A DNA stretch of 64,000 nt, taken from NCBI GenBank assembly GCA_015063545.1, contig SVTX01000003.1, positions 5,913 through 69,912 of the forward strand, in the 5' to 3' direction. This stretch comes from Oscillospiraceae bacterium (GTDB lineage: Bacteria; Bacillota; Clostridia; Oscillospirales; CAG-272). The notes under the pieces were generated by a model. The model was given only the letters and a program-made list of their open reading frames with translations, did not search any database and was not told where the DNA came from. The translations under genes and the position numbers were made by a program. Shown here piece by piece: positions 1 through 64,000 of the stretch (positions within the stretch are counted from its first letter, which is position 1; every line of letters begins with the position of its first letter).

Positions 1-3000
1 CGTGTACAGCAGAAGGATCCAAGTCCAGAGCGTGTGCTAACGGATGTGGCGATAAGCAGACAGAGACAATTCCCGCAAAGGGACACTCCATCAGCGCAGA
101 GTGGGCAACAAAGACACCCGCTACATGTACTGAGGCAGGAGTAGAAATCAAGTCTTGTACGGTATGCTTCGTTGAACTCGAATCTCAGGAAATTCCCGCA
201 ACAGGACACTCTTGGGGCAATGACGCCGAGGCAGGCTGGATCCAGACAATGGCACCCGGATGTACCACGGACGGAGAAGAGACCAGAGTTTGTGCTAACG
301 GATGTAACACATCTGAAACACGTCCCGTAGCTCAGCTTGGACATACAGAATCCGGTTGGACAACGGACTACGACGCAGACTGTGAAAACGCAGGACGCGC
401 GTACACATACTGTGAAGTATGCGGCGATGAGCTTCAGTCCAAAGAAATTCCCGCACTCGGACACAACTACGTTGAGACAGGCAGAGATGAGCCTACGTGT
501 ACAGAGGACGGAACGATACACTACGAGTGTACAAACGGTTGTTACATTCCCAAGACGGAAAATATTCCCGCAACAGGACACACCGAAGAGATAATTGATG
601 CAGTAGAGGCAACCTGTACATCTACAGGTCTTACGGAAGGCAAGAAGTGTAGCGTATGTCAGGCAACGCTTGTGGCTCAGGAAGAAGTTCCCATGAAGGA
701 ACATACAGAGGAAACAATTCCCGCAGTTGACGCAACATGTACGGCAACAGGTCTTACGGAAGGTAAGAAGTGTAGCGAGTGTGGCGAGATACTTCAGGCA
801 CAGGAAATTGTTCCTATGATTCCTCACACTACTGTAATACTTCCCGGAACAGATGCAACATGTCTTGATACGGGTATTGAAGAGGCAACTCAGTGTACAG
901 TATGTAACAAGATGTTTGACCTCAGAGGAACAGAGATCACAGAACGCATAGTTCTCTCTGCTCTCGGTCATGACCACCAGTTCCTTAAAACCGTTGAGGC
1001 AGGATGTATCACGGAAGGTTATGACATTTACAAGTGCGTACGTTGTGACGACAGCTACGAGGATAATTTCGTTGACGCTCTCGACCACGAATACGACGAT
1101 AACCTTGATACAGAGTGTAACAGATGCGGTGAGACAAGACTTCCCGACTGTGACCACGTATATGACAACGCATGTGATGGCGTATGTGATATTTGCGGAA
1201 CGACAAGAGTTCCCGCAGACCACGTTCTCGATGATATCGAAGGCAAGGATGCAACATGTACCGAAACAGGTCTTGAGGCTATCACAGAGTGTACCGTTTG
1301 CGGACAGAAGTTCAATGCTGACGGTGAGAAGATAGACGAACAGCCTATCATCCCTGCACTTGGCCACGCTTACGTTGACCACGATGCTCAGGCGCCCAAC
1401 TGTACTGAAATCGGTTGGAACGCATACCAGACATGTACAAGATGTGATTATACAACTTACGAAGAAATCGCAGCTCTCGGACATACCGAGGAGATTGTTC
1501 CCGCGGTTGACGCAACTTGTACGGCAACAGGTCTTACAGAAGGTAAGAAGTGTAGCGTATGTCAGGAAATCCTTGTAGAACAGGGTGAAATTCCTGCTCT
1601 CGGACATCCTACTAAGGAAGAACTTCCCGTTAAGGCTCCTACCTGTACAGAAACAGGTCTTGAGGCGGCAAGCAAGTGTACGCTTTGCGGACAGGTATTT
1701 GACGCTGAAGGCAACGAGATAGACGAGCAGAAGGTAGTACCTGCTACAGGACACAGCAATAAGGACGTAGTAATTGCTCCCAACTGTACAAATGGCGGTT
1801 ATACTATCCACCTCTGTACCGTTTGCGGAGAAGAAACAGCTCCTAACTCTGACTTTGTTCCCGCAACAGGTCATACAAATACAATCTGGATCACCACAGT
1901 TAAACCCACATGCTCCGAGGCAGGCTCCAAGTATGAGCTCTGTACGGCTTGCGGTGAAAAGACCGGTGCAACAGATACAATAGCAACAACCGATCATACA
2001 TACAAGAGCATAGTAGCTCTCCAGCCCACATGTACTGCAGAAGGTTACACCAAGTCCATCTGTACGTCTTGCGGTGATGAACAGACAACCTCAATTCCTG
2101 CAACAGGACATACAAGCACAGAGTGGATAATTACTTCTGCTCCTACTTGTACGCAGACAGGTCTTAAGGATGAGATCTGTAGCATTTGCGGAACTACCGT
2201 AACCGAGGACGTTGAGGTTGAGGTTACAGAGCATACATACGTTGTAAGCTCCGTAGTAGTTCCTACATGTACGACAAGCGGTTCTACAACGTACATTTGT
2301 ACAGTATGTAACGATACGTACACAGGTAATGAAACCGAGGCTCTCGGACACACATCCGGTGGATGGGTAGTTGAAAATGATGCAACCTGTACAGAAGCAG
2401 GCTCCAAGTACGAGGTTTGCGGAGTGTGCGGTGTCAAGACTGGTAAGACCGAGACAATTGAGGCGCTCGGACACGTTGAGTCTGCAAGCACAACGGCTCC
2501 CACATGTACAGAGGACGGTTACACGACCTACACATGTAGCGTATGTAACGCAACAAGAACAGAAACCGCTACAGGTTCTGCAACAGGACATATAAGCGGC
2601 GGCTGGATCATTGATTCCGAGGCTACCTGTACTACAGAGGGTGCTAAGCACGAAGTATGTAAGGTATGTAAGGAAACCATCAGCACAGAAACAATTCCCA
2701 CAGCTGAGCACAACTACGTAACAGTTGAGACAGAATCCACATGTACAACTCAGGGTACTGTAACTACAACTTGTAGCGTATGCGGAGACACATCCACAAC
2801 TCAGAAGGAACTTCTCGACCACGTAAGTGGCGGTTGGATAGTTGATACTGATCCTACATGTACAACGACCGGTTCTAAGCACGAAGTATGTAAGAATTGC
2901 GGCGGTGAGACAGGCAATACTGACACAATTCCCGCTCTTGACCATAACTACGTAACAGTTGAGACGGAGTCCACATGTACAACTCAGGGTACAATTACCA

Positions 3001-6000
3001 CAACATGTACTGTATGTGGAGAAACATCCACAACTCAGAAGGAACTTGCAGCTCATGTAAGCGGCGGTTGGATAGTAGAAAATCAAGCAACATGTACTAC
3101 TGCAGGCTCCAAGTACGAGATCTGTGCAGTATGTGGACAGAGAACAGGTAACACAGATGTTATAGCGGTTCTTGGACACAACTACACAAGTGAAACAACA
3201 GAGCCCACATGTACGGAAGGCGGAATTACTACCTACACATGTACGGTATGCGGTGATACATATACAGACAACGCAACTTCCGCAACAGGCCACGTAAGCG
3301 GCGGTTGGGTAGTAGAAAGCGAAGCAACCTGTACGGCTACAGGCTCCAAGTATGAAATATGCGGAGTTTGCGGCGCGAGAATGGGTGATAGCGTAACTAT
3401 TGATAAGGTTGAACACAGATACGTAGCGAAGGTAATACTTCCCACATGTACAACCGAAGGATACACAACATACACTTGTGAAACATGTTCTTACAGCTAC
3501 ACCGATAATACAGTAGGCGCAACAGGACACGTTGAAAGCGACTGGATGATCGACCAGGCGGCAAGCTGTGACAACAATGGCTCCAAGCACACAGTATGTA
3601 CTGTTTGCGGCGCTACTGTAAACACAGAAACCGTTATCGCAACAGGTCACCAGAACACAACAAGTGTTATAGCTCCCACATGTACAACTCAGGGTTATAC
3701 AATAACAACATGTACGGTTTGCGGCAAGTCCGAAAACAGTGACTACGTTTCTGCAACTCATACTTCCGTAATTGATGCGGCGGTTGAGGCAACGTGTACA
3801 CAGCCCGGTCTTACCGAGGGTGAACACTGTAGCGTTTGCGGCTTCGTAATGAGCGCACAGAGCACAGTTCCCACTCTTGACCATACATACGACAATGAAT
3901 TTGACTCTGACTGTAACGTATGTGGAACAGAAAGGGCAATTGCGAACTGCGAGCACAACTATGGCACATGCACAGGCACGATTTGTGCTAACTGCGGACA
4001 CGAAAGAGTAGCTCCCGGTCACGTAGCAACAGTAGTTCCCGGTTATGCGGCAACTTGTGAAAACACAGGTAAGACAGATGGCACAAAGTGTGCAGTATGT
4101 AACATTACTCTTACACAGCAGGAAGAAATTTCCGCAAAGGGACACTCCGCTGACATAGCAGAGGCAACATGTACACGTAACAGCATTTGCGTAGATTGCG
4201 GAACGATTCTTGACTTTGCGCTTGGCCACGGATTCAACGGAACAACTTGGGAAACAGTGGTAGCTGCAAGCTGTTCGGTAGAAGGATACGAGCATGAGCT
4301 CTGTTCCGACTGCGGTGAATTCACAGGTAACTATCGTACAATCGATAAGATCGCACATGCAGAGAGCGAATGGATCACAGATGTAGATGCAACTTGTGGA
4401 ACAGATGGTTCCAAGCATACAGAATGTACTGCTTGCGGCGAGGTCATCTTCACACAAACCATACCTGCAACAGGCGCTCACACAGGCGGAACTGCAACAT
4501 GTCAGAGCCAGGCAACATGTGATGTTTGCGCAACTCTCTACGGAGAACTTGGCGAGCATACTCCCGGCATAGAGGCAAGCTGCTCTAACGCTCAGTACTG
4601 TACGACATGTATGGCTGAGATCGCTGTTAAGCTTGATCACAACTTTGTGGCAGGCGAGATAACAGTTGCTCCTACTTGCATCGCAAGAGGCGAGCAGAAG
4701 TACGTATGTACTTGTGGAGCAGAAAGAATTGAACTTATTGATGCAACAGGTGCACACACTCTCGGCGCGGCAGCAACCTGCACAGAGGGACAGAAGTGTA
4801 CTGTATGCGATCAGATACTTGTTAATGCAACAGGACATACAGGCGGAAACGCAACCTGCATGACTCAGGCGAAGTGTAGCGTATGCGGTGATGCTTACGG
4901 AAACGTAGAGGCTAACGCTCATACATACGACAATGCTTGTGACGCTTACTGTAACGATTGCGGATACAACAATACAGAAGCGGCTCACGCAGAGCAGACT
5001 GTACCCGGTACAGACGCAACATGTATAGCAGACGGACTTACCTCCGGTAAGATCTGTGCCGTTTGCGGACAGACAATAGTTGCTCAGACAACTATTCCCG
5101 CAACAGGACATACTTACGACAGCGCAAGCGATGCTGACTGTAACAACTGTGGTGCTGTAAGATGCTCCAGACACGTATATGATAACAGATGCGACGCTAT
5201 CTGTAACAACGAAGGTTGCGGATACGAAAGAGAAGTAATTGACCATTACTACACAAGCGATTGTGATGCAACATGTAATGAATGTGGCGCAACAAGAGCT
5301 GCAGGCGCTCATAAGTACTCCAACGCTTGCGATACATCGTGTGACGAGTGCGGCGAGACAAGAACCGTAGGTGAGCATACATATTCTTACAGCTGTGACG
5401 CTATCTGTAACGAGTGCGGTGCGATCAGAGATGCTCAGCACCAGCCTGTAGGCGGAACATGTAAGGACAAGGCAACTTGCGCAATATGCGGAGTGGTTTG
5501 CGGCGAGCTTGATGCAAGCAAGCATACATACGATAACACATGTGACGTTTACTGTAATGGATGCGGCGCTGAAAGAAGCATTACTCACAGCTATACAGAT
5601 AAGAATGATTCTGGTTACCACTGGAGTGAGTGTAGCGTATGTAATGCTAAGAAGGATATAGCTGCTCACGTTTATGACGGTGATTGCGATACAACTTGCG
5701 ATTGCGGCTACATAAGAACAACGGCAGGACACGTTTACGATAATGCTTGCGATGCTGAATGTAATGAGTGCGGCGAGACCAGAGTTGCGGAGCACAGCTA
5801 CGACAATGCTTGTGATGCTATCTGTAACGTATGTAGCAAGATTAGAACTGTGGGCGAGCACCTGTACGACAATGATTGCGACATAACATGTAATGAGTGT
5901 GACGCTGTAAGAATTACAGAGCATGCTTACGACAATGCTTGCGATGCTGACTGTAACGTATGCGGACAGACAAGAGAAGCAACTCACGTTTATGACAACG

Positions 6001-6884
6001 CTTGTGACGTTGACTGTAACAGCTGTGGAGAAGTAAGAGACGCTGCTGATCATGTATTCGGCGAATGGACTTCTACGGAAGCAGGTCACTACAAGTCTTG
6101 TGAGGTCTGCGGTGTAACGGGTGAATACAGAGACCACGTTTACGCTAACGATTGCGCAGAGACGTCCATCTACTGCGCAGTATGCGGATACGAGGGCAGA
6201 ACGTATGACGACTTGGTCGGCCATACCTACGATAACGCATGTGATACTACATGTAATTTCTGCGGTGATGTAAGAAAGACATACCATAAGTTCGATTATG
6301 ACTGTGACAGTGATTGCGCTGAGTGCGGATACACAAGACCCGATAGCGAGCTCAAGCATACTCAGAATCCTCCTTGCTCCGGTAAGTGCGTATTCTGCGA
6401 AGCAGAAATGATTCCCGCGGCGCATACTTACGATCACTCTTGTGATACGACATGTAACCTCTGCGGATTCGTAAGAGAGGTTGGAGATCACGTTTATGAT
6501 GCTGTTTGCGATACTCAGTGTAACGTTTGCGGATTTATCAGAGAAGTTGAAAATCCTGTTCATGAGTACGACAACTCTTGCGACCAGACATGTAACTTCT
6601 GCGGTGCAATAAGAGACATCAAGCACGACATGGATTTTGCATTCAATGAAGAAGGTCACTGGCAGGAGTGCGTAATTTGTGGATACAAAGCATCGGATAA
6701 GCCTGCGGCACACAGAGACAGATATGAGGATCTTGGTGACGGCACGCACAGATACTACTGTAACAGATGTGCATACGAGTATATCGAGGAACACACATTT
6801 GAGAACGGTGTTTGCGCATGTAAGGCTAAGGAACCCGTAGCGACAGCACTCGCTCTTCCCCCCAAGAAGGAAGAAAACGCATAA
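1..6884 (+). CDS. Giant cysteine-rich repeat protein, 5'-truncated by the window edge (>2,290 aa)
   Basis: The frame is open from the window edge, with the first full codon at nt 3. Nt 3-248 translate as CTAEGSKSRACANGCGDKQTETIPAKGH..., the same module as downstream. Stop is TAA at 6882-6884. There are roughly 40 modules of the form [IV]P-A-[TL]-G-H...C-T-x-x-G-x5-6-C-x2-C-G, then about 20 units of H-x-Y-D-x-x-C-D-x-x-C-N-x-C-G-x-x-R. The N-terminus is off-window, so no signal peptide can be assessed. Confidence 0.85.
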   Translation, partial: CTAEGSKSRACANGCGDKQTETIPAKGHSISAEWATKTPATCTEAGVEIKSCTVCFVELESQEIPATGHSWGNDAEAGWIQTMAPGCTTDGEETRVCANGCNTSETRPVAQLGHTESGWTTDYDADCENAGRAYTYCEVCGDELQSKEIPALGHNYVETGRDEPTCTEDGTIHYECTNGCYIPKTENIPATGHTEEIIDAVEATCTSTGLTEGKKCSVCQATLVAQEEVPMKEHTEETIPAVDATCTATGLTEGKKCSECGEILQAQEIVPMIPHTTVILPGTDATCLDTGIEEATQCTVCNKMFDLRGTEITERIVLSALGHDHQFLKTVEAGCITEGYDIYKCVRCDDSYEDNFVDALDHEYDDNLDTECNRCGETRLPDCDHVYDNACDGVCDICGTTRVPADHVLDDIEGKDATCTETGLEAITECTVCGQKFNADGEKIDEQPIIPALGHAYVDHDAQAPNCTEIGWNAYQTCTRCDYTTYEEIAALGHTEEIVPAVDATCTATGLTEGKKCSVCQEILVEQGEIPALGHPTKEELPVKAPTCTETGLEAASKCTLCGQVFDAEGNEIDEQKVVPATGHSNKDVVIAPNCTNGGYTIHLCTVCGEETAPNSDFVPATGHTNTIWITTVKPTCSEAGSKYELCTACGEKTGATDTIATTDHTYKSIVALQPTCTAEGYTKSICTSCGDEQTTSIPATGHTSTEWIITSAPTCTQTGLKDEICSICGTTVTEDVEVEVTEHTYVVSSVVVPTCTTSGSTTYICTVCNDTYTGNETEALGHTSGGWVVENDATCTEAGSKYEVCGVCGVKTGKTETIEALGHVESASTTAPTCTEDGYTTYTCSVCNATRTETATGSATGHISGGWIIDSEATCTTEGAKHEVCKVCKETISTETIPTAEHNYVTVETESTCTTQGTVTTTCSVCGDTSTTQKELLDHVSGGWIVDTDPTCTTTGSKHEVCKNCGGETGNTDTIPALDHNYVTVETESTCTTQGTITTTCTVCGETSTTQKELAAHVSGGWIVENQATCTTAGSKYEICAVCGQRTGNTDVIAVLGHNYTSETTEPTCTEGGITTYTCTVCGDTYTDNATSATGHVSGGWVVESEATCTATGSKYEICGVCGARMGDSVTIDKVEHRYVAKVILPTCTTEGYTTYTCETCSYSYTDNTVGATGHVESDWMIDQAASCDNNGSKHTVCTVCGATVNTETVIATGHQNTTSVIAPTCTTQGYTITTCTVCGKSENSDYVSATHTSVIDAAVEATCTQPGLTEGEHCSVCGFVMSAQSTVPTLDHTYDNEFDSDCNVCGTERAIANCEHNYGTCTGTICANCGHERVAPGHVATVVPGYAATCENTGKTDGTKCAVCNITLTQQEEISAKGHSADIAEATCTRNSICVDCGTILDFALGHGFNGTTWETVVAASCSVEGYEHELCSDCGEFTGNYRTIDKIAHAESEWITDVDATCGTDGSKHTECTACGEVIFTQTIPATGAHTGGTATCQSQATCDVCATLYGELGEHTPGIEASCSNAQYCTTCMAEIAVKLDHNFVAGEITVAPTCIARGEQKYVCTCGAERIELIDATGAHTLGAAATCTEGQKCTVCDQILVNATGHTGGNATCMTQAKCSVCGDAYGNVEANAHTYDNACDAYCNDCGYNNTEAAHAEQTVPGTDATCIADGLTSGKICAVCGQTIVAQTTIPATGHTYDSASDADCNNCGAVRCSRHVYDNRCDAICNNEGCGYEREVIDHYYTSDCDATCNECGATRAAGAHKYSNACDTSCDECGETRTVGEHTYSYSCDAICNECGAIRDAQHQPVGGTCKDKATCAICGVVCGELDASKHTYDNTCDVYCNGCGAERSITHSYTDKNDSGYHWSECSVCNAKKDIAAHVYDGDCDTTCDCGYIRTTAGHVYDNACDAECNECGETRVAEHSYDNACDAICNVCSKIRTVGEHLYDNDCDITCNECDAVRITEHAYDNACDADCNVCGQTREATHVYDNACDVDCNSCGEVRDAADHVFGEWTSTEAGHYKSCEVCGVTGEYRDHVYANDCAETSIYCAVCGYEGRTYDDLVGHTYDNACDTTCNFCGDVRKTYHKFDYDCDSDCAECGYTRPDSELKHTQNPPCSGKCVFCEAEMIPAAHTYDHSCDTTCNLCGFVREVGDHVYDAVCDTQCNVCGFIREVENPVHEYDNSCDQTCNFCGAIRDIKHDMDFAFNEEGHWQECVICGYKASDKPAAHRDRYEDLGDGTHRYYCNRCAYEYIEEHTFENGVCACKAKEPVATALALPPKKEENA

Positions 6885-6887
6885 AAC

Positions 6888-6920
6888 AAAAAAACCAAAG
6901 TGTCCTTCGGGACACTTTGG
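6888..6920 (-). terminator. Intrinsic terminator for the U32 peptidase gene
   Basis: Hairpin ccaaagtgtcc-ttcg-ggacactttgg at 6895-6920. Read on the minus strand it is followed by a T7 run (plus-strand A-run 6888-6894). Confidence 0.6.
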
Positions 6921-6924
6921 TTAA

Positions 6925-6965
6925 GCATAAATCCCACGGCAACTGCCGTGGGATTTATGCTTTTT
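6925..6965 (+). terminator. Intrinsic terminator for the giant repeat-protein gene
   Basis: Perfect 16-bp stem gcataaatcccacggc / gccgtgggatttatgc with loop aact, followed by TTTTT at 6961-6965. It is interleaved with the convergent gene's terminator. Confidence 0.7.
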
Positions 6966-9012
6966 ATATTCTTCTTGTTGATCCTTCAAGCGGAATCTTT
7001 TTGATATATGCGTGTATGACTTGATCTACTTGTTGAGGTGTTTCTGTGGTAAACATGAAAACCTGATTTGTTACGTTCGCTTTTGAAAGCTCATCGGGCT
7101 TGTCTGACATACAGGTGGGCATGCTGTTATAGATAACGTTTCTGTGTTGCCATTCTCTGGCTACAGGAAAAATAAAGCCTCGTCTGTCCTTGATTTGAGC
7201 AAACCGCATATTGCCGTTTTCTTGCTCGCGTGAAAATTTTTCGCAGGCTTCGCAGCCGTGTGTGTCGCGTATGATGCATTTCTCAAGCGTCATCAGCGGT
7301 ATGCGTCCATACACGACAGTCGCGCAATCTCCCGAAATATCTCGTGTTTGCGGAAGCGTTAATTCGGGGGAGAGGGTGACGTTTGTGACGCCTATTGAGT
7401 TGAGCTTTGCGACGGAGAGGCTGTTTGTAACATTGAATCTGAAATCTCCGAAAATATCAATTCCAAGATCTCTTACCAATTCAATGTTTCCGATGTTTCC
7501 GACCATGGCGCACGTCGCGCCGTTTTTTATAGCGGAATTTATAAGACGCATAACAGCATCTTTTTCACTGTCGAAAATTACAGGCGGCAAGACAAAGCCG
7601 TCTGCTGAGCTGTCGTATCGCTCAAGTGGCAAAAACGTCTTATCGAAAAATTTTTTTGCCTTGTCGGTTATCTGTGATGGGAACAAAAATCTTCCTATAC
7701 GCTGTTTTTTTCTTTCTTTTGAGGGTGGCGCCGGGAATTTGTTCGTGAATTTTGGAATCTGCTTTGTTGTTAGCTCCGACAAGAGCTTATCTATACCGCT
7801 TCTTCGGAGACTGTTCAGTCTTGAGACGGGAAGCATCAACCCGTTGTCCAGAGAAATGCTTATTTTGTTTACGATGAAAGGCGTATCTCCGAGCTTTAGC
7901 ATGCTTTTTTGTACGCAGTCCTCGTCAATGGGGGCGTTTATGGCAGTTTGCGGAATGTCGCCTTCTGCACTTACCATCAGGTCACCAAATGAAATTTTGA
8001 GGCGGCAGGGAGAATCTCTGTGTATGTCAACGTCGATATCGATGGGTAGCTTTCGGTTTATTTTTGTGAATTTTTCGGCGCTCATAGACGCGCTTTTATC
8101 TGCTTCTGAGCGAATGCCGAGCATTTTTTTGTTTATGTTTTTTGTAAAATATCCATCGGTAAATCCGCCGCGGGAAAAAATATCCGCAAGCTTTTTCATT
8201 TCCTCGCCCGAAGCGTTTCTGCCCTCGTCGAGCAGCCTTCGCCATATACCCGTTACCGCGTGAACGTATTCGGGGGCTTTCATTCTGCCCTCTATTTTTA
8301 GGGAATGTACGCCGCTATCCAAAATTTCCGTTACGTGAGTAGCGAGCGATAGGTCTTTTAGTGAGAGGGGATATTGTGAAGGGCACGATGAAGAAGAAGC
8401 GCAATAAGGTAAACGGCAGGGTTGAGCGCAAAGACCTCTGTTTCCGCTTCTTCCGCCGACCATAGATGAAAACAGACACTGTCCGGAGTGAGAAACGCAA
8501 AGCGCGCCGTGTGTGAATATTTCAACCTCCAAGGGGTTGTTATCCACCAAATATTTGATATCCTCAAATGAAAGCTCTCTGGCGGGGACAAGACGGGAAA
8601 ATCCCATTTTTTGAAGCTGTATTCCCGCACCTGCGTTGTGCGCTGACATTTGCGTGCTTGCATGAAGCGGCATGTCGGGCATGTGGGATCTCAAAAGCTC
8701 TGCCGCGCCCATATCTGCTACGATGAACGCGTCAACTCCGCACGTCGCGGCATTCTCCGCGCATGACAAAAAGCCCTCTTTTTCTCTGTCGAAAAGCAGG
8801 GTGTTGAGAGTTACGTATACTTTTACGCCGTATGAATGAGCAAGCTTTACGCACTCGGAAAGTTCTTCGGAGGTAAAGTTTTTGGCATTTATACGGGCGT
8901 TAAAAGAGGTGCCGCCCACATATATTGCGTCGGCACCTCCGTCAACAGCCGCCATAAAAGCTTCTTTTGAGCCTGCGGGGCTTAACAATTCGGGAAGAAA
9001 TTTTTTAGTCAT
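6964..9012 (-). CDS. Peptidase U32 family protein (collagenase-like)
   Basis: 682-aa ORF. The N-terminus ELLSPAGSKEAFMAAVDGGADAIYVGG and the motif EIFTHGALCVSHSGQCLFSS match the U32 signature E-x-F-x2-G-[SA]-[LIVM]-C-x4-G-x-C. Confidence 0.85.
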   Translation of the reverse strand: MTKKFLPELLSPAGSKEAFMAAVDGGADAIYVGGTSFNARINAKNFTSEELSECVKLAHSYGVKVYVTLNTLLFDREKEGFLSCAENAATCGVDAFIVADMGAAELLRSHMPDMPLHASTQMSAHNAGAGIQLQKMGFSRLVPARELSFEDIKYLVDNNPLEVEIFTHGALCVSHSGQCLFSSMVGGRSGNRGLCAQPCRLPYCASSSSCPSQYPLSLKDLSLATHVTEILDSGVHSLKIEGRMKAPEYVHAVTGIWRRLLDEGRNASGEEMKKLADIFSRGGFTDGYFTKNINKKMLGIRSEADKSASMSAEKFTKINRKLPIDIDVDIHRDSPCRLKISFGDLMVSAEGDIPQTAINAPIDEDCVQKSMLKLGDTPFIVNKISISLDNGLMLPVSRLNSLRRSGIDKLLSELTTKQIPKFTNKFPAPPSKERKKQRIGRFLFPSQITDKAKKFFDKTFLPLERYDSSADGFVLPPVIFDSEKDAVMRLINSAIKNGATCAMVGNIGNIELVRDLGIDIFGDFRFNVTNSLSVAKLNSIGVTNVTLSPELTLPQTRDISGDCATVVYGRIPLMTLEKCIIRDTHGCEACEKFSREQENGNMRFAQIKDRRGFIFPVAREWQHRNVIYNSMPTCMSDKPDELSKANVTNQVFMFTTETPQQVDQVIHAYIKKIPLEGSTRRI

Positions 9013-9058
9013 TCCAAAAAGAGAGCCTTTCTGTTCTTTTGGATAAAATCGCTATGTA

Positions 9059-9565
9059 TCAGATATCTGTGAAAGTAAGAAGATCAAACATCTCTCCTAC
9101 GCGGCTTCTGCCCTTGGGAGAATTGTTATCTGCGGGAGCTTCTGCGGTCTGATTGGACTCTGCCTTTGCGGGCTCTGTCTTTTCAGGAGCTTCCTGCTTA
9201 TATACCTGACCGTTGAACATAAGTCTCTTGTTCTCAGCCTGAAGTCTGGCGCATTCCTTTTCTGTTTTTTCGATGTTCTTTTCGAGAAGGGAGAGCTTTT
9301 CTTCCAGAACGGCATTCTTTTCCTTCTGTTCTTCAAGATCGGAAACGAGATTTTCGATAACTTCTTTCATCTGGAGCTTGTCCGCGCAGAAATCCAACGC
9401 GCAGAGAAGTGTAGCTTCTGTTTTGGAACAGTTGTTGTTTTTGAGAAGAAGAGAGCGAACGCGTCTGTCAAGAACGCCAACGACTTTTTCTATGTCCTCG
9501 GTGGGTGCTTCGGATATTACGTTAAGCTCCATGTCAGCTATAGTGATGGTGTACTTCTGCTTCAT
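9059..9565 (-). CDS. zapA: ZapA-like cell-division protein with C-terminal coiled coil
   Basis: 168 aa. The N-terminal YTITIADMELNVISEAPTEDIEKVVGVLDRRVRSL pattern is typical of ZapA. It is followed by a heptad-rich, Glu/Lys-rich segment. Confidence 0.6.
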   Translation of the reverse strand: MKQKYTITIADMELNVISEAPTEDIEKVVGVLDRRVRSLLLKNNNCSKTEATLLCALDFCADKLQMKEVIENLVSDLEEQKEKNAVLEEKLSLLEKNIEKTEKECARLQAENKRLMFNGQVYKQEAPEKTEPAKAESNQTAEAPADNNSPKGRSRVGEMFDLLTFTDI

Positions 9566-9639
9566 TTAGGCCGCCTTTCTTTGCCGTTTGTGTAATGGCA
9601 AGTCAAAATACTGAATTTTACTTGTTTTCAAAAAATTAC

Positions 9640-9668
9640 TTGCAAAACAGATACATTTGTTGTATAAT
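9640..9668 (+). promoter_or_regulatory. Sigma-A type promoter upstream of proB
   Basis: TTGCAA (9640-9645), 17-nt spacer, TATAAT (9663-9668). Confidence 0.5.
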
Positions 9669-9773
9669 TAAAATGGTGTATTGCAATTTGGTATTCTTAT
9701 TTATATTATAATACAAAATTATAAATTTTTAAAGACCTTTTGCAAAATTTTTTTCAGGAAAGCAGAATTTTTT

Positions 9774-10562
9774 ATGAGTATATTTGCAGAGCATAAAAAA
9801 ATAGTGGTTAAAGTAGGCTCGTCAACGCTCATGCATTCAACGGGCAATCTTAATCTCAGACGTATAGAGCTTCTCGTAAAGACGCTCTCTGACCTTAAAA
9901 ATTCGGGCAAGGACATAATTTTGGTATCATCGGGCGCAGTCAGCGCGGGAATATCAAAATCCGGTCTTGGGCACAGACCGTACTCTCTTGAGGAAAAACA
10001 GGCGATGGCATCAATAGGACAGTCGGAGCTTATGAAGATATACGACAGATTTTTCTCGGATTACGGACATACCGTGGCGCAGATACTTATGACGCGCGAC
10101 GTCGTTGATATGCAAAACCGACGCGAGGCGGCGGAAAATACATTCCGCACTCTTTTGGAGATGGGATGTATTCCGATAGTAAACGAGAATGACGCAGTAT
10201 CAACGGATGAGCTCGGTCAGTTTGGCGGAAACGATATACTATCTGCCCACGTTGCGAGACTTTGCCATGCAGATCTGCTTATAAACTTGTCGGATATAGA
10301 CGGACTTTTCGACAGTGATCCGAGAAAAAATCCCGACGCAAAGCTTATCGAGCGTGTTGACAATATTGACAAATATATATCCTGCGCGGGCGGAGCCGGA
10401 ACAGACGCGGGTACGGGCGGAATGGGCGCAAAACTTGTTGCCGCGCAGATGGTAACGGATATAGGAATTCCTATGTTCATAACCAACGGAGAAAATCCCG
10501 AAATACTTTACGAAGCTTTAGAGGGCAAGGCTATCGGAACGTATTTTGAAGCTAAAAAATAA
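9774..10562 (+). CDS. proB: Glutamate 5-kinase
   Basis: MSIFAEHKKIVVKVGSSTL..., VSSGAV, NENDAVS and GTGGM motifs fit the amino-acid kinase / ProB family. The tracked ORF start at 9681 lies in AT-rich leader, so I chose the ATG at 9774. Confidence 0.85.
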   Translation: MSIFAEHKKIVVKVGSSTLMHSTGNLNLRRIELLVKTLSDLKNSGKDIILVSSGAVSAGISKSGLGHRPYSLEEKQAMASIGQSELMKIYDRFFSDYGHTVAQILMTRDVVDMQNRREAAENTFRTLLEMGCIPIVNENDAVSTDELGQFGGNDILSAHVARLCHADLLINLSDIDGLFDSDPRKNPDAKLIERVDNIDKYISCAGGAGTDAGTGGMGAKLVAAQMVTDIGIPMFITNGENPEILYEALEGKAIGTYFEAKK

Positions 10563-10598
10563 ATTCAGAAAAATTTGCGGAGAGGAGGATCAAGCCTT

Positions 10599-13500
10599 AT
10601 GCAGGAAAAAATAACCGGTGTAAACGATACAAACTGCCCCGGCGAAAATGAGCAATCGGAAATTTTGTCGAACGAGAATAGCCATGCAAAGGAGAGATCC
10701 GTTCTCGGAAGACGCGACCGCACAAAAAAAATCACAGACAACCAATCCGCATACATACATATTTGTTGCGATGAGACCGGGCAGATAGAAAAAATTATAA
10801 GGAAGTACGGATTTGAGTGTGAGGCTTACGGAATTGACGCAGAGCTTTCTCAGCTTTACACCAGCATTCACGGATCGAGCTTTGCTATTATCGTAGAGCC
10901 GCAGAACTCCGAAGAAAATTTGAAAAGAATGTCGTATCAGATTCGCGAGGCAAGACTGTGCGGCATAGAGGTTGCGATAATATGTAGGAGCGATTATTCG
11001 GAGATACATAAAAAGTTCGAGGCGGAGGAAGGGATCACTCTCATTAAGAGCGACCGTCCCCGCACGGAAATATTCCACGTTTTGTTTATTGAAAAACTGT
11101 GCCGACTGCCACAGACGTTCAATGATTCTGACTGCCGCAGAGATGAGCACGGAGAAATAATCCGACACGCCATAGACGCGTGGAGGGGAGTTGCGGCATC
11201 TGAAAAATTTATAGCAGATAGCTATATGTCGGGTGAGGTGCTTCCCAATCTTTTAAAGCAAGCGGTGTTCTGGTATAACAGAGCAAAGGAGCACGGAAGC
11301 CTCAGGGCCGGAGTTTCTCTCGGAGATTGCTATTTTTCCGGATTGGGATGTCCCGAGAACAAAAAGAAAGCTTATGAAATGTATTGCGATGCCGCGGATA
11401 TGGGTGTGGCAGAGGGACATTTTAAGGTAGGATATTGCTTGCTTGAAGGCTACGGCTGTGAGACAGACCTTTTGGAGGCATATCGCTCTTTGCGCCGTGC
11501 GGTTGAGCTTGGCCGAGAGCTTTATGAAGCGGAATATTGCGTTGGAGTGTGCTTGCGTGACGGTAAGGGCGTCGAGGTGTCCGTATCCGAGGCAAAGGGG
11601 CATTTTCTTAAGAGCGCAAAGGGAAATTATTCTCCCGCGCTGGTGGCGCTTGGAGACATCTATTCTGCACGTAGCGGAGATGACTTCAATCCCGCGTTGG
11701 CATTTGAATATTACAGCAGGGCGGCGGATAACGGCAGTGTAGAAGGTCTTTATAAAAAGGGTTTGGCGTTGTCATTTGGCCAGGGATGTGAACAGAATAC
11801 ATCCGAAGCGTTCAGATGTTTTTCGATCGGCGCAGAAAAAAAGGATGAAGCATGCTTGTGCGCACTTGGAATGTGTTATGAATACGGAATAGGATGCGAC
11901 TATGATTTTGAAACTGCGGTGTCATACTATTCTTTGGCGGCGGACAGAGGATATGCGGCGGCTGTAAACAATCTTGGCGGTTGTTATTATTACGGCCATG
12001 GTGTATATCAGGATAAGAAAAGAGCTATGGAGCTTTTTGAGAGAGCTTCGTTGCTTGGAGATTCAAATGCAACAACAAGACTTGGCATATGTTATCAGCA
12101 GGGCGATGAATGTGAGCAAAATCCTCACAAGGCGTTTTCATATTTTTCTGCGGCGGAACAGCAGGGAAATGCTATAGCGGCATATAAAAAAGCGTTGTGT
12201 TTTGAGGTCGGACAGGGAATAGAACAAAGCTTTAAGGGCGCATTTGAAAGCTATCAGCGCGCAGCGTCACTCGGGCATACGGAATCCATGTGGCATGCGG
12301 CAAATTATCTTTCAGACGGAGTGGGAACTCCGAGAGATTATTGGGCGGCGTATAAATGGTATTCAAAAGCGGCGGAGCAAGGTCACGCCGACAGCTTCTA
12401 CCAAATGGCGCATTTCAGCTTCAAGGGTATAGGAACCGTAAAGAATTATACAAAAGCGTTTTTCTGCTATAACAAGGCATTTGAGCTTGGGGCGAGCAGA
12501 ATGGACTGCGCTTTGAGAATAGGAATATGCTTGCTCAGAGGTCTTGGAGTTAAGGAAAACCGATTCAAGGCGCTTGAATGGTTCAAAAGAGCCGCGGCTC
12601 TTGGCTCGTCGGATGCAATGTTTTTGTGCGGAGAGAGTTTGTTTTTCGGTTCGGGATGTCAGCAGAATTACTTTGAAGCGGCAAAATATTATGCATCTGC
12701 AATAAACGCAGGACACACTCGGGCAATACTGTCTTTGGCATATTGCTATGAGAGTGGGCTTGGTGTGCCGAAGAATATAAACAAGGCATATTCTTTGTAT
12801 ATAAAGGCAACCGAGCAGGATAGTCCCGAGGCAAACTATAAAGCGGCAGAGCTTATGGCAAAGGCAGGAGAATACGGAGACACGCTCAATAAATTGCTTA
12901 ATAAATCAGCAAACAAGGGATATGTTCCTGCGGTATTGATGCTGGGAATCCTTTATGACGAGGGGCTCGGTCTGCCCGAGAATGCCGACAAGGCGGCGCA
13001 GAAATATCAGAAGGCGATATCTCTTGGCATATCCAAGCAGAGAATGTTGCTGTTCTCCTTCCCCGAAAGGGATACAGAGAGAGTGAATGCCGCACAGAAG
13101 GCAACGGTCGATGCAACTTATAGACTTGGAATGCTCAGGGGAAGGTATGCAACCGACCCCGCGCAATTCGCTCGCGCGTTTGAATATATTGCAGGCGCAG
13201 CGGTTACGGGATCGGAAAAAGCTCAACGCGAGATAGCAAAGATATACGAGGCGGGAGGAGATCTTAACTTGTATTTCAAAGGTACTCGCGACAAAGATAT
13301 TCAGCTTGGCGCGGCTGCTGTGGCGGGCGCGATGAACCGTTTGGGAGATACGTGGTTTGACGGAAAGCCGTTGCTCTCAAAAAATGACAGGGCGGCATTC
13401 AAATGCTACAAAATTGCCGCAGAGATGGGAAGCTCTGATGCGGCGTACAGCCTCGGTTGGTGCTTACGTCACGGCGTCGGAACCAAGGTGAATGACGTGG

Positions 13501-13694
13501 AAGCGGCAAAATGGCTCAAAAAATCAGCCGACAGCGGAAATCCTCACGCGGCATACAGTTACGGCCTTTGTTGCGAGGAGGGAAGCGGAATGGAACATCC
13601 AAACCTTCGCGAAGCGGCAAATTATTATCGAAAAGCGGCGGCGGCAGGTCACGTTGAGGCTAAAAAACGACATGTAAATATCATGGGCAAATAA
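10599..13694 (+). CDS. Large Sel1-like (SLR/TPR-type) repeat protein with a non-repeat N-terminal domain
   Basis: ATG at 10599 is preceded by GAGGAGGA. About 20 repeats follow the A-x-[YW]-x-[LM]-G-x-C-Y-x-x-G-x-G-x-x-x-[DN]-x-x-x-A-x-x-[WY]-[YF]-x-[KR]-[AS]-A pattern, for example EAAKWLKKSADSGNPHAAYSYGLCCEEGSG. The first ~230 aa are not repetitive. Confidence 0.8.
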   Translation: MQEKITGVNDTNCPGENEQSEILSNENSHAKERSVLGRRDRTKKITDNQSAYIHICCDETGQIEKIIRKYGFECEAYGIDAELSQLYTSIHGSSFAIIVEPQNSEENLKRMSYQIREARLCGIEVAIICRSDYSEIHKKFEAEEGITLIKSDRPRTEIFHVLFIEKLCRLPQTFNDSDCRRDEHGEIIRHAIDAWRGVAASEKFIADSYMSGEVLPNLLKQAVFWYNRAKEHGSLRAGVSLGDCYFSGLGCPENKKKAYEMYCDAADMGVAEGHFKVGYCLLEGYGCETDLLEAYRSLRRAVELGRELYEAEYCVGVCLRDGKGVEVSVSEAKGHFLKSAKGNYSPALVALGDIYSARSGDDFNPALAFEYYSRAADNGSVEGLYKKGLALSFGQGCEQNTSEAFRCFSIGAEKKDEACLCALGMCYEYGIGCDYDFETAVSYYSLAADRGYAAAVNNLGGCYYYGHGVYQDKKRAMELFERASLLGDSNATTRLGICYQQGDECEQNPHKAFSYFSAAEQQGNAIAAYKKALCFEVGQGIEQSFKGAFESYQRAASLGHTESMWHAANYLSDGVGTPRDYWAAYKWYSKAAEQGHADSFYQMAHFSFKGIGTVKNYTKAFFCYNKAFELGASRMDCALRIGICLLRGLGVKENRFKALEWFKRAAALGSSDAMFLCGESLFFGSGCQQNYFEAAKYYASAINAGHTRAILSLAYCYESGLGVPKNINKAYSLYIKATEQDSPEANYKAAELMAKAGEYGDTLNKLLNKSANKGYVPAVLMLGILYDEGLGLPENADKAAQKYQKAISLGISKQRMLLFSFPERDTERVNAAQKATVDATYRLGMLRGRYATDPAQFARAFEYIAGAAVTGSEKAQREIAKIYEAGGDLNLYFKGTRDKDIQLGAAAVAGAMNRLGDTWFDGKPLLSKNDRAAFKCYKIAAEMGSSDAAYSLGWCLRHGVGTKVNDVEAAKWLKKSADSGNPHAAYSYGLCCEEGSGMEHPNLREAANYYRKAAAAGHVEAKKRHVNIMGK

Positions 13695-13711
13695 GAGAGT
13701 TATCAATACTC

Positions 13712-13740
13712 TTGACAAGCCGGAGAATATATGATATAAT
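13712..13740 (+). promoter_or_regulatory. Sigma-A type promoter driving the tyrS T-box leader
   Basis: TTGACA (13712-13717), 17-nt spacer, TATAAT (13735-13740). Confidence 0.7.
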
Positions 13741-13746
13741 CAAAAA

Positions 13747-14024
13747 GTAAAAATGAAAGGCTATGATAGGAACAAGTAGCGACAGTACCCCCGATACAGA
13801 AAGTTGTCGGTAGATGCGAGACAAACGGGAGCTTTTGTGAATACATCCTTGAGCCTCATACCGAAAGCGGCGGGTTAACACTGCGGCAAGTAGGCTATGA
13901 CGGGAGCTCCCGTTACAGAGTATGCCGAAAATTCGGCTGATAAGTCCCCCTCGGTAACGTCGGGGAGAATCAAGGTGGTACCGCGATTATTCGCCCTTGC
14001 ATTTTTTAATGCAAGGGCTTTTTT
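13747..14024 (+). promoter_or_regulatory. T-box leader (tyrosine specifier) with intrinsic terminator
   Basis: Conserved T-box sequence AATCAAGGTGGTACCGCG at 13968-13985. Candidate specifier GAA-UAC-A has UAC at 13842-13844. Terminator stem gcccttgc / gcaagggc lies at 13993-14018, followed by TTTTTT. Stem-I-like AGAAAG and GGTAGATG elements lie upstream. The downstream gene is tyrS. Confidence 0.85.
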
Positions 14025-14185
14025 GGCCTTTGAAAAATCCTCCAATACTGCTGTGCTCCCGCATCGTGACTTGACGTAGGGAGCTACGCCTGCGTCTTGT
14101 CTTGAAGAATTTTTCTTCGGTCAACTAAATATATCAAAACATATCAAATACAAAACAAGTAAGAAAACGAAAGGAAATAAAAACA

Positions 14186-15409
14186 ATGGCAATGAAAATT
14201 TACGACGAGCTCGTCGCGCGCGGACTTATCGCGCAGGTGACCGACGAGGAAGAAATCAAAAATCTTATCAATGAAGGTAAGGCAACCTTTTACATTGGAT
14301 TTGACCCCACGGCAGATTCTTTGCACGTAGGTCACTTTATGGCGCTCTGCCTTATGAAGAGACTTCAGATGGCAGGTAACCGTCCCATAGTTCTTATCGG
14401 CGGCGGTACGGCTATGGTAGGAGACCCCTCCGGCAGAACGGATATGCGTCAGATGATGACAAAAGAGACTATCGCTCACAACTGCGAGTGCTTCTACAAG
14501 CAGATGAGCCGCTTTATCGAGTTTGGCGAGGACAAGGCAATTATGGTAAACAATGCGGATTGGCTGCTTGACCTCAACTATGTTGACGTTCTCCGTGACG
14601 TTGGAGCGTGCTTCTCTGTAAACAGAATGCTTACCGCTGAATGCTATAAGCAGAGAATGGAGAAAGGCCTTTCCTTCCTTGAATTCAACTACATGATAAT
14701 GCAGTCCTACGACTTCTACCACCTCTACAAGACATACGGCTGTAACATGCAGTTTGGCGGTGACGATCAGTGGTCGAATATGCTCGGCGGTACGGAGCTT
14801 ATCAGACGTAAGCTCGGCCGAGACGCATACGCTATGACAATAACTCTGCTTCTCAACTCCGAGGGCAAGAAGATGGGTAAGACGCAGTCGGGCGCAGTAT
14901 GGCTTGACCCCGAAAAGACAAGTCCTTACGACTTCTACCAGTATTGGAGAAACGTGGGCGACGCGGACGTTCTCAAGTGCATAAGAATGCTCACGTTCCT
15001 TCCTATGGAGCAGATAGAGGAGATGAACGGCTGGGAGGGCTCACAGCTCAATACAGCCAAGGAAATTCTCGCTTATGAGCTTACCAAGCTCGTTCACGGA
15101 CAGGACGAGGCGGAAAAGGCTCAGGCATCGGCAAAGGCGCTCTTTGGCGCAGGCCCCGGCGCGGATATCCCCACGGCAACTCTTACGGATGAGGACTTTG
15201 TTGACGGCGCGGCAGATATTCTCACAATGCTTGTAAAGAGTGGACTTGTAAAATCCAAGTCTGAGGCAAGACAGGCTGTACAGCAGGGCGGTGTGTCGGT
15301 TGAGGGTGAAAAGATCACCGATATTCGCGCAAGCTTTACCCGTGAGCAGATAGCAGGTGGATTGCTTCTCAAAAAGGGCAAAAAGTCCTTTATGAAGATA
15401 GTTTGCTGA
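14186..15409 (+). CDS. tyrS: Tyrosine--tRNA ligase
   Basis: 407 aa. It has the HIGH-type motif (SLHVGH), a KMSKS-type motif (KMGKT) and a C-terminal S4-like domain. Confidence 0.95.
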   Translation: MAMKIYDELVARGLIAQVTDEEEIKNLINEGKATFYIGFDPTADSLHVGHFMALCLMKRLQMAGNRPIVLIGGGTAMVGDPSGRTDMRQMMTKETIAHNCECFYKQMSRFIEFGEDKAIMVNNADWLLDLNYVDVLRDVGACFSVNRMLTAECYKQRMEKGLSFLEFNYMIMQSYDFYHLYKTYGCNMQFGGDDQWSNMLGGTELIRRKLGRDAYAMTITLLLNSEGKKMGKTQSGAVWLDPEKTSPYDFYQYWRNVGDADVLKCIRMLTFLPMEQIEEMNGWEGSQLNTAKEILAYELTKLVHGQDEAEKAQASAKALFGAGPGADIPTATLTDEDFVDGAADILTMLVKSGLVKSKSEARQAVQQGGVSVEGEKITDIRASFTREQIAGGLLLKKGKKSFMKIVC

Positions 15410-15420
15410 TAGGAGAAATT

Positions 15421-16194
15421 ATGTTTAATAAAAGAAAAATACTTGCTCTTGCGCTGGTGATGTGTATGCTGATTGGAATATTTGCCTTTACGTCGTGTTC
15501 AAAAAAAGCAGATGAGGGCGAAGGCAAAAAGACAACGCAGTCAAATAATCAAGAAGCGGCGGCGCAGGAAAAGCAAATCGTAGATATGAAGGTAATAAAC
15601 GGTGAGCTTTGGGTAGTTTATTCCGACAAGCCGGATGAGCCTGTAAACATCGGCAGAGTGGATAATTTCTATGAGGGAACCCCGGGATTGGAATTCTTTC
15701 TTTTGCCTGACGGAACTTACGGAGTTAAAGGCGGCTCTACCTATTACCTTGAGGAAATAGTTATTCCCGCATACTACAACGGAGTAAAAGTTACCAGGGT
15801 TTTGGACAATGCTTTTTCGTCATATATCAATCTTAAGAAGGTAACATTCCCCGAAACCGTAACTCACATTGATAACAGCGCGTTTAACGCATGCGTAAAT
15901 CTTGAGGTTGCAACTCTGCCTTTGGGTACAAAATCCATTGGAAATAGCGCATTCAGCAACTGTTCTTCGCTTAAAAGCGTGCTTATTGGTGATCAGGTTG
16001 AGAGTATCGGCGAGTTTGCATTTATGAACAGCATCTCTATTTTGAACACGAATATACCAGAGAGCGTGAAGAGTATCGGACGCGATGCTTTCAAAAACTG
16101 TGGCGGAGAAATTTATTGTGAGGTATCCGAGCAGCCCGATACTTGGAGTGAATATTGGAACTCATCATCACTCACGGTTCATTGGGGAGAATGA
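15421..16194 (+). CDS. Lipoprotein with BspA-type leucine-rich repeats
   Basis: ATG at 15421 follows AGGAGA. The signal peptide ends in a lipobox-like FTSC. Repeats such as VTHIDNSAFNACVNLEVATLP / TKSIGNSAFSNCSSLKSVLIG / VESIGEFAF are typical of the BspA LRR family. Confidence 0.75.
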   Translation: MFNKRKILALALVMCMLIGIFAFTSCSKKADEGEGKKTTQSNNQEAAAQEKQIVDMKVINGELWVVYSDKPDEPVNIGRVDNFYEGTPGLEFFLLPDGTYGVKGGSTYYLEEIVIPAYYNGVKVTRVLDNAFSSYINLKKVTFPETVTHIDNSAFNACVNLEVATLPLGTKSIGNSAFSNCSSLKSVLIGDQVESIGEFAFMNSISILNTNIPESVKSIGRDAFKNCGGEIYCEVSEQPDTWSEYWNSSSLTVHWGE

Positions 16195-16260
16195 TCTGGA
16201 TATGTAGTAAAAAGTAACAAAAACAACATTTTAAAATCGCACATTTTGTAACAAAAAATA

Positions 16261-16302
16261 ATAGGGTTTTCCACAGATTTTGTTGTGGAAAACCCTATTT
16301 TT
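16261..16302 (+). terminator. Intrinsic terminator after the LRR lipoprotein gene
   Basis: Perfect 15-bp stem (16261-16275 with 16284-16298), 8-nt loop, then TTTT. The stem arms themselves carry TTTTCCACA / TGTGGAAAA. Confidence 0.7.
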
Positions 16303-16375
16303 GTGTGGAAAAGCGACTTTTTCCTTTGTTCTACGGACTTTCCTGTGTGGAAAAGCCTGTGGAAAATGTGGAAAA
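16267..16375. promoter_or_regulatory. Cluster of six relaxed DnaA-box-like 9-mers
   Basis: TTTTCCACA at 16267-16275. TGTGGAAAA at 16284-16292, 16304-16312, 16346-16354, 16358-16366 and 16367-16375. All fit TTWTNCACA, one mismatch from TTATCCACA. Confidence 0.45.
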
Positions 16376-16406
16376 CCTATTTTTTCCATTTTGTCAAAAT
16401 ATTATC

Positions 16407-17432
16407 TTAAATTGTGCAGATAAGCTTCTCAAGAGTGGTATAGCCGTCACGTGACATTTTGAGTTCAAGATCTGCCGTGCGGCATTTTTCAAGCATATTT
16501 TTGAGACGGTCAACGCCTCTTTTTGACTTGAGAAGGAGGGAAACTTTGTATTCGTGCATTCTCAGCGCGTCGGAGATTTCGTATGACGTCCTTCCGTCCG
16601 CAGCGAGCAATTCTACCGACAGCGCATCACAGATGTTAGAAATTATTTCGCTCATTATGATTATGGGATCGACGCGGCGAAATTTCATATCGCCGAGAAC
16701 TGCTAACGCGCGCTCGCGGTTGCCGGAGGTAAGCGCGTTTGAAAAAGCAAAGGCATCAAACTCGGCGGCAGGAACGGACACTTTGACCACGTCGTCGGGT
16801 GTGACTTCATTTCTGCCTTGCGCAAGAACGTAAAAAGAAATCTTATCAGTCTCTGACGAGAGAGAGAACATGTCTCTGCCGCAACGGTCCACTGTGAGCT
16901 TACATATTTCGGCGGAGGCTGAAACTCCGTTGTGCGAGTAGTGCTTACCTACCCATGTATACAGTCTGGCGGGGGATATCTTCTCAAAATATACGGGGGT
17001 TAAAAATTCCGATAGCTTTGAGAGTAGCTTTGACGGGCGTTTGGGCAAAATTCCGTAGTCAAATCTGTCCGAGGCTACACTGATAATTACCGTGTTGTAA
17101 TCATATTCGTCCAGCATGCTCAAAGCCTGACAGAGCGCGTTTGCCTCGGCGGGTTTGAAGGCGTTCAAATTAAGTCCTGTCACGGTTATAAGCTTTCTGT
17201 CTGCCATCATTGGCATAGGCATTATAGCATCTATTAATGCGTCAGCAGAATAAGATAGTGCATCAAAAGCCATTTGATTAAACATAGCAAAGGTGATATC
17301 GGGGCACAGAGCGTCTTTTGCGGCGTTAAGGGCATGGGATTTAAGATAATCTTCTTCGCCAAAGAAAAGATACGCAGATTTTGGCTTTGATTTTATTTCG
17401 CGCCGGAAATCCGCTTCTTTGATAATATCCAT
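16407..17432 (-). CDS. holA: DNA polymerase III delta subunit
   Basis: 341 aa. The N-terminus ...KSKPKSAYLFFGEEDYLKSHAL... and the overall length are typical of HolA. Confidence 0.8.
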   Translation of the reverse strand: MDIIKEADFRREIKSKPKSAYLFFGEEDYLKSHALNAAKDALCPDITFAMFNQMAFDALSYSADALIDAIMPMPMMADRKLITVTGLNLNAFKPAEANALCQALSMLDEYDYNTVIISVASDRFDYGILPKRPSKLLSKLSEFLTPVYFEKISPARLYTWVGKHYSHNGVSASAEICKLTVDRCGRDMFSLSSETDKISFYVLAQGRNEVTPDDVVKVSVPAAEFDAFAFSNALTSGNRERALAVLGDMKFRRVDPIIIMSEIISNICDALSVELLAADGRTSYEISDALRMHEYKVSLLLKSKRGVDRLKNMLEKCRTADLELKMSRDGYTTLEKLICTI

Positions 17433-17518
17433 GTCCTCACCTCGCTTTCTGCTTTGTTATGATTAAATTATACCATTTTCGGGCGGTCAAGTCAAGTGGA
17501 TTTTGTATGAGTATATCC

Positions 17519-17547
17519 TTGACTTATGTCAAATTGTGTGGTACAAT
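17519..17547 (+). promoter_or_regulatory. Sigma-A type promoter upstream of the MATE transporter gene
   Basis: TTGACT (17519-17524), 17-nt spacer, TACAAT (17542-17547), with TGg immediately upstream (extended -10). Confidence 0.55.
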
Positions 17548-17595
17548 GTAAAAAGAAACGGCAGTTTCTTTTTTTGTGTATATAAGGGAGAGTTT

Positions 17596-18975
17596 ATGTC
17601 AGATACAAAGCTTTTACAGCCCAAGGAAAATAAAATGGGCACACAGCCTATATGGAAGCTGATAATCACCTTATCGCTTCCTATGGTGGTATCCATGATA
17701 ATTCAGGCGCTATACAACGTTATTGACAGTCTTTTCGTTGCGAGCATATCGCCCGAACAGCTTGAATTTAACGCGGTCAATCTTTCGTTTGCTGCGCAGA
17801 ATTTAATAATAGCCGTGGCTACGGGAACGGGTGTAGGTATAAACGCGCTTCTTTCAAAAAGCCTTGGCGAAAAGAATTTTGAAAGAGCAGAGAAAATAGC
17901 CAGAAACGGAGTGTTTCTCGCTTTGTGCAGCTATATTGTCTTCTTGGCGCTTGGTCTTACTCTTATCGGTCCGTACATGAAGATAATGACGGACAATCCG
18001 CAGGTTATCGAATACGGTAAACAATATCTGTTTATATGCTATATCGGTTCATTTGGAATTTTCGGAGAGATTGTCATGGAGCGACTTATGATCTCAACCG
18101 GAAAAACATATCTTGCCATGATAACCCAAGCAACAGGCGCGATAATAAACATTATTTTCGATCCCATATTTATTTTCGGTTGCGGCATGGGAGTTCGCGG
18201 CGCAGCTCTTGCCACAGTGCTTGGACAGATAGTCGCGTTTGGCGTAGCTATAATACTCAACAGAAAGTTCAATAAGGACATACACCTGAGCTTTAGAAAG
18301 TTCCGACCTGACAGCAAAATAATCGGCAAGATATACGCTATCGGAGTTCCGTCGATCGTTATGGCATCGATAGGCTCGGTGATGAATATTATCCTTAACA
18401 ATATTCTTTATTCTTTTGCCGCGCCTACGGGACTGTATGCGCAGAATGCGTTTGGCGCGTTCTTCAAGCTTCAGAGCTTTATTCTGATGCCGATATTCGG
18501 GCTTAACAACGGACTTGTGCCGCTTATAGCTTACAACTACGGAGCGCAAAAGCGCAAGCGAATGATATCTGCTATGCTCATAGGCGGCGGGGCGGCGGTA
18601 TCTTATATGGTTATGGGGCTTGCTGCGTTTGAACTGTTTCCGCGTCAGCTTGCAGGAATGTTCATTGAAATTCCCGCGGCGCTGGATATAGCGGTTTACA
18701 CATTGAGAATAGCGGCGCTTTCATTTGTTTTTGCGGGTATCTGTATTGTTATGGGCTCGGTATTTCAAGCGCTCGGCAAAAGTATATTCTCCATGTTTAC
18801 GTCTATTGCGCGTCAGCTTGTTGTGCTTGTTCCTGCGGCATATCTGCTTGCGAAAACAGGAGATGTAAATAACGTTTGGTGGGCATTCCCGATCGCGGAG
18901 ATCATGTCTCTTATTATGTCGGTGCTGTTTTTCATCATCGTTTATAAGAAGACAATATCAAATATACCGGAATAA
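17596..18975 (+). CDS. MATE family efflux transporter
   Basis: Start MSDTKLLQPKENKMGTQPIWKLIITLSLPMVVSMIIQALYNVIDSLFVA. The protein is polytopic (about 12 hydrophobic segments) with the typical MATE N-terminal motif. Confidence 0.85.
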   Translation: MSDTKLLQPKENKMGTQPIWKLIITLSLPMVVSMIIQALYNVIDSLFVASISPEQLEFNAVNLSFAAQNLIIAVATGTGVGINALLSKSLGEKNFERAEKIARNGVFLALCSYIVFLALGLTLIGPYMKIMTDNPQVIEYGKQYLFICYIGSFGIFGEIVMERLMISTGKTYLAMITQATGAIINIIFDPIFIFGCGMGVRGAALATVLGQIVAFGVAIILNRKFNKDIHLSFRKFRPDSKIIGKIYAIGVPSIVMASIGSVMNIILNNILYSFAAPTGLYAQNAFGAFFKLQSFILMPIFGLNNGLVPLIAYNYGAQKRKRMISAMLIGGGAAVSYMVMGLAAFELFPRQLAGMFIEIPAALDIAVYTLRIAALSFVFAGICIVMGSVFQALGKSIFSMFTSIARQLVVLVPAAYLLAKTGDVNNVWWAFPIAEIMSLIMSVLFFIIVYKKTISNIPE

Positions 18976-18978
18976 AAT

Positions 18979-19010
18979 AAGAAATCCGACTGTACCCAGT
19001 CGGATTTCTT
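18979..19010. terminator. Bidirectional terminator between convergent genes
   Basis: 14-bp stem aagaaatccgactg / cagtcggatttctt with loop tacc. A/T runs lie on both sides. Confidence 0.65.
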
Positions 19011-19011
19011 A

Positions 19012-19242
19012 TTATTCAACAACGAGAGAGGAGATCTGAGCAAGAAGCTCGTCTGCCTTGTCTCCTGCATATGTAAGCTTTATGGGCTGACGAAGGTCAA
19101 GGCTGAAAATACCGAGAATGGATTTTCCGTCTACCTTGTAGCGTCCGGATTCGAGATCTACGTCACCGTCAAATCCTACGAGTATGTTTACAAGCTTGTA
19201 TACGTCGTTGATTTCCTTCAAACGAATGTTTACCGATACCAT
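19012..19242 (-). CDS. HPr-like small protein lacking the His15 phosphorylation site
   Basis: 76 aa. VDGKSILGIFSLDLRQPIKLTYAGD aligns with the HPr Ser46 region (KSIMGVMSLG). No GIHARPA-type His motif is present. Confidence 0.6.
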   Translation of the reverse strand: MVSVNIRLKEINDVYKLVNILVGFDGDVDLESGRYKVDGKSILGIFSLDLRQPIKLTYAGDKADELLAQISSLVVE

Positions 19243-19361
19243 GATTTTGTACCTCCTGAAAATTCCTCTGCTTTTGCAGAGCTCTTGATATAATTATATA
19301 ATATAAAAAGGGAATTGTCAATAGTCCGGAATTGATGTAAAATACAAAAACAGGGCGAATT

Positions 19362-20018
19362 TTATCCAAAAATTATATTTTTTAATTCCTCAACCGCATC
19401 AACTACATACGTTGCGCCCTCGGCTTCAAGCTCGGCGCGGTCTCCATAGCCCCAGGTGACACCTACGGAATGTATGCCGCACAGCTTTGCGCCCTCAACG
19501 TCAAATTTACGGTCGCCTACCATAAGACAATATTTATACTCGTCCTCTGATATGCCCGCGAGCATCAGAGAGCGACGGATAATTTCTTCTTTGGAGGAGT
19601 GAGCTTCCTTCATGTCTGCTCCGGAGATGGCGTTGAAGTACTGATGGATCTTCACGTCGCGGAGCACCTCCTCTGCAAAGACCTGAGGCTTTGAGGTGCC
19701 TACCAGCGCCATTCCACTGCCACCGCGAATATCTCGCAGAAGGTCTGCTATGCCGTCGTAGATCTTGTTTTCATACAATCCGCGGTCCTTGTAGTACACG
19801 CGATATTCGTCAACCGCGCGGACAGATTCCTCGGCGGTGAGCTTTGTGTAATGCTCAAACGAGTAATACAGCGGAGGCCCGATGAAAAGCGCAAGGTCAC
19901 AGTCGGCGGGAATGGGCTTGTCCATTACCTTCATTGCGTATTTTATGGAGTTTGTAATGCCCTCGTACGGATCCGTCAAGGTTCCGTCAAGGTCAAAAAT
20001 TATATATTTGTACTGCAT
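19362..20018 (-). CDS. HAD-IA family hydrolase (phosphatase)
   Basis: DLDGT motif I (IIFDLDGTLTD), a GTSK motif and a GDRKFD motif IV region. Confidence 0.8.
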   Translation of the reverse strand: MQYKYIIFDLDGTLTDPYEGITNSIKYAMKVMDKPIPADCDLALFIGPPLYYSFEHYTKLTAEESVRAVDEYRVYYKDRGLYENKIYDGIADLLRDIRGGSGMALVGTSKPQVFAEEVLRDVKIHQYFNAISGADMKEAHSSKEEIIRRSLMLAGISEDEYKYCLMVGDRKFDVEGAKLCGIHSVGVTWGYGDRAELEAEGATYVVDAVEELKNIIFG

Positions 20019-20031
20019 AAGGGGGTACTCC

Positions 20032-20529
20032 TTATCTGGTTATCTCAAAATTTACAGAGCCCGAAAAATTCAAAAATACAAACACGCCCTTGAGGGGAGT
20101 GAGAAATCTCGGCATTCTGCCGATCGGTTTTTTGAGCTGACTGATGAATTTGTCATACTGCTCACTCATATCGTCAGCGTCTCCCGTCAATGCAAAGACA
20201 CGGCGGTCGGATACTTTTCCGTCCTCCTTTTTTTCTGCGCTGTCATAGCAAACCGTGAAAACTATTCTGTCGGAGATAATATCATCTATTGCCTGAAAGG
20301 TTTCGGCATACGAAAGCTTTTTATCTCCCGTTATATTCTCAAGATTCCCGAAAGATATAAGCGCGCCGTCCTCAAACGCGGTGAGTGTCAGAGGATATGC
20401 GGGCTGATTTTGGTTGGGATATACCATCTCGCAAAAGTCCTGTCCTTTTGCGTTTACGTCGTATATTACCTTCTTCCCGAATCCGGGGAAACTTTTTTGC
20501 AGCTCAATTACAAATTCTTCGAGTGTCAT
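20032..20529 (-). CDS. Hypothetical protein
   Basis: 165-aa ORF tightly packed (13-nt gaps) between the glycosylase and HAD genes. I recognised no motif. Confidence 0.5.
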   Translation of the reverse strand: MTLEEFVIELQKSFPGFGKKVIYDVNAKGQDFCEMVYPNQNQPAYPLTLTAFEDGALISFGNLENITGDKKLSYAETFQAIDDIISDRIVFTVCYDSAEKKEDGKVSDRRVFALTGDADDMSEQYDKFISQLKKPIGRMPRFLTPLKGVFVFLNFSGSVNFEITR

Positions 20530-20541
20530 GTTCTGTCTCCT

Positions 20542-21456
20542 TTAAGTGTTTTGAAGATATCTTTCATAATAGAAAAGATACTGTTGGGCAACTCCTGCGT
20601 ATTCGCCGAGGGCGGTAGGATCAAAGCTCTCGTCAAAATATTTTGCTATGACTTTTTTGATCCATACGTCAATGGGAAATGCATCAAGCTTTGAATGACC
20701 GAAAAGCAACGCGCAGGATGCTACCTTAGGACCTACTCCGCATATCTTGCACAACTCGTCTGTTGCCTTTTTGGTGGGCATTGCATCAATGTCCGAGAAT
20801 ACCGTTTGTCCCGATATAACTCTGCTTGAAGCATCCATGATGTATTTTGCCCGAAAGCCCGTTTTAAGTTCCCTGAGCCCTTCCTCGCCAAGATCAAAAA
20901 GGCTTTGCGGAGTGGGGAAGGTGTGAGTTGCGCCAAGAATGTTTTTGTGGGATGCGGCGATATGCGCTTCCATGCCTGACAGGTCGCACTCACATCCGCA
21001 CTTCGCGCTTATGGCGCAGATGAGTGACTTTATTCTGGGGATGTTATTGTTTTGCGAGATTATGAATGAGCAAAGGGCTTCCCACGGATCCTGCTTTAGA
21101 ATACGTATCCCGGAGCTTTTTTCTATTGCGTCGGCAAGCGCGGGATTGCTTGAAAGCGAAAGAATAGATGAATTTATATCTGCATAGTTTCGGTCAAGTC
21201 CGAAGTAATTGCACCACAAAGAATAAAATTCCTGCTCGTCTGTATTGTATATGTAAACATCCGAGCCGTCCTTTGCCACGGAGATATACTTTCCGTGCGC
21301 AACCCCTGCGAATTCGCTTTCGTGATGACTACCCTCCACCTTGTCAAAGCGGAAGGACTGCCCACAGTCAAATATAAGGTCCGGGGAAAAATGCTGAACC
21401 TCCCTCAGTTTTACGGCGGTTATTTTGTTTTCGTAAAAAGTTTTTTCAAATATCAT
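20542..21456 (-). CDS. 8-oxoguanine DNA glycosylase / HhH-GPD superfamily base-excision enzyme
   Basis: HhH-GPD signature ICGVGPKVASCALLFGHSKLDAFPIDVW and an OGG-like N-terminus (FSPDLIFDCGQSFRF). I chose the ATG at 21456 (MIFEKTFYEN...). The longer tracked ORF would run across the divergent promoter region. Confidence 0.75.
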   Translation of the reverse strand: MIFEKTFYENKITAVKLREVQHFSPDLIFDCGQSFRFDKVEGSHHESEFAGVAHGKYISVAKDGSDVYIYNTDEQEFYSLWCNYFGLDRNYADINSSILSLSSNPALADAIEKSSGIRILKQDPWEALCSFIISQNNNIPRIKSLICAISAKCGCECDLSGMEAHIAASHKNILGATHTFPTPQSLFDLGEEGLRELKTGFRAKYIMDASSRVISGQTVFSDIDAMPTKKATDELCKICGVGPKVASCALLFGHSKLDAFPIDVWIKKVIAKYFDESFDPTALGEYAGVAQQYLFYYERYLQNT

Positions 21457-21552
21457 AAAATTAGCCTGTACCACTTGCAAAATATCTGTGTCGTATGTTA
21501 TAATTATATCATGTAAGAAAAGGGAAGTCAATCCCACAAAGGAGTGAATTTT

Positions 21553-22251
21553 TTGGAACAGATATATACCATACCCGTCAACGAAGCGTTTGAAGCCTGT
21601 CGAGACGATAAGTCTTGCGGCTGCCCCTTCTGCCGCCTTTACAATAAGCTGGAGGGAGATGAGCTGGACCTTATTCTCGGCGCATCCATGATGGAGCCTG
21701 ACGTTCGTATAAAGACCAATAAGCAGGGATTTTGCCGCACTCATTACGACATGATGTTCGTGCGAAAAAACAGACTTGGAATGGCGCTAACTCTTGAGAG
21801 CCATCTTGATGAGCTAAAAAAAGAAATACGTGACAAAGGATTCGGTGGCGGTCAGGGCAACAAGCCCATAAAAAGAATAAGCGAGCTTGAAGGCTCGTGT
21901 TACGTTTGCGGAAGAATTGCTTTTAATTTTAACAATATGGTTGAGACAGCGGTTCTTTTGTGGGAGTCTGACGAGGAGTTTGTAAAAAAGCTCAAGGCTC
22001 AGCCGTATTTCTGCCTGCCTCACTACAGAATGCTTTTGCAAATGGGACAGAAACGGCTTTCCAAAAAGCAGATGCAGGAATTTTCCGAGCAGTGCGCCGA
22101 GGTGGTTGAAAAATATCTTGACGAGCTTTCCGGTGACGTTTCGTGGTTCTGCAAAAAGTTTGATTACCGATATGACGAGGAGCCGTGGTATAACTCCAAG
22201 GATTCCGTCGAGCGCTCGATGAAATTTTTAAGATCGGATCTTCACAAATAA
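21553..22251 (+). CDS. Conserved Cys-rich hypothetical protein (CxCxxC ... CxxC)
   Basis: TTG at 21553 lies 8 nt after AAAGGAG. It contains CGCPFC and CYVCG plus FCRTHY / FCLPHY pairs. I recall similar proteins in Clostridia (possibly a DUF family), but this is unverified. Confidence 0.6.
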   Translation: MEQIYTIPVNEAFEACRDDKSCGCPFCRLYNKLEGDELDLILGASMMEPDVRIKTNKQGFCRTHYDMMFVRKNRLGMALTLESHLDELKKEIRDKGFGGGQGNKPIKRISELEGSCYVCGRIAFNFNNMVETAVLLWESDEEFVKKLKAQPYFCLPHYRMLLQMGQKRLSKKQMQEFSEQCAEVVEKYLDELSGDVSWFCKKFDYRYDEEPWYNSKDSVERSMKFLRSDLHK

Positions 22252-22269
22252 TTTCAATAGGAACAGAAC

Positions 22270-22827
22270 ATGATAGATTTACTTGATTTACATAAGCAAT
22301 TTCTCCTCACTCATATAAAGGAGGGCGATATAGTTGTAGACTTTACGATGGGTAACGGTCATGATACTGAATTTCTCTCCAAAACAGTAGGGGAAAGCGG
22401 TCACGTTTACGCGTTTGATATTCAGCAGTCTGCGGTGGATTCCACAAGAAAAAATCTTGAAGCCGCGGGTTGCCCACAAAACTATACGCTCATTTGCGAT
22501 TCTCATCACAACGTAAAAAATTACGTCAAATGCAAAATAAGAGGCGGTATGTTCAACCTTGGATGGCTCCCGGGCGGTGACAAATCCATCACCACTATGC
22601 GAGAAACCACCATGCCCGCTATCGAGGCGGCAATAGACCTTCTTGACACCGACGCGATACTCAATATCGCCGTCTACCCCGGACACCCCGAGGGAGACGC
22701 GGAGGGCAAAATGATAGAGGAATATCTCTCCTCGCTTTCGCGCTTCAAGGTTTGCGCCACTAAGGTCAAGATAGTCAATTCCGAGACCTCGCCGTACTTC
22801 TTTATGATAGAAACCAAAAAGAAATAA
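22270..22827 (+). CDS. Class I SAM-dependent methyltransferase, YtqB/MnmM-like
   Basis: 185 aa. VVDFTMGNGHDTEFL and VYAFDIQ motifs match the YtqB-type putative rRNA/tRNA methylase family. Confidence 0.7.
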   Translation: MIDLLDLHKQFLLTHIKEGDIVVDFTMGNGHDTEFLSKTVGESGHVYAFDIQQSAVDSTRKNLEAAGCPQNYTLICDSHHNVKNYVKCKIRGGMFNLGWLPGGDKSITTMRETTMPAIEAAIDLLDTDAILNIAVYPGHPEGDAEGKMIEEYLSSLSRFKVCATKVKIVNSETSPYFFMIETKKK

Positions 22828-22847
22828 TAACCCCCAAAAGAGGTAAT

Positions 22848-23672
22848 ATGAAAAGATCAGATATAGAGACCAAGCCGTTTATAATTTCGCTGGCGATTTT
22901 TATCGGCGCGGTGATAATTGCAGTAGCGATAGGAATTGTCCTTCGCGGATGTGAAAAAAACAAGGAAATAATTTACACCACAGAGGATCACACATATATG
23001 AGCGACATATCGGCGGTAAAGAACGTACTTAACACAACAGACGAAAAATATCTTATTCTCGTCAACAAAAACAAGACTTTGGGAGAAAGCTATACTCCTT
23101 CGGGTATTATTGACGTAGATACGTCATATACGCTTTATGAAAAGGCTGTTCAACTTGAAAAGGCGACCGCGCAGGCGGCAATAGCCATGATAGAGGAGAT
23201 GCGGGCACAGGGCATTTCGGATGTATATATTACAAGCGGATACCGCGACTATGCGTATCAGAAAGCTCTCTTTGATAACTATGTTTACGAGGAGTGGGTC
23301 AAGGATAACACTCTGACACAGGCAGAATGTGAGCAAAGAGCGTTGGAATATTCGGCATACCCCGGCACAAGCGAGCATCAGTCGGGACTTTGCGTTGACT
23401 TTTTCGTCGCGCCCGGCATGAGCGAGCTTGTAAACTACGGCTCTGAGACCGAAAAGACTGACGATATCGGCTTTGCGGAGACAAAGGCGTTCGAATGGCT
23501 CAAAGAAAATTCCCACAAGTTCGGATTTATCCTCCGTTATCCCGACGGAAAAGAATCTGTTACCGGCTATTCTTACGAGTCATGGCACTATCGCTTTGTG
23601 GGAGTTAACGCCGCAACGCATATATACAATAATAAACAAACACTCGAGCAATACCTCAGCGATAAAAAATAA
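22848..23672 (+). CDS. D-alanyl-D-alanine carboxypeptidase, VanY/M15B family
   Basis: N-terminal TM segment. SGYRDYAYQ, SEHQSGLCVDF and ESWHYRFVG motifs are the Zn ligands of M15B. Confidence 0.85.
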   Translation: MKRSDIETKPFIISLAIFIGAVIIAVAIGIVLRGCEKNKEIIYTTEDHTYMSDISAVKNVLNTTDEKYLILVNKNKTLGESYTPSGIIDVDTSYTLYEKAVQLEKATAQAAIAMIEEMRAQGISDVYITSGYRDYAYQKALFDNYVYEEWVKDNTLTQAECEQRALEYSAYPGTSEHQSGLCVDFFVAPGMSELVNYGSETEKTDDIGFAETKAFEWLKENSHKFGFILRYPDGKESVTGYSYESWHYRFVGVNAATHIYNNKQTLEQYLSDKK

Positions 23673-23677
23673 AAAAA

Positions 23678-23705
23678 GCGTTACATCTCATCTGAGGTGT
23701 AACGC
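23678..23705. terminator. Bidirectional terminator between convergent genes
   Basis: Stem gcgttacatctca / tgaggtgtaacgc with one G-U pair. An A-run lies upstream and a T-run downstream. Confidence 0.6.
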
Positions 23706-23724
23706 TTTTAAGTTGTTTTTGATA

Positions 23725-24330
23725 TTAAAGATAGGGTGTGATAGCTTCAACAAGCGCGTCATAGGACATCGCGCCGTACTGTGAGAAAACGACGGCTCCG
23801 CTTTTATCTATGATAATGGTACGGGGATAAGAGCCATCTCCGCCGAGCATGCCGTAATAAGTCTGACCGTAAACTGATAGATCCTTGGCAAAAATTATTT
23901 TGCTGTCGGCGTAGTTTTTATTTACGTATGCGATTCCCTGATCCATTCCGCTGAGTGAATGGACGGCAACTACCGAAAGCTCGTTTTTGTATTCCTCTGC
24001 CACTCTGTCAAATTCGGGCATCTCGACAAGACAGTAGCCGCACCACTCACCCCAGAAGTTGAGGACTGTGACCTTACCTCTGTTTTGAGCTATGTTATAC
24101 GTGTCGCCGGAGAACGTTTCAAGCTGCATGGGCAGACAGATGTCGCCCACGTTTCCGCCGTAGTTTGCATCCGGTGAGGGGGCGTTATTTACTAATTCTC
24201 CTGTAATGGTTTCAATTTTGTTTGTGGCATGCTCTGAATGTGTGCTGCCCGAGTCGCAGGAGATTAGACACACCATGAGCAGACACAATACAGAAACCAA
24301 GGAGAGAAGTTTAATGTTTATGATTTTCAA
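23725..24330 (-). CDS. TlpA/ResA-like thiol-disulfide oxidoreductase lipoprotein
   Basis: Signal peptide with lipobox LISC. Thioredoxin-fold active site WGEWCGYC. Confidence 0.8.
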   Translation of the reverse strand: MKIINIKLLSLVSVLCLLMVCLISCDSGSTHSEHATNKIETITGELVNNAPSPDANYGGNVGDICLPMQLETFSGDTYNIAQNRGKVTVLNFWGEWCGYCLVEMPEFDRVAEEYKNELSVVAVHSLSGMDQGIAYVNKNYADSKIIFAKDLSVYGQTYYGMLGGDGSYPRTIIIDKSGAVVFSQYGAMSYDALVEAITPYL

Positions 24331-24375
24331 TTGCGTATCCTCCTATATTTTTTAGAAAAAGAATGAGCAATTGGC

Positions 24376-26166
24376 TCATTCTTTTTCTATTACGGCGATG
24401 CTGAGCTCCTCAAGAGCCTTGGGATCAGCGGGCGCGGGACAGCCGGACATAAGCTCGCTTGCGTTCTGAACCTTGGGGAAGGCGAGAACGTCACGGAGAC
24501 TGTCTGCACCACTCATTACCATGGCAAGACGGTCAAGTCCCATGCCGGAGCCTCCGTGCGGAGGTGCGCCGTATTTATAGGCTTCTACAAGGAAGCCGAA
24601 TTTTGCTTCGATTTCTTCGGGGGTAAGTCCCAATGACTTGAACATTCTCTCCTGGAGCTGCCAGTCGGTAATACGGATAGAGCCTGAAAGAAGCTCTGTG
24701 CCGTTGAGAACCATATCGTAGCACTTTGCTCTGACGTTGCCGGGGTTAGTCTCAAGGTCGTCAAGACATTCCTCAAGAGGCATAGTGAAGGGGTGGTGCA
24801 TAGCATCCCAATGCTGTGTCTCCTCGTTCCACTCAAAGAAGGGGAATTCGGTGATCCAGAGGAAGTTGAACTTGCCCTCGGGGATCATGTCGAGCTTGCG
24901 CGCAACTATCTGACGGAGCGCGCCGAGTGTAGGAAGAACTACCTTGTCCTTGTCCGCGCAGATGAGCATGACGTCACCCTGCTCAAGACCGACGGCCGTG
25001 TATATAGCCTCAAGCTCCTCGGCAGTCATGAACTTAGCAAAGCTGCAGGTGGGAGTCTCGTCAACCCAACGAACGTAAGCAAGACCTTTCGCGCCAATAC
25101 CCTTTGCATGCTCGGTGAGCTTGTCTATTTCTTTTCTTGTAAGTGTAGCTGCGCCGCCCTTTGCGACTATCGCGCGAACGCTTCCGCCGCATTCAAGCGC
25201 AGACTTGAATACAACGAATTCGGAGTTCTTTACACACTCGGAAATGTTCTGAATTTCAAGACCGTATCTCGTATCGGGCTTGTCCGAGCCGTACTTTTCC
25301 ATAGCCTCGGCGAATGTGAGACGCTGCATGGGAGTCTGGATGTCAATATTCATGACCTCCTTGAACACGCGCTTGATAAAGCCCTCGTTCATAGCCATAA
25401 TGTCCTCCTGCGTTGCAAAGGACATTTCAAGGTCTATCTGTGTAAATTCGGGCTGACGGTCAGCGCGGAGGTCTTCGTCACGGAAGCAACGCGCGAGCTG
25501 AATGTAGCGGTCAAAGCCCGAAAGCATCAAAAGCTGCTTGTAGATCTGGGGCGACTGGGGGAGAGCGTAGAAGCTTCCCTTGTGGATGCGGGAGGGAACG
25601 AGGTAGTCACGCGCGCCCTCGGGTGTTGCCTTGATCATCATGGGGGTTTCTATCTCATAAAAACCGTTTTCGTAGTAGTATTCACGCGCAACGCGAGCGA
25701 TGTCATGACGCATCTTGATGTTTCTCTGAAGCTCGGGACGGCGAAGGTCAACGTAGCGGAATTTAAGAGCTGTCTCGTCCTTGACCTTTTTGTTGTCGTT
25801 GACCTCAAAGGGAGGTGTCTGAGCTGCGGAGAGAACCTTCATGCTCTCAACGTATATTTCAATGTTACCTGTGGGGAGATTGGGATTCTTTGCGCCCTCT
25901 CCTCTTGATCTTACGGTTCCGTGAACGCAGAGAACGTACTCCGCGCGGCAGGAAAACGCCTTGTCAAATATTTCGCGGTCGGTCTTGTCGTCAAATGCGA
26001 GCTGAACTACGCCCGTGCGGTCGCGCAGGTCAATAAATATAAGTGCGCCGAGGTCGCGCTGACGCTGAACCCAACCCATAACGCAGACCTTGTTGCCTAT
26101 CTCACTTTCGGGCACCTGTCCGCAATAATAGCTTCTTTTGTCTTCGGATGTTAAAAATTCTGCCAT
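24376..26166 (-). CDS. aspS: Aspartate--tRNA ligase
   Basis: 596 aa. It has an N-terminal OB anticodon-binding domain, class II motifs (FRDEDLRADRQPEFTQ, GGSGMGLDR) and a bacterial insertion domain. Confidence 0.95.
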   Translation of the reverse strand: MAEFLTSEDKRSYYCGQVPESEIGNKVCVMGWVQRQRDLGALIFIDLRDRTGVVQLAFDDKTDREIFDKAFSCRAEYVLCVHGTVRSRGEGAKNPNLPTGNIEIYVESMKVLSAAQTPPFEVNDNKKVKDETALKFRYVDLRRPELQRNIKMRHDIARVAREYYYENGFYEIETPMMIKATPEGARDYLVPSRIHKGSFYALPQSPQIYKQLLMLSGFDRYIQLARCFRDEDLRADRQPEFTQIDLEMSFATQEDIMAMNEGFIKRVFKEVMNIDIQTPMQRLTFAEAMEKYGSDKPDTRYGLEIQNISECVKNSEFVVFKSALECGGSVRAIVAKGGAATLTRKEIDKLTEHAKGIGAKGLAYVRWVDETPTCSFAKFMTAEELEAIYTAVGLEQGDVMLICADKDKVVLPTLGALRQIVARKLDMIPEGKFNFLWITEFPFFEWNEETQHWDAMHHPFTMPLEECLDDLETNPGNVRAKCYDMVLNGTELLSGSIRITDWQLQERMFKSLGLTPEEIEAKFGFLVEAYKYGAPPHGGSGMGLDRLAMVMSGADSLRDVLAFPKVQNASELMSGCPAPADPKALEELSIAVIEKE

Positions 26167-26200
26167 TTTATTTCTCCTTTATGTTTAATGTCGTATTTAG

Positions 26201-26315
26201 CCTTCCCCTTGAGGGGAAGGTGACGGATGAGGTGGTCTGCTTACAACTTTAACGGATGCCACGCATCCTACACCTCATCATCTGCTACGCAGGAGCTTCT
26301 CCTCAGGGAGAAGCC
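26201..26315. repeat. GC-rich multi-hairpin intercistronic element (thiI-aspS spacer), related to the element at 40528-40702
   Basis: Hairpins at 26201-26220 (ccttcccc/ggggaagg), 26254-26268 (ggatgc/gcatcc, enclosed by the 9-bp stem 26226-26234 with 26271-26279) and 26296-26313 (cttctcc/ggagaag). It shares ordered blocks with the 40.5-kb element: CCTYCCCTTG hairpin, GTGACGGAKG, TCTGCTMCGCAG, GGGAG..GCC. Confidence 0.55.
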
Positions 26316-27497
26316 TTATATTTCTGCTTCTGCCTTTATAGTGTACTCTGTAGCGAGGGCTTCCTCGACCAGAGCGTCAAAGTCAAGCTTTTGTTCTTGA
26401 ACGAGCACCTTTGAAAGTTCGGGCTTGGTTCTGGGGTGGCGGGGAGTGAATACTGTGCAGCAGTCCTCATAAGGCTCGATAGACTTTTCGAACGTGTCGA
26501 TTTTTCTCGCTATCGTAACTATCTCCTCTTTGTCCATGCCGATGCAGGGACGGAGAATGGGAAGGCTTGCCGCGTTTTCGGTAACGGTTATTGCCTCAAG
26601 CGTCTGTGACGCCACCTGGCCGAGACTTTCTCCTGTGATAAGACAGCGGCATTTGTGCTTTTCCGCCACCTTGGATGCAATAGTCATCATATATCTGCGG
26701 AGCAGGAGGGTGAAATAATCCTCCTCACAGTTTCTTGCTATTTCTTCCTGAATGTGCGTCAGAGAAATTACGTGAACGTATATATCTCCCGAATATGCCG
26801 CGACCTTGCGAGCCAAGTCTATGACCTTTTCTCTTGCAAGTTCGCTTGTGTATGGGAAGGACTCAAAATGAACGGCTTCTATGTGAAGACCGCGCTTTGA
26901 CATCATGTATGCCGCAACAGGGGAGTCGATACCGCCGGAGAGGAGAACAAGTCCGTTTCCCGCGCTACCTATGGGCATACCGCCCGCGCCCTTGAACTGT
27001 CCTGCGTGAAGGTACGCGGCAGTCTCTCGGATCTCAACCTTAACGACGACATCGGGGTGGTGAACATCAACCTTTATTTTGCCGTTCATAGCCGAGAGAA
27101 TCTCACCGCCTACGATCTGGGAGAGGTCCATGGAGTTATAAGGAAAGTGCTTGTCGCTTCGCTTGCCCTCAACCTTAAAGGTTCTGCAATTTTCAAGAAA
27201 ATCGGGAATATATTCTCTTGCGACACGCTTTATGTCGTCAAGATTTTTTTCGCACACAGCCGCGCGGGATACCGCCGCGATGCCGAAGGTGTGCATTGCG
27301 GAATCAAACATTCCGTCAAGATCACAGTCTCCGTCAAGGGGCTTTATATATATCGTGCTCTGTGCGCGGGTTATTTCAAAATGTCCGTGCTTTTTTGCTC
27401 TGTCCTTGAGCTGACGGCAAAGCATGTCCTCAAAGAACTTTTTGTTTGCGCCCTTGAGAACGATCTCGCCGTATTTGCACAAAATTATCTCATTCAT
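26316..27497 (-). CDS. thiI: tRNA 4-thiouridine(8) synthase ThiI
   Basis: 393 aa. It has a THUMP-type N-terminus (ILCKYGEIVLKG) and the PP-loop LLSGGIDSPVAAY. Confidence 0.9.
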   Translation of the reverse strand: MNEIILCKYGEIVLKGANKKFFEDMLCRQLKDRAKKHGHFEITRAQSTIYIKPLDGDCDLDGMFDSAMHTFGIAAVSRAAVCEKNLDDIKRVAREYIPDFLENCRTFKVEGKRSDKHFPYNSMDLSQIVGGEILSAMNGKIKVDVHHPDVVVKVEIRETAAYLHAGQFKGAGGMPIGSAGNGLVLLSGGIDSPVAAYMMSKRGLHIEAVHFESFPYTSELAREKVIDLARKVAAYSGDIYVHVISLTHIQEEIARNCEEDYFTLLLRRYMMTIASKVAEKHKCRCLITGESLGQVASQTLEAITVTENAASLPILRPCIGMDKEEIVTIARKIDTFEKSIEPYEDCCTVFTPRHPRTKPELSKVLVQEQKLDFDALVEEALATEYTIKAEAEI

Positions 27498-27500
27498 AAA

Positions 27501-28616
27501 TTATTCCTTTGTTGTGTAATAGTTCGGGAAAAGAGCCTCCCAGACCTTCATGCAGGCGATAGTGTCTGCGATCGAGGAGTGGGGAATACCGTCCCATTCA
27601 ATACCGAGACATTCCATGGCATCGGTTAGCGATGCGTGAACGAGATCGGGGTGGTGCTCGTGAATGTAACGCACGTATTCATTGGCGCAGCAACGTGTTT
27701 TTTTGTGAAGTTCTTCGCGCTCGTCCTCCGTGTCATATATGTACTTTATATGACTGTAGTCGGTGGATACGCCATAGGCGATTATATTGTCTGCGTTTGC
27801 GAAAATTTCCTTTATTTCGGGGATAAGCTCGTCAAGCATGGGGGAGTTTTCGACCATGTCGGGAGTTATGCCGTGAATTTTTTCGGTCTGCTTCCACTTT
27901 TTCTTGTGTGCAGGCTTGACGAAGGTATCCATAATAATTGTTCCTTCGCCGTCAACGATGGAGATGGAGATTATCTCGTCGTGAACGTACACGCCCGTGA
28001 GCTCCAAGTCGAAAAAGAGAACTCTTTTTCTGTCCATGCCGAAGTGCTGACTTCTGTAAACATCGCCCTCCTCGCGGCGAAGCGCGAGATCTTCCTCAAA
28101 GCAAGCGCGGCAGAGCTTACGTCTGTAACGAACGTCGCGGCCGCATTTTACGCAATTTAAGGGAAGGCGGATAGCTGTTTTTTTGTCGTAGAAATAGAGA
28201 GTTGTTCCGTCTCCCTTGACGGTGAACGCAACGGGTTCTTCGGAGACCTCGTAGTGCATCTGCGCAAGCCGTTCTTTTGTGTAGAAGCCGCAGAGAGCCG
28301 CGCGCTTGATGCTCATGCGTTCAATTTGCGTGCCGCTGTCAAGTGACTTTACCTCTTTTTTAGCTCTGGGGTAGTACCACTGTTCGGGGGGAGCTTCGGA
28401 AACTCTCTCGGGATCAAAATAGTATATTATACTGCCGTCCTCATTTCTGTCAAATGCCACGGGATCGCCCGATGGAACAAGATGTATCTGCTGAAGGACT
28501 GCTCTTGTAAGATAATTTTTTTCGCGCGCTTTCTCGGGGGTTATTCTGCGAATTGTCGCGCCCGAGCGCAGTGTCAGTGTGTTTTCTGTATTTTCCAAGA
28601 TAAATTTACCGTCCAT
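27501..28616 (-). CDS. DEDDh 3'-5' exonuclease (DnaQ-like) with a duplicated N-terminal module and a CxxC...CxxC zinc ribbon
   Basis: The C-terminal half has FFDLELTG (Exo I), AYGVSTDYSHI (Exo II-like) and HSSIADTIA (Exo III, H-x4-D). The N-terminus holds two ~55-aa homologous modules (..SGxxIxR...YxTxxxLxQxH....PVAF...DGxxxYxxD). The central CVKCGRDVRYRRKLCRAC is the zinc ribbon. Confidence 0.75.
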   Translation of the reverse strand: MDGKFILENTENTLTLRSGATIRRITPEKAREKNYLTRAVLQQIHLVPSGDPVAFDRNEDGSIIYYFDPERVSEAPPEQWYYPRAKKEVKSLDSGTQIERMSIKRAALCGFYTKERLAQMHYEVSEEPVAFTVKGDGTTLYFYDKKTAIRLPLNCVKCGRDVRYRRKLCRACFEEDLALRREEGDVYRSQHFGMDRKRVLFFDLELTGVYVHDEIISISIVDGEGTIIMDTFVKPAHKKKWKQTEKIHGITPDMVENSPMLDELIPEIKEIFANADNIIAYGVSTDYSHIKYIYDTEDEREELHKKTRCCANEYVRYIHEHHPDLVHASLTDAMECLGIEWDGIPHSSIADTIACMKVWEALFPNYYTTKE

Positions 28617-28774
28617 AAAAAATCAATATTCATAATATTATAACATAAATTAATTATGTTTACAATAGGTTTTCTCAAAAATACGGACGATTTTTTGCAC
28701 TTATTTTTGCAAAATTGCGTAGAATTAGAAAAAACGCCCTATGAGGTGAAAACCACCAAAAAAACATGGATAGG

Positions 28775-28803
28775 TTGACAAAAATTGTATAATATGATAT
28801 AAT
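28775..28803 (+). promoter_or_regulatory. Sigma-A type promoter of the first low-GC island
   Basis: TTGACA (28775-28780), 17-nt spacer, TATAAT (28798-28803). It lies about 200 nt upstream of the 29004 ORF. Confidence 0.65.
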
Positions 28804-28846
28804 GGTTCTACGATGGATAAGTAGCTTTAATAAGGAGGGGAAGCTG

Positions 28847-28927
28847 ATGAAAAGAATATTATCGTTTGTTAAGTTAACCCAGCGTGCCTTGCCTATTATT
28901 TTGAGCAGTGTGCCGGGGAGCATATAA
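28847..28927 (+). CDS. Candidate 26-codon upstream ORF (MKRILSFVKLTQRALPIILSSVPGSI)
   Basis: ATG lies 7 nt after AAGGAGG. The stop TAA (28925-28927) sits in hairpin gcatat/atatgc (28920-28942). A second uORF with the same terminal ..GC-ATA-TAR geometry precedes the paralogue at 58830. Confidence 0.3.
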   Translation: MKRILSFVKLTQRALPIILSSVPGSI

Positions 28928-29003
28928 CATATAAAAATATGCTTCCTTTCATGTTTTAAGATTGGATATTATCAAGCCATAATTACTAAAAGGAGAAACA
29001 AAC

Positions 29004-32000
29004 ATGAAAAAGCACACTTTTTTGAAAGTATTTTCTGTAATAACAGTTTTTGCAATTATTCTTTGTGCATCGGCAACGCCTATTTTTGCATTAGAAAATC
29101 AAACAGCAGTCAATAATGACTACGTACAGGAAAATTATCAGTTAAGTCCATATATAAATTCAAATTTATCTGTCAAGCAAAATGACAATGAGTATATTAC
29201 AGAGGGATTTGAAATAATAGAAGGAGAACGAGAAGGAACGGTTGTTGAAGTAGAGGAATTAAGAGAAGAATACGTAAAACATTTCAGTCTGCCCAACGGC
29301 ACATACGAAGCGGTTGTATATCCCGAACCGGTTCATGTCAAGGACTCCAATGGTCAATGGCAAGATGTGAATAATGCGTTGTCGCTAAAAACTGATGGTA
29401 ACAAAAATGTTTATGCAACAGCAGACAACCGGTTAAGCTTTGCACAAAATGTCTTGGCTAATCAAGATATTTTTAGTTTATCGGAAAATGGGTATTCTAT
29501 ATCTATGTCTCTTGTTCCGCAGAAAGCTACTCTTGATAAAGATATAGTTCTTGAAGAGGAATCTTCTTTGAGTGTTTCAAAAGACATTACGATGAATATG
29601 CCGTCGATAACAAACAGCCCTGCTCGAGCAACAAAATTTGATACTATTGATCAAGCAATTAACATTGACAATAAGAGCTCCATTACTTATTTTAACGTAA
29701 GTGCTGATACAGACATAGAATATGTTATTGGCACACGTAGCATTAAAGAGAATATAATTGTAAAGAACAAAAAAAGCGACTACACGTATTCGTTTGCGAT
29801 TAATGTAGATGGATTGTATGCCGAGCTATACAACGATGGCAGTATAAAATTTTACGATGCGATAAATAACAATCCCCAATATGTGATTCCATCACCGTAC
29901 ATGTATGATGCGGAAGGAAACATATCGTATAATGTGCAATACTCACTGTCACTTGTAGGTAAAAATCAATATTCCCTTACGGTAAGTGCAGATAAGACTT
30001 GGATTAATTCACAAGATAGAGTTTTTCCTGTAACCATTGATCCTTCTTTAACATCATATTCCACAGCATATGACACATATATTGATCCGTCAAGCGCAAC
30101 TTCTAATTTTGGAAACGCAAACCCCTTGATTTTGGACGGCGACAATATTGTATACATGAAAATGGATTTTCCCGAGTTACCCGAAGGAAGCACATTGGGC
30201 ACCGTTTTCTATTGTGTTTCATATTATTTCCCCGATGGAACAACAGATGAAACAATGGACGCTGACATATATGAAATATCTCAATCCTGGGATGCTAATA
30301 CTTTAACATGGAACAGCTCGGCACAATTGGGAAACAATCGGGGATTATCGGAGGCCGCATACGACACAACACGTTTTTCAACCGGTTCCTCTACTCGTTC
30401 TATTAGAATAACATCTTTGGCTAGAGATTGGTACAATGGAACAAAAACCAACAACGGAATAGCTTTGAAATATAACTCGGGATATTCATGTGTGATGTTG
30501 AATTCCGCTGAAACAGAAGGAACAAGTGCTCCGTATTATCGCATAAGCTATACTAGATATGTTCCCGATGGAATTTATTTCATACAAAATGTGGGAAATG
30601 TTTACCAATGGTTAGAAATTCCTGCGGCATGGGACAATGGCGAAATCAAAACTGACGATTATAATCACGTTGCTGGACCATATGTATATGAAATGCATCG
30701 TGCAACATTGTTTAAGATAAGCAGGGTAAGTTCAACAGATAGATATGTCATAAGAACAATGCAAAACAATCTCCTTACACTAAGCGAGGCAGATGGAACA
30801 TACGTTACGAAAAAAATACCGGCAGATGATGCAGCCGTTCAGATAACGGACACATTTTATATAAATTTTGATGGAGAAAATGTAACCATACGTCAATATG
30901 GCAGCGATAATTTTTTAACAACATCATCAACTGCTACAACATATCCAACCGATGTAACTGTTTCTGATGAAGAAACCTTTTCGGATTATTCAAAATGGTC
31001 TTTAAAAAAATACACCTGCCCCGAGACATGGTGCGGCGCAGAATGGTCAGCTCCCCCTGATTTAAATGCAGGGGAGTTGGTATCATATATACCCACAATG
31101 TGGTCGTCTGAGATAAATGCCAATCAGCCTTACATGTACATGTCAAGTGAATCCCAATATACGTATGCTACAGGCACTTGGCATTCTGAAGAAAATATTT
31201 TCGAAGTGACACCGCATATACTCCCGCAATTTTCGTTTTACGTTGAGATACTTACACCCGAAGGAACTGCGATTTGTTCTGTACTTGAAACTCGACAGGT
31301 CACTGTTCCGATACCTGACGGCGAGTACTATATTCAAAACGCTCAACACGGGCTGTTTATGCAGACAGATACTACGCTTGCCACAAGCATTATCATGGCA
31401 GGAGATTTTGGTTACCATAATTTCCAAACTTGGAACATTACCCATTGGCGTGATGGATATTATAAGATTCAATCAAAACTTAGTAATTTAGCTCTTACAT
31501 ATCAGAATGAAACATACGATTCAAGTGGATCGTTGTCTCAGCAGCTATATAATGGACTTTACAATCAAATTTGGAAACTTGAATTGACAGAGCGAGGAAC
31601 ATACATAATACGAAATCGTATAAGTGAGACATATGAAACAGATTGGTGTGCAGCAATGACGGGAATGACTGGGCAACATGAACACAATATAGTACAACAA
31701 AATGCATATGTTTCAGATTATAACTATAATGATGAATGGGGCTTTTATAATACACAGGAATACTATGGTACCGTATCCCATTGGCATAATGATTCAGACG
31801 AGGTAAGATATTTGAGCACGCCAATAACCTATTATTTAGATGATAAGATAGAGGATGGTGGAATTTTTGCGCAAATATGTGACAATGCAATTGCTGAATG
31901 GGCACAAGCACTTGATATTGAAATCACAAAATCTACATCAAAGAACAATGCACAAATAAAAATAGAAAGATTGTCGGAAAGCGCATATCGCCAAAAAGAA

Positions 32001-32318
32001 GCGGAAAAGGGCACCTCTGATTCCTATGGTTTTGCTGTTTCAGAGAACGATGCGTATACAGGATATGTTGTCTATAATAATGAAATCAAGCATATCGTGT
32101 CCTGTACCGGGTATCAAATATATATTCTTTATAGAGAAGTGTCCAATAACGAGAATAGAAAAGTGATTTTGCACGAATTTGGACATTCGATAGGATATAC
32201 CGGACATTCAATAGATCCAAAAGATATAATGTATACAATTTATAGTGATCAATCTACGGATTTAACTGCCGGAGAAATCAATCATGTGCGTCAAATTTAT
32301 GACCTCATTTACGGATAA
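29004..32318 (+). CDS. Secreted multidomain protein: DNRLRE-like region + ricin-type (QxW) lectin repeats + C-terminal matrixin-like metzincin protease
   Basis: Signal peptide MKKHTFLKVFSVITVFAIILCASATPIFA. ADNRLSF lies at 29421-29441. DTYIDPSSATSNFGNANPL...MKMDFPELPEGSTL resembles the DNRLRE domain pattern. QxW-type motifs include YQWLEI, FQTWNI and NQIWKL. HEFGHSIGYTGHS lies at 32172-32210, followed by a DIMY Met-turn. Confidence 0.8.
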   Translation: MKKHTFLKVFSVITVFAIILCASATPIFALENQTAVNNDYVQENYQLSPYINSNLSVKQNDNEYITEGFEIIEGEREGTVVEVEELREEYVKHFSLPNGTYEAVVYPEPVHVKDSNGQWQDVNNALSLKTDGNKNVYATADNRLSFAQNVLANQDIFSLSENGYSISMSLVPQKATLDKDIVLEEESSLSVSKDITMNMPSITNSPARATKFDTIDQAINIDNKSSITYFNVSADTDIEYVIGTRSIKENIIVKNKKSDYTYSFAINVDGLYAELYNDGSIKFYDAINNNPQYVIPSPYMYDAEGNISYNVQYSLSLVGKNQYSLTVSADKTWINSQDRVFPVTIDPSLTSYSTAYDTYIDPSSATSNFGNANPLILDGDNIVYMKMDFPELPEGSTLGTVFYCVSYYFPDGTTDETMDADIYEISQSWDANTLTWNSSAQLGNNRGLSEAAYDTTRFSTGSSTRSIRITSLARDWYNGTKTNNGIALKYNSGYSCVMLNSAETEGTSAPYYRISYTRYVPDGIYFIQNVGNVYQWLEIPAAWDNGEIKTDDYNHVAGPYVYEMHRATLFKISRVSSTDRYVIRTMQNNLLTLSEADGTYVTKKIPADDAAVQITDTFYINFDGENVTIRQYGSDNFLTTSSTATTYPTDVTVSDEETFSDYSKWSLKKYTCPETWCGAEWSAPPDLNAGELVSYIPTMWSSEINANQPYMYMSSESQYTYATGTWHSEENIFEVTPHILPQFSFYVEILTPEGTAICSVLETRQVTVPIPDGEYYIQNAQHGLFMQTDTTLATSIIMAGDFGYHNFQTWNITHWRDGYYKIQSKLSNLALTYQNETYDSSGSLSQQLYNGLYNQIWKLELTERGTYIIRNRISETYETDWCAAMTGMTGQHEHNIVQQNAYVSDYNYNDEWGFYNTQEYYGTVSHWHNDSDEVRYLSTPITYYLDDKIEDGGIFAQICDNAIAEWAQALDIEITKSTSKNNAQIKIERLSESAYRQKEAEKGTSDSYGFAVSENDAYTGYVVYNNEIKHIVSCTGYQIYILYREVSNNENRKVILHEFGHSIGYTGHSIDPKDIMYTIYSDQSTDLTAGEINHVRQIYDLIYG

Positions 32319-32354
32319 CTCGCAAATAAACAAAAAATAGAAAGGAGAAATATT

Positions 32355-34364
32355 ATGAAAAAAATCGTTTTTTCTCTTACATGTATAATATCATTCCTAC
32401 TATTATTGGGCTCTCTACAAGCCTTGGCATCTCCGGAAATTCCCTATGATCCTTCAAATCCATATTATAGAAACGAAAAAGGAATGCCTTGGGCAGTATA
32501 TTCTTCCGCATACACCTACCCCACTCCCGACGACTACAGAAATCCTCCTACGAACGCTGTACTTCCCGATCTGGAGTACACCGACGAAGGCTTTAGAATG
32601 TTCAAGGACGGATATGGCAATGCTCCACTTAAAGCCAATCTGGTGACGCAGGAAAAGCAGAATCTCCGCGAAGGCGTTTCCATAACCGTGAGAGAAGACG
32701 AGTTTTACTACGGCGGTGACTGGGGAATAAACTTCTTCTTGTGGGATAGCCACAATCCTGCCTTTGGTTACCTCGACGCAACATACGGTCAGGGAGTATT
32801 TTTTGATTTGGTCGGATCTTCAACACGTGACGGTGTTCCTACATTCGAGCAGTTAGTATTCTACTGTTGCGATGAAAGCTTCACATGGGTTTACGATGAC
32901 TATCTGCAAAAAGAAGAATTCTGGTCTGTTATCGAATGGTTCCGAGACTTAAGTGCCGAGCAAAGCGATGCCATATTCGACGAGAACGGAAATGCGGTAT
33001 TCAACATGGATCTGAGCTATGATGAGACCACGCAAAAATACAGCTTGACCGTGTTCGGCATAGAAATCAATTCGGATGCGATTACAAACTATATCAATCA
33101 CCGATTCCCCGACGGCGGTGCATACGTTGGATTTGCCGTTCGTTCCAGTACAGGGGCTTATAAAGGACCGTTCTCCTTTACAATGACAGAATTTAACGGC
33201 ATTACCCCTCAGGGCGGATGGGATCACCCGTTATATCACGAATATGACAACGACTGCGATACCTTCTGCGAGTTCTGCGGCAACAAAAGACTTATAGAAC
33301 ACAGCTATGAAGCAGTTGTAACATTACCCACTTGCACAGAAGGCGGCTATACTACCTACACTTGCTCGGTTTGTGCTGACACATACGTAGCAGATGAGAC
33401 TGCCGCACTCGGACACACATTCGCGGATGCGACTTGCACAAATCCAAAGACTTGTTCGGTTTGCAACGCAACAGAGGGCGAGGCGCTCGGGCATAGCTAC
33501 GAAACAGTTGTAACATTACCCACTTGCACAGAAGGCGGCTATACTACCTACACTTGCTCGGTTTGTGCTGACACATACGTAGCAGATGAGACTGCCGCGC
33601 TCGGACACACATTCGCGGATGCGACTTGTACAACGGCTAAGACCTGTTCTGTTTGTAATACAACCGAAGGTGAGGCGCTTGGACATAGCTACGAAACAGT
33701 TGTAACATTACCCACATGCACAGAAGGCGGCTATACTAACTACACTTGCTCGGTTTGCGCCGACACTTACGTAGCAGATGAGACTGCCGCACTCGGACAC
33801 ACATTCGCGGATGCGACTTGCACAAATCCTAAGACTTGTTCTGTTTGTAATACAACAGAGGGCGAGGCGCTTGGACATAGCTACGAAACAGTTGTAACTT
33901 TACCCACTTGCACAGAAGGCGGCTATACTACCTACACTTGCTCGGTTTGTGCTGACACATACGTAGCAGATGAGACTGCCGCACTCGGACACGCATTCGC
34001 AGACGCGACTTGCACAACGGCTAAGACCTGTTCTGTTTGTAATACAACCGAAGGTGCGGCGCTTGGGCACACGTACGACAGTGAATCTGACGAATACTGC
34101 AACATCTGTTCTGAAAAGCGAGATATCCCCTCAACTGAGCCTCCCACTGAGCCTCCCACTGAGCCTCCCACTGAGCCTCCAACCGAACCTGCAACGGAAC
34201 CTATCACAGAGCCTGTGACAGAGCCGACGGCAGAGCAACCCACGACCTCATCTACCGCCGCAACGGAGGAGGGCGGATGTTCTTCGAGTGTTGGTATTGC
34301 CTTTATCGGACTTAGCACTGCACTTGCGGCAGGATATGTCTTTTCCAAAAAGAAAAATAATTAA
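32355..34364 (+). CDS. Secreted/anchored protein: lectin-like N-domain + Cys3/His repeats + (PTEP)n linker + GGC-TM-KKK C-terminal tail
   Basis: Signal peptide ...LLLGSLQALASPE. It lies 37 nt after the upstream ORF, so co-transcription is likely. GAYVGFAVRSSTGAYKGPFSF suggests a ConA/legume-lectin-like fold, which is my inference. Four 64-aa repeats use the same vocabulary as the giant ORF. The tail is EEGGCSSSVGIAFIGLSTALAAGYVFSKKKNN. Confidence 0.8.
   Translation: MKKIVFSLTCIISFLLLLGSLQALASPEIPYDPSNPYYRNEKGMPWAVYSSAYTYPTPDDYRNPPTNAVLPDLEYTDEGFRMFKDGYGNAPLKANLVTQEKQNLREGVSITVREDEFYYGGDWGINFFLWDSHNPAFGYLDATYGQGVFFDLVGSSTRDGVPTFEQLVFYCCDESFTWVYDDYLQKEEFWSVIEWFRDLSAEQSDAIFDENGNAVFNMDLSYDETTQKYSLTVFGIEINSDAITNYINHRFPDGGAYVGFAVRSSTGAYKGPFSFTMTEFNGITPQGGWDHPLYHEYDNDCDTFCEFCGNKRLIEHSYEAVVTLPTCTEGGYTTYTCSVCADTYVADETAALGHTFADATCTNPKTCSVCNATEGEALGHSYETVVTLPTCTEGGYTTYTCSVCADTYVADETAALGHTFADATCTTAKTCSVCNTTEGEALGHSYETVVTLPTCTEGGYTNYTCSVCADTYVADETAALGHTFADATCTNPKTCSVCNTTEGEALGHSYETVVTLPTCTEGGYTTYTCSVCADTYVADETAALGHAFADATCTTAKTCSVCNTTEGAALGHTYDSESDEYCNICSEKRDIPSTEPPTEPPTEPPTEPPTEPATEPITEPVTEPTAEQPTTSSTAATEEGGCSSSVGIAFIGLSTALAAGYVFSKKKNN
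33300..34067 (+). repeat. 4 x 192-bp near-identical in-frame tandem repeat (ABAB pattern)
   Basis: The unit encodes HSYE[AT]VVTLPTCTEGGYT[TN]YTCSVCADTYVADETAALGH[TA]FADATCT[NP/TA]KTCSVCN[AT]TEG[EA]ALG. Copies 1 and 3 carry NPK and copies 2 and 4 carry TAK. Confidence 0.9.
34134..34181 (+). repeat. 12-bp microsatellite-like repeat (actgagcctccc x4) encoding (TEPP)n
   Basis: Three perfect copies plus one copy with a single mismatch. They continue into degenerate TEP units. Confidence 0.85.
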
Positions 34365-34380
34365 GTTAGACTAAATTTAA

Positions 34381-34420
34381 CCCCCGAAACGCTTGGTGCG
34401 TTTCGGGGGCTGCTTTTTTT
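34381..34420 (+). terminator. Intrinsic terminator of the 29004-34364 operon
   Basis: Stem cccccgaaacgc / gcgtttcggggg with loop ttggt, then a T-run at 34414-34420. Confidence 0.75.
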
Positions 34421-34452
34421 AAACGGGTATCAGATTAATTGGGAAAAAACTA

Positions 34453-34481
34453 TTGCAAACTCAAAAAAGTTGTGTTATAAT
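34453..34481 (+). promoter_or_regulatory. Sigma-A type promoter upstream of the DUF512 gene
   Basis: TTGCAA (34453-34458), 17-nt spacer, TATAAT (34476-34481) preceded by TGt (extended -10). Confidence 0.6.
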
Positions 34482-34537
34482 ATTATGATTAATCTATAAT
34501 GGCAAATTGTGTGCAAATTGAAACAGGAGGTGATTTT

Positions 34538-35851
34538 GTGGTAAAAATTCTGTCAGTAGACAAAAAAAGCCGCGCCGAACGCGCAGGCATCAGCGCAGGC
34601 GATGTACTTATATCCATAAACGGCAGAGAAATAAACGACGTACTGGACTACAGATTTCATCTGACGAATAGCAAAATTATCCTCAAATGCCGTCGTGACG
34701 GAAAGGATTACTCGGTTGAGATAAGAAAGCAGCAATACGACGATATCGGACTGGAATTTGAAACTCCCCTCATGGATAAAAAGCACTCATGCGAGAACAA
34801 GTGTATTTTCTGCTTTATCGACCAGCTGCCGCGCGGAATGAGAAAGACATTGTATTTCAAGGACGACGATTCGCGTCTTTCATTCCTCCACGGAAACTAT
34901 ATCACCCTCACAAACCTTCATGACAGCGACATAGACCGCATAATCGAGATGCACATTTCCCCCGTCAATATTTCGGTGCATACTACAAATCCCGAGCTCC
35001 GCGTGCAGATGATGCACAACAAACGTGCGGGTGAGGTGCTTGCGTATATGAAAAGGCTTGCTGATGCGGGCATATCCCTTTGCGGACAGATAGTGCTTTG
35101 TAAAGGAATAAACGACGGCGAGGAATTACTACGCTCAATGCGCGATTTGTCCGAGCTTTTCCCCGCGATGCAGAGCGTCTCAATAGTACCTGCGGGACTT
35201 ACGAGATACCGTGAAAAATTATTCCCGCTTGAGCAATATACAAAGGACGAGGCTGCGGCAGTCATTGATGCGGTAGACAGGTTTGCTACCGAGTGCAAAG
35301 AAAAGTACGGCGCGAGAATGTTCTTCTGCGCGGATGAGCTTTATCTGCGCGCCGAAAGGGAGCTTCCCGACGAGGATTACTACGAGGGATATTCCCAGAT
35401 AGAAAACGGCGTTGGTATGATAACATCGCTTGTTACCGAATTTAACGACGAGATGAATTTCCTTGACGAGTATTTGGAAAACTACCAAGCTCCCCGAAAA
35501 ATATCAATTGCCACGGGCGTGGCATCCTACGACACCATAAAGAGTATGGCGGTAAGACTTGAAGCGGCTGTCGAAGGGCTTGAGATAAACGTATACAAAA
35601 TAATCAACAACTTTTTTGGAGAAAGCATTACTGTCGCGGGACTCTTAACGGGCAAGGACATGTCGGAGCAACTAAAAGGCAAAGACCTTGGCGAGCTGTT
35701 GGTGTTCCCGTCAAACACGCTCCGCGCGGGCGAGGATATTTTCCTTGACGATATGACACCCACACAGCTCTCCGAAATTATTGGAGTACCCACAGCGCCC
35801 TCGGGCGAGAGCGGCGGAGAGTTCATCAGGCAGATGCTTGAGAGGTGCTAA
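34538..35851 (+). CDS. PDZ domain / radical-SAM-like (CX3CX2C) DUF512 family protein
   Basis: GTG at 34538 follows AGGAGG. PDZ-like segment SRAERAGISAGDVLISINGREI. CENKCIFC is a CX3CX2C cluster. The position upstream of der is typical in Clostridia as far as I recall. Confidence 0.75.
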   Translation: MVKILSVDKKSRAERAGISAGDVLISINGREINDVLDYRFHLTNSKIILKCRRDGKDYSVEIRKQQYDDIGLEFETPLMDKKHSCENKCIFCFIDQLPRGMRKTLYFKDDDSRLSFLHGNYITLTNLHDSDIDRIIEMHISPVNISVHTTNPELRVQMMHNKRAGEVLAYMKRLADAGISLCGQIVLCKGINDGEELLRSMRDLSELFPAMQSVSIVPAGLTRYREKLFPLEQYTKDEAAAVIDAVDRFATECKEKYGARMFFCADELYLRAERELPDEDYYEGYSQIENGVGMITSLVTEFNDEMNFLDEYLENYQAPRKISIATGVASYDTIKSMAVRLEAAVEGLEINVYKIINNFFGESITVAGLLTGKDMSEQLKGKDLGELLVFPSNTLRAGEDIFLDDMTPTQLSEIIGVPTAPSGESGGEFIRQMLERC

Positions 35852-35942
35852 TCTTCAACAATGCTATTATCAAAAATCCATAGACGCTTTTTCTTTTGAC
35901 ACCTCAGGCGCAAAATGAAAATTGCTTTCGCTACGCTTCAGC

Positions 35943-36060
35943 GCACATTTCTTCAAAATGTGCCTTTGCAAAAAGAAAACGCCGAGGATAGTTTCGCCGC
36001 TTACGAACGGCGACAAGGGCTACGCGCCCTTGACTGCGCCGCCTTTTGAAAAAGGCGGGC
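35943..36060. repeat. Hairpin-dense GC-rich intergenic segment upstream of der
   Basis: Four short hairpins lie within about 120 nt: gcacattt/aaatgtgc (35943-35963), tcgccg/cggcga (35994-36013), aggg/ccct (36016-36030) and ccgcctttt/aaaaggcgg (36039-36059). Confidence 0.45.
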
Positions 36061-36091
36061 GAAAACTTTCATAAATGAAAGGAGAACAGAA

Positions 36092-37426
36092 ATGTCAAAA
36101 CCAATTATAGCTATTGTCGGACGTCCTAACGTCGGCAAGAGCACACTTTTTAACAAGCTCATCGGCGAGCGCCGTTCCATCGTCGAGGACGTACCGGGCG
36201 TTACGCGTGACCGCATCTACGGCGAGACCGAGTGGTGCGGCAAGAAATTTATAGTAATAGATACGGGCGGAATTGAGCCCAAGAGTGATGATATAATTCT
36301 GTCGCAGATGAAGTTTCAGGCGCAGGTCGCTATTGAGGATGCAGACGTTATCGTATTCATGTGCGACGTTCGCACAGGACTTACTGCGAATGACCGCGAT
36401 ATCGCGATAATGCTCAAGAAAAGCGGCAAGCCTATTGTTCCCTGTATAAACAAGTGTGACAGCGTAGGCCATCTGCCTTATGAGTTTTACGAGTTCTATG
36501 AGCTTGGCTTTGAGACCGAGCCGGTTGCTGTATCGTCCGTTCACGGCTCAGGTACGGGTGACCTTCTTGACGCATGCGTTGAGGCAATAGGTGAGTGGGA
36601 CTACACCGAGGAGGAGGACGATTCCGTTAAGGTTGCAGTCATAGGAAAGCCCAACGCGGGCAAGTCGTCCATCATAAACAAGATGCTCGGTGAGCAGAGA
36701 CTTATCGTATCCAATATCGCCGGCACGACCAGAGATGCCGTTGATACGGTGCTTGAAAATACCTACGGAAAATTCACTATGATCGACACCGCCGGAATTC
36801 GCCGTCAGTCCAAAATAAACGATAATATCGAAAAGTACAGCGTTCTCCGCGCACATATGGCGGTCGAGCGCGCCGACGTCTGTCTTATCATGATAGACGC
36901 GGGAACGGGAATTACCGAGCAGGACGAGAAAATTGCGGGTATTGCTCACGAGGCGGGCAAGGCGTCAATTATCGTTGTAAACAAGTGGGATTCCATTGAA
37001 AAAGACAATCACACCGTAAACGAGTTTACAAAGAAGATAAGGGAAGCGCTTGCGTATATGACTTACGCGCCAATAATTTTCGTTTCTGCAAAGACGGGAC
37101 AGAGAATAGGCGACCTTTTTGAGAGAATTCTCTATGTTCAGAATCAGACAAACACACGAATCTCCACGGGTATGCTCAATGAGGTGCTGGGAGAGGCGAC
37201 TATGAGAACGCAGCCTCCCACAGACAAGGGACGCAGACTCAAGATATATTACATGACGCAGATAAGCGTTGCTCCCCCCACGTTTGTTATATTCTGCAAC
37301 AGCGCGGAGCTGTTCCACTATTCATATCAGAGATATATTGAGAACTGTCTGCGTGAGACGTTTGGTTTTACAGGTACTCCGATAAAGCTCATAATCCGTG
37401 AGCGCGGAGAGGATAGCAAGAAATAA
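36092..37426 (+). CDS. der: Ribosome-biogenesis GTPase Der (EngA)
   Basis: Two tandem G domains (GRPNVGKST and GKPNAGKSS P-loops) plus a KH-like C-terminus. Confidence 0.95.
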   Translation: MSKPIIAIVGRPNVGKSTLFNKLIGERRSIVEDVPGVTRDRIYGETEWCGKKFIVIDTGGIEPKSDDIILSQMKFQAQVAIEDADVIVFMCDVRTGLTANDRDIAIMLKKSGKPIVPCINKCDSVGHLPYEFYEFYELGFETEPVAVSSVHGSGTGDLLDACVEAIGEWDYTEEEDDSVKVAVIGKPNAGKSSIINKMLGEQRLIVSNIAGTTRDAVDTVLENTYGKFTMIDTAGIRRQSKINDNIEKYSVLRAHMAVERADVCLIMIDAGTGITEQDEKIAGIAHEAGKASIIVVNKWDSIEKDNHTVNEFTKKIREALAYMTYAPIIFVSAKTGQRIGDLFERILYVQNQTNTRISTGMLNEVLGEATMRTQPPTDKGRRLKIYYMTQISVAPPTFVIFCNSAELFHYSYQRYIENCLRETFGFTGTPIKLIIRERGEDSKK

Positions 37427-37436
37427 GAGGTACAAA

Positions 37437-38114
37437 TTGAAGGATAATAAGATTTCACCTGAGGCAAAAATAGTGCGGATCGCGTGCGTTATGATGGGAA
37501 TATCGGTGATTTTCGTATGTCTTGGAGTAGCGAAGGCGGAGGCTGTTTCTTCAAAAATAGCGCTTTTTTGCGCTGCCGGACTGTTGTTTTTTCTGGGCGC
37601 ACTGTTTGCTCTTGCGGCAGGATATTCCGTCTATGCGAGAAACCACAAGCACAACTTTTTCCTGTATGACAAAAAAATGAGGAAGGATATTCCTGTTTCC
37701 GAGCTGACGTTTGAGATCATCAGAAAAAAGGTGGTCGATTACATGTCGCTTTTTAAAAGAGGGAAGAAACTTTACGTAGGAGAGCTTTTCTCAGATAATT
37801 CTCCATTGAACAATGAAGCAATGAAGCCGCTTTTCTGCTATGAGCTTTTGTATCAGCTTGCTGAAACAAAGGATGCGTTTGCCATAAAAATGTTTCTTGG
37901 CTACGGAGATGAGTGCTCCAGAATATTTTCAAAGTATCTGTATGAAAACGGAGATTATGAGCTTTCTTCGAAGATAGTATATTTCTTTACCCAGAGCAAA
38001 ACAAGTCCGTCGGCAGAAAAGGACTTTGCCGATTACGTCAGCTCACACAAAGCTCATATAGAAAAACAGGTCGTAGAATATACCAAAAACAACATAGACA
38101 GATTTGTAATATAA
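37437..38114 (+). CDS. Hypothetical membrane protein
   Basis: TTG at 37437 follows AAGAGG and der's stop. There are two N-terminal hydrophobic segments and no motif I recognise. The start codon is uncertain. Confidence 0.5.
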   Translation: MKDNKISPEAKIVRIACVMMGISVIFVCLGVAKAEAVSSKIALFCAAGLLFFLGALFALAAGYSVYARNHKHNFFLYDKKMRKDIPVSELTFEIIRKKVVDYMSLFKRGKKLYVGELFSDNSPLNNEAMKPLFCYELLYQLAETKDAFAIKMFLGYGDECSRIFSKYLYENGDYELSSKIVYFFTQSKTSPSAEKDFADYVSSHKAHIEKQVVEYTKNNIDRFVI

Positions 38115-38143
38115 AATCCTTGCGATAGTGAAAGGAGAATAAA

Positions 38144-39424
38144 ATGTTTATAGATAGCATAAAAATATACGTCAAGGCGGGCGACGGCGGGAACGGCGCA
38201 GTGTCATTCAGACGCGAAAAGTACGTTGCGGCGGGCGGTCCCGACGGCGGAGACGGTGGAAACGGCGGAAATATAATCTTCCGCGTCGATCCCGGCTCAA
38301 ACACTTTGCTTGCGTTCAGATACAAAAGAAAGTTTGTGGCTATGAACGGAGAGAACGGCAAGGGCTCAAAATTTCACGGAAAGACTGCAGAGGACATATA
38401 TATTATGGTTCCTCCCGGAACACTTATAAGAGATCCCGAAACGCACAAGATAATTCACGACATGTCACAAAATGACGGCGCAGATTTTGTCTGCTGTAAG
38501 GGCGGTCGCGGCGGTTGGGGAAACAGACATTTTGCGACACCCACGCGACAGGTTCCCATGTTTGCAAAAAGCGGAACGAAAGGCCAGGAGAGGGAAGTGC
38601 TCCTTGAGTTGAAGATGCTTGCCGATGTAGGACTTATCGGAATGCCCAGTGTTGGAAAATCATCGCTTTTGTCTGTCATCTCCTCGGCAAAGCCTAAGAT
38701 CGCGGATTATCATTTCACGACGCTCTCTCCCAATCTTGGAGTAGTTTCTACGGGCGGTGAGACGGGCTTTGTGGCAGCGGATATTCCCGGACTTATCGAG
38801 GGCGCGGCAGACGGCGCGGGACTTGGACATGCTTTTCTTCGTCACGTTGACAGATGCAGATTGCTTTTGCACGTTGTGGACATCTCCTGTTTTGAGGGCA
38901 GAGACCCGATTGAGGATGTAAAGGCAATAAACTACGAGCTTGAGCGTTATTCTCCTGAACTTGCCACCAGACCTCAGATAATAGTTGCAAATAAGGTGGA
39001 TTCTCTTGACGAAAGCGTAGTTGACGTACAGGCATTTGAGGATTTCGTGGATGAGAACGGCTGGGAAATGATATACGTTTCGGCATACACGGGTGAGAAC
39101 ACCGAGGAGCTTGTAGAGAGAGTTGCCGAAAGACTTAAGCTTTTGCCCCCTATGATAGTGTACGATTCGGAATACGACGATTCCGATGCATATGTTGGCG
39201 GAGGCAAGGACACCACTATCAGACGCGAAGGAGCGAAATTTATCGTTGAAGGTGAATGGCTCTTTAACCTTGTAGGACAGGTCAACTTTGAAAACTACGA
39301 ATCTCTGGAATTTTTCCAGAAGGTACTCAAAAAGAGTGGGGTGTTCGAGGAGCTTGAAGCAAACGGCTGTCGCGACGGTGATACTGTCGAGATATATGAT
39401 TTTGAATTTGATTACGTAAAATAA
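38144..39424 (+). CDS. obg: GTPase Obg/CgtA
   Basis: Gly-rich Obg fold (GDGGNGAVSFRREKYVAAGGPDGGDGGNGG), G domain (GMPSVGKSS) and a C-terminal OCT domain. Confidence 0.95.
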   Translation: MFIDSIKIYVKAGDGGNGAVSFRREKYVAAGGPDGGDGGNGGNIIFRVDPGSNTLLAFRYKRKFVAMNGENGKGSKFHGKTAEDIYIMVPPGTLIRDPETHKIIHDMSQNDGADFVCCKGGRGGWGNRHFATPTRQVPMFAKSGTKGQEREVLLELKMLADVGLIGMPSVGKSSLLSVISSAKPKIADYHFTTLSPNLGVVSTGGETGFVAADIPGLIEGAADGAGLGHAFLRHVDRCRLLLHVVDISCFEGRDPIEDVKAINYELERYSPELATRPQIIVANKVDSLDESVVDVQAFEDFVDENGWEMIYVSAYTGENTEELVERVAERLKLLPPMIVYDSEYDDSDAYVGGGKDTTIRREGAKFIVEGEWLFNLVGQVNFENYESLEFFQKVLKKSGVFEELEANGCRDGDTVEIYDFEFDYVK

Positions 39425-39435
39425 GGAGAAATGGT

Positions 39436-39969
39436 ATGAACATCTGGCACGATATAAACCCCAAGTTTATAACACCTACGGACTTTACGGCGGTAATTGA
39501 GATATCAAAGGGAAGCAGCTGTAAGTATGAGCTTGACAAGGATACGGGCATGCTCCGTCTTGACAGAATTCTTTACACGGCAACGCACTATCCCGCAAAC
39601 TACGGCTTTATCCCCCGTACATATGCGGATGACGGAGACCCGCTTGATGTTTTGGTTCTTTGCTCTGAGCCTATAACACCCTTGACGCTTGTTCAGGTGT
39701 ATCCCATTGGAGCTATGCGAATGATAGATGGCGGAAAGCTTGACGACAAGATATTTGCCATCCCTACGTCGGATCCCACTTATCACGGCATCAAATCTAT
39801 TGACGAATTGCCCTCGCATATTTTTGCGGAAATCCAGCATTTCTTCACGGTATATAAGCAGCTGGAGCACAAGCAGACGGCAGTTAAGGAGTTTTTTAAT
39901 TACGATGAAGCTCAGCAGATGATCGCCGAGGCGATGGAATCGTATGAAAAGCTTTATGGGAATAAATAA
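39436..39969 (+). CDS. ppa: Inorganic pyrophosphatase, family I
   Basis: 177 aa with KYELDK, YPANYGFIP and DGDPLDVLV motifs. Confidence 0.9.
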   Translation: MNIWHDINPKFITPTDFTAVIEISKGSSCKYELDKDTGMLRLDRILYTATHYPANYGFIPRTYADDGDPLDVLVLCSEPITPLTLVQVYPIGAMRMIDGGKLDDKIFAIPTSDPTYHGIKSIDELPSHIFAEIQHFFTVYKQLEHKQTAVKEFFNYDEAQQMIAEAMESYEKLYGNK

Positions 39970-39982
39970 AAAAACAGGCAAA

Positions 39983-40017
39983 GGACAGAGACGGCTTTTA
40001 CGCTCTCTGTCCTTTTT
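39983..40017 (+). terminator. Intrinsic terminator after ppa
   Basis: Stem ggacagaga / tctctgtcc followed by TTTTT at 40013-40017. Confidence 0.65.
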
Positions 40018-40045
40018 GTAAGGTTATCTAATGCCAACTTTATTC

Positions 40046-40216
40046 TCAATCTTGCTTCATAGGATCAAATTCAGAATAACAAAACAAGAGGTAGTCACAC
40101 TCGTCGCAACAACACTCAAATCCGTGCTCTCCGTTACCAAGGCAAACAGCAGGCTCTCCGGGTGTAAGCTCTATGCCGGTAACATCTATTACATTTTTTT
40201 GAATATTCTTTTCCAT
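40046..40216 (-). CDS. Small Cys-rich protein (56 aa; C-x9-CCC-x2-C-x5-C)
   Basis: MEKNIQKNVIDVTGIELTPGEPAVCLGNGEHGFECCCDECDYLLFCYSEFDPMKQD. The ATG at 40216 is preceded by a GGGGG-type RBS. The longer tracked start at 40249 falls inside the terminator hairpin. Confidence 0.55.
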   Translation of the reverse strand: MEKNIQKNVIDVTGIELTPGEPAVCLGNGEHGFECCCDECDYLLFCYSEFDPMKQD

Positions 40217-40235
40217 ATATCCCCCATCATAAATC

Positions 40236-40264
40236 AAAAAGTGCGCCAACCGAAGTCAGCGCAC
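40236..40264 (-). terminator. Intrinsic terminator/attenuator hairpin 20 nt upstream of the small Cys-rich ORF
   Basis: On the minus strand: gtgcgctgac-UUCG-gttggcgcac, a 10-bp stem including two G-U pairs with a UUCG tetraloop, followed by TTTTT. Confidence 0.65.
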
Positions 40265-40442
40265 CGAAAAACGCAAACTCCAATTGTCGCCAAACAATCT
40301 CTCAATAGTATAGGTTCGCTATAAAACCAAGCAGGAGTCGCGTTTTTACCAAAACGTATTTTCTTGGTTTTATAATTAAAAGAAGATATAGTTATCCCAT
40401 AACAAGAAAAACCTATAACTATGGATATTAAGATTGTTTGGC
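40265..40442 (-). promoter_or_regulatory. Structured 5' leader (riboswitch/attenuator candidate)
   Basis: Nested pairings read on the minus strand. The 10-bp outer stem pairs 40440-40431 with 40300-40291. An 11-bp stem pairs 40373-40363 with 40331-40321. An inner 6-bp hairpin pairs 40356-40351 with 40346-40341. A small hairpin gttat-ggg-ataac lies at 40403-40391. Confidence 0.4.
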
Positions 40443-40448
40443 ACAACT

Positions 40449-40476
40449 ATTATATCATAATTTTTTAGGGTTGTAA
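40449..40476 (-). promoter_or_regulatory. Sigma-A type promoter (minus strand) for the structured leader
   Basis: Minus-strand TTACAA (40476-40471), 16-nt spacer, TGaTATAAT (-10 at 40454-40449). The predicted start falls about 2 nt before the outer stem. Confidence 0.5.
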
Positions 40477-40527
40477 ATATATTTCGAAAAATTTTGCAAG
40501 ATTACCTTTTGGTAGTTAGAAAAAAGC

Positions 40528-40702
40528 CTCCCTTGTGTAAAGGGAGGTGGCACGGCAACGCCGTGACGGAGGGATTGTAAAAGGTTAGATGTTCGCTCAA
40601 AACAATCTCAGTCGCCTCGCAACCCGCGCACCCGCCGTCCCCTTTGTCTGCTCCGCAGACATTTCCCCACATTTGTGGGAAATCACCCTTTACACAAGGG
40701 AG
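40528..40702. repeat. 175-bp GC-rich element with perfect 17-bp terminal inverted repeats (MITE/REP-like)
   Basis: ctcccttgtgtaaaggg (40528-40544) is the exact reverse complement of ccctttacacaagggag (40686-40702). The left end can fold on itself into a 7-bp hairpin (ctccctt/aagggag); the right end forms a weaker 4-5-bp hairpin. Internal hairpins include cacggc/gccgtg and tttcccac/gtgggaaa. There is no ORF. Confidence 0.6.
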
Positions 40703-40804
40703 CCTTGGGTTAGTGCTAACTCGTTCGCTTTCAACAGACCGGAATTTGGTTTTACTCTTTGATTAAGGTATACGAAGCATTGCATTTGTGGTCACAAAAA
40801 CAAC

Positions 40805-40832
40805 AAATCCCGACGGAGTTCCGTCGGGATTT
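40805..40832 (-). terminator. Intrinsic terminator after ftsH
   Basis: Stem aaatcccgacgga / tccgtcgggattt. On the minus strand it is followed by a T-rich run. Confidence 0.7.
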
Positions 40833-40848
40833 ATAATTATGCTAGTCT

Positions 40849-42885
40849 TTAATTCTGCACCTCGTCGTGAGATTCCTCAACTGTGTCGTCTTCGAAAGTG
40901 TCATCCTCGGAGGTGTCGTTCTCGGAGGGCTGAGGTTCTTCAACTGTCTTGCTGTCTTCTGCCTCAATAGCCGCAAGTCTTTCCTGCTCGGCAATGTTTG
41001 CCTCAGCGCTCTTGCGCTTTTTCTCGGCGGCGATCTCCTCTATCTGTTCAATTGAGGGATCTTCTGTTTCCATGACTGCTTTGAATTGGTCGCCGTCCAT
41101 GATCTCGTTTTTAACAAGGAATTCAGCGATAAAGTCAAGCTTATCTCTGTGTTCGGAGAGAAGTTTTTTCGCAAGCTCATAAGCCTTGGAAATAATGTCG
41201 TGTATCTCGTTATCTATCTTCGCTGCCGTAGCATCGGAGTAATCCTGTGAGGATGAGAAGTCACGGCCGAGGAATACCTCGCTCTGGTTGTTTCCGAAGC
41301 AACGTGTACCGAGAACATCGGACATACCGAGACGCATTACCATCTTCTTTGCGGTTGCCGTTGCACGCTCAATGTCGTTTGACGCGCCGCCGGAAACGTC
41401 ACCGTAGACTATTTCTTCTGCGGCTCTGCCGCCGAGAAGCATGGAAATGTCTTTGTTAAGCTCGCTCTTATATTCACTGTACTTATCCTCAACGGGCGGG
41501 TTGAGCGTGTATCCCAAGGCTCTTCCGCTGGGAATAATGGATATCTGCTGAACGGGATCAAGATCCAGATAGTAAGCTATCATTGCGTGACCTGCCTCGT
41601 GGTAAGCCGTGTGCTTCTTTTCGCTTTCCTTCATAGCGCGCGCCTTCTTCTTGGGACCTGCTATGACCTTGATGAACGCATCCTCAATATCCTCCATGCC
41701 GATAAGGCTCTTTCCGCGTCTTGTTGCAAGGAGTGCCGCTTCGTTGAGAAGGTTAGCAAGGTCTGCGCCTGTAAAGCCAACAGTCATTTTAGCTACGTCC
41801 TTGAGATCCACAGCGGGCTCAAGGGGCTTGTTCTTGGAATGAACCTTGAGTATCTCAACTCTGCCGTTTATATCGGGGTAATTTACAGTTATCTGTCTGT
41901 CAAAGCGTCCGGGGCGGAGAAGCGCGGGATCGAGAATGTCGGGACGGTTGGTTGCCGCCATGACTATGATACCCTCGTGAGAGCCGAAGCCGTCCATTTC
42001 AACGAGAAGTTGGTTTAACGTCTGCTCACGCTCATCGTGACCGCCGCCGAGACCTGCGCCTCTGTGACGTCCGACTGCGTCTATCTCGTCTATGAAAATG
42101 ATAGCAGCAGAAGATTTTCTTGCGTTTTCAAAAAGGTCACGGACACGGGATGCGCCGACACCGACGTACATTTCAACAAAATCCGATCCGGAAATAGAGA
42201 AGAAGGGAACACCCGCCTCGCCTGCCACGGCTTTTGCGAGCAAGGTTTTACCTGTACCGGGAGGGCCCATGAGGAGTACACCGTGAGGAATTTTTGCGCC
42301 GAGCTTTGCAAATGCGCCGGGATTTTTCAAAAATTCAACTATTTCCTCAAGTTCTTCTTTTTCCTCGTCAGCGCCCGCTACGTCCGCAAACGTAACCTTG
42401 TTTTTATCATCGGGCACAGCCATTTTCGCGCGAGATTTTGAAAATCCGCCCATTTTGCCGCCACCGCCCGAGCCGGATATCTGACGTGTCATGATTACGT
42501 ACATGACTATCAGCGCAACTATGATGAGTATCATAGGAAGATAGGACAGCCATGCGGAATATTCCTTGGGGGCAATAAGCTTGAAATCCACGTTTTCGCT
42601 GCCTGCGGCTTTTTCAGCAATAGGATCGTGGAGCTTGTCGTAGAATACCTTTGAGTTTGGCAGCTTATATTCTATTTCTGTCTTTTTGTCTGCTTTTACT
42701 ATGGTAAGCTTGTTGGTGTTCTCGTCAAAAGTGACGCTTGATACGTCTCCGCTGTTGACGACTTTGAGAATATCGTCGTAATTGATCTCATCACCTGCGG
42801 GCTTTTTGAATATAAGCGCGCACACTACTATAATGACGGCGATCAAAATTACGTAAAAAATGATTTGTTTTGCGTGTTTTTTCAT
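40849..42885 (-). CDS. ftsH: ATP-dependent zinc metalloprotease FtsH
   Basis: 678 aa with two TM segments, AAA+ Walker A GPPGTGKT, an SRH region, the HEAGHA zinc site and an acidic C-terminal tail. Confidence 0.95.
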
Positions 42886-42982
42886 TTATATCCTCCGTGA
42901 GAATTGCTGTTATAAGGAATCTGAATATATTTTAATACAACACTGTTAAGTGTGTTTTAAGCCAAAAATTGAAAAATAAGGA

Positions 42983-43528
42983 TCAAGAGTAAATCTTGGG
43001 ATCCAGAACTCCCACGTAGGGAAGATTTCTGTATTTTTCCGCATAGTCAAGACCGTATCCCACCACAAATTCGTCGGGGATTGTCTGACCGCAATAATCG
43101 GGTGTAAATTCCACCTCGCGTCTTGACGGTTTGTCAAGCAGGGTGCATGTTTTAACACTCTCCGCGCAGCGTCCGTAGAGTAGCTGAGTGAGACGTGAAA
43201 GGGTTCTTCCGCTGTCAACTATGTCTTCTATTATAAGTATGTCATAATTTTCGAGGTTGTCTATGTTCAGATCAAGCTGTACCTTTATTTCGCCCGACTG
43301 CTTTGTTCCCGCGCCATAGGAGGATACCTTCATGAATTCTATTTTCATGGGGAGGGGAATTTTTCGCATAAGATCGCTTGCGAAATTTATAGAGCCTTTA
43401 AGTATGATGACCATAATAAGAGGCTTATCGGAATCCTTGTAATCGTTTGTGATCTGCTGCGCCAGACGGGTAGTTATAACGTCTATTTCTTGTTCTGTTA
43501 TGAGTATTTTTGATAAGTCCTTGTTCAT
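42983..43528 (-). CDS. hpt: Hypoxanthine phosphoribosyltransferase
   Basis: 181 aa with the PRPP-binding motif ILIIEDIVDSGRTL. Confidence 0.9.
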   Translation of the reverse strand: MNKDLSKILITEQEIDVITTRLAQQITNDYKDSDKPLIMVIILKGSINFASDLMRKIPLPMKIEFMKVSSYGAGTKQSGEIKVQLDLNIDNLENYDILIIEDIVDSGRTLSRLTQLLYGRCAESVKTCTLLDKPSRREVEFTPDYCGQTIPDEFVVGYGLDYAEKYRNLPYVGVLDPKIYS

Positions 43529-43532
43529 GTTG

Positions 43533-44924
43533 TCATCCTTTCAGGCAATAAATGTAAATGTAGAGCTTGTTTTGTTCGTGTGACTTTGCGCTATCGCTTA
43601 TTCCACAGAACGGTGCGTATATTATTTCATCTCCGTCAACTATCAGAGGGAGCGTTTGTCTTTGCGCAAGCGGAATTTTTGCCTCACAGAAAAGCTTTTT
43701 GATCTTTTTTGTCATGCCGCATAGCCTGATCGTGTCGCCTTCGCGTCTGGAACGCGCAGACAACGCATCTATTTTAGCACTTTTCAGAATTGCGGATGTA
43801 TACAATTTGTAAATTTCACCGTCAAATTCTGCCTCGCTTTGATGGATTTCATCCTTTGACAGCAAAACTCCGAACGGAGCAGAGCCTATTTTATTAAATC
43901 CAAAAGACAAAGGAACCTCATACGGTGCAAAAATCTCAGTGGTTTGTTTTTCAAAAAACAGGCAATTGAATTCTATCCTTGCGCGCATACTGTCCGGCAG
44001 AGACACAGATGAGTGCGGCACTGCTTTTTCAGCCAGCGCTATCAGAGCGTTCTGGTGAACCGCCTCAAGAGTTTCATCTGAGTGCTTTTCAAATTCTGAG
44101 CAAAGGATTCTACGCTTAAGAGCGATGTGTAGGGAATTGAATGTATCAAGCGGAATTTTGTTATCCGCAAACGATGCTCCGACAGAATTTGCCTGCTTTG
44201 CTATAAAATCGCAATCCTCGTTTGCCGCGTCAGAGAGTCTTGAGGAAGCTGCGGCTACGTTTCCAAAAATATCGGACAGCTCGGGGATGATGCGCGAGCG
44301 TATTCTGTTTCGCGTGTATTCGTCTTCAAGATTTGTGCTGTCCGTCACATATTCAATAGAGTTTTTCTTGCAGAATTCGAGTATATCCTCGCGTGACACG
44401 GCGAGCAAGGGCCGAAATATTGTCCCTCCCTCAAAATATCTTATTTGAGGAATTCCCGATATACCCTGTGTTCCGCATCCTCGGCAGAGATTGAATATCT
44501 GCGTTTCAAGGTTGTCGTTTGCATTATGCGCTGTAACAAGAACAGGAACGCCCCGCTCCTTCATTATGCTTGCAAAAAATTCATACCTTACGTTTCGCGC
44601 TACCGTCTCGGTACTCTCGCCCGATGCCTCGCACAATTTGGGTATGTCTGCGTTCAGAACGAAAAGCTCCACTCCGAGCTTTTGACAAAGCTCGCGGCAG
44701 AACATCTCGTCGCGCAGAGCCTCGTTGTTGTATTGCTCTGTGCGGATATTGTGATTGACGTGCGCCGCATAAAGCTCAAAGCCGAGGCTTTCCCGACAGA
44801 CGCACATCATATGAAGTAATGACGTTGAATCCGCGCCACCGGAGAGCGCCACCAGCACAGGAGTGTTTTTTTCAACACCGAGGGCGGCGTGAGGCTCGCG
44901 GAAATTTTTCGGTAATTTATTCAT
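43533..44924 (-). CDS. tilS: tRNA(Ile)-lysidine synthase
   Basis: PP-loop ALSGGADSTSLL. The tilS-hpt-ftsH order matches that in Bacillus. Confidence 0.9.
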   Translation of the reverse strand: MNKLPKNFREPHAALGVEKNTPVLVALSGGADSTSLLHMMCVCRESLGFELYAAHVNHNIRTEQYNNEALRDEMFCRELCQKLGVELFVLNADIPKLCEASGESTETVARNVRYEFFASIMKERGVPVLVTAHNANDNLETQIFNLCRGCGTQGISGIPQIRYFEGGTIFRPLLAVSREDILEFCKKNSIEYVTDSTNLEDEYTRNRIRSRIIPELSDIFGNVAAASSRLSDAANEDCDFIAKQANSVGASFADNKIPLDTFNSLHIALKRRILCSEFEKHSDETLEAVHQNALIALAEKAVPHSSVSLPDSMRARIEFNCLFFEKQTTEIFAPYEVPLSFGFNKIGSAPFGVLLSKDEIHQSEAEFDGEIYKLYTSAILKSAKIDALSARSRREGDTIRLCGMTKKIKKLFCEAKIPLAQRQTLPLIVDGDEIIYAPFCGISDSAKSHEQNKLYIYIYCLKG

Positions 44925-44960
44925 TTGTACGTCCTTGGGGAATGATTTGTGGATTGTGAA

Positions 44961-46319
44961 TTACTGAGGAGTAAAGTCCTCGTTTGCAAGCTCGCGGAAA
45001 CGGGTATAGCGTCCTGTCCAGCCCACCTTTACGGTCTCGGTAGAACCGTGACGGTTCTTTGCTACGATGACCTCGGCGATATTTTGCTCAGACTCGGAGG
45101 GAACGCTATCCTTGCCCTCGGCATCCTTGTAGTATTCGTCTCTGTAAAGGAAGATAACTACGTCTGCGTCCTGCTCGATAGAACCCGAATCACGAAGCTC
45201 GGAAAGCATAGGTTTTTTGGACTGACGGCTGTCTGCGGCACGGTTGAGCTGTGCGCAACAAATAACAGGAACGCCAAGTTCCTTTGCCATTATCTTCATG
45301 GCGCGGGATATTTCTCCTACTTCCTGCGCGCGGTTGTCAACGTGGCGATCCGACTGCATGAGCTGCAGATAGTCTATGACGACCAGACCGAGATTGTCAA
45401 CGCGGCGCAGCTTTGCTTTCATCGCCGTGATGCCGATGCCGGGCGTGTCGTCAATAAGAATATCGCATCCCGCAAGGCTTGAAGCGCACTGAGCGATATG
45501 ATCCCATTGCTGGGGATTAAGCTCGCCTGTACGAAGGTCATGGCTGTCTATGAGAGCTTCACTTGAAATGATACGGTTGACAAGCTGTTCTGCCGACATT
45601 TCAAGAGAGAATATGCAAACCTTTTTCTTTGTGGACTTAGCGACGTTTGTGGCGATGTTAAGACAGAAGGATGTCTTACCCATACCGGGACGCGCGCCCA
45701 CGATTATCATATCGGATTTTCCCATGCCGGCGAGAACGCGGTCAAGAGATTTGAAGCCTGTATCAGTACCCTTGGAGGCTTCGGGATTTTGTGTGAGGTC
45801 GCGAAGGTGAGCGTAAACGTCGGTTATGACCTCGCGTATGTGGCGGAAATTTTTGGTTTCCTTGCCCTGTGTTATAGCGTACAGCTTGTTCTGCGCGGCT
45901 TCAAGAACGTAGGAGACCTCGTCCTGCTCGGAATATGCCGCGTCGGACACCTCTGCGCACATATCTATGAGCTGACGGAGAATGCTCTTGTCTTTTACGA
46001 TTTTTGCGTAATCCTTTACATTGAGCGCGTTGGGAACGGTCTGTGCTATGACTTTGATGTATTCCTCACCGCCGGATTTTGAATAGATACCTTTCTTTAC
46101 AAGCGTATCTATAAGAGTTACGACGTCTATTTGACTGTTTGTAATAAACAGCTCGTGCATAGCAAGGTAGATCTGCTTGTGCTCTTCAATATAGAAGTCG
46201 TCTGCGGATATCATGTCTGCCACGAGGTTGAGAGATTCGGGATCGGTGAGGACCGAGCCGAGAAGAGACTGCTCCGCGATTGCCGAAAACGGCAATTTTC
46301 TGATGATGTCGTCTGCCAT
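44961..46319 (-). CDS. dnaB: Replicative DNA helicase (DnaB; DnaC in Bacillus nomenclature)
   Basis: 452 aa with N-terminal LPFSAIAEQSLLGSVL, Walker A GARPGMGKTSF and VVIDYLQLM. Confidence 0.95.
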   Translation of the reverse strand: MADDIIRKLPFSAIAEQSLLGSVLTDPESLNLVADMISADDFYIEEHKQIYLAMHELFITNSQIDVVTLIDTLVKKGIYSKSGGEEYIKVIAQTVPNALNVKDYAKIVKDKSILRQLIDMCAEVSDAAYSEQDEVSYVLEAAQNKLYAITQGKETKNFRHIREVITDVYAHLRDLTQNPEASKGTDTGFKSLDRVLAGMGKSDMIIVGARPGMGKTSFCLNIATNVAKSTKKKVCIFSLEMSAEQLVNRIISSEALIDSHDLRTGELNPQQWDHIAQCASSLAGCDILIDDTPGIGITAMKAKLRRVDNLGLVVIDYLQLMQSDRHVDNRAQEVGEISRAMKIMAKELGVPVICCAQLNRAADSRQSKKPMLSELRDSGSIEQDADVVIFLYRDEYYKDAEGKDSVPSESEQNIAEVIVAKNRHGSTETVKVGWTGRYTRFRELANEDFTPQ

Positions 46320-46338
46320 TATCTTACCTTTCCTTGAC

Positions 46339-46782
46339 TTATGCCTCTGTTACTTTGATGTTGAGCTTTGCGCTGATTTCGGTGTAAAGCTTTATATCTG
46401 CTTTGTAATCTCCGTAGGATTTTATCATTTCGCTCAGAGATATTTTTCTCTTGTCGATCTCAATGCCGTATTGCTTTGCAAGCTCATCTGCCACATCCTT
46501 GGAGGTGATAGAGCCGTACAGACGGCCGTCTCCGCCGGGAGCTTTTATAACGAGGAGAATAGACTCTATTTTTTCGCCCAGCGCTCTTGCCGCCTTCTTT
46601 TCCTCCGCTATTTTGAACTGCTTTGCTTCTTCCTTGGCTTTTGCGTCGCCTATAGCTTTTGCATCTGCAGCTACACCGAGTTTGCGGGGGATAAGGAAGT
46701 TGCGCGCGTATCCGTCGGATACGTCTATTATCTGATCTTTTTTGCCCTGACCTTTTACGTCAGCTAAAAGTAATACTTTCAT
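46339..46782 (-). CDS. rplI: 50S ribosomal protein L9
   Basis: MKVLLLADVKGQGKKDQIIDVSDGYARNFLIPRKLG. I chose the internal ATG at 46782 over the tracked 46800 start. Confidence 0.9.
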   Translation of the reverse strand: MKVLLLADVKGQGKKDQIIDVSDGYARNFLIPRKLGVAADAKAIGDAKAKEEAKQFKIAEEKKAARALGEKIESILLVIKAPGGDGRLYGSITSKDVADELAKQYGIEIDKRKISLSEMIKSYGDYKADIKLYTEISAKLNIKVTEA

Positions 46783-46815
46783 GGTTTTGTGTCCTTTCAA
46801 AAAGTTTTTTATGTA

Positions 46816-49026
46816 TCAATCTTCGTTTTTATGATCTTCTTTTTTGTGGTCGTAACGGTAATAGTCGTCTATTGCGCCGAGCAAGATCTCTCGCGCGTTT
46901 GTTATAGTTGAGCCTTTGAGCTGCGCGCCCGCCATATTGAAGTGTCCGCCGCCCTTTAGTCGCTCAAGTATAAGCTGAACGTTTATCTTTCCGGAGGAGC
47001 GTCCTGAAATTACGATATCGTCGCCGATGCGAACAAGCGCGAATGCGGCATCAATGCCTTTTGCGGAAAGAAGCTTGTCTGCAACCTTGGAAACGATGAT
47101 TCTGTCTGACTGCTTGCCAACTCTGTCGTCTGCCATCCAGCTGATCGCGATGTTCTTGTCCTCGCCGTATATCTTGGCTGTGGATTCAAACGCGCCGGTG
47201 AGAAGTATTTCTTCCAGATCATCTCTGAACATTTCTTTTGATACCTCGGTGTGTGCGCCTCTTGTGTATAGATAGTGAGAAATAGCAAAGGTCTGTGAAC
47301 CTGTATTTCTTGTAAAATTCTGGGTGTCCAGCATGATTCCCGCCAAAAGCAGAGTAGCTTCTTCTTTAGTGAGAGAATCCGAGAACGAACTTTGCCAGAG
47401 AATTTCCGATACTATCTCACTGGCGGAAGAACGTGTCGTTTCAATATACTGCAAAAACGGAGTGAATTCCAATGCGTCTGCAAGACGGTGATGGTCTATG
47501 ACCGCTATATTGTTCACTGTGCGCGCAAGATCGGGGCACTCGTATATCTTGATATTATTGACGTCTGTAATGATCAACAGAGTGTCGGGAGTTACAAGGT
47601 CGAGAGACGCTTCCTTTTCAATGAATATGTCATGGTAGCATTCCATATCTTTAAGATGATCATAACACAGATCAAATTCATCGCAATGCTTGTTTATAAC
47701 TACGTTGAGCGCAGGTTTTTTCGCTTTGCCTTCAAAATGGCGGTCTATGGAGGACATGCAGAATCTTGCAACACCTACGCATGCCGCTATTGAGTCAAAG
47801 TCGGGATTACAGTGTCCCATAATAAGTATATTGGATGCCTGGGCTATATGCTCGTCAAGCAAGCTTCCGCCAACTCGCGAAGCAACCGAGGTGTTGTTTT
47901 CGATGGTCTTGTGCGTGCCGCCGAAGAACATGTATCCGTCATCGGATTTGATGGCTACCTGGTTTCCGCCTCTGCCTATTGCCATTGAAAGCGCGGTGGA
48001 CGCAAATTTTTCTTTTTCCGCGAGAGAGTCACCCTGTGCGGAAATTCCTATGGAGATCGTGACGGGGAAGGAGTTGTCTCCTATTTTGAGAGACATGATC
48101 TTTTTCTGAATAGAAAAATCGTCGGCTATCTGAAGATCAAGTTCTTTTTTGGGGAATATTGCAACATACTTGTTTCTTTCGTATTCACGGATGAAGCCGT
48201 GCATGTCTGCCGCCCAGGTTTCGAGAATCTTTTCTATGGATGCCGTGGCGGAACGGTAGTCTGCTCTGATGTATTGTGTAAGCTCCTGAAGGTTATCTAT
48301 GGTAACGTATGCTACCACAGTGGATTCTCTTTCGGTTTCTTCCTTGAATTCAAGGAAAGCATCACTGTCGTCGAAAAGCACGAAGTAATAGTTCTTCCCC
48401 TGTATCGTCATGGAATAACTGAGCACGGCGTATCTTTTTCCGTCCGCAAGCCTTACGATGGGAGTTTGCTCCAAAGGGGTTTCCTCGGGCAGATCGAAAA
48501 TAGGCTGAGAGTGATAGATCTGTCGGTTAGAGCTTCGTGCTGCTACCGCTTTTATGTGAAGGGGACAGACCTCGGAAAAGTCAACTCCTGTTACAGCGCT
48601 TTTGTATCCGAGAATATCCTGGAGCGCGCCGTTCATGACCTTAACCTTGCCGTCAGTGCCAACAAGCGCGTAGGGCATGTCTATGACATATCTGAACATG
48701 TCGTATATTTCTGTATCAAACTGATCCGCTATAGCGCGCGCTTCTTTGAGTTTTTTATACTTGACGGAATAGAATATGCATATGCTTCCCGCCGAACAAG
48801 TATAGAAGGCGAGTATCAGGACGGTGGTGTATATGCGCACACGCTGATCTTTTATGCCTGGTATGAAATAAAGGCAAACGCAAAGAGCGAGCAGGGCGAT
48901 GCCTTCCAATACGCAGAACAAAAGCTGCACTCTTAAGTCAAGATCATATCTGCTTGCGCGCTTGAATTGCGGCGAAAGTATCTTCTTTTGTAAATCGGAG
49001 TGGTTTTTCTTCATAATGTTCTCCAT
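46816..49026 (-). CDS. gdpP: Cyclic-di-AMP phosphodiesterase GdpP (YybT-like)
   Basis: Two N-terminal TM helices, a PAS-like segment, a degenerate GGDEF region and a DHH/DHHA1 domain (GHCNPDFDS, IDHHR, GGGH). The yybS-gdpP-rplI-dnaB synteny is conserved. Confidence 0.85.
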   Translation of the reverse strand: MENIMKKNHSDLQKKILSPQFKRASRYDLDLRVQLLFCVLEGIALLALCVCLYFIPGIKDQRVRIYTTVLILAFYTCSAGSICIFYSVKYKKLKEARAIADQFDTEIYDMFRYVIDMPYALVGTDGKVKVMNGALQDILGYKSAVTGVDFSEVCPLHIKAVAARSSNRQIYHSQPIFDLPEETPLEQTPIVRLADGKRYAVLSYSMTIQGKNYYFVLFDDSDAFLEFKEETERESTVVAYVTIDNLQELTQYIRADYRSATASIEKILETWAADMHGFIREYERNKYVAIFPKKELDLQIADDFSIQKKIMSLKIGDNSFPVTISIGISAQGDSLAEKEKFASTALSMAIGRGGNQVAIKSDDGYMFFGGTHKTIENNTSVASRVGGSLLDEHIAQASNILIMGHCNPDFDSIAACVGVARFCMSSIDRHFEGKAKKPALNVVINKHCDEFDLCYDHLKDMECYHDIFIEKEASLDLVTPDTLLIITDVNNIKIYECPDLARTVNNIAVIDHHRLADALEFTPFLQYIETTRSSASEIVSEILWQSSFSDSLTKEEATLLLAGIMLDTQNFTRNTGSQTFAISHYLYTRGAHTEVSKEMFRDDLEEILLTGAFESTAKIYGEDKNIAISWMADDRVGKQSDRIIVSKVADKLLSAKGIDAAFALVRIGDDIVISGRSSGKINVQLILERLKGGGHFNMAGAQLKGSTITNAREILLGAIDDYYRYDHKKEDHKNED

Positions 49027-49076
49027 TCTGCCTTCCGGCAGTGTAAGTTTTTATATACTTTGATTATTTTCTCGAT

Positions 49077-50288
49077 TTATCCGCGAGGCTTGGAATAGTG
49101 CTTTTTTGCCCACTCATCTACTGATTTTATAATGATGTAGAATGCGCCTATGGCTGCTACTATGAGCAAAATGAACGATGAAAGCATGAATATTGCGATA
49201 ACGAGGAGCAAGATGAGAAACAGTCCCAGCCCCTTAAGCTTTTTAAGCATTGCCCCAATGCCATCAAGTCCCACCAAAAACAGTCCGGGGACGAATATGA
49301 TATAGAGGTTATTTGCAACGGAAGACACAAGGTCGGGCTTGCCCGCTGTGTCGGTCGTGAGTGAGAAGATGTACGCCAGAATGAAAATGCAAGCGGCGTA
49401 TATGCTCATGGTTATCTTGGTGTTTTTTGCTGTGACGTATATGTCCAGTTCCGTGCGTTTGTAAAGGGCGATCTGGAGCGAATGCAGCAAATACACAGCC
49501 ACAAGCGACAACATGATTATAAGTCCGGGGAGCATGTTGAACGTGGAGGTTATAAGTTCGTCGATATACTGCGCCTCAAATATAGGCTGCGCCTGACCTT
49601 GCACTTCAACCGAGAGATTTTGCAAGTGGTTTGACAGCGCCACTCTCGCTCCGTCTACCGATGCTTTTATTTCTGTGTAGCTAAGCTTGCCGCCTCTCCA
49701 AAGCATGAGTGCGACAAAGCCGACTGAAAATGCGAGCAAAAGGAATGTGGAAGTGGCGACTATTGCCGTTCGCTCAGAGTTCTTTTTGTGAAGCACGCCC
49801 TGAGCAATTACTGCCGGGTAGGGAATAACGGATACAAGGGAGAACATCCAGTCTCCCGTGAGCATGTACGCTCCAAGGTAAGACACTATGGGGAGTAATA
49901 TTAAAAGCGCATAAGATCTTTTTCCGCAGCACGAGGATATATAGCCTCCGAGAGTGAATATGAACATCACCGCAAAAAACGCTGCGGGAATTATCGGAGT
50001 GCTTGTTGCGGAATAAAGAAGAAAGAATATAAGCACATAGCTGAATGTATATTTGAACTGCTTTATAATGCCGAACAGAAACGCAAGACCGGAAGCAATT
50101 ATAACATATGCCGGAACTATGAAATGTATCGGCGGCTTGGGAAAAGAAAGCGAGAGCACCGCGCAGGGAATAAACGAGCAGGAAACTATAAGCAGAAATG
50201 TGAAGATGATAGTTCTGTTTGCAGAAAACAGCTCGTTTTTGGGTTTGTCATAAAGCGCTGTGTTTGAGCTTGGATTTGATGCGTTCAT
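49077..50288 (-). CDS. YybS-family (DUF2232) polytopic membrane protein
   Basis: 403 aa and highly hydrophobic (about 10 TM segments). Its position upstream of gdpP matches B. subtilis yybS. Confidence 0.7.
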   Translation of the reverse strand: MNASNPSSNTALYDKPKNELFSANRTIIFTFLLIVSCSFIPCAVLSLSFPKPPIHFIVPAYVIIASGLAFLFGIIKQFKYTFSYVLIFFLLYSATSTPIIPAAFFAVMFIFTLGGYISSCCGKRSYALLILLPIVSYLGAYMLTGDWMFSLVSVIPYPAVIAQGVLHKKNSERTAIVATSTFLLLAFSVGFVALMLWRGGKLSYTEIKASVDGARVALSNHLQNLSVEVQGQAQPIFEAQYIDELITSTFNMLPGLIIMLSLVAVYLLHSLQIALYKRTELDIYVTAKNTKITMSIYAACIFILAYIFSLTTDTAGKPDLVSSVANNLYIIFVPGLFLVGLDGIGAMLKKLKGLGLFLILLLVIAIFMLSSFILLIVAAIGAFYIIIKSVDEWAKKHYSKPRG

Positions 50289-50489
50289 TTTTTCTCCTTT
50301 CCCGAAAATTCAGAGCAAACATTTTTACATTATATCATTATATCATACATTTGTGTTTTTGTAAACATTAAATGTGATGTTTTTTTGAAAAGAAACACAA
50401 ATTTGTAAGAAAAAATTGCCAAACTACGGCAAAACGGGGAAAAAATATTTGTAATTTAATGAAAAAGTAAGGTTTTTTCAAAAAAAGTA

Positions 50490-50518
50490 TTGCAATCACA
50501 AAAAAAGTGTGCTATAAT
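50490..50518 (+). promoter_or_regulatory. Sigma-A type promoter of the rimP-nusA-infB operon
   Basis: TTGCAA (50490-50495), 17-nt spacer, TGcTATAAT (-10 at 50513-50518). Confidence 0.65.
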
Positions 50519-50595
50519 ACGCTATGGTAATATCAGGAATGTTGGAGTGGGTGCGAAATCCACTCTAAAGTTTTATATGGAGAAAAATCAGTTTT

Positions 50596-51084
50596 ATGAA
50601 AAATACAGGCGGAAAAAACATCGCATCCACGGTCAGAGAGGTCATATCTCCATTGGCTGAAGAAATGGGCTACTATATCTGGGATATTGAGTTTGTCAAG
50701 GAAGGTGCGGATAAATATTTGCGAATCACTATTGACAATGAAGAAGGCATCACCATCGAGGATTGCGAAAAATTCCACAGAGGAATAGATCCCTTGCTTG
50801 ACGAGGCGGATCCTATTGCGGAGGCATATATTCTTGAGGTCTCGTCTCCCGGAATTGAGCGTGAGCTTAAATGTGACGAACATATCTTCGCTTGCGTGGA
50901 TTGGGATGTTGAGGCAAAGTTATATGCTCCCAAAAACGGTACGAAAGTATTCCGCGGAGTTCTTCTCGGACTTGACGAGAGCCTTGAGGCGGTAATTCTT
51001 GACGTAAACGGCGAGCAACTCGCACTCAAAAAGAGCGAGATAGCAAAGCTCTCTACGTACTTTGATTTCGGCTCACTTAAATGA
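50596..51084 (+). CDS. rimP: Ribosome maturation factor RimP
   Basis: 162 aa with LEVSSPGIEREL. It lies directly upstream of nusA. Confidence 0.9.
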   Translation: MKNTGGKNIASTVREVISPLAEEMGYYIWDIEFVKEGADKYLRITIDNEEGITIEDCEKFHRGIDPLLDEADPIAEAYILEVSSPGIERELKCDEHIFACVDWDVEAKLYAPKNGTKVFRGVLLGLDESLEAVILDVNGEQLALKKSEIAKLSTYFDFGSLK

Positions 51085-51126
51085 TCGTATTATAAACACG
51101 GAAAGATATATTGAAAGGACATAAAT

Positions 51127-52176
51127 ATGAATACAGAATTTTTCAACGCGCTTGAGCTTCTTGAAAAGGAAAAAGGAATTCCCCAGGAATACATGTTTGA
51201 AAAGATAGAGGCAGCACTTGCTTCTGCACTCAAAAAGGAGTTCGGCAACAACACAAACGTAAGAGTACACATAGACCCCGCAAAGAAGGACCTCAAGGTA
51301 TATCAGCAAAAGGAAGTAGTTGAAGAGGTTGAGGATCCTACGACGCAGATCTCTCTTGCAGATGCCAAGGCTATCAGTAAGAGACATAAGCTTGGCGGAA
51401 CGGTTGAGTTTGAAATTAAAACAAAGCTTCTTCGCCGTCTTTCCGCAGGAGCTGCAAAGTCAGTTATCATTCAGGGCATCCGTGAGGGTGAGCACAAGGT
51501 AATGCAAGAGGCTTATGAGTCCAAGAGAGGCGAGATAATTACCGCTACGGTTCTTAAGGTTGACAATGAAACGGGCAACGTTATAGTTGATACCGGCACG
51601 GGCAGAGCAGTTCTTCTTAAGGGAGAGCAGATTCCCGGAGAGGTATTTGAGGTTGGCGAAAAGGTGAAGGTATTCATTCAGGAAGTAAACAAGGAGACCA
51701 GAGGGCCGCTTGTTACACTTTCCAGAGTTCACCCCGGACTTGTTCGCAGAATGTTTGAGCTTGAGATCCCCGAGATCACAGACGGAATAGTTATCATCAA
51801 GGGCGTTTCCAGAGAAGCAGGCTCGAGATCAAAGATAGCTGTATATTCCCGCGATGAGAGTGTTGATGCAGTAGGTGCATGCATCGGTAACCGCGGAATG
51901 AGAATAGAGAGCATTCTTTCGGAGCTCGGAGGAGAGAAGATCGACATTATCAGATACAGCGACATTCCCGAGGACTATGTTGCGGAGGCACTTTCGCCCG
52001 CAACGGTAATATCCGCGGAAATGGACGGGGATAAGTTCTGCAGAGTTGTTGTTCCCGCAGACCAGCTTTCTCTTGCTATCGGCAAGGAGGGACAGAACGT
52101 TCGACTTGCGGCGCGTCTTACCGGACTTAAAATAGATATAACCGCAGAGGGATACGAGAAAAGACCTCTCGAATAA
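51127..52176 (+). CDS. nusA: Transcription termination/antitermination factor NusA
   Basis: 349 aa with an N-terminal domain, S1 and two KH domains ([18 protein letters not shown]). Confidence 0.95.
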
Positions 52177-52198
52177 TATTTAACGGTTGGTGGCAAAT

Positions 52199-52480
52199 AT
52201 GGAACAGAAGATAAGGAAAATTCCCATGCGACAGTGCCTCGGATGCAACGAGCACAGACCAAAGCGTGAGATGCTCCGGGTTTTGAGAACTCCCGAAGGT
52301 GAGATAACACTTGATTTTACGGGAAAGAAATCCGGCAGAGGAGCATATATTTGTCCCAAGGCTACGTGCCTTAAGCGCGCGAGAAAAAGTCGCAGAATAG
52401 AGCACGCTTTGGAGTGTGGCATACCCGATGGAGTATATGATAGCATGGAGACGGCTATTATGGAAGAATTCGGAGAATGA
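52199..52480 (+). CDS. ylxR: YlxR-family RNA-binding protein (DUF448)
   Basis: [22 protein letters not shown]...GRGAYIC motif, in the conserved position after nusA. Confidence 0.85.
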
Positions 52481-52496
52481 ACTCGGGAGAGATTTA

Positions 52497-52835
52497 ATGG
52501 ACAAGGATCAAAAAAATCTTCTTGGAATGATAGGCATCTGCAAGGGCGCGGGGGCTACGGTCATAGGTGTTCCCATGATATGCGAGGAGCTTCGCAAAAA
52601 AGCGAAGAAGGAAAGGCATATTCTCGTGCTTGAAGCATCAAATACTTCCGAAAACACTCACAAAAAAATAACAGACAAGTGTAAGTTTTATAATGTAAAA
52701 CACGTCAGACTGTCTTGTGACTGCCTTACGCTGGGTAGGGCGGTTGGCAAGAGCGCCGTTGCGGCTGTGGCTGTAATGGGTGAAAATTTTTGCCGTGCGG
52801 TTGAGGCAAAGCTCTCGCACGACAGCGAGCAATAA
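52497..52835 (+). CDS. ylxQ: L7Ae-family ribosome-associated protein (YlxQ-like)
   Basis: 112 aa starting MDKDQKNLLGMIGICKGAGATVIG. It lies between ylxR and infB, as in Bacillus. Confidence 0.75.
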   Translation: MDKDQKNLLGMIGICKGAGATVIGVPMICEELRKKAKKERHILVLEASNTSENTHKKITDKCKFYNVKHVRLSCDCLTLGRAVGKSAVAAVAVMGENFCRAVEAKLSHDSEQ

Positions 52836-52931
52836 AACAAAAAGCAATCATACACGGTAAAATTTTAAAAACGGATTAAAGTCACAGAGACCGAAAACGG
52901 TCGCATAAAGTAGGAAAGGCAGAGATAATTT

Positions 52932-55820
52932 ATGGCAGCAAAACCGCAAATCAAAGCAAATCAACTTGCAAAGGATCTTGAGCTTAAGAGTAAGGACATC
53001 ATAGATATTATGTCGGATAAGGGGATAGAGATAAAGTCTCAGAAGGCGCTTGAACCCCGCGAATTCGACATCCTTTTCGATGCTTTGACATCCAAATATC
53101 AGGTTGAGGGTATTGATGATTATATTGACGGTATTACCTATATTCCTTCCAAGCTCGTAAAGGAAGAGCCCAAGGCTGAGGAAGCAAAGGCGGAAGCTCC
53201 CGCAAGCGAAAAGAAGGAGACCGAGGCGGAAAAGCCCAAGAGCGCAAAGCCTGCGGCGAAGAAAGCCGAGACTGTTAAGGAAGATAAAAAAGAAGAACCT
53301 AAGGTGGAAAAGAAGGAAGCTCCCGCAAAAGCCGCAGATGCTGTGGCGAAGGCAGAAGAGGCTCCTGCTCCACAGACAAAGGTTAAGCAGGAGGCTCCCG
53401 CGACTGAGGAGCAAAAGAAGCCTGCTGTAAATAAAGCGGATCGCGCTGAAGCTATAGCGCGCGCGGCAGCAATAGAGAAGGCAGCTCAGCAGAAGGCTCA
53501 GATGAGAGCGGATAAGGCGCAGAGTGATCGCAAGCCCGCACCTACACATTCCGAAAGACCTCAGAGACCGCAATTTGAGAAGCCTCAGGGAGACAGACCT
53601 CAGTTTGACAGACCTCAGGGTGATAGATTCGCAAAGCCCGCACAGAATGACCGCTTCCAGAAGGCGCCCGATTTCTCGCAGAACCGCCCTGACAAAAAGC
53701 GCGATGACCGCAAGCCTCAAAAGCCTCAGGGATTCGGTGGCAGACCGGGCATGGATAAGGACGATTATGTGCCTTCAGCTCCCAAGGAAAAGTTCCAGCC
53801 GCAGATAATTACAAGAGCGCAGAGCCAGAAGGGAGAGAACATCTCCAAGAAGGGCGCGGCAAAGACAGTTGATATCAGAGGCTCGTCGGTTGATCTTTCC
53901 AAGTATGACGAAAAGCTCGACACATTCGTTCAGGAAAATGACCGCGATCTTCGCAGCGGATCAAACCAGAAGCTCAAAAAGCAGCAGAATCAGAACAGAC
54001 AGGAGAGCTCCTTCAAGCAGAAGGGAAAGAAGGGACAAAAGCCCGCGCAAAAACAGCCTCCCGTAAAGCAAGTGCTTAATGTTCAGATTCCCGATGAGAT
54101 CATGGTGAGCGAGCTTGCGGTTATGCTCAAGATAACCGTCGGCGATCTTATAAAGAGACTTTTCATGCTCGGAATGATGGCTACCGCAAACCAGACAATA
54201 GACTACGATACCGCGGCAATAGTTGCCGATGAGCTTGGAGCAAACGTATCCAAGGCAGTCGTAGTTACAATAGAAGAAAAGCTGTTTGATGAAGCAGAGG
54301 ATACCGAGGACCAGCTCATTACCCGCGCGCCCGTTGTGTGTGTAATGGGACACGTTGACCACGGTAAGACTTCACTTCTTGACGCGATCAGACACACAAG
54401 CGTAACAAGCGGAGAGGCGGGAGGAATTACTCAGCATATAGGTGCTTACAGAGTAAAGGCTCAGGGACAGGATATCACATTCCTTGATACTCCCGGTCAC
54501 GAAGCGTTCACCGCAATGAGAGCGAGAGGCGCGCAGTCTACGGATATCGCTATTCTCGTAGTTGCGGCAGACGACGGAATCATGCCCCAGACAGTCGAGG
54601 CGATAAATCACGCAAAGGCTGCGGGCATTGATATTATCGTAGCTATAAATAAGATGGATAAGCCCACCGCTAATCCCGACGCGGTTAAGCAGGAGCTTAC
54701 AAAATACGATCTTGTTCCCGAGGAATGGGGCGGTGACGTAATATGCGTTCCCGTATCCGCGCTCAGAGGAGACGGAATTGATGAGCTTCTTGAAAACGTG
54801 CTTCTCGTTGCGGAAGTCAAGGAGCTTAAGGCTAATCCCAACAGACGCGCTAAAGGTCTTGTTATCGAGGCAAAGCTTGATAAGGGACGCGGACCTGTTG
54901 CGACCGTGCTTGTACAGAACGGTACGCTTCACAACGGAGATATCGTTATCGCGGGTACAGCGGTTGGCCGTGTAAGAGCTATGACAGACCATAACGGCAA
55001 GGCGCAGAAGACCGCAGGTCCTTCTGTTCCCGTTGAGATCATCGGTCTTGCGGAAGTTCCGCTCGCAGGTGATGAATTTGCGGCTGTTGCGGATGAGAGA
55101 ATGGCAAGAGAGCTTGCCGATCAGAGAAAGAGCCAGGCAAAGGAAGAGGCATTCAAGGCGAATGCGAGAGCAAACCTCAACGACTTGTTCGCTCAGATCT
55201 CCGACGGTGTCAAGGAGCTTAACATCATAATCAAGGCAGACGTTGGCGGCTCGGCAGAGGCAGTCAAGGCATCGCTTCTCAAGCTTTCAAACGACGAGGT
55301 AAAGGTTCGCGTTCTTCACTCCGCAGTCGGCGGAATCACAGAGGGCGACGTAACGTTTGCGGCGGCATCGAATGCCATTATCGTAGGCTTTAACGTCCGT
55401 CCCGACAAGGCTGCGCTTGATTCTGCAGAGAGACAGAACGTAGATATCAGAACGTACAGAGTAATTTACCAGTGTATCGAGGAAATTGAAGCGGCAATGA
55501 AGGGTATGCTTGCTCCCACCTTCCGCGAGAATCTGCTCGGTCACGCAGAGGTGCGTCAGACCATCCACGTTCCCGGCGTTGGAACTATCGCGGGCTCTTA
55601 CGTGCTTGACGGTAAGATCACACGCGCAGCTCAGATAAGAGTTGTTCGTGACGGTATAGTAATATTCGAGGATAAGATTTCCTCGCTCAAGAGATTCAAG
55701 GACGACGTCAAGGAAGTTGCACAGGGATATGAGTGCGGTATAGGTCTTGACAAGTTCAACGACATTAAGATCGGTGACATACTTGAAGCATTTATAATGG
55801 AAGAGGTTCAGAGAGATTGA
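52932..55820 (+). CDS. infB: Translation initiation factor IF-2
   Basis: 962 aa with a low-complexity K/E/P/Q-rich N-terminal region, the G domain [14 protein letters not shown] / DTPGHEAF / NKMD and C-terminal beta-barrels. Confidence 0.95.
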
Positions 55821-55898
55821 TCTGAAAATCCTGTTCTGAATTTTCGGGGGATGCTCAAACGCATCCCCCGAGGAAAGAAAGAGAAAGGAGGGGTAAAA

Positions 55899-56339
55899 AT
55901 GATCCGTGAGAAATCATGCGGCGCGTTGGTTTTGCGAAACGCAAAAAGCGCGGACGGAAACAAAAAAACTTACCTACTCATGATACGTCATTCAAACGGC
56001 GGTCACCGTTCGTTCCCCAAAGGTCATGTTGAGCATGGCGAGACTGAGAAAATGACAGCCGAGCGCGAGGTGCGCGAGGAGACATCCGTAAGAATACATA
56101 TAAGCGAAAAATTCCGCGAGGCGGTATATTACAAGCCCCGTCCGAATTCAAATAAGGAAGTAATATATTTCCTTGCGTTTACAAAGCAGGCGCAGATATT
56201 TCCGCGTGAAGGAGAGATCGCTGAGGTGGAATGGGTTCCCATTGATGAGGCGAGAGACGCGTTGACACATGATAATGACAAAAGAGTTTTTGATGCCGCG
56301 ATAGAATATCTTAAGGAGCGCAAGCTTGGCGGATTTTAA
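55899..56339 (+). CDS. NUDIX hydrolase
   Basis: ATG at 55899 follows AAAGGAGGGG. The Nudix box is GHVEHGETEKMTAEREVREETSV. Confidence 0.85.
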   Translation: MIREKSCGALVLRNAKSADGNKKTYLLMIRHSNGGHRSFPKGHVEHGETEKMTAEREVREETSVRIHISEKFREAVYYKPRPNSNKEVIYFLAFTKQAQIFPREGEIAEVEWVPIDEARDALTHDNDKRVFDAAIEYLKERKLGGF

Positions 56340-56384
56340 GAGAGCAGAGGATGAATGTACATTCTTTGTTCTCTTTTTTTGTGT

Positions 56385-56413
56385 TGACAACTTTCGTTAA
56401 ATAGGTTAGAATA
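56385..56413 (+). promoter_or_regulatory. Sigma-A type promoter upstream of the HAD/rsmF-like pair
   Basis: TTGACA (56385-56390), 17-nt spacer, TAGAAT (56408-56413). It is preceded by an imperfect hairpin plus T7 run that probably terminates the NUDIX gene. Confidence 0.5.
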
Positions 56414-56443
56414 AAGAGGAATAAGTCCCGAGGATGATGAAAA

Positions 56444-57103
56444 ATGAGAACAGCTGTAATATTTGATCTGGACGGCACGTTGCTGAATACCCTTGACGAT
56501 CTGCACGCGTCGGTCAATAACACTCTTGAAAAATTCGGATACCCGCAAAGGAGCCTTGCAGAGGTAAGAAGCTTTGTGGGTAACGGCGTACCCATGCTCA
56601 TAAGACGGGCTTTGCCCGCAGATGCGAGTGAGGAGGACTTTTGTAATGCGCTTGAATATTTTAAGGAATATTACAAGGTGCATTGTGACGACAGAACAAA
56701 GCCGTATCCGGGAATATGCGAGGCTCTTGCGCAATTAAAGGCCGACGGATACCCCATAGGAGTGGTGACAAACAAGGTTGATAACGCGACAAAGATACTT
56801 TGCGAAAAACATTTTGGTGAACTTGTAGATATTGCTCTCGGTCAGAACGGGCAATTTCAGGTAAAGCCCGATCCCGAATCATTGTTTTATGTAAAAAAAT
56901 ATCTTTGCGCAGAGACTGTTATATACGTCGGAGATTCCGAGGTGGATATTTTGACGGCTGAAAACGCGGGCGCGAGATGTGTGAGCGTGAGCTGGGGATT
57001 TAAGGACAGGGAATTTCTTTTGGCGGCCGGCGCGCAGATAATAGCTGATACCCCCAAGCAGATGACCGACTGCATATATAACATATTGAATGGAGTTTTA
57101 TAA
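56444..57103 (+). CDS. HAD-IA hydrolase, phosphoglycolate phosphatase/PpaX-like
   Basis: VIFDLDGTLLNT motif I, VTNK motif II and VGDSEVDI motif IV. Confidence 0.8.
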   Translation: MRTAVIFDLDGTLLNTLDDLHASVNNTLEKFGYPQRSLAEVRSFVGNGVPMLIRRALPADASEEDFCNALEYFKEYYKVHCDDRTKPYPGICEALAQLKADGYPIGVVTNKVDNATKILCEKHFGELVDIALGQNGQFQVKPDPESLFYVKKYLCAETVIYVGDSEVDILTAENAGARCVSVSWGFKDREFLLAAGAQIIADTPKQMTDCIYNILNGVL

Positions 57104-58533
57104 TGCTTCCGAAAGAATTTAAGGAAAGAATGAGAGGACTGCTCGGACAAGAGGCGGAGAAGCTTTTTTCGGCTCTTGAATGCGGAGAGAGCGTAAAGTC
57201 ATTCAGGGTGAATACCGACAAGATATCTCTTGAGGATTTTGAAAAAGTTAATAAGCTTGACGCGCAGAAAATACCGCATATACCGTACGGATATTACACA
57301 AATGAGCAAAAGCCCGGTAATACGGCAGCGCATCATTCGGGAATGATATACATGCAGGACCCCGGAGCTATGAGCTCGGTATGCGCGCTTGATTTACCTG
57401 TGGGAGCGAAGGTGCTTGACTGTTGCGCGGCGCCCGGTGGAAAATCATCTCAGCTCGCGGCAGCGGTCGGTGAGGACGGGCTTGTCGTATCAAATGAGTA
57501 CGTGTCCAAGCGGGCGGCAATTTTGCAGGGCAATCTTGAGAGAATGGGATGCCGCGCGGCGGTAGTTCTCAACCTTGACGCCAGAGAGCTTTGTAATACA
57601 TACTTTGAATATTTCGATGCTGTGGTCTGTGACGCGCCATGCTCGGGGGAGGGAATGTTTCGCAAAAACGAGCAAGCCGTCTCTGAATGGAGTGTTGAAA
57701 ACGTAAATATGTGCGCCGAGAGGCAGAAAAGCATAATGGACAGCATTGAAAAATGCGTCAAGGTTGGCGGTTATCTTCTTTATTCCACGTGTACGTTCTC
57801 GCTCGAAGAAAATGAAATGCTTGTAGATACATTTTTGTCCGAGCATGAGAATTTTGAGCTTATAGCACTGCCGCAGAGCATAACAGATGTGACAGCAAAG
57901 GGAATATGCTACAGCGGCGCAGCACATGATGTGAGTAAGACCGCAAGATTTTACCCCCATATCTGCCCGGGAGAGGGGCAGTTTATTTCGCTTATGAAAA
58001 AGACGTCTGCCTCGGAGCAGCCGGCCGTAAGGAAGGATAAGGCTAAAAATAACAAGCCCGGAGCAGATAGAGCCGATTCTGCCGAGAGAGACGCGCTGAA
58101 GGTAGCGCAGGAATTTCTCAAAAAGCATCTTGTGGCAGTTCCAAAAAAACAGCTCTCGTATCGCGGAGGAACAGTGCGTCTTTGCCCTGAGTGTCCGCTG
58201 CCGGAATACGGCGTGCTCATGCACGGTGTTTGTGTGGGAGAGGTAGTAAAGGGAAGACTTGTTCCGCACCATCAGCTTTTTTCGGCATACGGAAGTGAGT
58301 TTAAAAACAAGCTCTGCCTGTCAAGCAACGATCCCCGTGTTGCAGAGTATATTAAAGGAATGGAAATAGACGTTTCCGATATTCCCGAAATATCCGACGG
58401 GTATATGCCGCTCATGGTTGACGGTTGCGCGCTTGGCGGAGTTAAGATTAGCGGTGGCAAAGCCAAAAATCACTACCCCAAGGGTTTGCGTACGGATATA
58501 TGCCGAAATTCCTTGACGCAATTGGATTTTTAA
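57103..58533 (+). CDS. RsmB/RsmF-family rRNA (cytosine-C5) methyltransferase
   Basis: CAAPGGKSSQLA (SAM binding), DAPCSGEGMFRK and YSTCT catalytic Cys motifs, plus a C-terminal PUA-like extension. The start overlaps the upstream stop. Confidence 0.85.
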   Translation: MLPKEFKERMRGLLGQEAEKLFSALECGESVKSFRVNTDKISLEDFEKVNKLDAQKIPHIPYGYYTNEQKPGNTAAHHSGMIYMQDPGAMSSVCALDLPVGAKVLDCCAAPGGKSSQLAAAVGEDGLVVSNEYVSKRAAILQGNLERMGCRAAVVLNLDARELCNTYFEYFDAVVCDAPCSGEGMFRKNEQAVSEWSVENVNMCAERQKSIMDSIEKCVKVGGYLLYSTCTFSLEENEMLVDTFLSEHENFELIALPQSITDVTAKGICYSGAAHDVSKTARFYPHICPGEGQFISLMKKTSASEQPAVRKDKAKNNKPGADRADSAERDALKVAQEFLKKHLVAVPKKQLSYRGGTVRLCPECPLPEYGVLMHGVCVGEVVKGRLVPHHQLFSAYGSEFKNKLCLSSNDPRVAEYIKGMEIDVSDIPEISDGYMPLMVDGCALGGVKISGGKAKNHYPKGLRTDICRNSLTQLDF

Positions 58534-58636
58534 CGCTTTGTTCATACAATTACAGGAAAAATATGCTAAAATAAAAACAGAAGAGCAATAAATCCCCGAC
58601 AACAAAAGTTGCCGAATTTATTGATAAGGTAATTTA

Positions 58637-58676
58637 CGCATAGGTTGGCGGGTGACTGCTATACCTATGCGTTTTT
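58637..58676 (+). terminator. Intrinsic terminator after the rsmF-like gene
   Basis: Stem cgcataggt / acctatgcg (58637-58671) followed by TTTTT. Confidence 0.6.
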
Positions 58677-58706
58677 ATATTTTATTTTTTTGATAGGAGG
58701 GTTGTT

Positions 58707-58775
58707 ATGATGAAAACTAAACTTTTCTTTGCAGATGCAAAACACCATCTTATCTTTTGGAGTGCTCGCATATAG
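58707..58775 (+). CDS. Candidate 22-codon upstream ORF (MMKTKLFFADAKHHLIFWSARI)
   Basis: ATG lies 7 nt after TAGGAGGG. The stop TAG (58773-58775) is embedded in the 7-bp hairpin gcatata/tatatgc (58768-58787). The geometry matches the uORF at 28847. Confidence 0.3.
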   Translation: MMKTKLFFADAKHHLIFWSARI

Positions 58776-58829
58776 GGGACTATATGCACACGTACAAACA
58801 AAAAATAAAATATAAAAGGAGATAAATTT

Positions 58830-61496
58830 ATGCAAAAGAAATTTATTTTTAAGGTGATATCCTGTATTCTTGCGATATTTCTTTTGATATCGTGTTTTCC
58901 AATGTTAATTTTGGCGCAATCTCCTGATGTTGAGGCGGTAGAAGAAACTCCGGATATTCAAGGAGAAGATCAAGCGGATAGAACTTTCACAAGTCTTGAG
59001 GATATGATTATTCCGTCAAGAAGAGACAAAGACGTTTATATTCTTGCAGAGGACGTTACTAAACGCGGCGAGTTTGAAAAGCATTATCTTTGTTCTGACG
59101 GAACGTTTGTGGCGGTAACCTATCCCGAAGCGGTGCATTATATGGATAATGAGGGAGAATGGGCAGATATTGACAATAGCCTTTCGCTAAATGCTGAGGG
59201 AAGCGCATATGAGGCTCAGAACGGCGATTTTAAGGTGTCGTTTTATAATGCTGTGGGAGAGCGAGAGACAACTGCTCAAATGCAGACTGCCGCTGTGCTT
59301 GTACCATCACAAAATGAATCACCCAAAAATTTGATAACCCTCAATAAAGGTGAGTATGAGCTGTCTTGGACGTTGACAGCTAATAAAGCTACTGTCACAG
59401 ATGATGCAAATGTCAGTATAATGTCACAACAGGCATCGGTTTTAAGCGCAAGCGATCAGATCAATATTACCGTTCACGGTGAAATAAAAGATGATACGCA
59501 GACAACGGCGACATATGCGAAGAAAAGCATAAGCGATAAGGATGCATTTACTCTTTCTAAGGTTTCAAATCAGGTTAGCTATAATTCTGTTTTTGGTGTC
59601 GATGAGGGAATATCGGCAAGATACACAACTTATCTAAACAAGGTAAAAGAAGATATCATAATTTACAAAGAGACAGATGTGGAATCCTTCTCGATGTCCG
59701 TAAATTGCGGTCAGTTGATACCTGTGCTTAACAGTAACGGCTCGGTAGATTTCGTTGACAAAAACGGAGATGTCGTGTATCATGTAGGTGTTCCGTATAT
59801 GATAGATGCCGCGTATGCCGTGTCGTATGATGTAGAGGTTGCATTGGTTAAAAGCGGCAATACGTGTACCATCACATATACACCGGATGCGGAGTGGATG
59901 GAATCCTCGGATAGAGAATATCCGATAATTCTTGACCCCACAATAAGCACGGCTGAATATGCTTCAAACGTAAAAGACACGTATATAGAGCAAAATTCCA
60001 CGGTTGACCATAGCGAAGATCAACTTCTGTATATAAATTCGGGAACGAACGGACGGAGAGTTGCTCTTATATCTGTAGAAAATCTTCCTTTCGTACATTC
60101 AAGTATGCCCATATATGCGGCAGACTTGGAGATGAATTTATTAAGCGCACAGCTTCAGGATACAGTCGTTAATTTGTATGCTTTCTCTTCGAACAAAGAG
60201 TTGGAGCAGATCTCCTATTCGGATTATAGCATATCAAACAAGTCATTATTGTCGTCTACAATAATGCTTTCGGGTCAGGTGCTGTTTTCATTCAACATTA
60301 CTGCTGATATACGTGATATTTATGAGGAGCAGGATTCGTTGATTTTTGCCGTGGAGCTTGAGGAGACCAACACTTCGTTCTGTTATCCTATATTTTCTAC
60401 GGACAATCCCCTTGGCTCGGGTCCTTGCTTTGTGATATCGTATGGATATAAATTGCCGACGGGATTGTCTGATGGAGACGTTATATCTCTTCAAAGTGTT
60501 TATAATTCGGAATATATTACATTAGGTGATTCCGATGCAGGAGAAGGGAGCGACGTTTTAACGGAAACCACCAGCACTGTGGGAGAGGGAGAGCGGTTTG
60601 TATTGGTTAAGAATTCCGAGACCGGAGGATATATGCTTGAATCGGTTGTTGCAGGCGAGGGGGCTTATCTGACGGTTGGAGATGACGGTGACGACGATAC
60701 TGTGGCAGATGATATTATTTTGAGCTATCAGTCTGATCCTGCAACACAAGAATGGCTGATTGTAGGAGATGAAAACAACTCGTTTAAAATAGTTCTTCGT
60801 GCTAACATGCAACAATACCTCACTATTGTAAGTTATGGAACTCACCAGGGGTATTATGCGACTTGGGTTGAAACAAGTACAGATTTGATGATAGCGGAGA
60901 TGTCTTCTTTCTCGATATTTTATCGTGTAACCAGTCAGCAACAGCAGTGGAAAATTTATGAAAACGGAACGCAGATACAGTCCAATAATGTTAACGGTGA
61001 TTTGAACACTGAAGCGTATTATATAAATAACATGTATTCTGCCGATTTTGCAAAATGGCATACTTCACAAGGCGTAAGCGTAGTTGAGGGTTCGGTTGTG
61101 CCGCATGCTGACAAGGTACAGTGGATAATAACAAATATCGGAAATAACGAATATACTATCCAGCCATACGGAGCACCAAGTTATTTTTTGAGATGCGATA
61201 GCTCCGATGGTGTTAGATTCAGACAGTCGACCGGCACGACGGATTACTTTGTTTGGATTATACAGGAAGGTAGCCCGGGAATGGGGTACTTCACTATAAA
61301 AAACAAATCCACGGGAAGGTATCTATACGATTCTTTAGAAGGAGTATATACCGATGAGAATGCCACAAACCTTACAACTCACAGGTGGAGATTTGTAGAG
61401 AAGGATGAGTATGTGGAACTAACAGCAGAAAACACACAATTTCCGGATATACGCTTAGAAATAGGGGATAGCATGTATATGTTAGCGATGCAATGA
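58830..61496 (+). CDS. Secreted DNRLRE-like / ricin-type lectin protein (paralogue of 29004-32318, no protease domain)
   Basis: It has a signal peptide. The N-terminus is homologous to the paralogue: EKHYLCSDGTFVAVTYPEAVHYMDNEGEWADIDNSLSL versus VKHFSLPNGTYEAVVYPEPVHVKDSNGQWQDVNNALSL. DTYIEQNSTVDH... resembles the DNRLRE pattern. QxW-like motifs include TQEWLI, QQQWKI, KVQWII and HRWRF. Confidence 0.75.
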   Translation: MQKKFIFKVISCILAIFLLISCFPMLILAQSPDVEAVEETPDIQGEDQADRTFTSLEDMIIPSRRDKDVYILAEDVTKRGEFEKHYLCSDGTFVAVTYPEAVHYMDNEGEWADIDNSLSLNAEGSAYEAQNGDFKVSFYNAVGERETTAQMQTAAVLVPSQNESPKNLITLNKGEYELSWTLTANKATVTDDANVSIMSQQASVLSASDQINITVHGEIKDDTQTTATYAKKSISDKDAFTLSKVSNQVSYNSVFGVDEGISARYTTYLNKVKEDIIIYKETDVESFSMSVNCGQLIPVLNSNGSVDFVDKNGDVVYHVGVPYMIDAAYAVSYDVEVALVKSGNTCTITYTPDAEWMESSDREYPIILDPTISTAEYASNVKDTYIEQNSTVDHSEDQLLYINSGTNGRRVALISVENLPFVHSSMPIYAADLEMNLLSAQLQDTVVNLYAFSSNKELEQISYSDYSISNKSLLSSTIMLSGQVLFSFNITADIRDIYEEQDSLIFAVELEETNTSFCYPIFSTDNPLGSGPCFVISYGYKLPTGLSDGDVISLQSVYNSEYITLGDSDAGEGSDVLTETTSTVGEGERFVLVKNSETGGYMLESVVAGEGAYLTVGDDGDDDTVADDIILSYQSDPATQEWLIVGDENNSFKIVLRANMQQYLTIVSYGTHQGYYATWVETSTDLMIAEMSSFSIFYRVTSQQQQWKIYENGTQIQSNNVNGDLNTEAYYINNMYSADFAKWHTSQGVSVVEGSVVPHADKVQWIITNIGNNEYTIQPYGAPSYFLRCDSSDGVRFRQSTGTTDYFVWIIQEGSPGMGYFTIKNKSTGRYLYDSLEGVYTDENATNLTTHRWRFVEKDEYVELTAENTQFPDIRLEIGDSMYMLAMQ

Positions 61497-61581
61497 ATCC
61501 GGGATATGTAAGTCGTGAACTTAATCTTGAAACATACAATGATGCTATATGCAAGATGAAGATTGTTGAGGAGGAGATTTG

Positions 61582-62355
61582 ATGTTTAGAAAATATTTGT
61601 TGTTTGCGATAGTAGCTATATTGATAATAGCTGCTTTCGTGGGATGTGAACAAAATACAGAACAAGAGAAAGAACAAGATGGAATAGATGACATTAATCC
61701 CGAATACAGCATTGATGCGGTCGATCTACCAGAAATAGAAGAAATAACACGTATTGATATTCGAAGCGGTGCCCATTTGGACATTTCGATAACCGACAAT
61801 GAAACTATACGTGAAATTCATCAACTCTTGCTACCTGTTCAGGGCAGAAAAACAGGAGGGATGCAAGGGGTGTATGGTTTTACATATGATCTTAACGTAT
61901 ATACGGATGAAGGTGAATGTTGGGATTTTACTATTTTGACTGAAAGAGCAGAATCAAGTGCTTATGGATATAACGGAAGCAGATATGTATTGTCTGACGG
62001 TGATTTTTTTGAACTGGTCGCAATAATTGAACAAGCGTATATAGATAATAGAACGCACGAGGCGCCGTTAGAATGTCTTATTCCTACAACATCGGTTGGA
62101 ATAGATGTGAAAATAGCTGAGGACGATTGTGCTAAAATCCTTTCCATATTCAATGAGGCGGAGTGGATTTTTAAAACGGAAGAATCCATTTATAGCCAAA
62201 TCGAAAAAGATTATATCTTTCTATTAAAAAGCGGCGCAGAGATATACTATCAAGAATATAATGGACTAATGTACGACAGAGACTATAATTGTCACTTTTA
62301 CCTCTCCAACGAAGACAAAGCAATCATAAACAACATTTTAGGAATTGAAGAATAA
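61582..62355 (+). CDS. Hypothetical lipoprotein
   Basis: ATG follows GAGGAGGAG. The signal peptide carries the lipobox AFVGC. I recognised no domain. It is low in G+C like the upstream gene. Confidence 0.6.
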   Translation: MFRKYLLFAIVAILIIAAFVGCEQNTEQEKEQDGIDDINPEYSIDAVDLPEIEEITRIDIRSGAHLDISITDNETIREIHQLLLPVQGRKTGGMQGVYGFTYDLNVYTDEGECWDFTILTERAESSAYGYNGSRYVLSDGDFFELVAIIEQAYIDNRTHEAPLECLIPTTSVGIDVKIAEDDCAKILSIFNEAEWIFKTEESIYSQIEKDYIFLLKSGAEIYYQEYNGLMYDRDYNCHFYLSNEDKAIINNILGIEE

Positions 62356-62362
62356 CACACCG

Positions 62363-62397
62363 CCCCGCCGTTCAACAAAACGGCGGGGACTTTTTTT
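62363..62397 (+). terminator. Intrinsic terminator ending the second low-GC island
   Basis: Stem ccccgccgtt / aacggcgggg with loop caacaa, then T7 at 62391-62397. Confidence 0.8.
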
Positions 62398-62456
62398 CTG
62401 CTTTTTTCGCCAAAAAATCTTTTTGGAATATTTTTGAAAAAATTTTTAAAAATGTA

Positions 62457-62485
62457 TTGACAAGCTTGACAAACAGTGATATAAT
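62457..62485 (+). promoter_or_regulatory. Sigma-A type promoter upstream of rpoB
   Basis: TTGACA (62457-62462), 17-nt spacer, TATAAT (62480-62485). The leader to the rpoB ATG is about 160 nt. Confidence 0.6.
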
Positions 62486-62650
62486 TATAAACTGCATTAT
62501 AATCGCTTGCACTATGGGGTTTTATATGCAAGCCTACCGAAAACGACAAAAAATCCGTTATTTTAAAGGAAAAATTCGACATTTTAACTACTGAAATTCG
62601 GTTTTTGTTTGCTTAGGTATGATATTTCATTGAATGGAGTGATTGATTTA

Positions 62651-64000
62651 ATGGTCAATGTAAAAGAGCAAAAGCTCGGCAAGAATTCGAGAATGTCATT
62701 TTCACGCTCGAAATTTAATCTTGAATTGCCCAACCTTGTTGAGGTACAGACACAATCCTTTGAGTGGTTTCTCAAAGAAGGACTTGCGGAGGTACTTCGT
62801 GACGTTTCTCCCATAACCGACTACTCGGGTAATCTTTCTATCGATTTTATTTCTTATTCGATAGATTCCAAGCCCAAGTATCCCGTCGAGGAATGCAAGG
62901 AGAGAGACGTAAACTATGCGGCTCCCTTGAAGGTGAACGTTCGTCTCACCAACAAGCAGACAGGAGACGTTAAGTATTCTGATATTTATCTTGGCGATTT
63001 CCCGATCATGACCGAATCGGGAACCTTCGTTATCAACGGCGCGGAGAGAGTTATAGTTTCTCAGCTTGTACGTTCTCCCGGTATGTATTATGCATCCGAC
63101 GTGGACAAGAGCGGTAAGAGAGTTTACACAGCTCAGATCATTCCCTACAGAGGCGCTTGGCTCGAATATGAGAGCGATATAAACGGCGTGCTCTACGTTC
63201 GTATAGATAAAAACCGTAAGCTTCCCCTTACTATGCTTATCCGTGCTTTGGGCATTGAATCCAGAGAGGATATCTACGCTACGTTCGGCGAGGATATAAG
63301 ACTTACAAACACATTTGAGAAGGACGAGAGTGAGGACCTTGCAGCTCGCAACGGCACAACTCCCAGAATCGAAGCTCTCAAAGAAATATACAAGAAGATC
63401 CGTCCCGGTGAGCCTCCGCTTGTAGAGAGCGCAGAGACTCTTATCAACAACTATTTCTTCGACCCCAGAAGATATGACGTTGCCGCTGTTGGACGTTATA
63501 AATTTGATAAAAAGGTAGCTATTCACTCCCGTATCGCAAACCGTAAGGTTGCTGAGGATATCGTAAGCCCCATCACAGGTGAGGTTGTATTCTCCGCAGG
63601 TCACGTTCTCAGCGAAGAGGATGCGCTCACAGTTGAGAGAGCAGTTGTAAATTCCGTACTTATCGAGCTTGACAATGGCGACAAGGTAAGAGTTATCTCC
63701 AACTGCACAATAGAGCCCGAATATCTTCTCGGATATGACCTTCAGGATTGCGGCGTAACTGAGAGGGCAAGCGTTGCTGTTCTTCTCGATATCGCAGAGC
63801 AGTGCGAGGGTGACGTTGACGCTATCAAGGAGATGGCAAAGGCGAGAATTGCCGAGCTTTGTCCCAAGCATATTACAAAGAATGATATATTTGCGTCCAT
63901 AGGCTACTTCCTTAACCTTACTCACGAGGTAGGTGTTTATGACGATATCGACCATCTTGGAAACAGACGTGTACGTTCTGTCGGCGAACAGCTCCAGAAC
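62651..64000 (+). CDS. rpoB: DNA-directed RNA polymerase beta subunit, 3'-truncated by the window edge
   Basis: It is not in the ORF track because no stop falls inside the window. My own translation from the ATG at 62651 reads MVNVKEQKLGKNSRMSFSRSKFNLELPNLVEVQTQSFEWFLKEGL...FPIMTESGTFVINGAERVIVSQLVRSPG, the conserved RpoB N-terminus. Confidence 0.9.
   Translation, partial: MVNVKEQKLGKNSRMSFSRSKFNLELPNLVEVQTQSFEWFLKEGLAEVLRDVSPITDYSGNLSIDFISYSIDSKPKYPVEECKERDVNYAAPLKVNVRLTNKQTGDVKYSDIYLGDFPIMTESGTFVINGAERVIVSQLVRSPGMYYASDVDKSGKRVYTAQIIPYRGAWLEYESDINGVLYVRIDKNRKLPLTMLIRALGIESREDIYATFGEDIRLTNTFEKDESEDLAARNGTTPRIEALKEIYKKIRPGEPPLVESAETLINNYFFDPRRYDVAAVGRYKFDKKVAIHSRIANRKVAEDIVSPITGEVVFSAGHVLSEEDALTVERAVVNSVLIELDNGDKVRVISNCTIEPEYLLGYDLQDCGVTERASVAVLLDIAEQCEGDVDAIKEMAKARIAELCPKHITKNDIFASIGYFLNLTHEVGVYDDIDHLGNRRVRSVGEQLQN

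Follow-up and report, generated by a model that had tools for sequence, protein, structure and literature searches.

The window analysed here, a stretch of 64,000 nucleotides from contig SVTX01000003.1 of an Oscillospiraceae bacterium, begins inside a giant open reading frame that lies in frame 3 of the + strand, is already open at the window edge and has its stop codon at nt 6882-6884. It encodes tandem modules with one His and three Cys each (C1, C2 and C3), the last two of which form a CxxC knuckle, and a second gene in the window carries the same kind of module. The features are as follows.

1..6884, + strand: 3' part of the giant module ORF, 2,293 codons plus stop, crossed by the 5' edge of the window
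84..5066, + strand: array of long and ~26-aa His/Cys3 modules with 4 short ones interspersed, from pattern counts and shuffles
1086..1199, + strand: example of ligand compensation, HEYDDNLDTECNRCG with Leu in place of C1, then ...PDCDHVYDNACD with an additional Cys two residues ahead of the next His
2331..2798, + strand: four long modules, aa 777-932 of the window protein, modelled with AF2
5109..6602, + strand: array of the short variant, 21-22 aa, HxYDNxCDxxCNxCGxxR, 14 regex matches among 22 knuckles
5778..6041, + strand: four short modules, aa 1926-2013, modelled with AF2
32355..34364, + strand: second module protein, 669 aa, with signal peptide, domain, modules, linker and TM helix

An earlier note, made from the letters of this DNA, had described a giant protein of about 40 Cys3/His mini-modules, 30-35 aa long, in an ORF ending at position 5103. 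The count has stood: residues 1-1701 (nt 3-5105; 8.1% Cys, 3.3% His) contain 42 CxxC knuckles, belonging to 32 long modules, six of about 26 aa and four short ones, whereas 1,000 shuffles of the same residues gave long modules at a mean of 0.22 (maximum 2), with CxxC at 10. The other two values had to be corrected, as the actual repeat period is 37-41 aa and the frame runs on to 6884 through 22 more knuckles, mostly of the 21-22-aa variant. Long modules were defined by the pattern H-x6-16-C-x2-3-G-x4-8-C-x2-C, with a length of about 39-41 aa, and the ~26-aa modules by H-x3-8-C-x4-6-C-x2-C. The motif written out in the note finds only 3 matches when taken literally and 18 in a relaxed form, and is thus a reasonable consensus for a degenerate repeat.

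The gene extends 5' of the window, upstream sequence that the note had hoped to see recovered: an identical gene lies on JGI contig Ga0318466_10003693, where the product was called at 4,550 aa, and 90 knuckles fall within the 3,306 aa of the giant protein that were read, the N-terminal 1,243 aa being left out. No anchor, LPXTG, SLH or dockerin was seen at its C-terminus, which ends in ...ALALPPKKEENA, and no redox partner genes adjoin the ORF. An antisense ORF of 1,567 aa overlaps the giant one; nothing supports it, and biased codon composition explains it best. TRF detected no DNA-level tandem repeats in the giant ORF, and its modules are therefore old and diverged. For TyrRS, the nearest matches reach no more than 82% identity and belong to MAGs of gut Eubacteriales, Lachnospiraceae and Oscillospiraceae.

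The one His and three Cys per repeat that the note had described are the rule. A set of 3,427 unique inter-knuckle segments was drawn from 122 proteins: 85% of them have exactly one further Cys, that is three Cys per repeat, and at least one His is found in 99.7%, being absent from only 0.3%; the His is thus more conserved than any single Cys. In an alignment of four modules (47 sequences), hardly any columns other than those of the His, the three Cys and one Gly in each module are invariant or nearly so.

The four-module profile retrieved 75,366 cluster representatives among 1.84 billion (21,121 at E<=1e-30), in proteins of up to 7,583 aa, and the short-module search gave 1,992 homologues with E<=1e-5. 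Homologues with a named source are mostly annotated as 'hypothetical protein', and the search of Pfam and NCBIfam yielded no curated model and no real match for the module. In relatives, the module arrays are flanked by signal peptides, SLH, cohesin, dockerin, LRR_5 and Big_2 domains and C-terminal TM anchors. In the second module protein of the window, a signal peptide precedes an N-terminal domain of about 290 aa (no Pfam or family match), and 10 modules (nt 33237-34109) lead to a Pro/Thr-rich linker and, at the C-terminus, a TM helix and KKKNN. Its product is clearly secreted and anchored, and the note was right to recognise the same module in it.

The AF2 model of the four long modules (mean pLDDT 96.0, pTM 0.63) has three beta-strands per module of about 39 aa and no helix. 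The strands span residues 9-16, 24-30 and 36-43, then 50-55, 63-69 and 75-82, with the pattern continuing; H7, H48 and H87 stand just ahead of strand 1, C20 and C59 in the loop past strand 1, C30 and C69 at the end of strand 2, and C33 and C72 in the turn thereafter. Given this predicted strand order and its up-and-down connectivity, C1 should adjoin the His and the knuckle of the next module, while the His and C1 of the same module would lie at opposite ends of the sheet. The four short modules were modelled with lower confidence (mean pLDDT 87.6, pTM 0.55) and show only isolated beta-bridges around each CxxC turn. Foldseek searches of the PDB gave no fold match for the long-module model (best E=0.039, TM<0.2) and no significant match for the short-module model. 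From the strand order and from published models of related domains (see below), the three-stranded sheets probably follow one another along the chain, end to end, and the beads-on-a-string fibre proposed in the note fits this all-beta, helix-free model.

The covariation of ligands across repeat boundaries points in the same direction. When C1 is absent from a long module, an extra ligand is present at the start of the following module in 54 of 82 cases (HxH in 30, CxH in 19, CxxH in 4), against 101 of 2,936 when C1 is present (odds ratio 54, p=2.6e-53, nominal, as is every p-value given here, since the repeats are paralogues of one another and duplicates were taken out only where exact). This compensation is spread over 33 different proteins, and the control within the same module gives an odds ratio of only 1.6. 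Short modules behave alike, with an extra ligand in the next module for 69 of 118 that lack C1 and for 73 of 1,250 that keep it (odds ratio 22.7, nominal p=3.7e-44); in 10 cases a His stands directly at the C1 position. Besides the example listed above, the window's other two C1-less short modules with a following His (nt 3882 and 5109) likewise show CxH or CxxH. Moreover, C1 is preferentially missing where no next module follows: it is absent from 186 of 653 terminal long modules but from 68 of 2,771 internal ones (odds ratio 15.8), from 47 of 59 terminal short modules and, as an array end predicts, from the last module of the ORF at 32355-34364 (HTYDSESDEYCNIC). About a third of the internal modules without C1 have no obvious compensating His or Cys, and some of these sites may use Asp, Glu or water as a ligand or may be empty.

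Topology and covariation together indicate that the putative metal site bridges repeats and is made of C1 of module n and the His, C2 and C3 of module n+1, a ligand geometry deduced from the predicted strand order and from the pairing of substitutions. The ligands of one repeat, which the note had assigned to one site, would therefore belong to two. Its preference for a metal site over disulfides is supported, because Cys and His substitute for each other, as expected of a four-ligand metal site.

Taken together, the giant ORF probably encodes the stalk of a very large extracellular protein from an uncultured, Lachnospiraceae-like gut member of the Clostridia, a beta-rod clasped by metal between its repeats. 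Each long repeat would fold into a small antiparallel sheet of three up-and-down beta-strands that has little hydrophobic core, neighbouring sheets would be stacked end to end, and every junction would be fastened by a single tetrahedral metal ion, probably Zn2+, held by C1 in the far-end loop of sheet n and by the opening His and the CxxC of sheet n+1. The 21-22-aa repeats would share ligands between neighbours in the same way, with no more than a minimal knuckle as scaffold. In anaerobes, disulfides outside the cell are unlikely to persist, and the outcome would be a long, semi-rigid, disulfide-free rod fit for a reducing anaerobic habitat, serving as a spacer ('periscope') or fibre; in relatives, such arrays carry variable heads (cohesin, dockerin, LRR, lectin-like, enzyme) and anchors (SLH, C-terminal TM). 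We infer metal binding, and zinc as the most likely metal, from the ligand pattern; the extracellular location of the giant protein and the stiffness of the array are likewise presumed, and a spacer function is suggested by analogy.

A bolder proposal, which we regard as rather unlikely, is that these widespread, uncurated arrays are 'metal-zipper' rods that sense or store zinc rather than passive spacers. If metal occupancy were reversible in vivo, the stiffness, length and protease resistance of the fibre would track luminal zinc, and cohesin, adhesin or enzyme heads would be displayed in response to zinc as well, for example under host nutritional immunity or calprotectin. Proteins with at least 90 sites each would then be a significant extracellular zinc buffer.

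It is unlikely that the arrays hold another metal (rubredoxin-like Fe2+/Fe3+, Ni, Co or Cu) and act as an extracellular metal store, buffer or redox wire. What weighs against this reading is that zinc is by far the usual metal of structural Cys/His tetrads in small beta-knuckles, even if Cys3His and Cys2His2 sets are not specific for zinc. The metal load would be large, with 90 knuckles in 3,306 residues and possibly more in 4,550 aa, the gut lumen is reducing and has Fe2+ available, and a regulatory role of environmental zinc has been speculated about (PMC12415215). However, the ligand sets are coordinatively saturated and would lie at inter-sheet junctions, as in structural sites, and redox partner genes are missing beside the ORF; a redox wire would also require adjacent sites to lie near enough for electron transfer.

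Distinctly unlikely is a self-contained HCCC zinc knuckle in each repeat, a zinc-ribbon-like bead with flexible linkers on both sides. One His and three Cys per repeat period would suit it, and in the short modules the four residues lie within 14 residues, so that an intra-repeat site is sterically conceivable, the more so as their AF2 model offers little secondary structure for arguments from topology. In the long modules, however, the His and C1 flank a beta-strand of 6-8 residues, and in both module types the loss of C1 is offset in the next module, for the long ones far more than in the same module. The preferential absence of C1 from array-final modules and the published IgA-protease models, which place the sites at subdomain interfaces (PMC12237041, PMC12415215), also speak for the bridging site.

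Disulfides or other covalent links between the Cys, as in EGF-like repeats, with a conserved His that is structural rather than metal-binding, are very improbable. The proteins are extracellular and Cys-rich (9% Cys), and many extracellular repeats are stabilised by disulfides, but the Cys count per repeat is odd in most segments, the His outranks any single Cys in conservation, and where a Cys is lost, a His takes over at the C1 position or as HxH at the next His, which would be meaningless for a disulfide. Furthermore, the hosts are strict gut anaerobes, and the homologous IgA protease of Thomasclavelia ramosa has no disulfides among its 24 Cys (PMC12237041). That the giant ORF is non-functional, such as a decaying or assembly-chimeric repeat region, is scarcely credible: it is cut by the window edge and overlapped by the antisense ORF, but its frame is unbroken over 4,550 aa and identical on an independent JGI contig, its ligand columns are conserved though the DNA has no tandem repeats, it has tens of thousands of homologous cluster representatives (75,366), and its long modules are modelled at a pLDDT of 96.

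Given the size of the family, large surface proteins of Clostridia from gut and rumen, among them cellulosome-type (cohesin/dockerin) and S-layer-anchored ones, owe a substantial share of their unannotated sequence to this module. For a family model, the proposed clasp between repeats would set the correct domain boundaries; it would also yield testable mutants with predictable HxH or CxH compensation, and would account for the way in which anaerobes could construct extracellular rods that are long, rigid and free of disulfides.

Several known systems can be compared with these modules. Eukaryotic tandem C2H2 fingers also have one zinc per unit of about 28 aa (zinc being only proposed here) and Cys/His ligands, but they are beta-beta-alpha units that keep the site within one unit and bind DNA inside the cell, whereas the AF2 models here are helix-free. 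C2H2-type profile echoes (E=0.013-0.8) are sub-threshold composition matches, and the assignment was rejected, PF00096 scoring 10.9 bits against a cut-off of 25.2 bits and a helix occurring in neither AF2 model. Disulfide-rich EGF-like repeats were rejected on the three Cys in 85% of the 3,427 segments and on the Cys/His interchange; for the PF24973 EGF_LMN_ATRN match in homologue P0006, no stretch passes alone. Classical zinc ribbons (the TFIIS C-terminal domain, rubredoxin-like knuckles) share small beta-rich units, CxxC(G) at a beta-turn and tetrahedral Cys/His ligands, but they have two knuckles per domain with two ligands each, while the modules have one, their other two ligands being a lone His and a Cys of the preceding unit. 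The 'zinc-ribbon-like' label of the earlier note thus does not hold for a classical ribbon, which was rejected on the single CxxC per unit, on the lack of a Pfam zinc-ribbon match above threshold and on the lack of a significant Foldseek match.

The G5-E repeats of SasG/Aap and other periscope stalks are likewise tandem single-layer beta-sheets without a hydrophobic core that form rigid rods projecting domains, a likeness that has been drawn for the IgA-protease domains (PMC12415215). G5-E repeats lack Cys and have no sequence or fold relationship to the modules, and zinc in Aap mediates intermolecular dimerisation via His/Asp/Glu, in contrast to the intramolecular stapling proposed here.

The closest relatives are found in the T. 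ramosa IgA protease (IgAse/ThomasA; UniProt Q9AES2; PDB 9QA6). Profile A1, searched against PDB sequences, matched 9qa6_A with E=2.6e-10 over chain residues 851-982 and 1090-1142, which correspond to ZBD1/ZBD2 (CTD2/CTD4); a single-sequence search already gave E=1.2e-7, and the short-module profile had no match among PDB sequences. In 2025, these domains were put forward, on the basis of AlphaFold models and SAXS, as a Zn-binding periscope fold that may be novel (PMC12237041, PMC12415215). They lie outside the resolved part of 9QA6, in which only S32-N876 was built, and subdomain I of ZBD1 distantly resembles the TFIIS zinc-binding domain (PMC12237041), while by SAXS CTD2 is a fully extended rod (PMC12415215). 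The module is therefore not wholly undescribed: the note's statement that it knew of no curated model or structure holds for Pfam, NCBIfam and solved structures, but the homology to ZBD1/ZBD2 provides, in part, the match to a characterised family that the note had taken as telling against it, in domains themselves known from AlphaFold and SAXS only, in one IgA protease.

Both systems are modelled as end-to-end subdomains of three-stranded, up-and-down beta-sheet, with Cys/His tetrads at the junctions (here deduced from topology and covariation), and for both a structural zinc and a 'periscope' spacer role in a gut Bacillota surface protein are proposed. Terminal subdomains of the protease also lack C1 (ATATT for ATCTT), like the array ends here. 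The protease has 3 + 2 subdomains, mostly His2Cys2, as a tail behind an enzyme, whereas the array here comprises at least 90 consecutive units, predominantly Cys3His, makes up essentially the whole visible protein and includes 26-aa and 21-22-aa variants that are undescribed in the protease. The evolutionary evidence presented here supports and extends a fold proposed in 2025 from AlphaFold models of one therapeutic-candidate enzyme.

The giant protein is read in frame 3 of the plus strand, which stays open for 2,293 codons from the window's first base and reaches a stop codon only at nt 6882-6884, well past the end at 5103 assigned to it in the earlier note. Its composition is dominated by Thr (14%), Cys, Ala, Gly and Glu (9% each) and includes 3.8% His, and Leu, Phe, Trp and Met are scarce. 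Each module carries one His, followed by a cysteine (C1) and by a CxxC knuckle (C2 and C3), and cutting the protein at each knuckle separates three repeat classes, the largest being longer than the 30-35 aa first estimated.

Repeat classes of the giant protein
Long unit, ~39-41 aa: ..(I/V)PA(T/L)GH-x8-14-(A/P)TCT-x2-G-x5-6-C-x2-CG..
Medium unit, ~26 aa: GH-x4-6-ATC-x5-C-x2-C
Short unit, 21-22 aa: H-x-YDN-x-CD-x2-CN-x-CG-x2-R

The repetition claimed for nt 1-5103 is real, given that aa 1-1701 contain 42 knuckles, distributed over 32 long, 6 medium and 4 short modules, while residue shuffles of the same stretch yield a mean of 0.2 long modules and a maximum of 2. The short class prevails in nt 5109-6602 (14 regex matches among 22 knuckles), and the giant ORF has 64 protein modules within window 1-6900. 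Conservation among the units lies chiefly at the ligand positions, and the sole DNA tandem repeat detected by TRF in window 1-6900 is a 24-nt x2 match at 4007-4054. The units are thus anciently diverged and not the product of recent slippage, and recent duplication or an assembly artefact was dropped as the origin of the array. Some modules of the giant ORF (window 1200-1300, 3000-3100 and elsewhere) have no C1 loop and carry a second His 3 or 4 residues before C2, as in HSYTDKNDSGYHWSECSVC and HDMDFAFNEEGHWQECVIC. Opposite the giant gene lies an antisense ORF of 1,567 aa (window 2091-6794, minus strand), which lacks independent support; the biased codon usage and composition of the repeat gene are most likely all that keeps it open.

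The arrangement of the ligands was addressed by asking, in the window proteins and the retrieved homologues, what accompanies a missing C1.

Extra His/Cys in modules without and with C1 (p-values are nominal, as the repeats are paralogous)
Long modules, beside the next module's His: C1 absent 54/82; C1 present 101/2,936; odds ratio 54; p 2.6e-53
Long modules, control, at the same module's start: C1 absent 40/282; C1 present 310/3,365; odds ratio 1.6; p 0.011
Short modules, beside the next module's His: C1 absent 69/118; C1 present 73/1,250; odds ratio 22.7; p 3.7e-44

Compensation in long modules takes the form of HxH (30), CxH (19) or CxxH (4) and occurs in 33 different proteins, and in short modules the Cys is also swapped for His directly at the C1 position (n=10). 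Within the window, the giant protein has three C1-less short modules with a next His, and CxH or CxxH comes after each of them. Across the whole data set, no replacement ligand is obvious in about one third of the internal modules that lack C1. C1 is missing from 186/653 long modules at array ends versus 68/2,771 internal ones, and from 47/59 short modules at array ends; the same terminal loss is seen in the last module of ORF 32355, the second module-bearing protein of the window, and in the terminal subdomains of the putative zinc-binding regions (ZBDs) of the Thomasclavelia ramosa IgA protease. Such compensation indicates that four ligands are required per site, the interchange of Cys and His argues for a metal site and not a disulfide, and the position of the replacements on the next module, together with the loss at array ends, places the site between consecutive repeats. 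What had been proposed, an HCCC metal site and a fibre, is supported in its core idea; the assumption that one repeat supplies all four ligands and the label "zinc-ribbon-like" needed correction.

An all-beta fold was predicted by AF2 for four long modules (nt 2331-2798, aa 777-932; alignment A2, 47 sequences), with a mean pLDDT of 96.0, a pTM of 0.63 and three strands per module. In this model, His precedes strand 1, C1 lies in the loop that links strands 1 and 2, C2 is the end of strand 2 and C3 is in the turn behind it, and strand 3 runs on to the His of the next module. With up-and-down strands, His, C2 and C3 would lie together at one end of the sheet and C1 at the other, next to the following module's His and knuckle. 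Four short modules (nt 5778-6041, aa 1926-2013; alignment A3, 35 sequences) gave a pLDDT of 87.6, with beta-bridges only, around each knuckle. Foldseek found nothing significant in the PDB for either model; the non-significant list of the short-module model (E>=2) consists almost entirely of small zinc-binding domains, such as LIM, RanBP2-type and NZF fingers, Nop10 and TFIIS-like domains, a bias that is taken only as a hint.

Taken as a chain, the modules would form a metal-clasped, disulfide-free beta-rod made of small sheets, in which each junction between sheets would be locked by one tetrahedral ion, predicted to be most likely Zn2+ and to be bound by C1 of one module and by His, C2 and C3 of the next, and the product would be a long, semi-rigid stalk or fibre. 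Its extent can be followed beyond the window, since the peptidase-U32 gene adjoining the giant ORF (6964-9012, minus strand) has an identical copy on contig Ga0318466_10003693 (114 kb) of the JGI metagenome 3300031555, where the giant gene (read at 12129-22049, minus strand, of L001) is called at 4,550 aa with zero Pfam hits on record. The 3,306 aa read contain repeats throughout (90 knuckles, with 50 long-type and 26 medium-type spacings), and scaling these and the short spacings from the published ZBD1 model, ~110 A long for three subdomains or about 3.7 nm for each long unit, suggests an array on the order of 0.2-0.3 um for the readable part. As to the upstream sequence whose recovery the earlier note had proposed, the 1,013 aa that could be read before the window edge hold further modules only. 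The lack of Pfam hits on the 4,550-aa call suggests that the N-terminal 1,243 aa, at about nt 15,600-19,335 of the JGI contig, are likewise free of common anchors or heads such as SLH, LPXTG and cohesin. An anchor is absent from the C-terminus. Exact searches with a 50-mer for upstream sequence in genome contigs and with a 70-mer from the end of L001 in metagenome contigs gave no match, and a protein-guided metagenome scan for the N-terminus returned, at useful length, only relatives at 30-35% identity. The homologue search of the protein database listed no match above ~4,000 aa, and P0123, a protein of 4,548 aa, was ruled out as the full-length product by an identity of only ~26%. The TyrRS encoded in the window shares 82% identity at most with those of gut Eubacteriales, Lachnospiraceae and Oscillospiraceae MAGs, which points to an uncultured gut anaerobe of the Clostridia as host.

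Neither Pfam nor NCBIfam has a model for the His/Cys3 repeat, and when both were run on the whole visible protein, all that came up was noise below threshold (Cupin_1, 11.5 bits; zf-C2H2, 10.9 bits). The Pfam accessions precomputed for homologues (PF22058, PF24973, PF22874, PF07496, PF04376 and others) were rejected as repeat models, as in the five proteins checked they are either true flanking domains (X25, cohesin) or composition matches without a passing stretch. Weak PDB profile matches to C2H2 fingers (E=0.013-0.8) and matches to antibody heavy chains (E>0.05) were likewise rejected as composition matches. The family is nevertheless large: a word-indexed protein search saturated at >7,300 matches among 8,000 scored candidates, the named ones being nearly all "hypothetical protein" from Clostridia MAGs, and the profile search suggested earlier, run with four modules against 1.84 billion cluster representatives, retrieved 75,366 proteins at E<=1e-3, of which 21,121 also pass E<=1e-30, with the longest reaching 7,583 aa. 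For the short-module region by itself, 1,992 homologues were counted. In relatives, arrays are flanked by cohesin, dockerin, SLH, Flg_new, LRR_5, Big_2, GDSL and X25 domains, as well as by signal peptides and C-terminal TM anchors. The arrays of relatives thus lie between variable heads and anchors of the SLH, TM or dockerin type, which fits a spacer ("periscope") role, and the giant protein may act likewise.

The recurrence of the module in a secreted protein of the same window was confirmed in ORF 32355, which is listed here with other genes of the window.

10575-13694 (+), 1,039-aa protein with 10 Sel1 repeats
15403-16194, LRR_5 protein, annotated on the matching JGI contig
29004-32318 (+), secreted 1,104-aa protein with RicinB_lectin_2 and a C-terminal matrixin-type Zn-metalloprotease domain (Peptidase_M10, HEFGHSIGYTGH)
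32355-34364 (+), ORF 32355: signal peptide, N-terminal domain, 10 modules, Pro/Thr-rich linker, C-terminal TM helix and KKKNN
58830-61496 (+), 888-aa protein with a Ricin-B lectin domain

With its signal peptide and TM helix, ORF 32355 confirms an extracellular use of the module. Its N-terminal domain (window 32355-33236, plus strand, ~290 aa after the signal peptide) matches no Pfam family and is presumably a functional head on a 10-module stalk. Only 36 nt separate the end of the protease ORF from ORF 32355, so the secreted protease and the membrane-anchored stalk protein may be encoded in one operon.

The sole meaningful PDB sequence match of the modules is 9qa6_A, the T. ramosa IgA protease, in two stretches (E=1.2e-7 for a single-sequence query, 2.6e-10 for a profile) that correspond to ZBD1 and ZBD2 (PMC12237041), or CTD2 and CTD4 (PMC12415215). 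Structure 9QA6 is built only for S32-N876, and ZBD1 and ZBD2 are in no experimental structure; AlphaFold models of these regions show three-stranded up-and-down beta-sheets placed end to end, with no disulfides (PMC12237041, PMC12415215), and CTD2 is a fully extended rod by SAXS (PMC12415215). In the literature searched, the repeat is described in these two papers only. The view that no curated model or structure was known thus holds for Pfam and NCBIfam, but a computational precedent had been published, so that the module has been noticed before in one protein and is neither curated nor validated. The modules of the giant protein with a second His and no C1 loop, a candidate His2Cys2 subclass, resemble the "NHWHEC" subdomain of the same protease. 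What goes beyond this precedent is the great size of the Cys3His arrays, the presence of two previously undescribed shorter repeat classes, and the demonstration of the inter-repeat clasp on evolutionary grounds.

Follow-up and report, generated by a model that had tools for sequence, protein, structure and literature searches.

In an uncultured bacterium of the herbivore gut, a giant secreted protein ends in a linker-free array of His-initiated modules, most of them short Cys- and His-rich units (class B) whose motif is conserved across a large family of extracellular proteins and covaries across the junctions between units. The most probable reading is that the array forms a structural stalk or spacer, built of minimal metal-knuckle modules chained via shared metal sites, probably zinc. 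Metal binding, the identity of the metal as zinc, and stiffness of the resulting spacer are what we infer from the sequence statistics.

The class-B array and its family

Positions in Table 1 are those of the window, the 64,000-nucleotide stretch of contig SVTX01000003.1 that was analyzed. The giant open reading frame (ORF) encodes at least 4,264 amino acids on this contig, comprising about 78 modules, and its 5' end runs past the contig edge; on an identical metagenome contig the gene was called at 4,550 amino acids. An orthologue of 6,336 amino acids, found in a genome of the same genus, is collinear with the giant protein at 45% identity and carries a signal peptide.

TABLE 1 Class-B units and associated features in the window
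Feature	Position	Strand	Remark
3' part of the giant gene, 2,293 codons	3..6884	+	Secreted modular protein; frame 3 open
Upstream chain of longer modules, with three isolated class-B units among them	3..5103	+	
Two class-B units	1086..1208	+	First with Leu for Cys6; Cys at -2 of the next His (LPDCDH)
Isolated class-B unit without Cys6, then Cys-x-His (ANCEH)	3882..3935	+	
Class-B unit HTYDNACDAYCNDCGYNN upstream of the main array	4920..4973	+	Cys6 present; His at +22
Reported array, 22 contiguous His-initiated modules, linker-free	5109..6623	+	aa 1703-2207
Two class-D modules (His, donor His, CxxC) extending the chain	6624..6791	+	Class-D donor rule
Terminal cap HTFENGVCAC, His and two Cys, without donor residue	6792..6821	+	Orthologue HTFIDGVCQC
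32355 ORF, complete second small protein with the same modules	32355..34364	+	
Class-B unit HEYDNDCDTFCEFCGNKR, opening the module block of the second protein	33237..33290	+	
Terminal class-B cap HTYDSESDEYCNICSEKR	34068..34121	+	Ser for Cys6; no His after

The modules of the array are 21 to 29 residues long and stand back to back. Seventeen of the 22 are of the class-B type (H-x-Y-D-N-x-C-D-x-x-C-N-x-C-G-x-x-R), two of these having a knuckle of altered length and one lacking the first Cys; the others are one class-C-like module (H-x-x-x-G-G-x-C...C-x-x-C), two class-D modules (H...H-W/Y-x-x-C-x-x-C), and two irregular ones. Each module holds its His and exactly three other Cys or His residues, except those at aa 1813 (one Cys extra) and aa 2141 (one His extra). 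A loose form of the motif occurs 15 times in the 510-residue array stretch, compared with a mean of 0.001 and a maximum of 1 in 2,000 shuffles. An earlier note on this DNA, which had described about 20 units of 21 to 22 residues, was thus close if slightly generous, and the nearly linkerless repetition over some 500 residues that it reported is present. The cap that follows the array is conserved in the orthologue and offers no donor residue, so the chain would close on a completed last site.

The class-B profile matches 2,501 protein clusters, all of which were traced to uncultured Oscillospirales of herbivore guts. Among 1,355 units the period is 22 or, less frequently, 21, and the conserved positions are His0, Tyr2 (89%), Cys6 (97%), Asp7, Cys10, Asn11 (85%), Cys13, Gly14 (81%), and Arg17 (98%), while the residues between the ligands are surface residues and variable. 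Asp3 and Asn11 swap roles across units, and the conserved Asp and Asn seem more like a structural pair than like established ligands, which speaks against the earlier assignment of Asp as a ligand. In agreement with the earlier view that the repeat matches no annotated family, nothing above noise was found for the unit in Pfam, NCBIfam, or the PDB, and the class-B profile had no PDB match at an E value of ≤10. An AlphaFold2 model of aa 1907-2021 (pLDDT, 86.3) has a single beta-bridge per 21- to 22-residue unit. Foldseek returned no significant match to it (best E value, 1.6), and the weak matches were nearly all zinc modules (TFIIB, RBR, NZF, LIM, and Nop10).

The presumed extracellular location was upheld. 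Proteins related through class B bear dockerin, cohesin, SLH, and LRR_5 domains, and in hundreds of proteins the units flank unrelated enzyme, lectin, LRR, and anchor domains; these partner domains are extracellular. The 32355 ORF consists of a signal peptide, a 270-residue head, a class-B unit, four pairs of class-A and class-C modules, a donor-less class-B cap, a Pro/Thr/Glu linker, and a membrane anchor, so that its modules sit between the head domain and the linker and anchor. The array of the giant protein stands at the very C terminus with no recognizable anchor after it, so a stalk suggests itself less readily there than for the 32355 ORF. Isolated copies had been placed at about 1078 to 1215 and about 3880 to 3935 and at both ends of the repeat block in the 32355 ORF; all were recovered, together with an additional copy at 4920 to 4973.

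Probable ligand sharing across unit junctions

About 2,600 units were used in three sequence tests of ligand sharing. Ligands were assigned from the statistics of these sequences, and because the units and proteins compared are related to one another, p-values overstate the support.

The first test concerned the ends of chains. Among units without a following unit, the presence of Cys at positions 4 to 6 went with the presence of a next His ([[146,45],[14,830]]; odds ratio, 192), the absent/absent class coming from 95 proteins. That next His had its own knuckle within 40 residues in 812 of 830 cases; the remainder, about 18 units, have Cys6 but are followed by a His lacking a knuckle, and they count against ligand sharing. 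Terminal class-B units have lost Cys6 and kept His0, Cys10, and Cys13.

The second test concerned compensation. Of 56 cases in which the upstream unit lacked a donor Cys, 30 had a Cys at positions -4 to -1 relative to the following His, compared with 1 of 1,490 otherwise. First units after Cys-free domains kept His0 in 114 of 116 cases, and at -4 to -1 (mostly -2) 65 of them had Cys, 29 His, and 22 neither. These 22 first units without an obvious fourth ligand count against the proposed mechanism. In the window, the donor rule was obeyed by all four units without Cys6; at 1086 to 1208, for instance, the loss of Cys6 and the Cys preceding the next His fit the compensation rule. The donor rule of class B holds likewise for classes A and D.

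The third test was covariation across 901 di-units (effective number, 645; 861 ranked pairs). Positions 4 and 5 are coupled to positions 1 and 12 of the unit that follows (ranks 3, 10, 11, and 27 of 861), whereas within their own unit no coupling to these two positions was found (ranks 313 to 807 of 861). Mutual coupling exists between positions 1 and 12 within a unit (ranks 4 and 13 of 861), and as a control the coupling between positions 9 and 16 (rank 8) agrees with the beta-bridge of the AlphaFold2 model.

Terminal loss, compensation at -2, and junction covariation together indicate that a metal site does not draw its four ligands from a single unit, and they suggest that the site to which a unit contributes its His and CxxC knuckle is completed by Cys6 of the unit before it. 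The composition of three Cys and one His per unit given in the earlier note stands, but its assumption of one site per unit does not, the first Cys now being assigned to the following unit. A self-contained His-Cys3 zinc knuckle in each unit, giving beads on a string that share no ligands with their neighbors, is the simplest reading of that composition and the one adopted earlier, and an additional Cys located beyond Arg17 might conceivably be folded back onto its own unit. We nevertheless consider it unlikely, since terminal units without Cys6 still keep His0, Cys10, and Cys13, the Cys or His added at -2 of first units would give five ligands, and the positions adjacent to Cys6 covary with the site of the next unit and not with their own.

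In the shared-site mechanism that we favor, each 21- to 22-residue unit would be a small hairpin around the C10-N-x-C13-G knuckle, and a tetrahedral site would be made up of the C10/C13 knuckle and His0 of one unit and Cys6 of the preceding one. With a metal clamping every junction, the array would behave as one continuous rod that needs neither a hydrophobic core nor linkers. A chain would start with a local Cys or His two residues ahead of the first His and end with a unit that has no donor Cys, and the rod would fix the distance between functional domains in secreted and surface proteins of anaerobic gut Oscillospirales.

Relation to IgA protease domains and other known systems

The longer modules of the window fall into class A (about 40 residues; H...PTCTxxG...CxxCG), class C (HxGGxATC...CxxCG), and class D (H...HWxxCxxC). 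The class-A profile matches the IgA protease chain 9qa6_A (E = 1e-10) at residues 847 to 981 and 1097 to 1143, which are ZBD1 and ZBD2 of the Thomasclavelia ramosa enzyme. The longer class is, on this match, related to domains described in 2025, a fact absent from the earlier note. These domains, also termed CTD2 and CTD4 or "metal-associated periscope domains," have been modeled rather than solved, with predicted Cys/His zinc sites at subdomain interfaces; small-angle X-ray scattering (SAXS) indicated an extended rod, for which a spacer role has been proposed (PMC12237041, PMC12415215). Three class-A modules were predicted by AlphaFold2 (pLDDT, 95.3) to form a three-stranded sheet each, as in the published ZBDs, and Foldseek found no significant structural match to this model.

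Classes A and B have a common architecture, in which a His is followed by a donor Cys or His and then by the CxxC knuckle, and they obey the same junction rule. That the repeat classes form one shared vocabulary, as had been claimed, holds in this respect; homology in the statistical sense was not established, profile comparison having given no link between classes A and B. The class-B profile, unlike that of class A, does not match the IgA protease. Likenesses between class B and the ZBDs nevertheless suggest that the zinc-bridged spacer domains, which came to notice in 2025 in a gut IgA protease, have a short and so far unnamed relative in the class-B chain. Both consist of extracellular end-to-end Cys/His modules with predicted interface zinc sites and form a coreless rod proposed as a spacer (for class B, the rod itself is a proposal), and terminal modules of the IgA protease likewise lack the donor Cys (ATATTAG versus ATCTTAG). 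As judged from the sequence, class B would have the interface-sited Cys/His residues that define the ZBD class. Its unit is about half the size of a ZBD subdomain (21 to 22 versus about 35 to 40 residues) and is predicted to be a bare knuckle hairpin instead of a three-stranded antiparallel sheet, and its arrays reach tens of copies, compared with two to three subdomains in the ZBDs. With zinc knuckles and ribbons of the rubredoxin type (CxxCG), class B shares a C-x-x-C-G turn flanked by a beta-bridge. Zinc ribbons, however, use two knuckles with two ligands each per zinc, whereas class B has one CxxCG knuckle per unit and site, the other predicted ligands being a His that precedes the knuckle by nine to ten residues and a Cys of the neighboring unit; class-B proteins also differ in being extracellular. 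Neither a curated zinc-finger family (Pfam, NCBIfam) nor a solved fold (Foldseek) was found for class B.

The fold may be as proposed and yet serve mainly as a binding surface for plant or host glycans or partner proteins, or as an extracellular metal store or scavenger of high capacity. The free C-terminal position of the array in the giant protein, the many sites predicted for its modules, and the variable surface residues between ligands are compatible with such a role. We give it little weight: units placed between unrelated domains in hundreds of proteins are typical of spacers, fully coordinated Cys/His sites make poor exchangeable stores, and published work on the related IgA protease domain favors a spacer (PMC12237041, PMC12415215).

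A module stabilized by disulfides and calcium, like the Notch LNR, is very unlikely. The two share a C-D-x-x-C-N...C core with conserved Asp and Asn, and the sole PDB sequence match of the array was to Notch3 LNR repeats over CDxxCN...C. This match had an E value of 0.57, however, and the Pfam Notch model had no match at an E value of ≤1. The LNR has six Cys in three disulfides, with calcium, in 35 to 40 residues, whereas class B has three Cys per 22 residues and an invariant His, covarying with Cys6, that would have no role in a disulfide module. No disulfides were seen in the related IgA protease despite its 24 cysteines (PMC12237041, PMC12415215), and the hosts of class B are strict anaerobes.

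Slimmer still is the chance that the sites hold redox-active iron (rubredoxin-like or 2Fe-2S), making the chain a heme-free extracellular electron conduit. Cys3His sets can bind iron or 2Fe-2S clusters, and in this anaerobe the sites would follow one another along a rod at short, regular intervals. To our knowledge, however, such cofactors are not inserted outside the cell; the signal peptide of the 32355 ORF is of the Sec type without a twin arginine, and no cytochrome or electron transfer genes were seen nearby. The units also lack a CxxCH heme motif, and a multiheme c-type cytochrome was rejected, the knuckle being C-N-x-C-G with the next His eight to nine residues later.

Periscope and fibrillar-adhesin stalks (SasG/Aap G5-E, Rib, and Big) are likewise long linear arrays that project or space domains, and canonical periscope arrays consist of near-identical DNA repeats of variable copy number (PMC9704523, PMC9210967). 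The 32355 ORF, with a 192-bp repeat present four times at 91% identity, resembles them. The class-B array does not: its units have a mean nucleotide identity of 63% and reach 81% at most, exact DNA repeats extend to no more than 17 nt, and Tandem Repeats Finder detected no array in positions 1 to 7000 of the window. Its stabilization is proposed to come from metal sites, in contrast to the beta-sandwich fold of those stalks. The canonical periscope class, defined by highly identical tandem DNA repeats, was rejected for it. The array is collinear with that of the orthologue, with the same module order and no whole-module indel. It is old and diverged, and between these two species its length is conserved rather than variable in copy number. 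Although a contig boundary truncates the gene and the genome, in 69 contigs, was binned from a short-read metagenome, collapse or expansion of repeats during assembly has a negligible probability, given the divergence of the units, the shortness of exact repeats, the orthologue aligning module for module, and a 114-kb metagenome contig that is 100% identical over 12 kb.

Implications for extracellular architecture

The 22-residue unit is among the smallest proposed autonomous extracellular building blocks, and it has no Pfam, NCBIfam, or PDB entry despite its occurrence in so many protein clusters. The 2025 observation, made on a single IgA protease, is widened here to an extensive system of modules whose rules are simple and open to testing. 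For protein engineers, the unit would offer a rigid spacer of small size, with metal as a possible switch for its stiffness. Were the iron reading true, the chain would be a protein wire by which an anaerobic gut bacterium moves electrons off its surface. A shared-ligand chain, if confirmed, would represent a distinct way of building a stiff extracellular rod, in which junctions are clamped by metals rather than by a folded domain core, disulfides, or isopeptide bonds. The unit occurs in dockerin, cohesin, LRR, and enzyme proteins of uncultured fiber-degrading gut bacteria, and confirmation would tie the surface architecture of these bacteria to their zinc supply.

The C-terminal array of the giant gene

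The part of the giant gene that lies in the window is the 3' portion of a single very long ORF, which stays open for 4,264 codons on its contig and is cut by the contig's 5' end; the gene was called at 4,550 amino acids on a 114-kb metagenome contig with 100% identity over 12 kb. An overlapping antisense open frame is probably a by-product of biased codon composition and not a gene. The tandem array reported near the end of the giant gene was confirmed as 22 consecutive modules without linkers, each starting with His and 21 to 29 amino acids long, 17 of which are of the reported type (class B; residues are numbered here from His0). Over this length, a loose version of the motif is found 15 times, versus 0.001 expected from shuffles. 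Two more modules, both His2Cys2, precede the short C-terminal cap, HTFENGVCAC. The isolated copies in the giant ORF and both of those in the 32355 ORF, a second small protein with the same modules, are also present where the earlier note had placed them. As for its concern that the array might be an assembly artefact, the DNA copies share a mean identity of only 63%, with no exact repeat longer than 17 nt, so repeat collapse in assembly is unlikely.

Features of the giant gene, the 32355 ORF, and their surroundings (window coordinates)
Feature	Position	Strand	Description
Giant gene (3' portion)	3-6884	+	
C-terminal array	5109-6623	+	aa 1703-2207 of the window translation
Class-B-type modules in array			17/22; H-x-Y-D-N-x-C-D-x-x-C-N-x-C-G-x-x-R
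Class-C-like module in array			1/22; resembles H-x-G-G-x-A-T-C...C-x-x-C-G
Class-D-type modules in array			2/22; H...H-[WY]-x-x-C-x-x-C
Irregular modules in array			2/22
Antisense open frame	2091-6794	-	1,567 codons
Secreted protein	29004-32318		1,104 aa; ricin-type lectin domain and C-terminal matrixin domain
32355 ORF	32355-34364	+	
Head domain of 32355 ORF	32430-33236		aa 25-294 (searched as aa 25-300)
Tandem repeat in 32355 ORF	33299-34066	+	192 bp x 4.0 copies, 91% identity
Radical-SAM/PDZ gene	34499-35851		

The expectation that the unit belongs to no annotated family was borne out by Pfam, NCBIfam, and PDB sequence searches. Scans of the whole giant protein with Pfam and NCBIfam returned only noise, the sole PDB sequence match of the array was a non-significant one to the LNR repeats of Notch3 (E = 0.57), and the class-B profile matched no PDB sequence. 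No paper on this 22-residue repeat was found in the literature by general terms. Modification of the RiPP type by the neighboring radical-SAM/PDZ gene was set aside, as that gene was judged to be of a housekeeping type unrelated to the repeats. A Radical-SAM-like CX3CX2C cluster was dropped because covariation indicates that the three Cys do not lie in one site and an enzyme domain is absent, and a multihaem cytochrome was dropped for want of a CxxCH motif.

A genome of the same genus encodes a collinear orthologue of 6,336 amino acids (45% identity over 4,351 columns), in which an N-terminal signal peptide precedes a phosphodiester-glycosidase (NAGPA) domain and MAM-like/BNR domains. The C-terminal arrays align module for module (327 identities in 710 columns) with gaps of at most 3 residues inside the array, and the odd modules and compensating Cys residues keep their places. 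Array length thus appears to be conserved between species, and copy-number variation, which the earlier note had proposed to test, was not seen in this comparison, the module count being unchanged. In this respect the class-B array differs from canonical periscope proteins, whose repeats are near identical and variable in number.

Assignment of residues to putative metal sites

Across 1,355 units, the class-B period is 22 (504 spacings) or 21 (197) residues, and His0, Tyr2, Cys6, Asp7, Cys10, Asn11, Cys13, Gly14, and Arg17 are near invariant; Arg17 is conserved in 98% of units though absent from the search pattern. Three arrangements of the ligands were compared in 229 proteins with 2,604 units. 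In model I, Cys6 of unit i-1 joins His0, Cys10, and Cys13 of unit i; in model II, Cys6, Cys10, and Cys13 of unit i are joined by His0 of unit i+1; in model III, a single unit supplies all four. The units are mutually related, which inflates P values; weight was placed on which way the patterns point and how consistently they do so.

At array ends, in units without a following unit, Cys at positions 4 to 6 tracks the presence of a next His (2 x 2 counts of 146 and 45 in the first row and 14 and 830 in the second; odds ratio, 192). The class lacking both was drawn from 95 proteins, and terminal units retain His0, Cys10, and Cys13. In 812 of 830 cases, the next His has a knuckle of its own downstream. 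Of 56 cases in which the upstream Cys is missing, 30 have a Cys at -4 to -1 relative to the next His, versus 1 of 1,490 otherwise, and in many of the remaining 26 the Cys is displaced by one or two positions. First units after Cys-free domains keep His0 in 114 of 116 cases and carry, at -4 to -1 and mostly at -2, a Cys in 65 and a His in 29, against a background of about 2% in internal units. Such compensating residues would have no role under model II and would be a fifth ligand under model III.

For the covariation analysis, the 901 distinct di-units amounted to an effective number of 645. Positions 4 and 5, adjacent to Cys6, covary with positions 1 and 12 of the next unit (ranks 3, 10, 11, and 27 of 861 pairs) and are uncoupled from the same positions of their own unit (ranks 313 to 807); positions 1 and 12 within one unit are mutually coupled (ranks 4 and 13). 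As a positive control, the modeled beta-bridge is recovered by the 9-16 coupling (rank 8). Array ends, compensation, and covariation alike favor model I on sequence grounds. The three Cys and one His of a unit, which the earlier note had counted together, would accordingly not form a single site: these tests place Cys6 in the site of the following unit. Within the window, all four units without Cys6 obey this donor rule: three are followed by a Cys two or three residues ahead of the next His, while the fourth is the last module ahead of the 32355 ORF linker. All junctions within the array have a donor, which the final cap lacks.

An AlphaFold2 model of five class-B units (59-row alignment; pLDDT, 86.3) shows no regular structure other than a hairpin about the C10-x-x-C13-G knuckle, with positions 9 and 16 joined by a beta-bridge. 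Foldseek gave no significant PDB structural match for the class-B model or for that of class A, a module of about 40 amino acids; the weak matches of the class-B model are almost all zinc modules. The second strongest coupling among class-B positions is Asp3-Asn11: with Asp3 the partner is Asn11 (1,359 units), and with Ala, Lys, or Gln in its place the partner is Asp11. This swap looks like the maintenance of one required carboxylate within a side-chain pair, which perhaps faces Arg17, for example, in a salt bridge; the pair may also form a second cation (calcium) site.

In the best explanation, which we consider fairly likely, class-B units would be interlocked through metal sites, probably of zinc, into an extracellular spacer. 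Metal binding, the identity of the metal, and the stiffness of the array are what we infer.

Distribution and partner domains

A word-seeded search found 673 proteins carrying the unit, and a five-unit profile matched 2,501 clusters at E of ≤0.001 and 584 at E of ≤1e-30 among 1.84 billion representatives. All named records are uncultured bins, from the gut of sheep, goat, deer, buffalo, and horse and similar sources, labeled Acutalibacteraceae, Oscillospiraceae, Eubacteriales, or Clostridia; the AspS of the window is 90% identical to an AspS labeled Ruminococcaceae/Oscillospiraceae. Of 24 same-genus genomes searched, 13 had the repeat, as did 2 of 16 further families in the order; of 299 other genomes sampled evenly across the class, only 1 had it. 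The source genome (1.83 Mb) has about two dozen module-bearing ORFs. In same-genus 1.6-Mb genomes (G002:C10 and G010:C58/C87), ORFs of 6,336, 6,720, and 4,410 amino acids consist largely of these modules, and a single such gene makes up as much as about 1% of a genome.

Partner domains in relatives are extracellular and include LRR_5, dockerin, cohesin, SLH, Big_3, CBM_4_9, GH16, a papain-like protease, and alkaline phosphatase. About 18 class-B units retain Cys6 and a following His that opens a Cys-free domain whose motif is YPFxLSxGxYSSTNK (homologues P0024, P0026, P0031, P0033, P0098, and others); there, ligands for the last site would have to come from another kind of domain.

Larger modules and the IgA protease

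The complete 32355 ORF encodes a signal peptide, a 270-amino-acid head, a module block, a Pro/Thr/Glu linker, and a membrane anchor. Its head domain had no Pfam match and no homologue in a search of 5.8 billion proteins. Each copy of its tandem repeat comprises one class-A and one class-C module; this repeat is a recent duplication, in contrast to the giant-gene array, which is old and diverged, and its copy number may vary. The region of the adjacent secreted-protein gene has about 38% G+C, versus 44 to 51% in most other 2-kb windows.

Class A loses its first Cys where no His follows, and one class-A case shows a Cys two residues ahead of the next His. Class D keeps its second His in 349 of 352 modules with a following His and lacks it in 5 of 5 without one. 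Judged from these patterns, the class-B donor rule holds in classes A and D as well. The idea of one shared vocabulary is thus borne out for the architecture (His, donor, CxxC knuckle); hhalign among the very short profiles of classes A, B, C, and D gave no proof of common descent.

The class-A profile, from the giant protein and its relatives, matches the Thomasclavelia ramosa IgA protease (PDB chain 9qa6_A) at an E value of 1e-10 within the ZBD1/ZBD2 regions (PMC12237041 and PMC12415215). The terminal modules of this chain have ATATTAG and the internal ones ATCTTAG, which is again donor loss at a chain end. Three class-A modules were modeled by AlphaFold2 with a pLDDT of 95.3 and three strands per module. 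The entry 9qa6 is not among the Foldseek matches of either model, probably because the zinc-binding domains are not in the deposited coordinates or because the entry is newer than the structure library. The protease is matched by the class-A profile and unmatched by the class-B profile, which argues that the 22-residue unit is a shorter, separate module type. Given the related larger module described in 2025, the unit is not categorically new; it shares chains and the donor rule with a kind of domain that has only just been noticed in the literature and whose structure is unsolved.

What the first reader, a model, noticed from the sequence alone, without database searches (positions are those of the whole stretch)
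34127..34364. Possible non-LPXTG C-terminal sorting signal: (PTEP)n stalk + GGC + TM helix + KKKNN
The protein ends ...TEPPTEPPTEPPTEPPTEPATEPITEPVTEPTAEQPTTSSTAATEEGGCSSSVGIAFIGLSTALAAGYVFSKKKNN. It has the tripartite layout (short signature, hydrophobic helix, basic cluster) of sortase, exosortase and rhombosortase substrates. However, the signature is Gly-Gly-Cys rather than LPXTG. It resembles the Cys-containing MYXO-CTERM and Synerg-CTERM classes known from other phyla, where the Cys is thought to be modified after cleavage. No sortase, exosortase or CPBP-type protease is encoded in this window.
Basis: partly seen in the sequence, partly recalled or inferred. Interest (0 to 1): 0.6.

Follow-up and report, generated by a model that had tools for sequence, protein, structure and literature searches.

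The report
Cysteine-type C-terminal sorting tail, Clostridia
This secreted protein ends in a Gly-Cys motif, one membrane helix and a lysine cluster; at least nine proteins of this sortase-less gut bacterium carry the same tag, and it always occurs together with a gene pair (a second Lgt lipid transferase and an Rce1-type membrane protease) that probably replaces the helix with a lipid anchor on the cysteine.

Summary
ORF 32355-34364 (669 aa) ends in a PTEP linker, G-G-C-S-S, a 22-residue helix and KKKNN.

- **The tail is not unique.** Nine ORFs of this 1.83-Mb genome share it, on unrelated passenger domains. One relic copy also exists.
- **No catalogued model fits.** No NCBIfam C-terminal sorting model matches. 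No sortase, exosortase or rhomboid gene was found.
- **The partner genes lie on another contig.** A divergent Lgt paralogue sits 1 nt upstream of a CPBP/Rce1-like protease with intact catalytic motifs.
- **The pair tracks the tail.** In a 151-genome family sample, 31 genomes have the pair and all 31 have tails. None of the 120 genomes without the pair has a tail. A control CPBP paralogue does not track the tail.
- **The genes are neighbours.** In 80 public loci, Lgt-like precedes the CPBP in 78. A tail-bearing gene ends just upstream in 21.

Best reading: a Cys-type C-terminal sorting signal. The Cys is lipidated by the Lgt paralogue, and the CPBP then removes the helix. This is a mirror image of lipoprotein maturation. 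The chemistry is inferred, not shown.

This scan has already reported the same system on another piece of this genome and in at least eight other genomes. I found no paper or curated model describing it.

The parts
32355..34364 (+). Whole gene: 669-aa secreted surface protein carrying the tail (stop codon included)
   Evidence: ORF; promoter-like site at 32327-32356, terminator after the stop
32355..32429 (+). Sec signal peptide (residues 1-25, MKKIVFSLTCIISFLLLLGSLQALA, A-L-A then S)
   Evidence: Read from the translation. The cleavage site is inferred from the AXA rule, not tested.
32430..33254 (+). N-terminal passenger domain (about residues 26-300), no Pfam family
   Evidence: no Pfam hit; no relatives by word search; 70 distant relatives among 1.84 billion representatives; all 14 full-length relatives read end in the same Gly-Cys tail.
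33299..34066 (+). Four tandem copies of a 192-nt (64-aa) Cys/His-rich stalk repeat
   Evidence: period 192, 4.0 copies, 91% matches; sequence
34128..34271 (+). Low-complexity linker (residues 592-639), (PTEP)n then T/S/A/E-rich
   Evidence: 12-nt repeat at 34132-34214. The same T/E/A/P-rich composition precedes 83 other tails.
34272..34286 (+). Signature motif G640-G641-C642-S643-S644; Cys codon TGT at 34278-34280
   Evidence: In 83 non-redundant tails: G at -1 in 80, S at +2 in 71, V/I/L/M at +4 in 81. G-C is invariant in alignment A2.
34281..34346 (+). Hydrophobic transmembrane segment SSSVGIAFIGLSTALAAGYVFS (residues 643-664)
   Evidence: The distance from Cys to the basic cluster is 23 residues here and 20-24 in 79 of 83 tails.
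34347..34361 (+). Cytoplasmic basic cluster KKKNN
   Evidence: Basic tails of 4-5 residues are typical.
34381..34419 (+). Intrinsic terminator (12-bp stem with 9 GC pairs, then a T run)

Best explanation
The tail is a Cys-type tripartite C-terminal sorting signal of a kind not yet catalogued. The protein is exported by its N-terminal signal peptide. It is held in the cytoplasmic membrane by the C-terminal helix, with KKK inside and Gly-Cys at the outer face. A dedicated Lgt paralogue (G000 contig C39:3648-4475) then attaches a lipid, most likely diacylglycerol from phosphatidylglycerol, to Cys642. The CPBP/Rce1-like glutamic protease encoded 1 nt downstream (C39:4477-5277) cuts on the C-terminal side of the lipidated Cys and removes the helix and KKKNN. 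The mature protein is left anchored by a C-terminal lipid, with the PTEP linker and Cys/His stalk spanning the wall. This is a mirror image of Lgt/LspA lipoprotein maturation, and in this sortase-less lineage it appears to take the place of sortase anchoring.

Shown here:
- the shared tail on many unrelated proteins;
- the co-distribution and gene neighbourhood of tail, Lgt paralogue and CPBP;
- intact CPBP catalytic motifs;
- an Lgt fold with most catalytic residues kept.

Inferred:
- that cleavage and lipidation occur at all;
- their order;
- the identity of the lipid;
- the cleavage site.
For: (1) Nine ORFs plus one relic in this genome carry the tail. All full-length ones have signal peptides. 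Their passenger domains differ: NAGPA, thioredoxin, Endonuclease I, transglutaminase core, or none.
(2) Of the known sorting-enzyme classes, only CPBP is present: no sortase, exosortase or rhomboid, three CPBP genes.
(3) One CPBP lies 1 nt after a divergent Lgt paralogue.
(4) Same-genus sample: tails in 24/24 genomes and the adjacent pair in 22/24. In 16 other families of the order there was no orthologue of the pair and only one marginal, partial tail hit.
(5) Family sample of 151 genomes: 31 have the pair and all 31 have tails. None of the 120 genomes without the pair has a tail at E <= 1e-4. Five complete pair-less genomes have none at E <= 0.1.
(6) The control CPBP paralogue (C55 type) does not track the tail: 19/31 against 25/120.
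(7) Class sample of 300: only two genomes of two other families have a strong CPBP orthologue. Both have genuine tails and an Lgt with the same signature, unlinked.
(8) In 80 public loci, Lgt-like is directly upstream of the CPBP in 78, and a tail-bearing ORF ends within about 450 nt upstream on the same strand in 21. Operons were read in detail.
(9) The CPBP motifs EExxxR, FxxxH and HxxxN/D are invariant or nearly so in 31 orthologues. The best PDB fold match is MmRce1 4cad.
(10) The Lgt paralogue hits PF01790 at E = 1.7e-29. Its AF2 model (pLDDT 89.6) has E. coli Lgt 5azb as its only significant PDB match. R143, G154, Y235, R239, E243 and R246 equivalents are kept.
(11) For MYXO-CTERM, cleavage by a CPBP (MrtX) that depends on the Cys is experimentally shown, and an 'Lgt-like acyltransferase' is hypothesised but unidentified (PMC11980579).
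Against: - There is no experimental or proteomic evidence for cleavage or lipidation of any of these tails.
- The Lgt paralogue replaces two residues reported as important in E. coli Lgt (N146 and E151) with Cys, giving the signature GRxGCxx[AS]GCC[HY]G, so its chemistry may differ.
- A stand-alone Lgt with the same GCC signature exists in genomes with neither tails nor the CPBP, so that signature is not specific to this system.
- In two other families, and in 2 of 80 loci, the pair is unlinked.
- Two same-genus genomes with tails (83% and 73% complete) lack a detectable pair.
- The CPBP scores below the cut-off of every myxosortase model.
- Related genomes are not independent, so the clean 2x2 table overstates the number of independent events.
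- In this genome the pair is not next to any substrate.
Confidence: 0.62

Rival explanations
1. The tail is processed by the Lgt-like/CPBP pair, but the chemistry or final anchor differs from S-diacylglyceryl-Cys plus cleavage after Cys. Possibilities include transfer of another phospholipid-derived group, attachment to a glycolipid or lipoteichoic-acid anchor, or cleavage before the Cys with release of the protein.
For: The same co-occurrence and synteny apply. The Lgt paralogue has a changed signature with three invariant Cys in place of N146, E151 and L152, which suggests altered catalysis or substrate binding. GlyGly-CTERM proteins are known to receive a glycerophosphoethanolamine-type anchor (my recollection, not checked here).
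Against: The PG-binding Arg pair and the Y-G-x-x-R-F-x-x-E-x-x-R block of Lgt are retained. In one tail-less genome a GCC-type Lgt is the only Lgt homologue found, which suggests this signature can do ordinary lipoprotein work. The Rce1, MrtX and LspA precedents all cleave next to a lipidated Cys (PMC11980579).
Confidence: 0.15
2. The tail is a plain, unprocessed C-terminal membrane anchor inherited among paralogous surface proteins. The conserved Gly-Cys serves something else (for example a disulfide or metal contact), and the Lgt-like/CPBP pair merely shares the same lineage.
For: No direct evidence of processing exists. The distribution within the family could reflect a few clades (kin are not independent). 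In this genome the pair is on a different contig from all nine substrates.
Against: The tail sits on unrelated passenger domains. A single invariant Cys lies at a fixed distance from the basic cluster in 83 tails from many genera. A tail-bearing gene lies immediately upstream of the pair in 21 of 80 loci and in 8 or more genera of the family sample. Co-occurrence recurs in two other families. A control CPBP paralogue shows no such link.
Confidence: 0.13
3. The CPBP partner is not a protease here but an acyltransferase component, as LnsB is in Staphylococcus aureus lipoprotein N-acylation. In that case the pair modifies lipoproteins (N-terminal ones, or the tail Cys) without removing the helix.
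For: PMC7387801 reports a CPBP-family protein as part of a two-component lipoprotein acyltransferase. The partner gene is an Lgt homologue, that is, lipoprotein machinery.
Against: All glutamic-protease motifs (EExxxR, FxxxH, HxxxN/D) are conserved. The pair tracks C-terminal tails rather than lipoproteins in general: canonical Lgt and LspA are present separately. The nearest characterised relatives by profile are myxosortase-type proteases, though below cut-off.
Confidence: 0.05

Closest known systems
MYXO-CTERM with myxosortase MrtX (Myxococcota; Haft 2023 preprint 10.1101/2023.06.07.544157; PMC11980579)
   Same: Tripartite tail with an invariant Cys in a Gly-rich signature (generic GCGC there, G-C-[GK]-S here), then a helix, then a basic cluster. 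Many unrelated substrates per genome. The cognate enzyme is a CPBP/Rce1-like glutamic intramembrane protease. The proposed order is lipidation of the Cys, then cleavage distal to it.
   Different: Here the hosts are uncultured gut and rumen Clostridia recorded as Oscillospiraceae or Eubacteriales, which I take to have a single membrane (my inference, not tested). If so, no type II secretion step is involved. The basic cluster is Lys-rich rather than Arg-rich. No MYXO-CTERM model matches the tails, and the CPBP scores 23 bits against the 100-bit cut-off of Mrt_core. A dedicated Lgt paralogue is encoded with the protease, whereas in Myxococcus the lipidating enzyme is unknown.
Synerg-CTERM with MrtS (TIGR04564 / NF040589; Synergistales)
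   Same: A Ser/Gly-rich signature ends in a single invariant Cys directly before the helix. It is the best-matching Cys-type model, though it hits only 3 of 27 tails with a best E of 0.01.
   Different: The match is below any useful threshold. Here the Cys is followed by a conserved [GK]-S-x-[VIL]. The phylum differs, and that system is linked to a T2SS, unlike this one.
Classical bacterial lipoprotein pathway (Lgt, then LspA)
   Same: An Lgt-family enzyme is paired with an intramembrane peptidase, and a Cys flanked by small residues sits at the outer end of a helix that is to be removed. Read from the helix outward, the tail ([VIL]-x-S-[GK]-C) resembles a reversed lipobox (L-[AS]-[GA]-C).
   Different: The orientation is opposite: the helix is C-terminal to the Cys, and the tail is at the C-terminus rather than the N-terminus. 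The peptidase is a CPBP, not LspA. The Lgt paralogue fails the Lgt equivalog cut-offs (98 against 334 bits) and has Cys at the N146 and E151 positions. Canonical Lgt and LspA are present separately.
LPXTG / sortase anchoring (TIGR01167; Rumino_NPXTG NF033846)
   Same: Signal peptide, low-complexity wall-spanning linker, C-terminal helix and basic tail. The helix and basic part weakly matches these models. The isolated tail even exceeds the TIGR01167 cut-off (19.5 against 15.9 bits), so mis-annotation is possible.
   Different: There is no LPXTG or NPXTG motif (only model positions 8-34 of 34 match). No sortase was found in this genome or in 22 of 24 genomes of the genus, while 15 of 16 other families of the order have one.
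Eukaryotic/archaeal CAAX processing (prenyltransferase, then Rce1; MmRce1 PDB 4cad)
   Same: Lipidation of a Cys near the C-terminus, followed by cleavage after that Cys by an Rce1-family protease. The CPBP model's best PDB fold hit is 4cad.
   Different: The substrate is extracytoplasmic. About 27 residues including a whole helix are removed rather than three. The lipid donor enzyme is Lgt-like, not a prenyltransferase.

Membership tests
LPXTG sortase substrates (TIGR01167) | LPXTG-type pentapeptide immediately before the helix | tested here: not met
   The sequence reads ...TEEGGCSSS. The HMM match covers only model positions 8-34 of 34, i.e. the helix and basic tail.
LPXTG sortase substrates (TIGR01167) | A sortase (PF04203) encoded in the genome | tested here: not met
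   No match in G000, which is 92% complete. Sortase was found in only 2 of 24 same-genus genomes but in 15 of 16 other families of the order.
Cys-type tripartite C-terminal sorting signals with CPBP (myxosortase-type) proteases | Signature motif with an invariant Cys, then a TM helix, then a basic cluster, at the extreme C-terminus | tested here: met
   83 non-redundant tails. Cys was the alignment anchor and G at -1 occurs in 80 of 83. The Cys-to-basic-cluster distance is 20-24 residues in 79 of 83.
Cys-type tripartite C-terminal sorting signals with CPBP (myxosortase-type) proteases | Carried by several otherwise unrelated secreted proteins in one genome | tested here: met
   Nine ORFs with signal peptides and differing Pfam passenger domains.
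Cys-type tripartite C-terminal sorting signals with CPBP (myxosortase-type) proteases | A specific CPBP (PF02517) subfamily co-distributed with the signal | tested here: met
   31/31 against 0/120 in the family sample. The control paralogue gives 19/31 against 25/120. Two further families are concordant. Synteny holds in 21 of 80 loci.
Cys-type tripartite C-terminal sorting signals with CPBP (myxosortase-type) proteases | The tail matches a curated model (MYXO-, Synerg-, JDVT- or CGP-CTERM) above its cut-off | tested here: not met
   Synerg-CTERM hits 3 of 27 tails with best E 0.01. Only whole-protein MXAN family models gave marginal hits (1-3 tails, E >= 0.12).
Cys-type tripartite C-terminal sorting signals with CPBP (myxosortase-type) proteases | The protease matches Mrt_core NF040914 or a named Mrt equivalog above its cut-off | tested here: not met
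   Mrt_core 23.3 bits (cut-off 100); MrtJ 32.3 bits (cut-off 75).
Cys-type tripartite C-terminal sorting signals with CPBP (myxosortase-type) proteases | Cys-dependent cleavage of the tail by the protease | not testable with these tools
   This needs expression and mass spectrometry. It has been shown only for MrtX and TraA (PMC11980579).
Lgt, prolipoprotein diacylglyceryl transferase (PF01790 / TIGR00544), for the partner gene | Family HMM and fold | tested here: met
   PF01790 scores 103 bits against a cut-off of 24.9. The AF2 model has pLDDT 89.6, and its only significant PDB hit is 5azb (E 2.1e-5, TM 0.56).
Lgt, prolipoprotein diacylglyceryl transferase (PF01790 / TIGR00544), for the partner gene | Equivalog-level score (a true housekeeping Lgt) | tested here: not met
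   NF000778 scores 98 bits (cut-off 334) and TIGR00544 scores 66.7 bits (cut-off 118.9). A canonical Lgt is present elsewhere, on C33 at 232.7 bits.
Lgt, prolipoprotein diacylglyceryl transferase (PF01790 / TIGR00544), for the partner gene | Catalytic and PG-binding residues (E. coli numbering from the literature as I recall it: R143, N146, E151, G154, Y235, R239, E243, R246) | tested here: inconclusive
   R143, G154, Y235, R239, E243 and R246 equivalents are invariant in 32 orthologues. N146 and E151 are replaced by invariant Cys.
Rce1-like CPBP glutamic endopeptidase (PF02517), for the partner gene | Family HMM plus the motifs EExxxR, FxxxH and HxxxN/D | tested here: met
   PF02517 scores 65.8 bits. 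E124, E125, R129, F158, H162 and H205 are invariant in 31 orthologues. The best fold hit is 4cad with prob 0.99 but TM of only 0.41.

The most novel reading that the evidence does not exclude
These Clostridia run a mirror-image lipoprotein pathway. A dedicated Lgt paralogue S-lipidates a Cys just outside a C-terminal helix, and a CPBP protease then removes the helix, giving C-terminally lipid-anchored surface proteins that functionally replace sortase anchoring. If true, it would identify Lgt-family enzymes as the long-sought lipidation step for all Cys-type C-terminal sorting signals, MYXO-CTERM included.
Probability: 0.45. Interest if true: 0.85.

Novelty: new variant of a known kind. Interest (0 to 1): 0.72.

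Why it matters
Cys-type C-terminal sorting signals and their CPBP 'myxosortases' were recognised only recently. The enzyme that lipidates the Cys is still unknown. The 2025 MrtX paper only hypothesises an 'Lgt-like acyltransferase' (PMC11980579).

Here the protease is encoded together with its own Lgt paralogue and often with a substrate, in a compact two- or three-gene module. That makes the open question directly testable in a heterologous host.

It would also be the first such system described for Clostridia, which I take to have no outer membrane. It would explain how a large group of sortase-less gut and rumen Clostridia keep enzymes on their surface (nucleases, glycosidases, thioredoxins, transglutaminases).

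It also flags an annotation trap: isolated tails score above the LPXTG_anchor cut-off.

Tried and rejected
1. **Gene fusion in G044.** An apparent Lgt-CPBP fusion in G044:C90 (one 575-aa open frame) is an artefact. The two genes are joined by a run of N/X. I therefore claim no fusion; earlier scan notes that mention fusions were not checked.
2. **First tail model too narrow.** The first tail profile (A1, built from this genome only) missed tails in 9 pair-positive genomes. The broader A2 found them all.
3. **G399 tail hit.** The class-sample hit in G399 covers only the helix part, and no ORF there ends in the motif. I treated it as false.
4. **Curated models.** NCBIfam and Pfam gave no sorting-domain model for the tails and no family for the window protein's head domain.
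5. **Head-domain homology.** The word-based search of residues 27-300 found nothing. The exhaustive search found 70 distant relatives.
6. **PDB sequence search.** The CPBP gave no hit by sequence, so fold search was needed.
7. **Other sorting enzymes.** Sortase, exosortase and rhomboid were all not found in G000.
9. **Literature.** Searches found no paper on a clostridial Gly-Cys tail or an Lgt-CPBP module.
Full report
**Observation.** The codon frame begins at 34128, so the stated start is one base early. From the N-terminus the protein has these parts:
- a Sec signal peptide (MKKIVFSLTCIISFLLLLGSLQALA, then S);
- a head domain of about 275 residues with no Pfam family;
- four tandem 64-aa Cys/His-rich repeats (192-nt period, 91% matches);
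- a (PTEP)n linker;
- G640-G641-C642-S-S, with the Cys codon at 34278-34280;
- a 22-residue hydrophobic segment;
- KKKNN.

A strong terminator follows the stop codon.

**The tail is a family, not a one-off.** I laid the whole assembly in the Python box (1.83 Mb, 69 contigs, 92% complete). A pattern scan found nine ORFs ending in [G]-C-x-S, a helix and KKK. They lie on C66 (the window), C11, C29 (two convergent genes), C2 (a contig-end fragment), C31, C38, C51 and C53.
- A profile of these tails finds exactly these nine plus one Cys-less relic on C11.
- All full-length members have signal peptides.
- Their passenger domains differ: NAGPA phosphodiester glycosidase (twice), thioredoxin/redoxin, Endonuclease I, transglutaminase core, or nothing recognisable.

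So the tail behaves as a portable module.

**No catalogued signal fits, and the usual enzymes are missing.** NCBIfam (release 20, June 2026) gives only weak matches of the helix-plus-basic part to LPXTG_anchor and Rumino_NPXTG. Among Cys-type models the best is Synerg-CTERM, hitting 3 of 27 tails with a best E of 0.01. The genome shows no sortase, exosortase or rhomboid. It does have three CPBP/Rce1-like genes, a canonical Lgt and an LspA.

**The partner genes.** On contig C39 a divergent Lgt homologue is followed by a CPBP gene whose TTG start lies one base after the Lgt stop, with GGAGAG upstream.
- The Lgt homologue is 275 aa. It scores 103 bits on PF01790 but is far below the Lgt equivalog cut-offs.
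- The CPBP is 266 aa.
I found it in this genome and tested the link independently.

**Co-distribution.**
- *Same genus (24 genomes).* Tails occur in 24/24 and the adjacent pair in 22/24. The two exceptions are 83% and 73% complete. In 16 other families of the order there was no orthologue of the pair and only one marginal, partial tail hit.
- *Family sample (151 genomes, 97 genera, the same draw each time).* The CPBP orthologue is in 31 genomes of 20 genera. The Lgt paralogue lies next to it in 30; the 31st is at a contig edge.
- *Tails in that sample.* They were found in 22 genomes with the narrow profile and in the remaining 9 with a broader profile. None of the 120 pair-less genomes has a tail at E <= 1e-4. 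Five near-complete pair-less genomes have none even at E <= 0.1.
- *Control.* The genome's C55-type CPBP paralogue occurs in 19 of the 31 tail-positive genomes and in 25 of the 120 tail-negative ones. It does not track the tail.
- *Class sample (300 genomes, about 76 families).* Only G331 and G408, from two other families, have a strong orthologue of the C39-type CPBP. G331 has 12 textbook tails (...EEGGCGSSVAIAQIMLILGAAVVLKKRK). G408 has at least two genuine ones. Both have an Lgt with the same unusual signature, though unlinked.
- *Sortase.* It shows the opposite pattern: present in 2 of 24 genomes of the genus and in 15 of 16 other families of the order.

Related genomes are not independent, so these tables overstate the number of independent events. 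The pattern does recur in at least three families and is patchy among genera.

**Gene neighbourhood.** A scan of 185,579 species' genomes with the CPBP alignment found 329 relatives. The best 80 are all uncultured gut or rumen Clostridia, Oscillospiraceae or 'Eubacteriales' MAGs, apart from a few records with other labels. They come from deer, goat, sheep, chicken and human, and include Clostridium sp. CAG:448 and UMGS1002. Scanning the 80 loci with profile HMMs gave:
- Lgt-like directly upstream of the CPBP on the same strand in 78 of 80;
- a tail-bearing ORF ending within about 450 nt upstream of Lgt-like, on the same strand, in 21 of 80.

Four such operons were read in full (substrate, then Lgt-like, then CPBP). 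More appear in the family sample (G095, G099, G122, G176, G135). This evidence does not depend on the phylogenetic profile.

**Anatomy of the enzymes.**
- *CPBP.* E124, E125 and R129 (EExxxR), F158 and H162 (FxxxH) and H205 (HxxxN/D) are invariant in 31 orthologues. Its AF2 model (pLDDT 91.9) has MmRce1 4cad as its top three PDB hits, with prob 0.96-0.99 but modest TM of about 0.42.
- *CPBP family membership.* It is below the cut-off of every named myxosortase model. It is therefore a new subfamily, not a member of MrtX, MrtJ, MrtS or MrtA.
- *Lgt paralogue fold.* Its model (pLDDT 89.6) has E. coli Lgt 5azb as its only significant PDB match.
- *Lgt paralogue residues.* I aligned it to 5azb and to the genome's canonical Lgt, using E. 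coli numbering as I recall it from the literature. It keeps YGGL (for HGGL), R143, G154, Y235, R239, E243 and R246. It replaces N146 and E151 with Cys. The resulting signature G-R-x-G-C-x-x-[AS]-G-C-C-[HY]-G is invariant in the Gly, Arg and Cys positions in 32 orthologues.

**Anatomy of the tail.** In 83 non-redundant tails:
- positions -4 to -2 are E/K/G/S-rich;
- -1 is G in 80;
- 0 is Cys (the alignment anchor);
- +1 is G or K in 71;
- +2 is S in 71;
- +4 is V/I/L/M in 81;
- the basic cluster starts 20-24 residues after the Cys in 79;
- the basic tail is 4-5 residues long in 64;
- the preceding 25 residues are T/E/A/P-rich.

Read from the helix outward, [VIL]-x-S-[GK]-C resembles a lipobox (L-[AS]-[GA]-C) in reverse. 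That fits an Lgt-like enzyme acting on a helix of opposite polarity. This is my inference.

**The head domain.** The exhaustive search found 70 distant relatives among 1.84 billion representatives. All 14 full-length relatives that I read end in the same Gly-Cys tail.

**Mechanism.** The steps shown here and the steps inferred are set out under Best explanation. The inferred pathway is:
1. After Sec export, the C-terminal helix holds the protein in the membrane, with KKK inside and Gly-Cys at the outer face.
2. The Lgt paralogue transfers a lipid to Cys642, most simply diacylglycerol from phosphatidylglycerol.
3. The CPBP then cuts distal to the lipidated Cys. Rce1 does this at CAAX boxes, and the same is proposed for MrtX (PMC11980579).
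4. A C-terminally lipid-anchored protein remains, with the linker and stalk reaching through the wall.

The order of steps, the lipid and the cleavage site are unknown.

**Caveats.**
1. A stand-alone Lgt with the same GCC signature but a different N-terminus (MLPNPI...) occurs in genomes with no tails and no such CPBP. In G126 it is the only Lgt homologue found. The signature is therefore not specific to this system. On the other hand, this suggests it is compatible with ordinary Lgt activity.
2. The pair is unlinked in two other families and absent from 2 of 80 loci.
3. An apparent Lgt-CPBP fusion was an N-run artefact.
4. CPBP proteins can also be acyltransferase components, as LnsB is (PMC7387801).

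**Comparison and novelty.** The system works like the MYXO-, Synerg-, JDVT- and CGP-CTERM systems with their CPBP proteases (Haft 2023). It is not a member of any of them by their models. Three things are new:
- the host group, Clostridia that largely lack sortase and which I take to have a single membrane;
- the signature, G-C-[GK]-S with a Lys-rich end;
- above all, the dedicated Lgt paralogue encoded with the protease.

The library of about 8.4 million papers and preprints yielded no description of it, and NCBIfam has no model for it. Within this scan it is not new. The same system was reported on another piece of this genome (e1-2151113) and in at least eight other genomes. Those are unchecked AI notes. 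The conclusions here rest on my own tests.

Noticed in passing
G000:C11:2789-2878 (-) = L130:1639-1728: An orphan 29-codon frame, VINSSSLGVSFIGLASALAAGYVFLKKKK, is nearly identical to the tail of the neighbouring C11 member but lacks the Gly-Cys. It sits right after the stop of an unrelated gene and before a terminator. It is probably the 3' relic of a deleted or recombined tail-bearing gene.
   Followed up: partly
G000 and relatives G001-G040: Sortase (PF04203) was found in only 2 of 24 genomes of this genus (both among the more contaminated bins) but in 15 of 16 other families of the same order. The Gly-Cys tail system and sortase look complementary.
   Followed up: partly
L154-L158 (G126:C24, G121:C124, G056:C4, G063:C2, G152:C35): A stand-alone Lgt subfamily with the same GR[IV]GCFFAGCCYG signature but an MLPNPI N-terminus occurs in genomes without tails or the CPBP. 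In G126 (95% complete) it is the only Lgt homologue found.
   Followed up: partly
window 29004-32318 (+): The gene just upstream encodes a 1104-aa secreted protein with ricin-type lectin and C-terminal matrixin (M10) metalloprotease domains. It has no C-terminal anchor of any kind.
   Followed up: no
G000:C53:14868-16286 (-) = L136: The transglutaminase-core member of the tail family has a signal peptide ending ...FSILAC-AQ, which looks like a lipobox. It might be lipid-anchored at both ends.
   Followed up: no
window 32430-33254 (head domain); P0002-P0019: The head domain of the window protein belongs to a small uncharacterised family (70 distant relatives among 1.84 billion representatives). 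All 14 full-length relatives read carry the same Gly-Cys tail, some behind very long Cys/His stalks (up to 1774 aa).
   Followed up: partly
L101, L111: Two records labelled Erysipelotrichaceae bacterium and Bulleidia sp. carry the same Lgt-like/CPBP pair (44-49% identity). This is either mislabelled bins or a spread of the module beyond Clostridia.
   Followed up: no
window 34254-34361: The isolated tail scores 19.5 bits on TIGR01167 LPXTG_anchor (cut-off 15.9) although it has no LPXTG motif. Short or fragmentary gene calls with this tail could be mis-annotated as LPXTG anchor proteins.
   Followed up: partly
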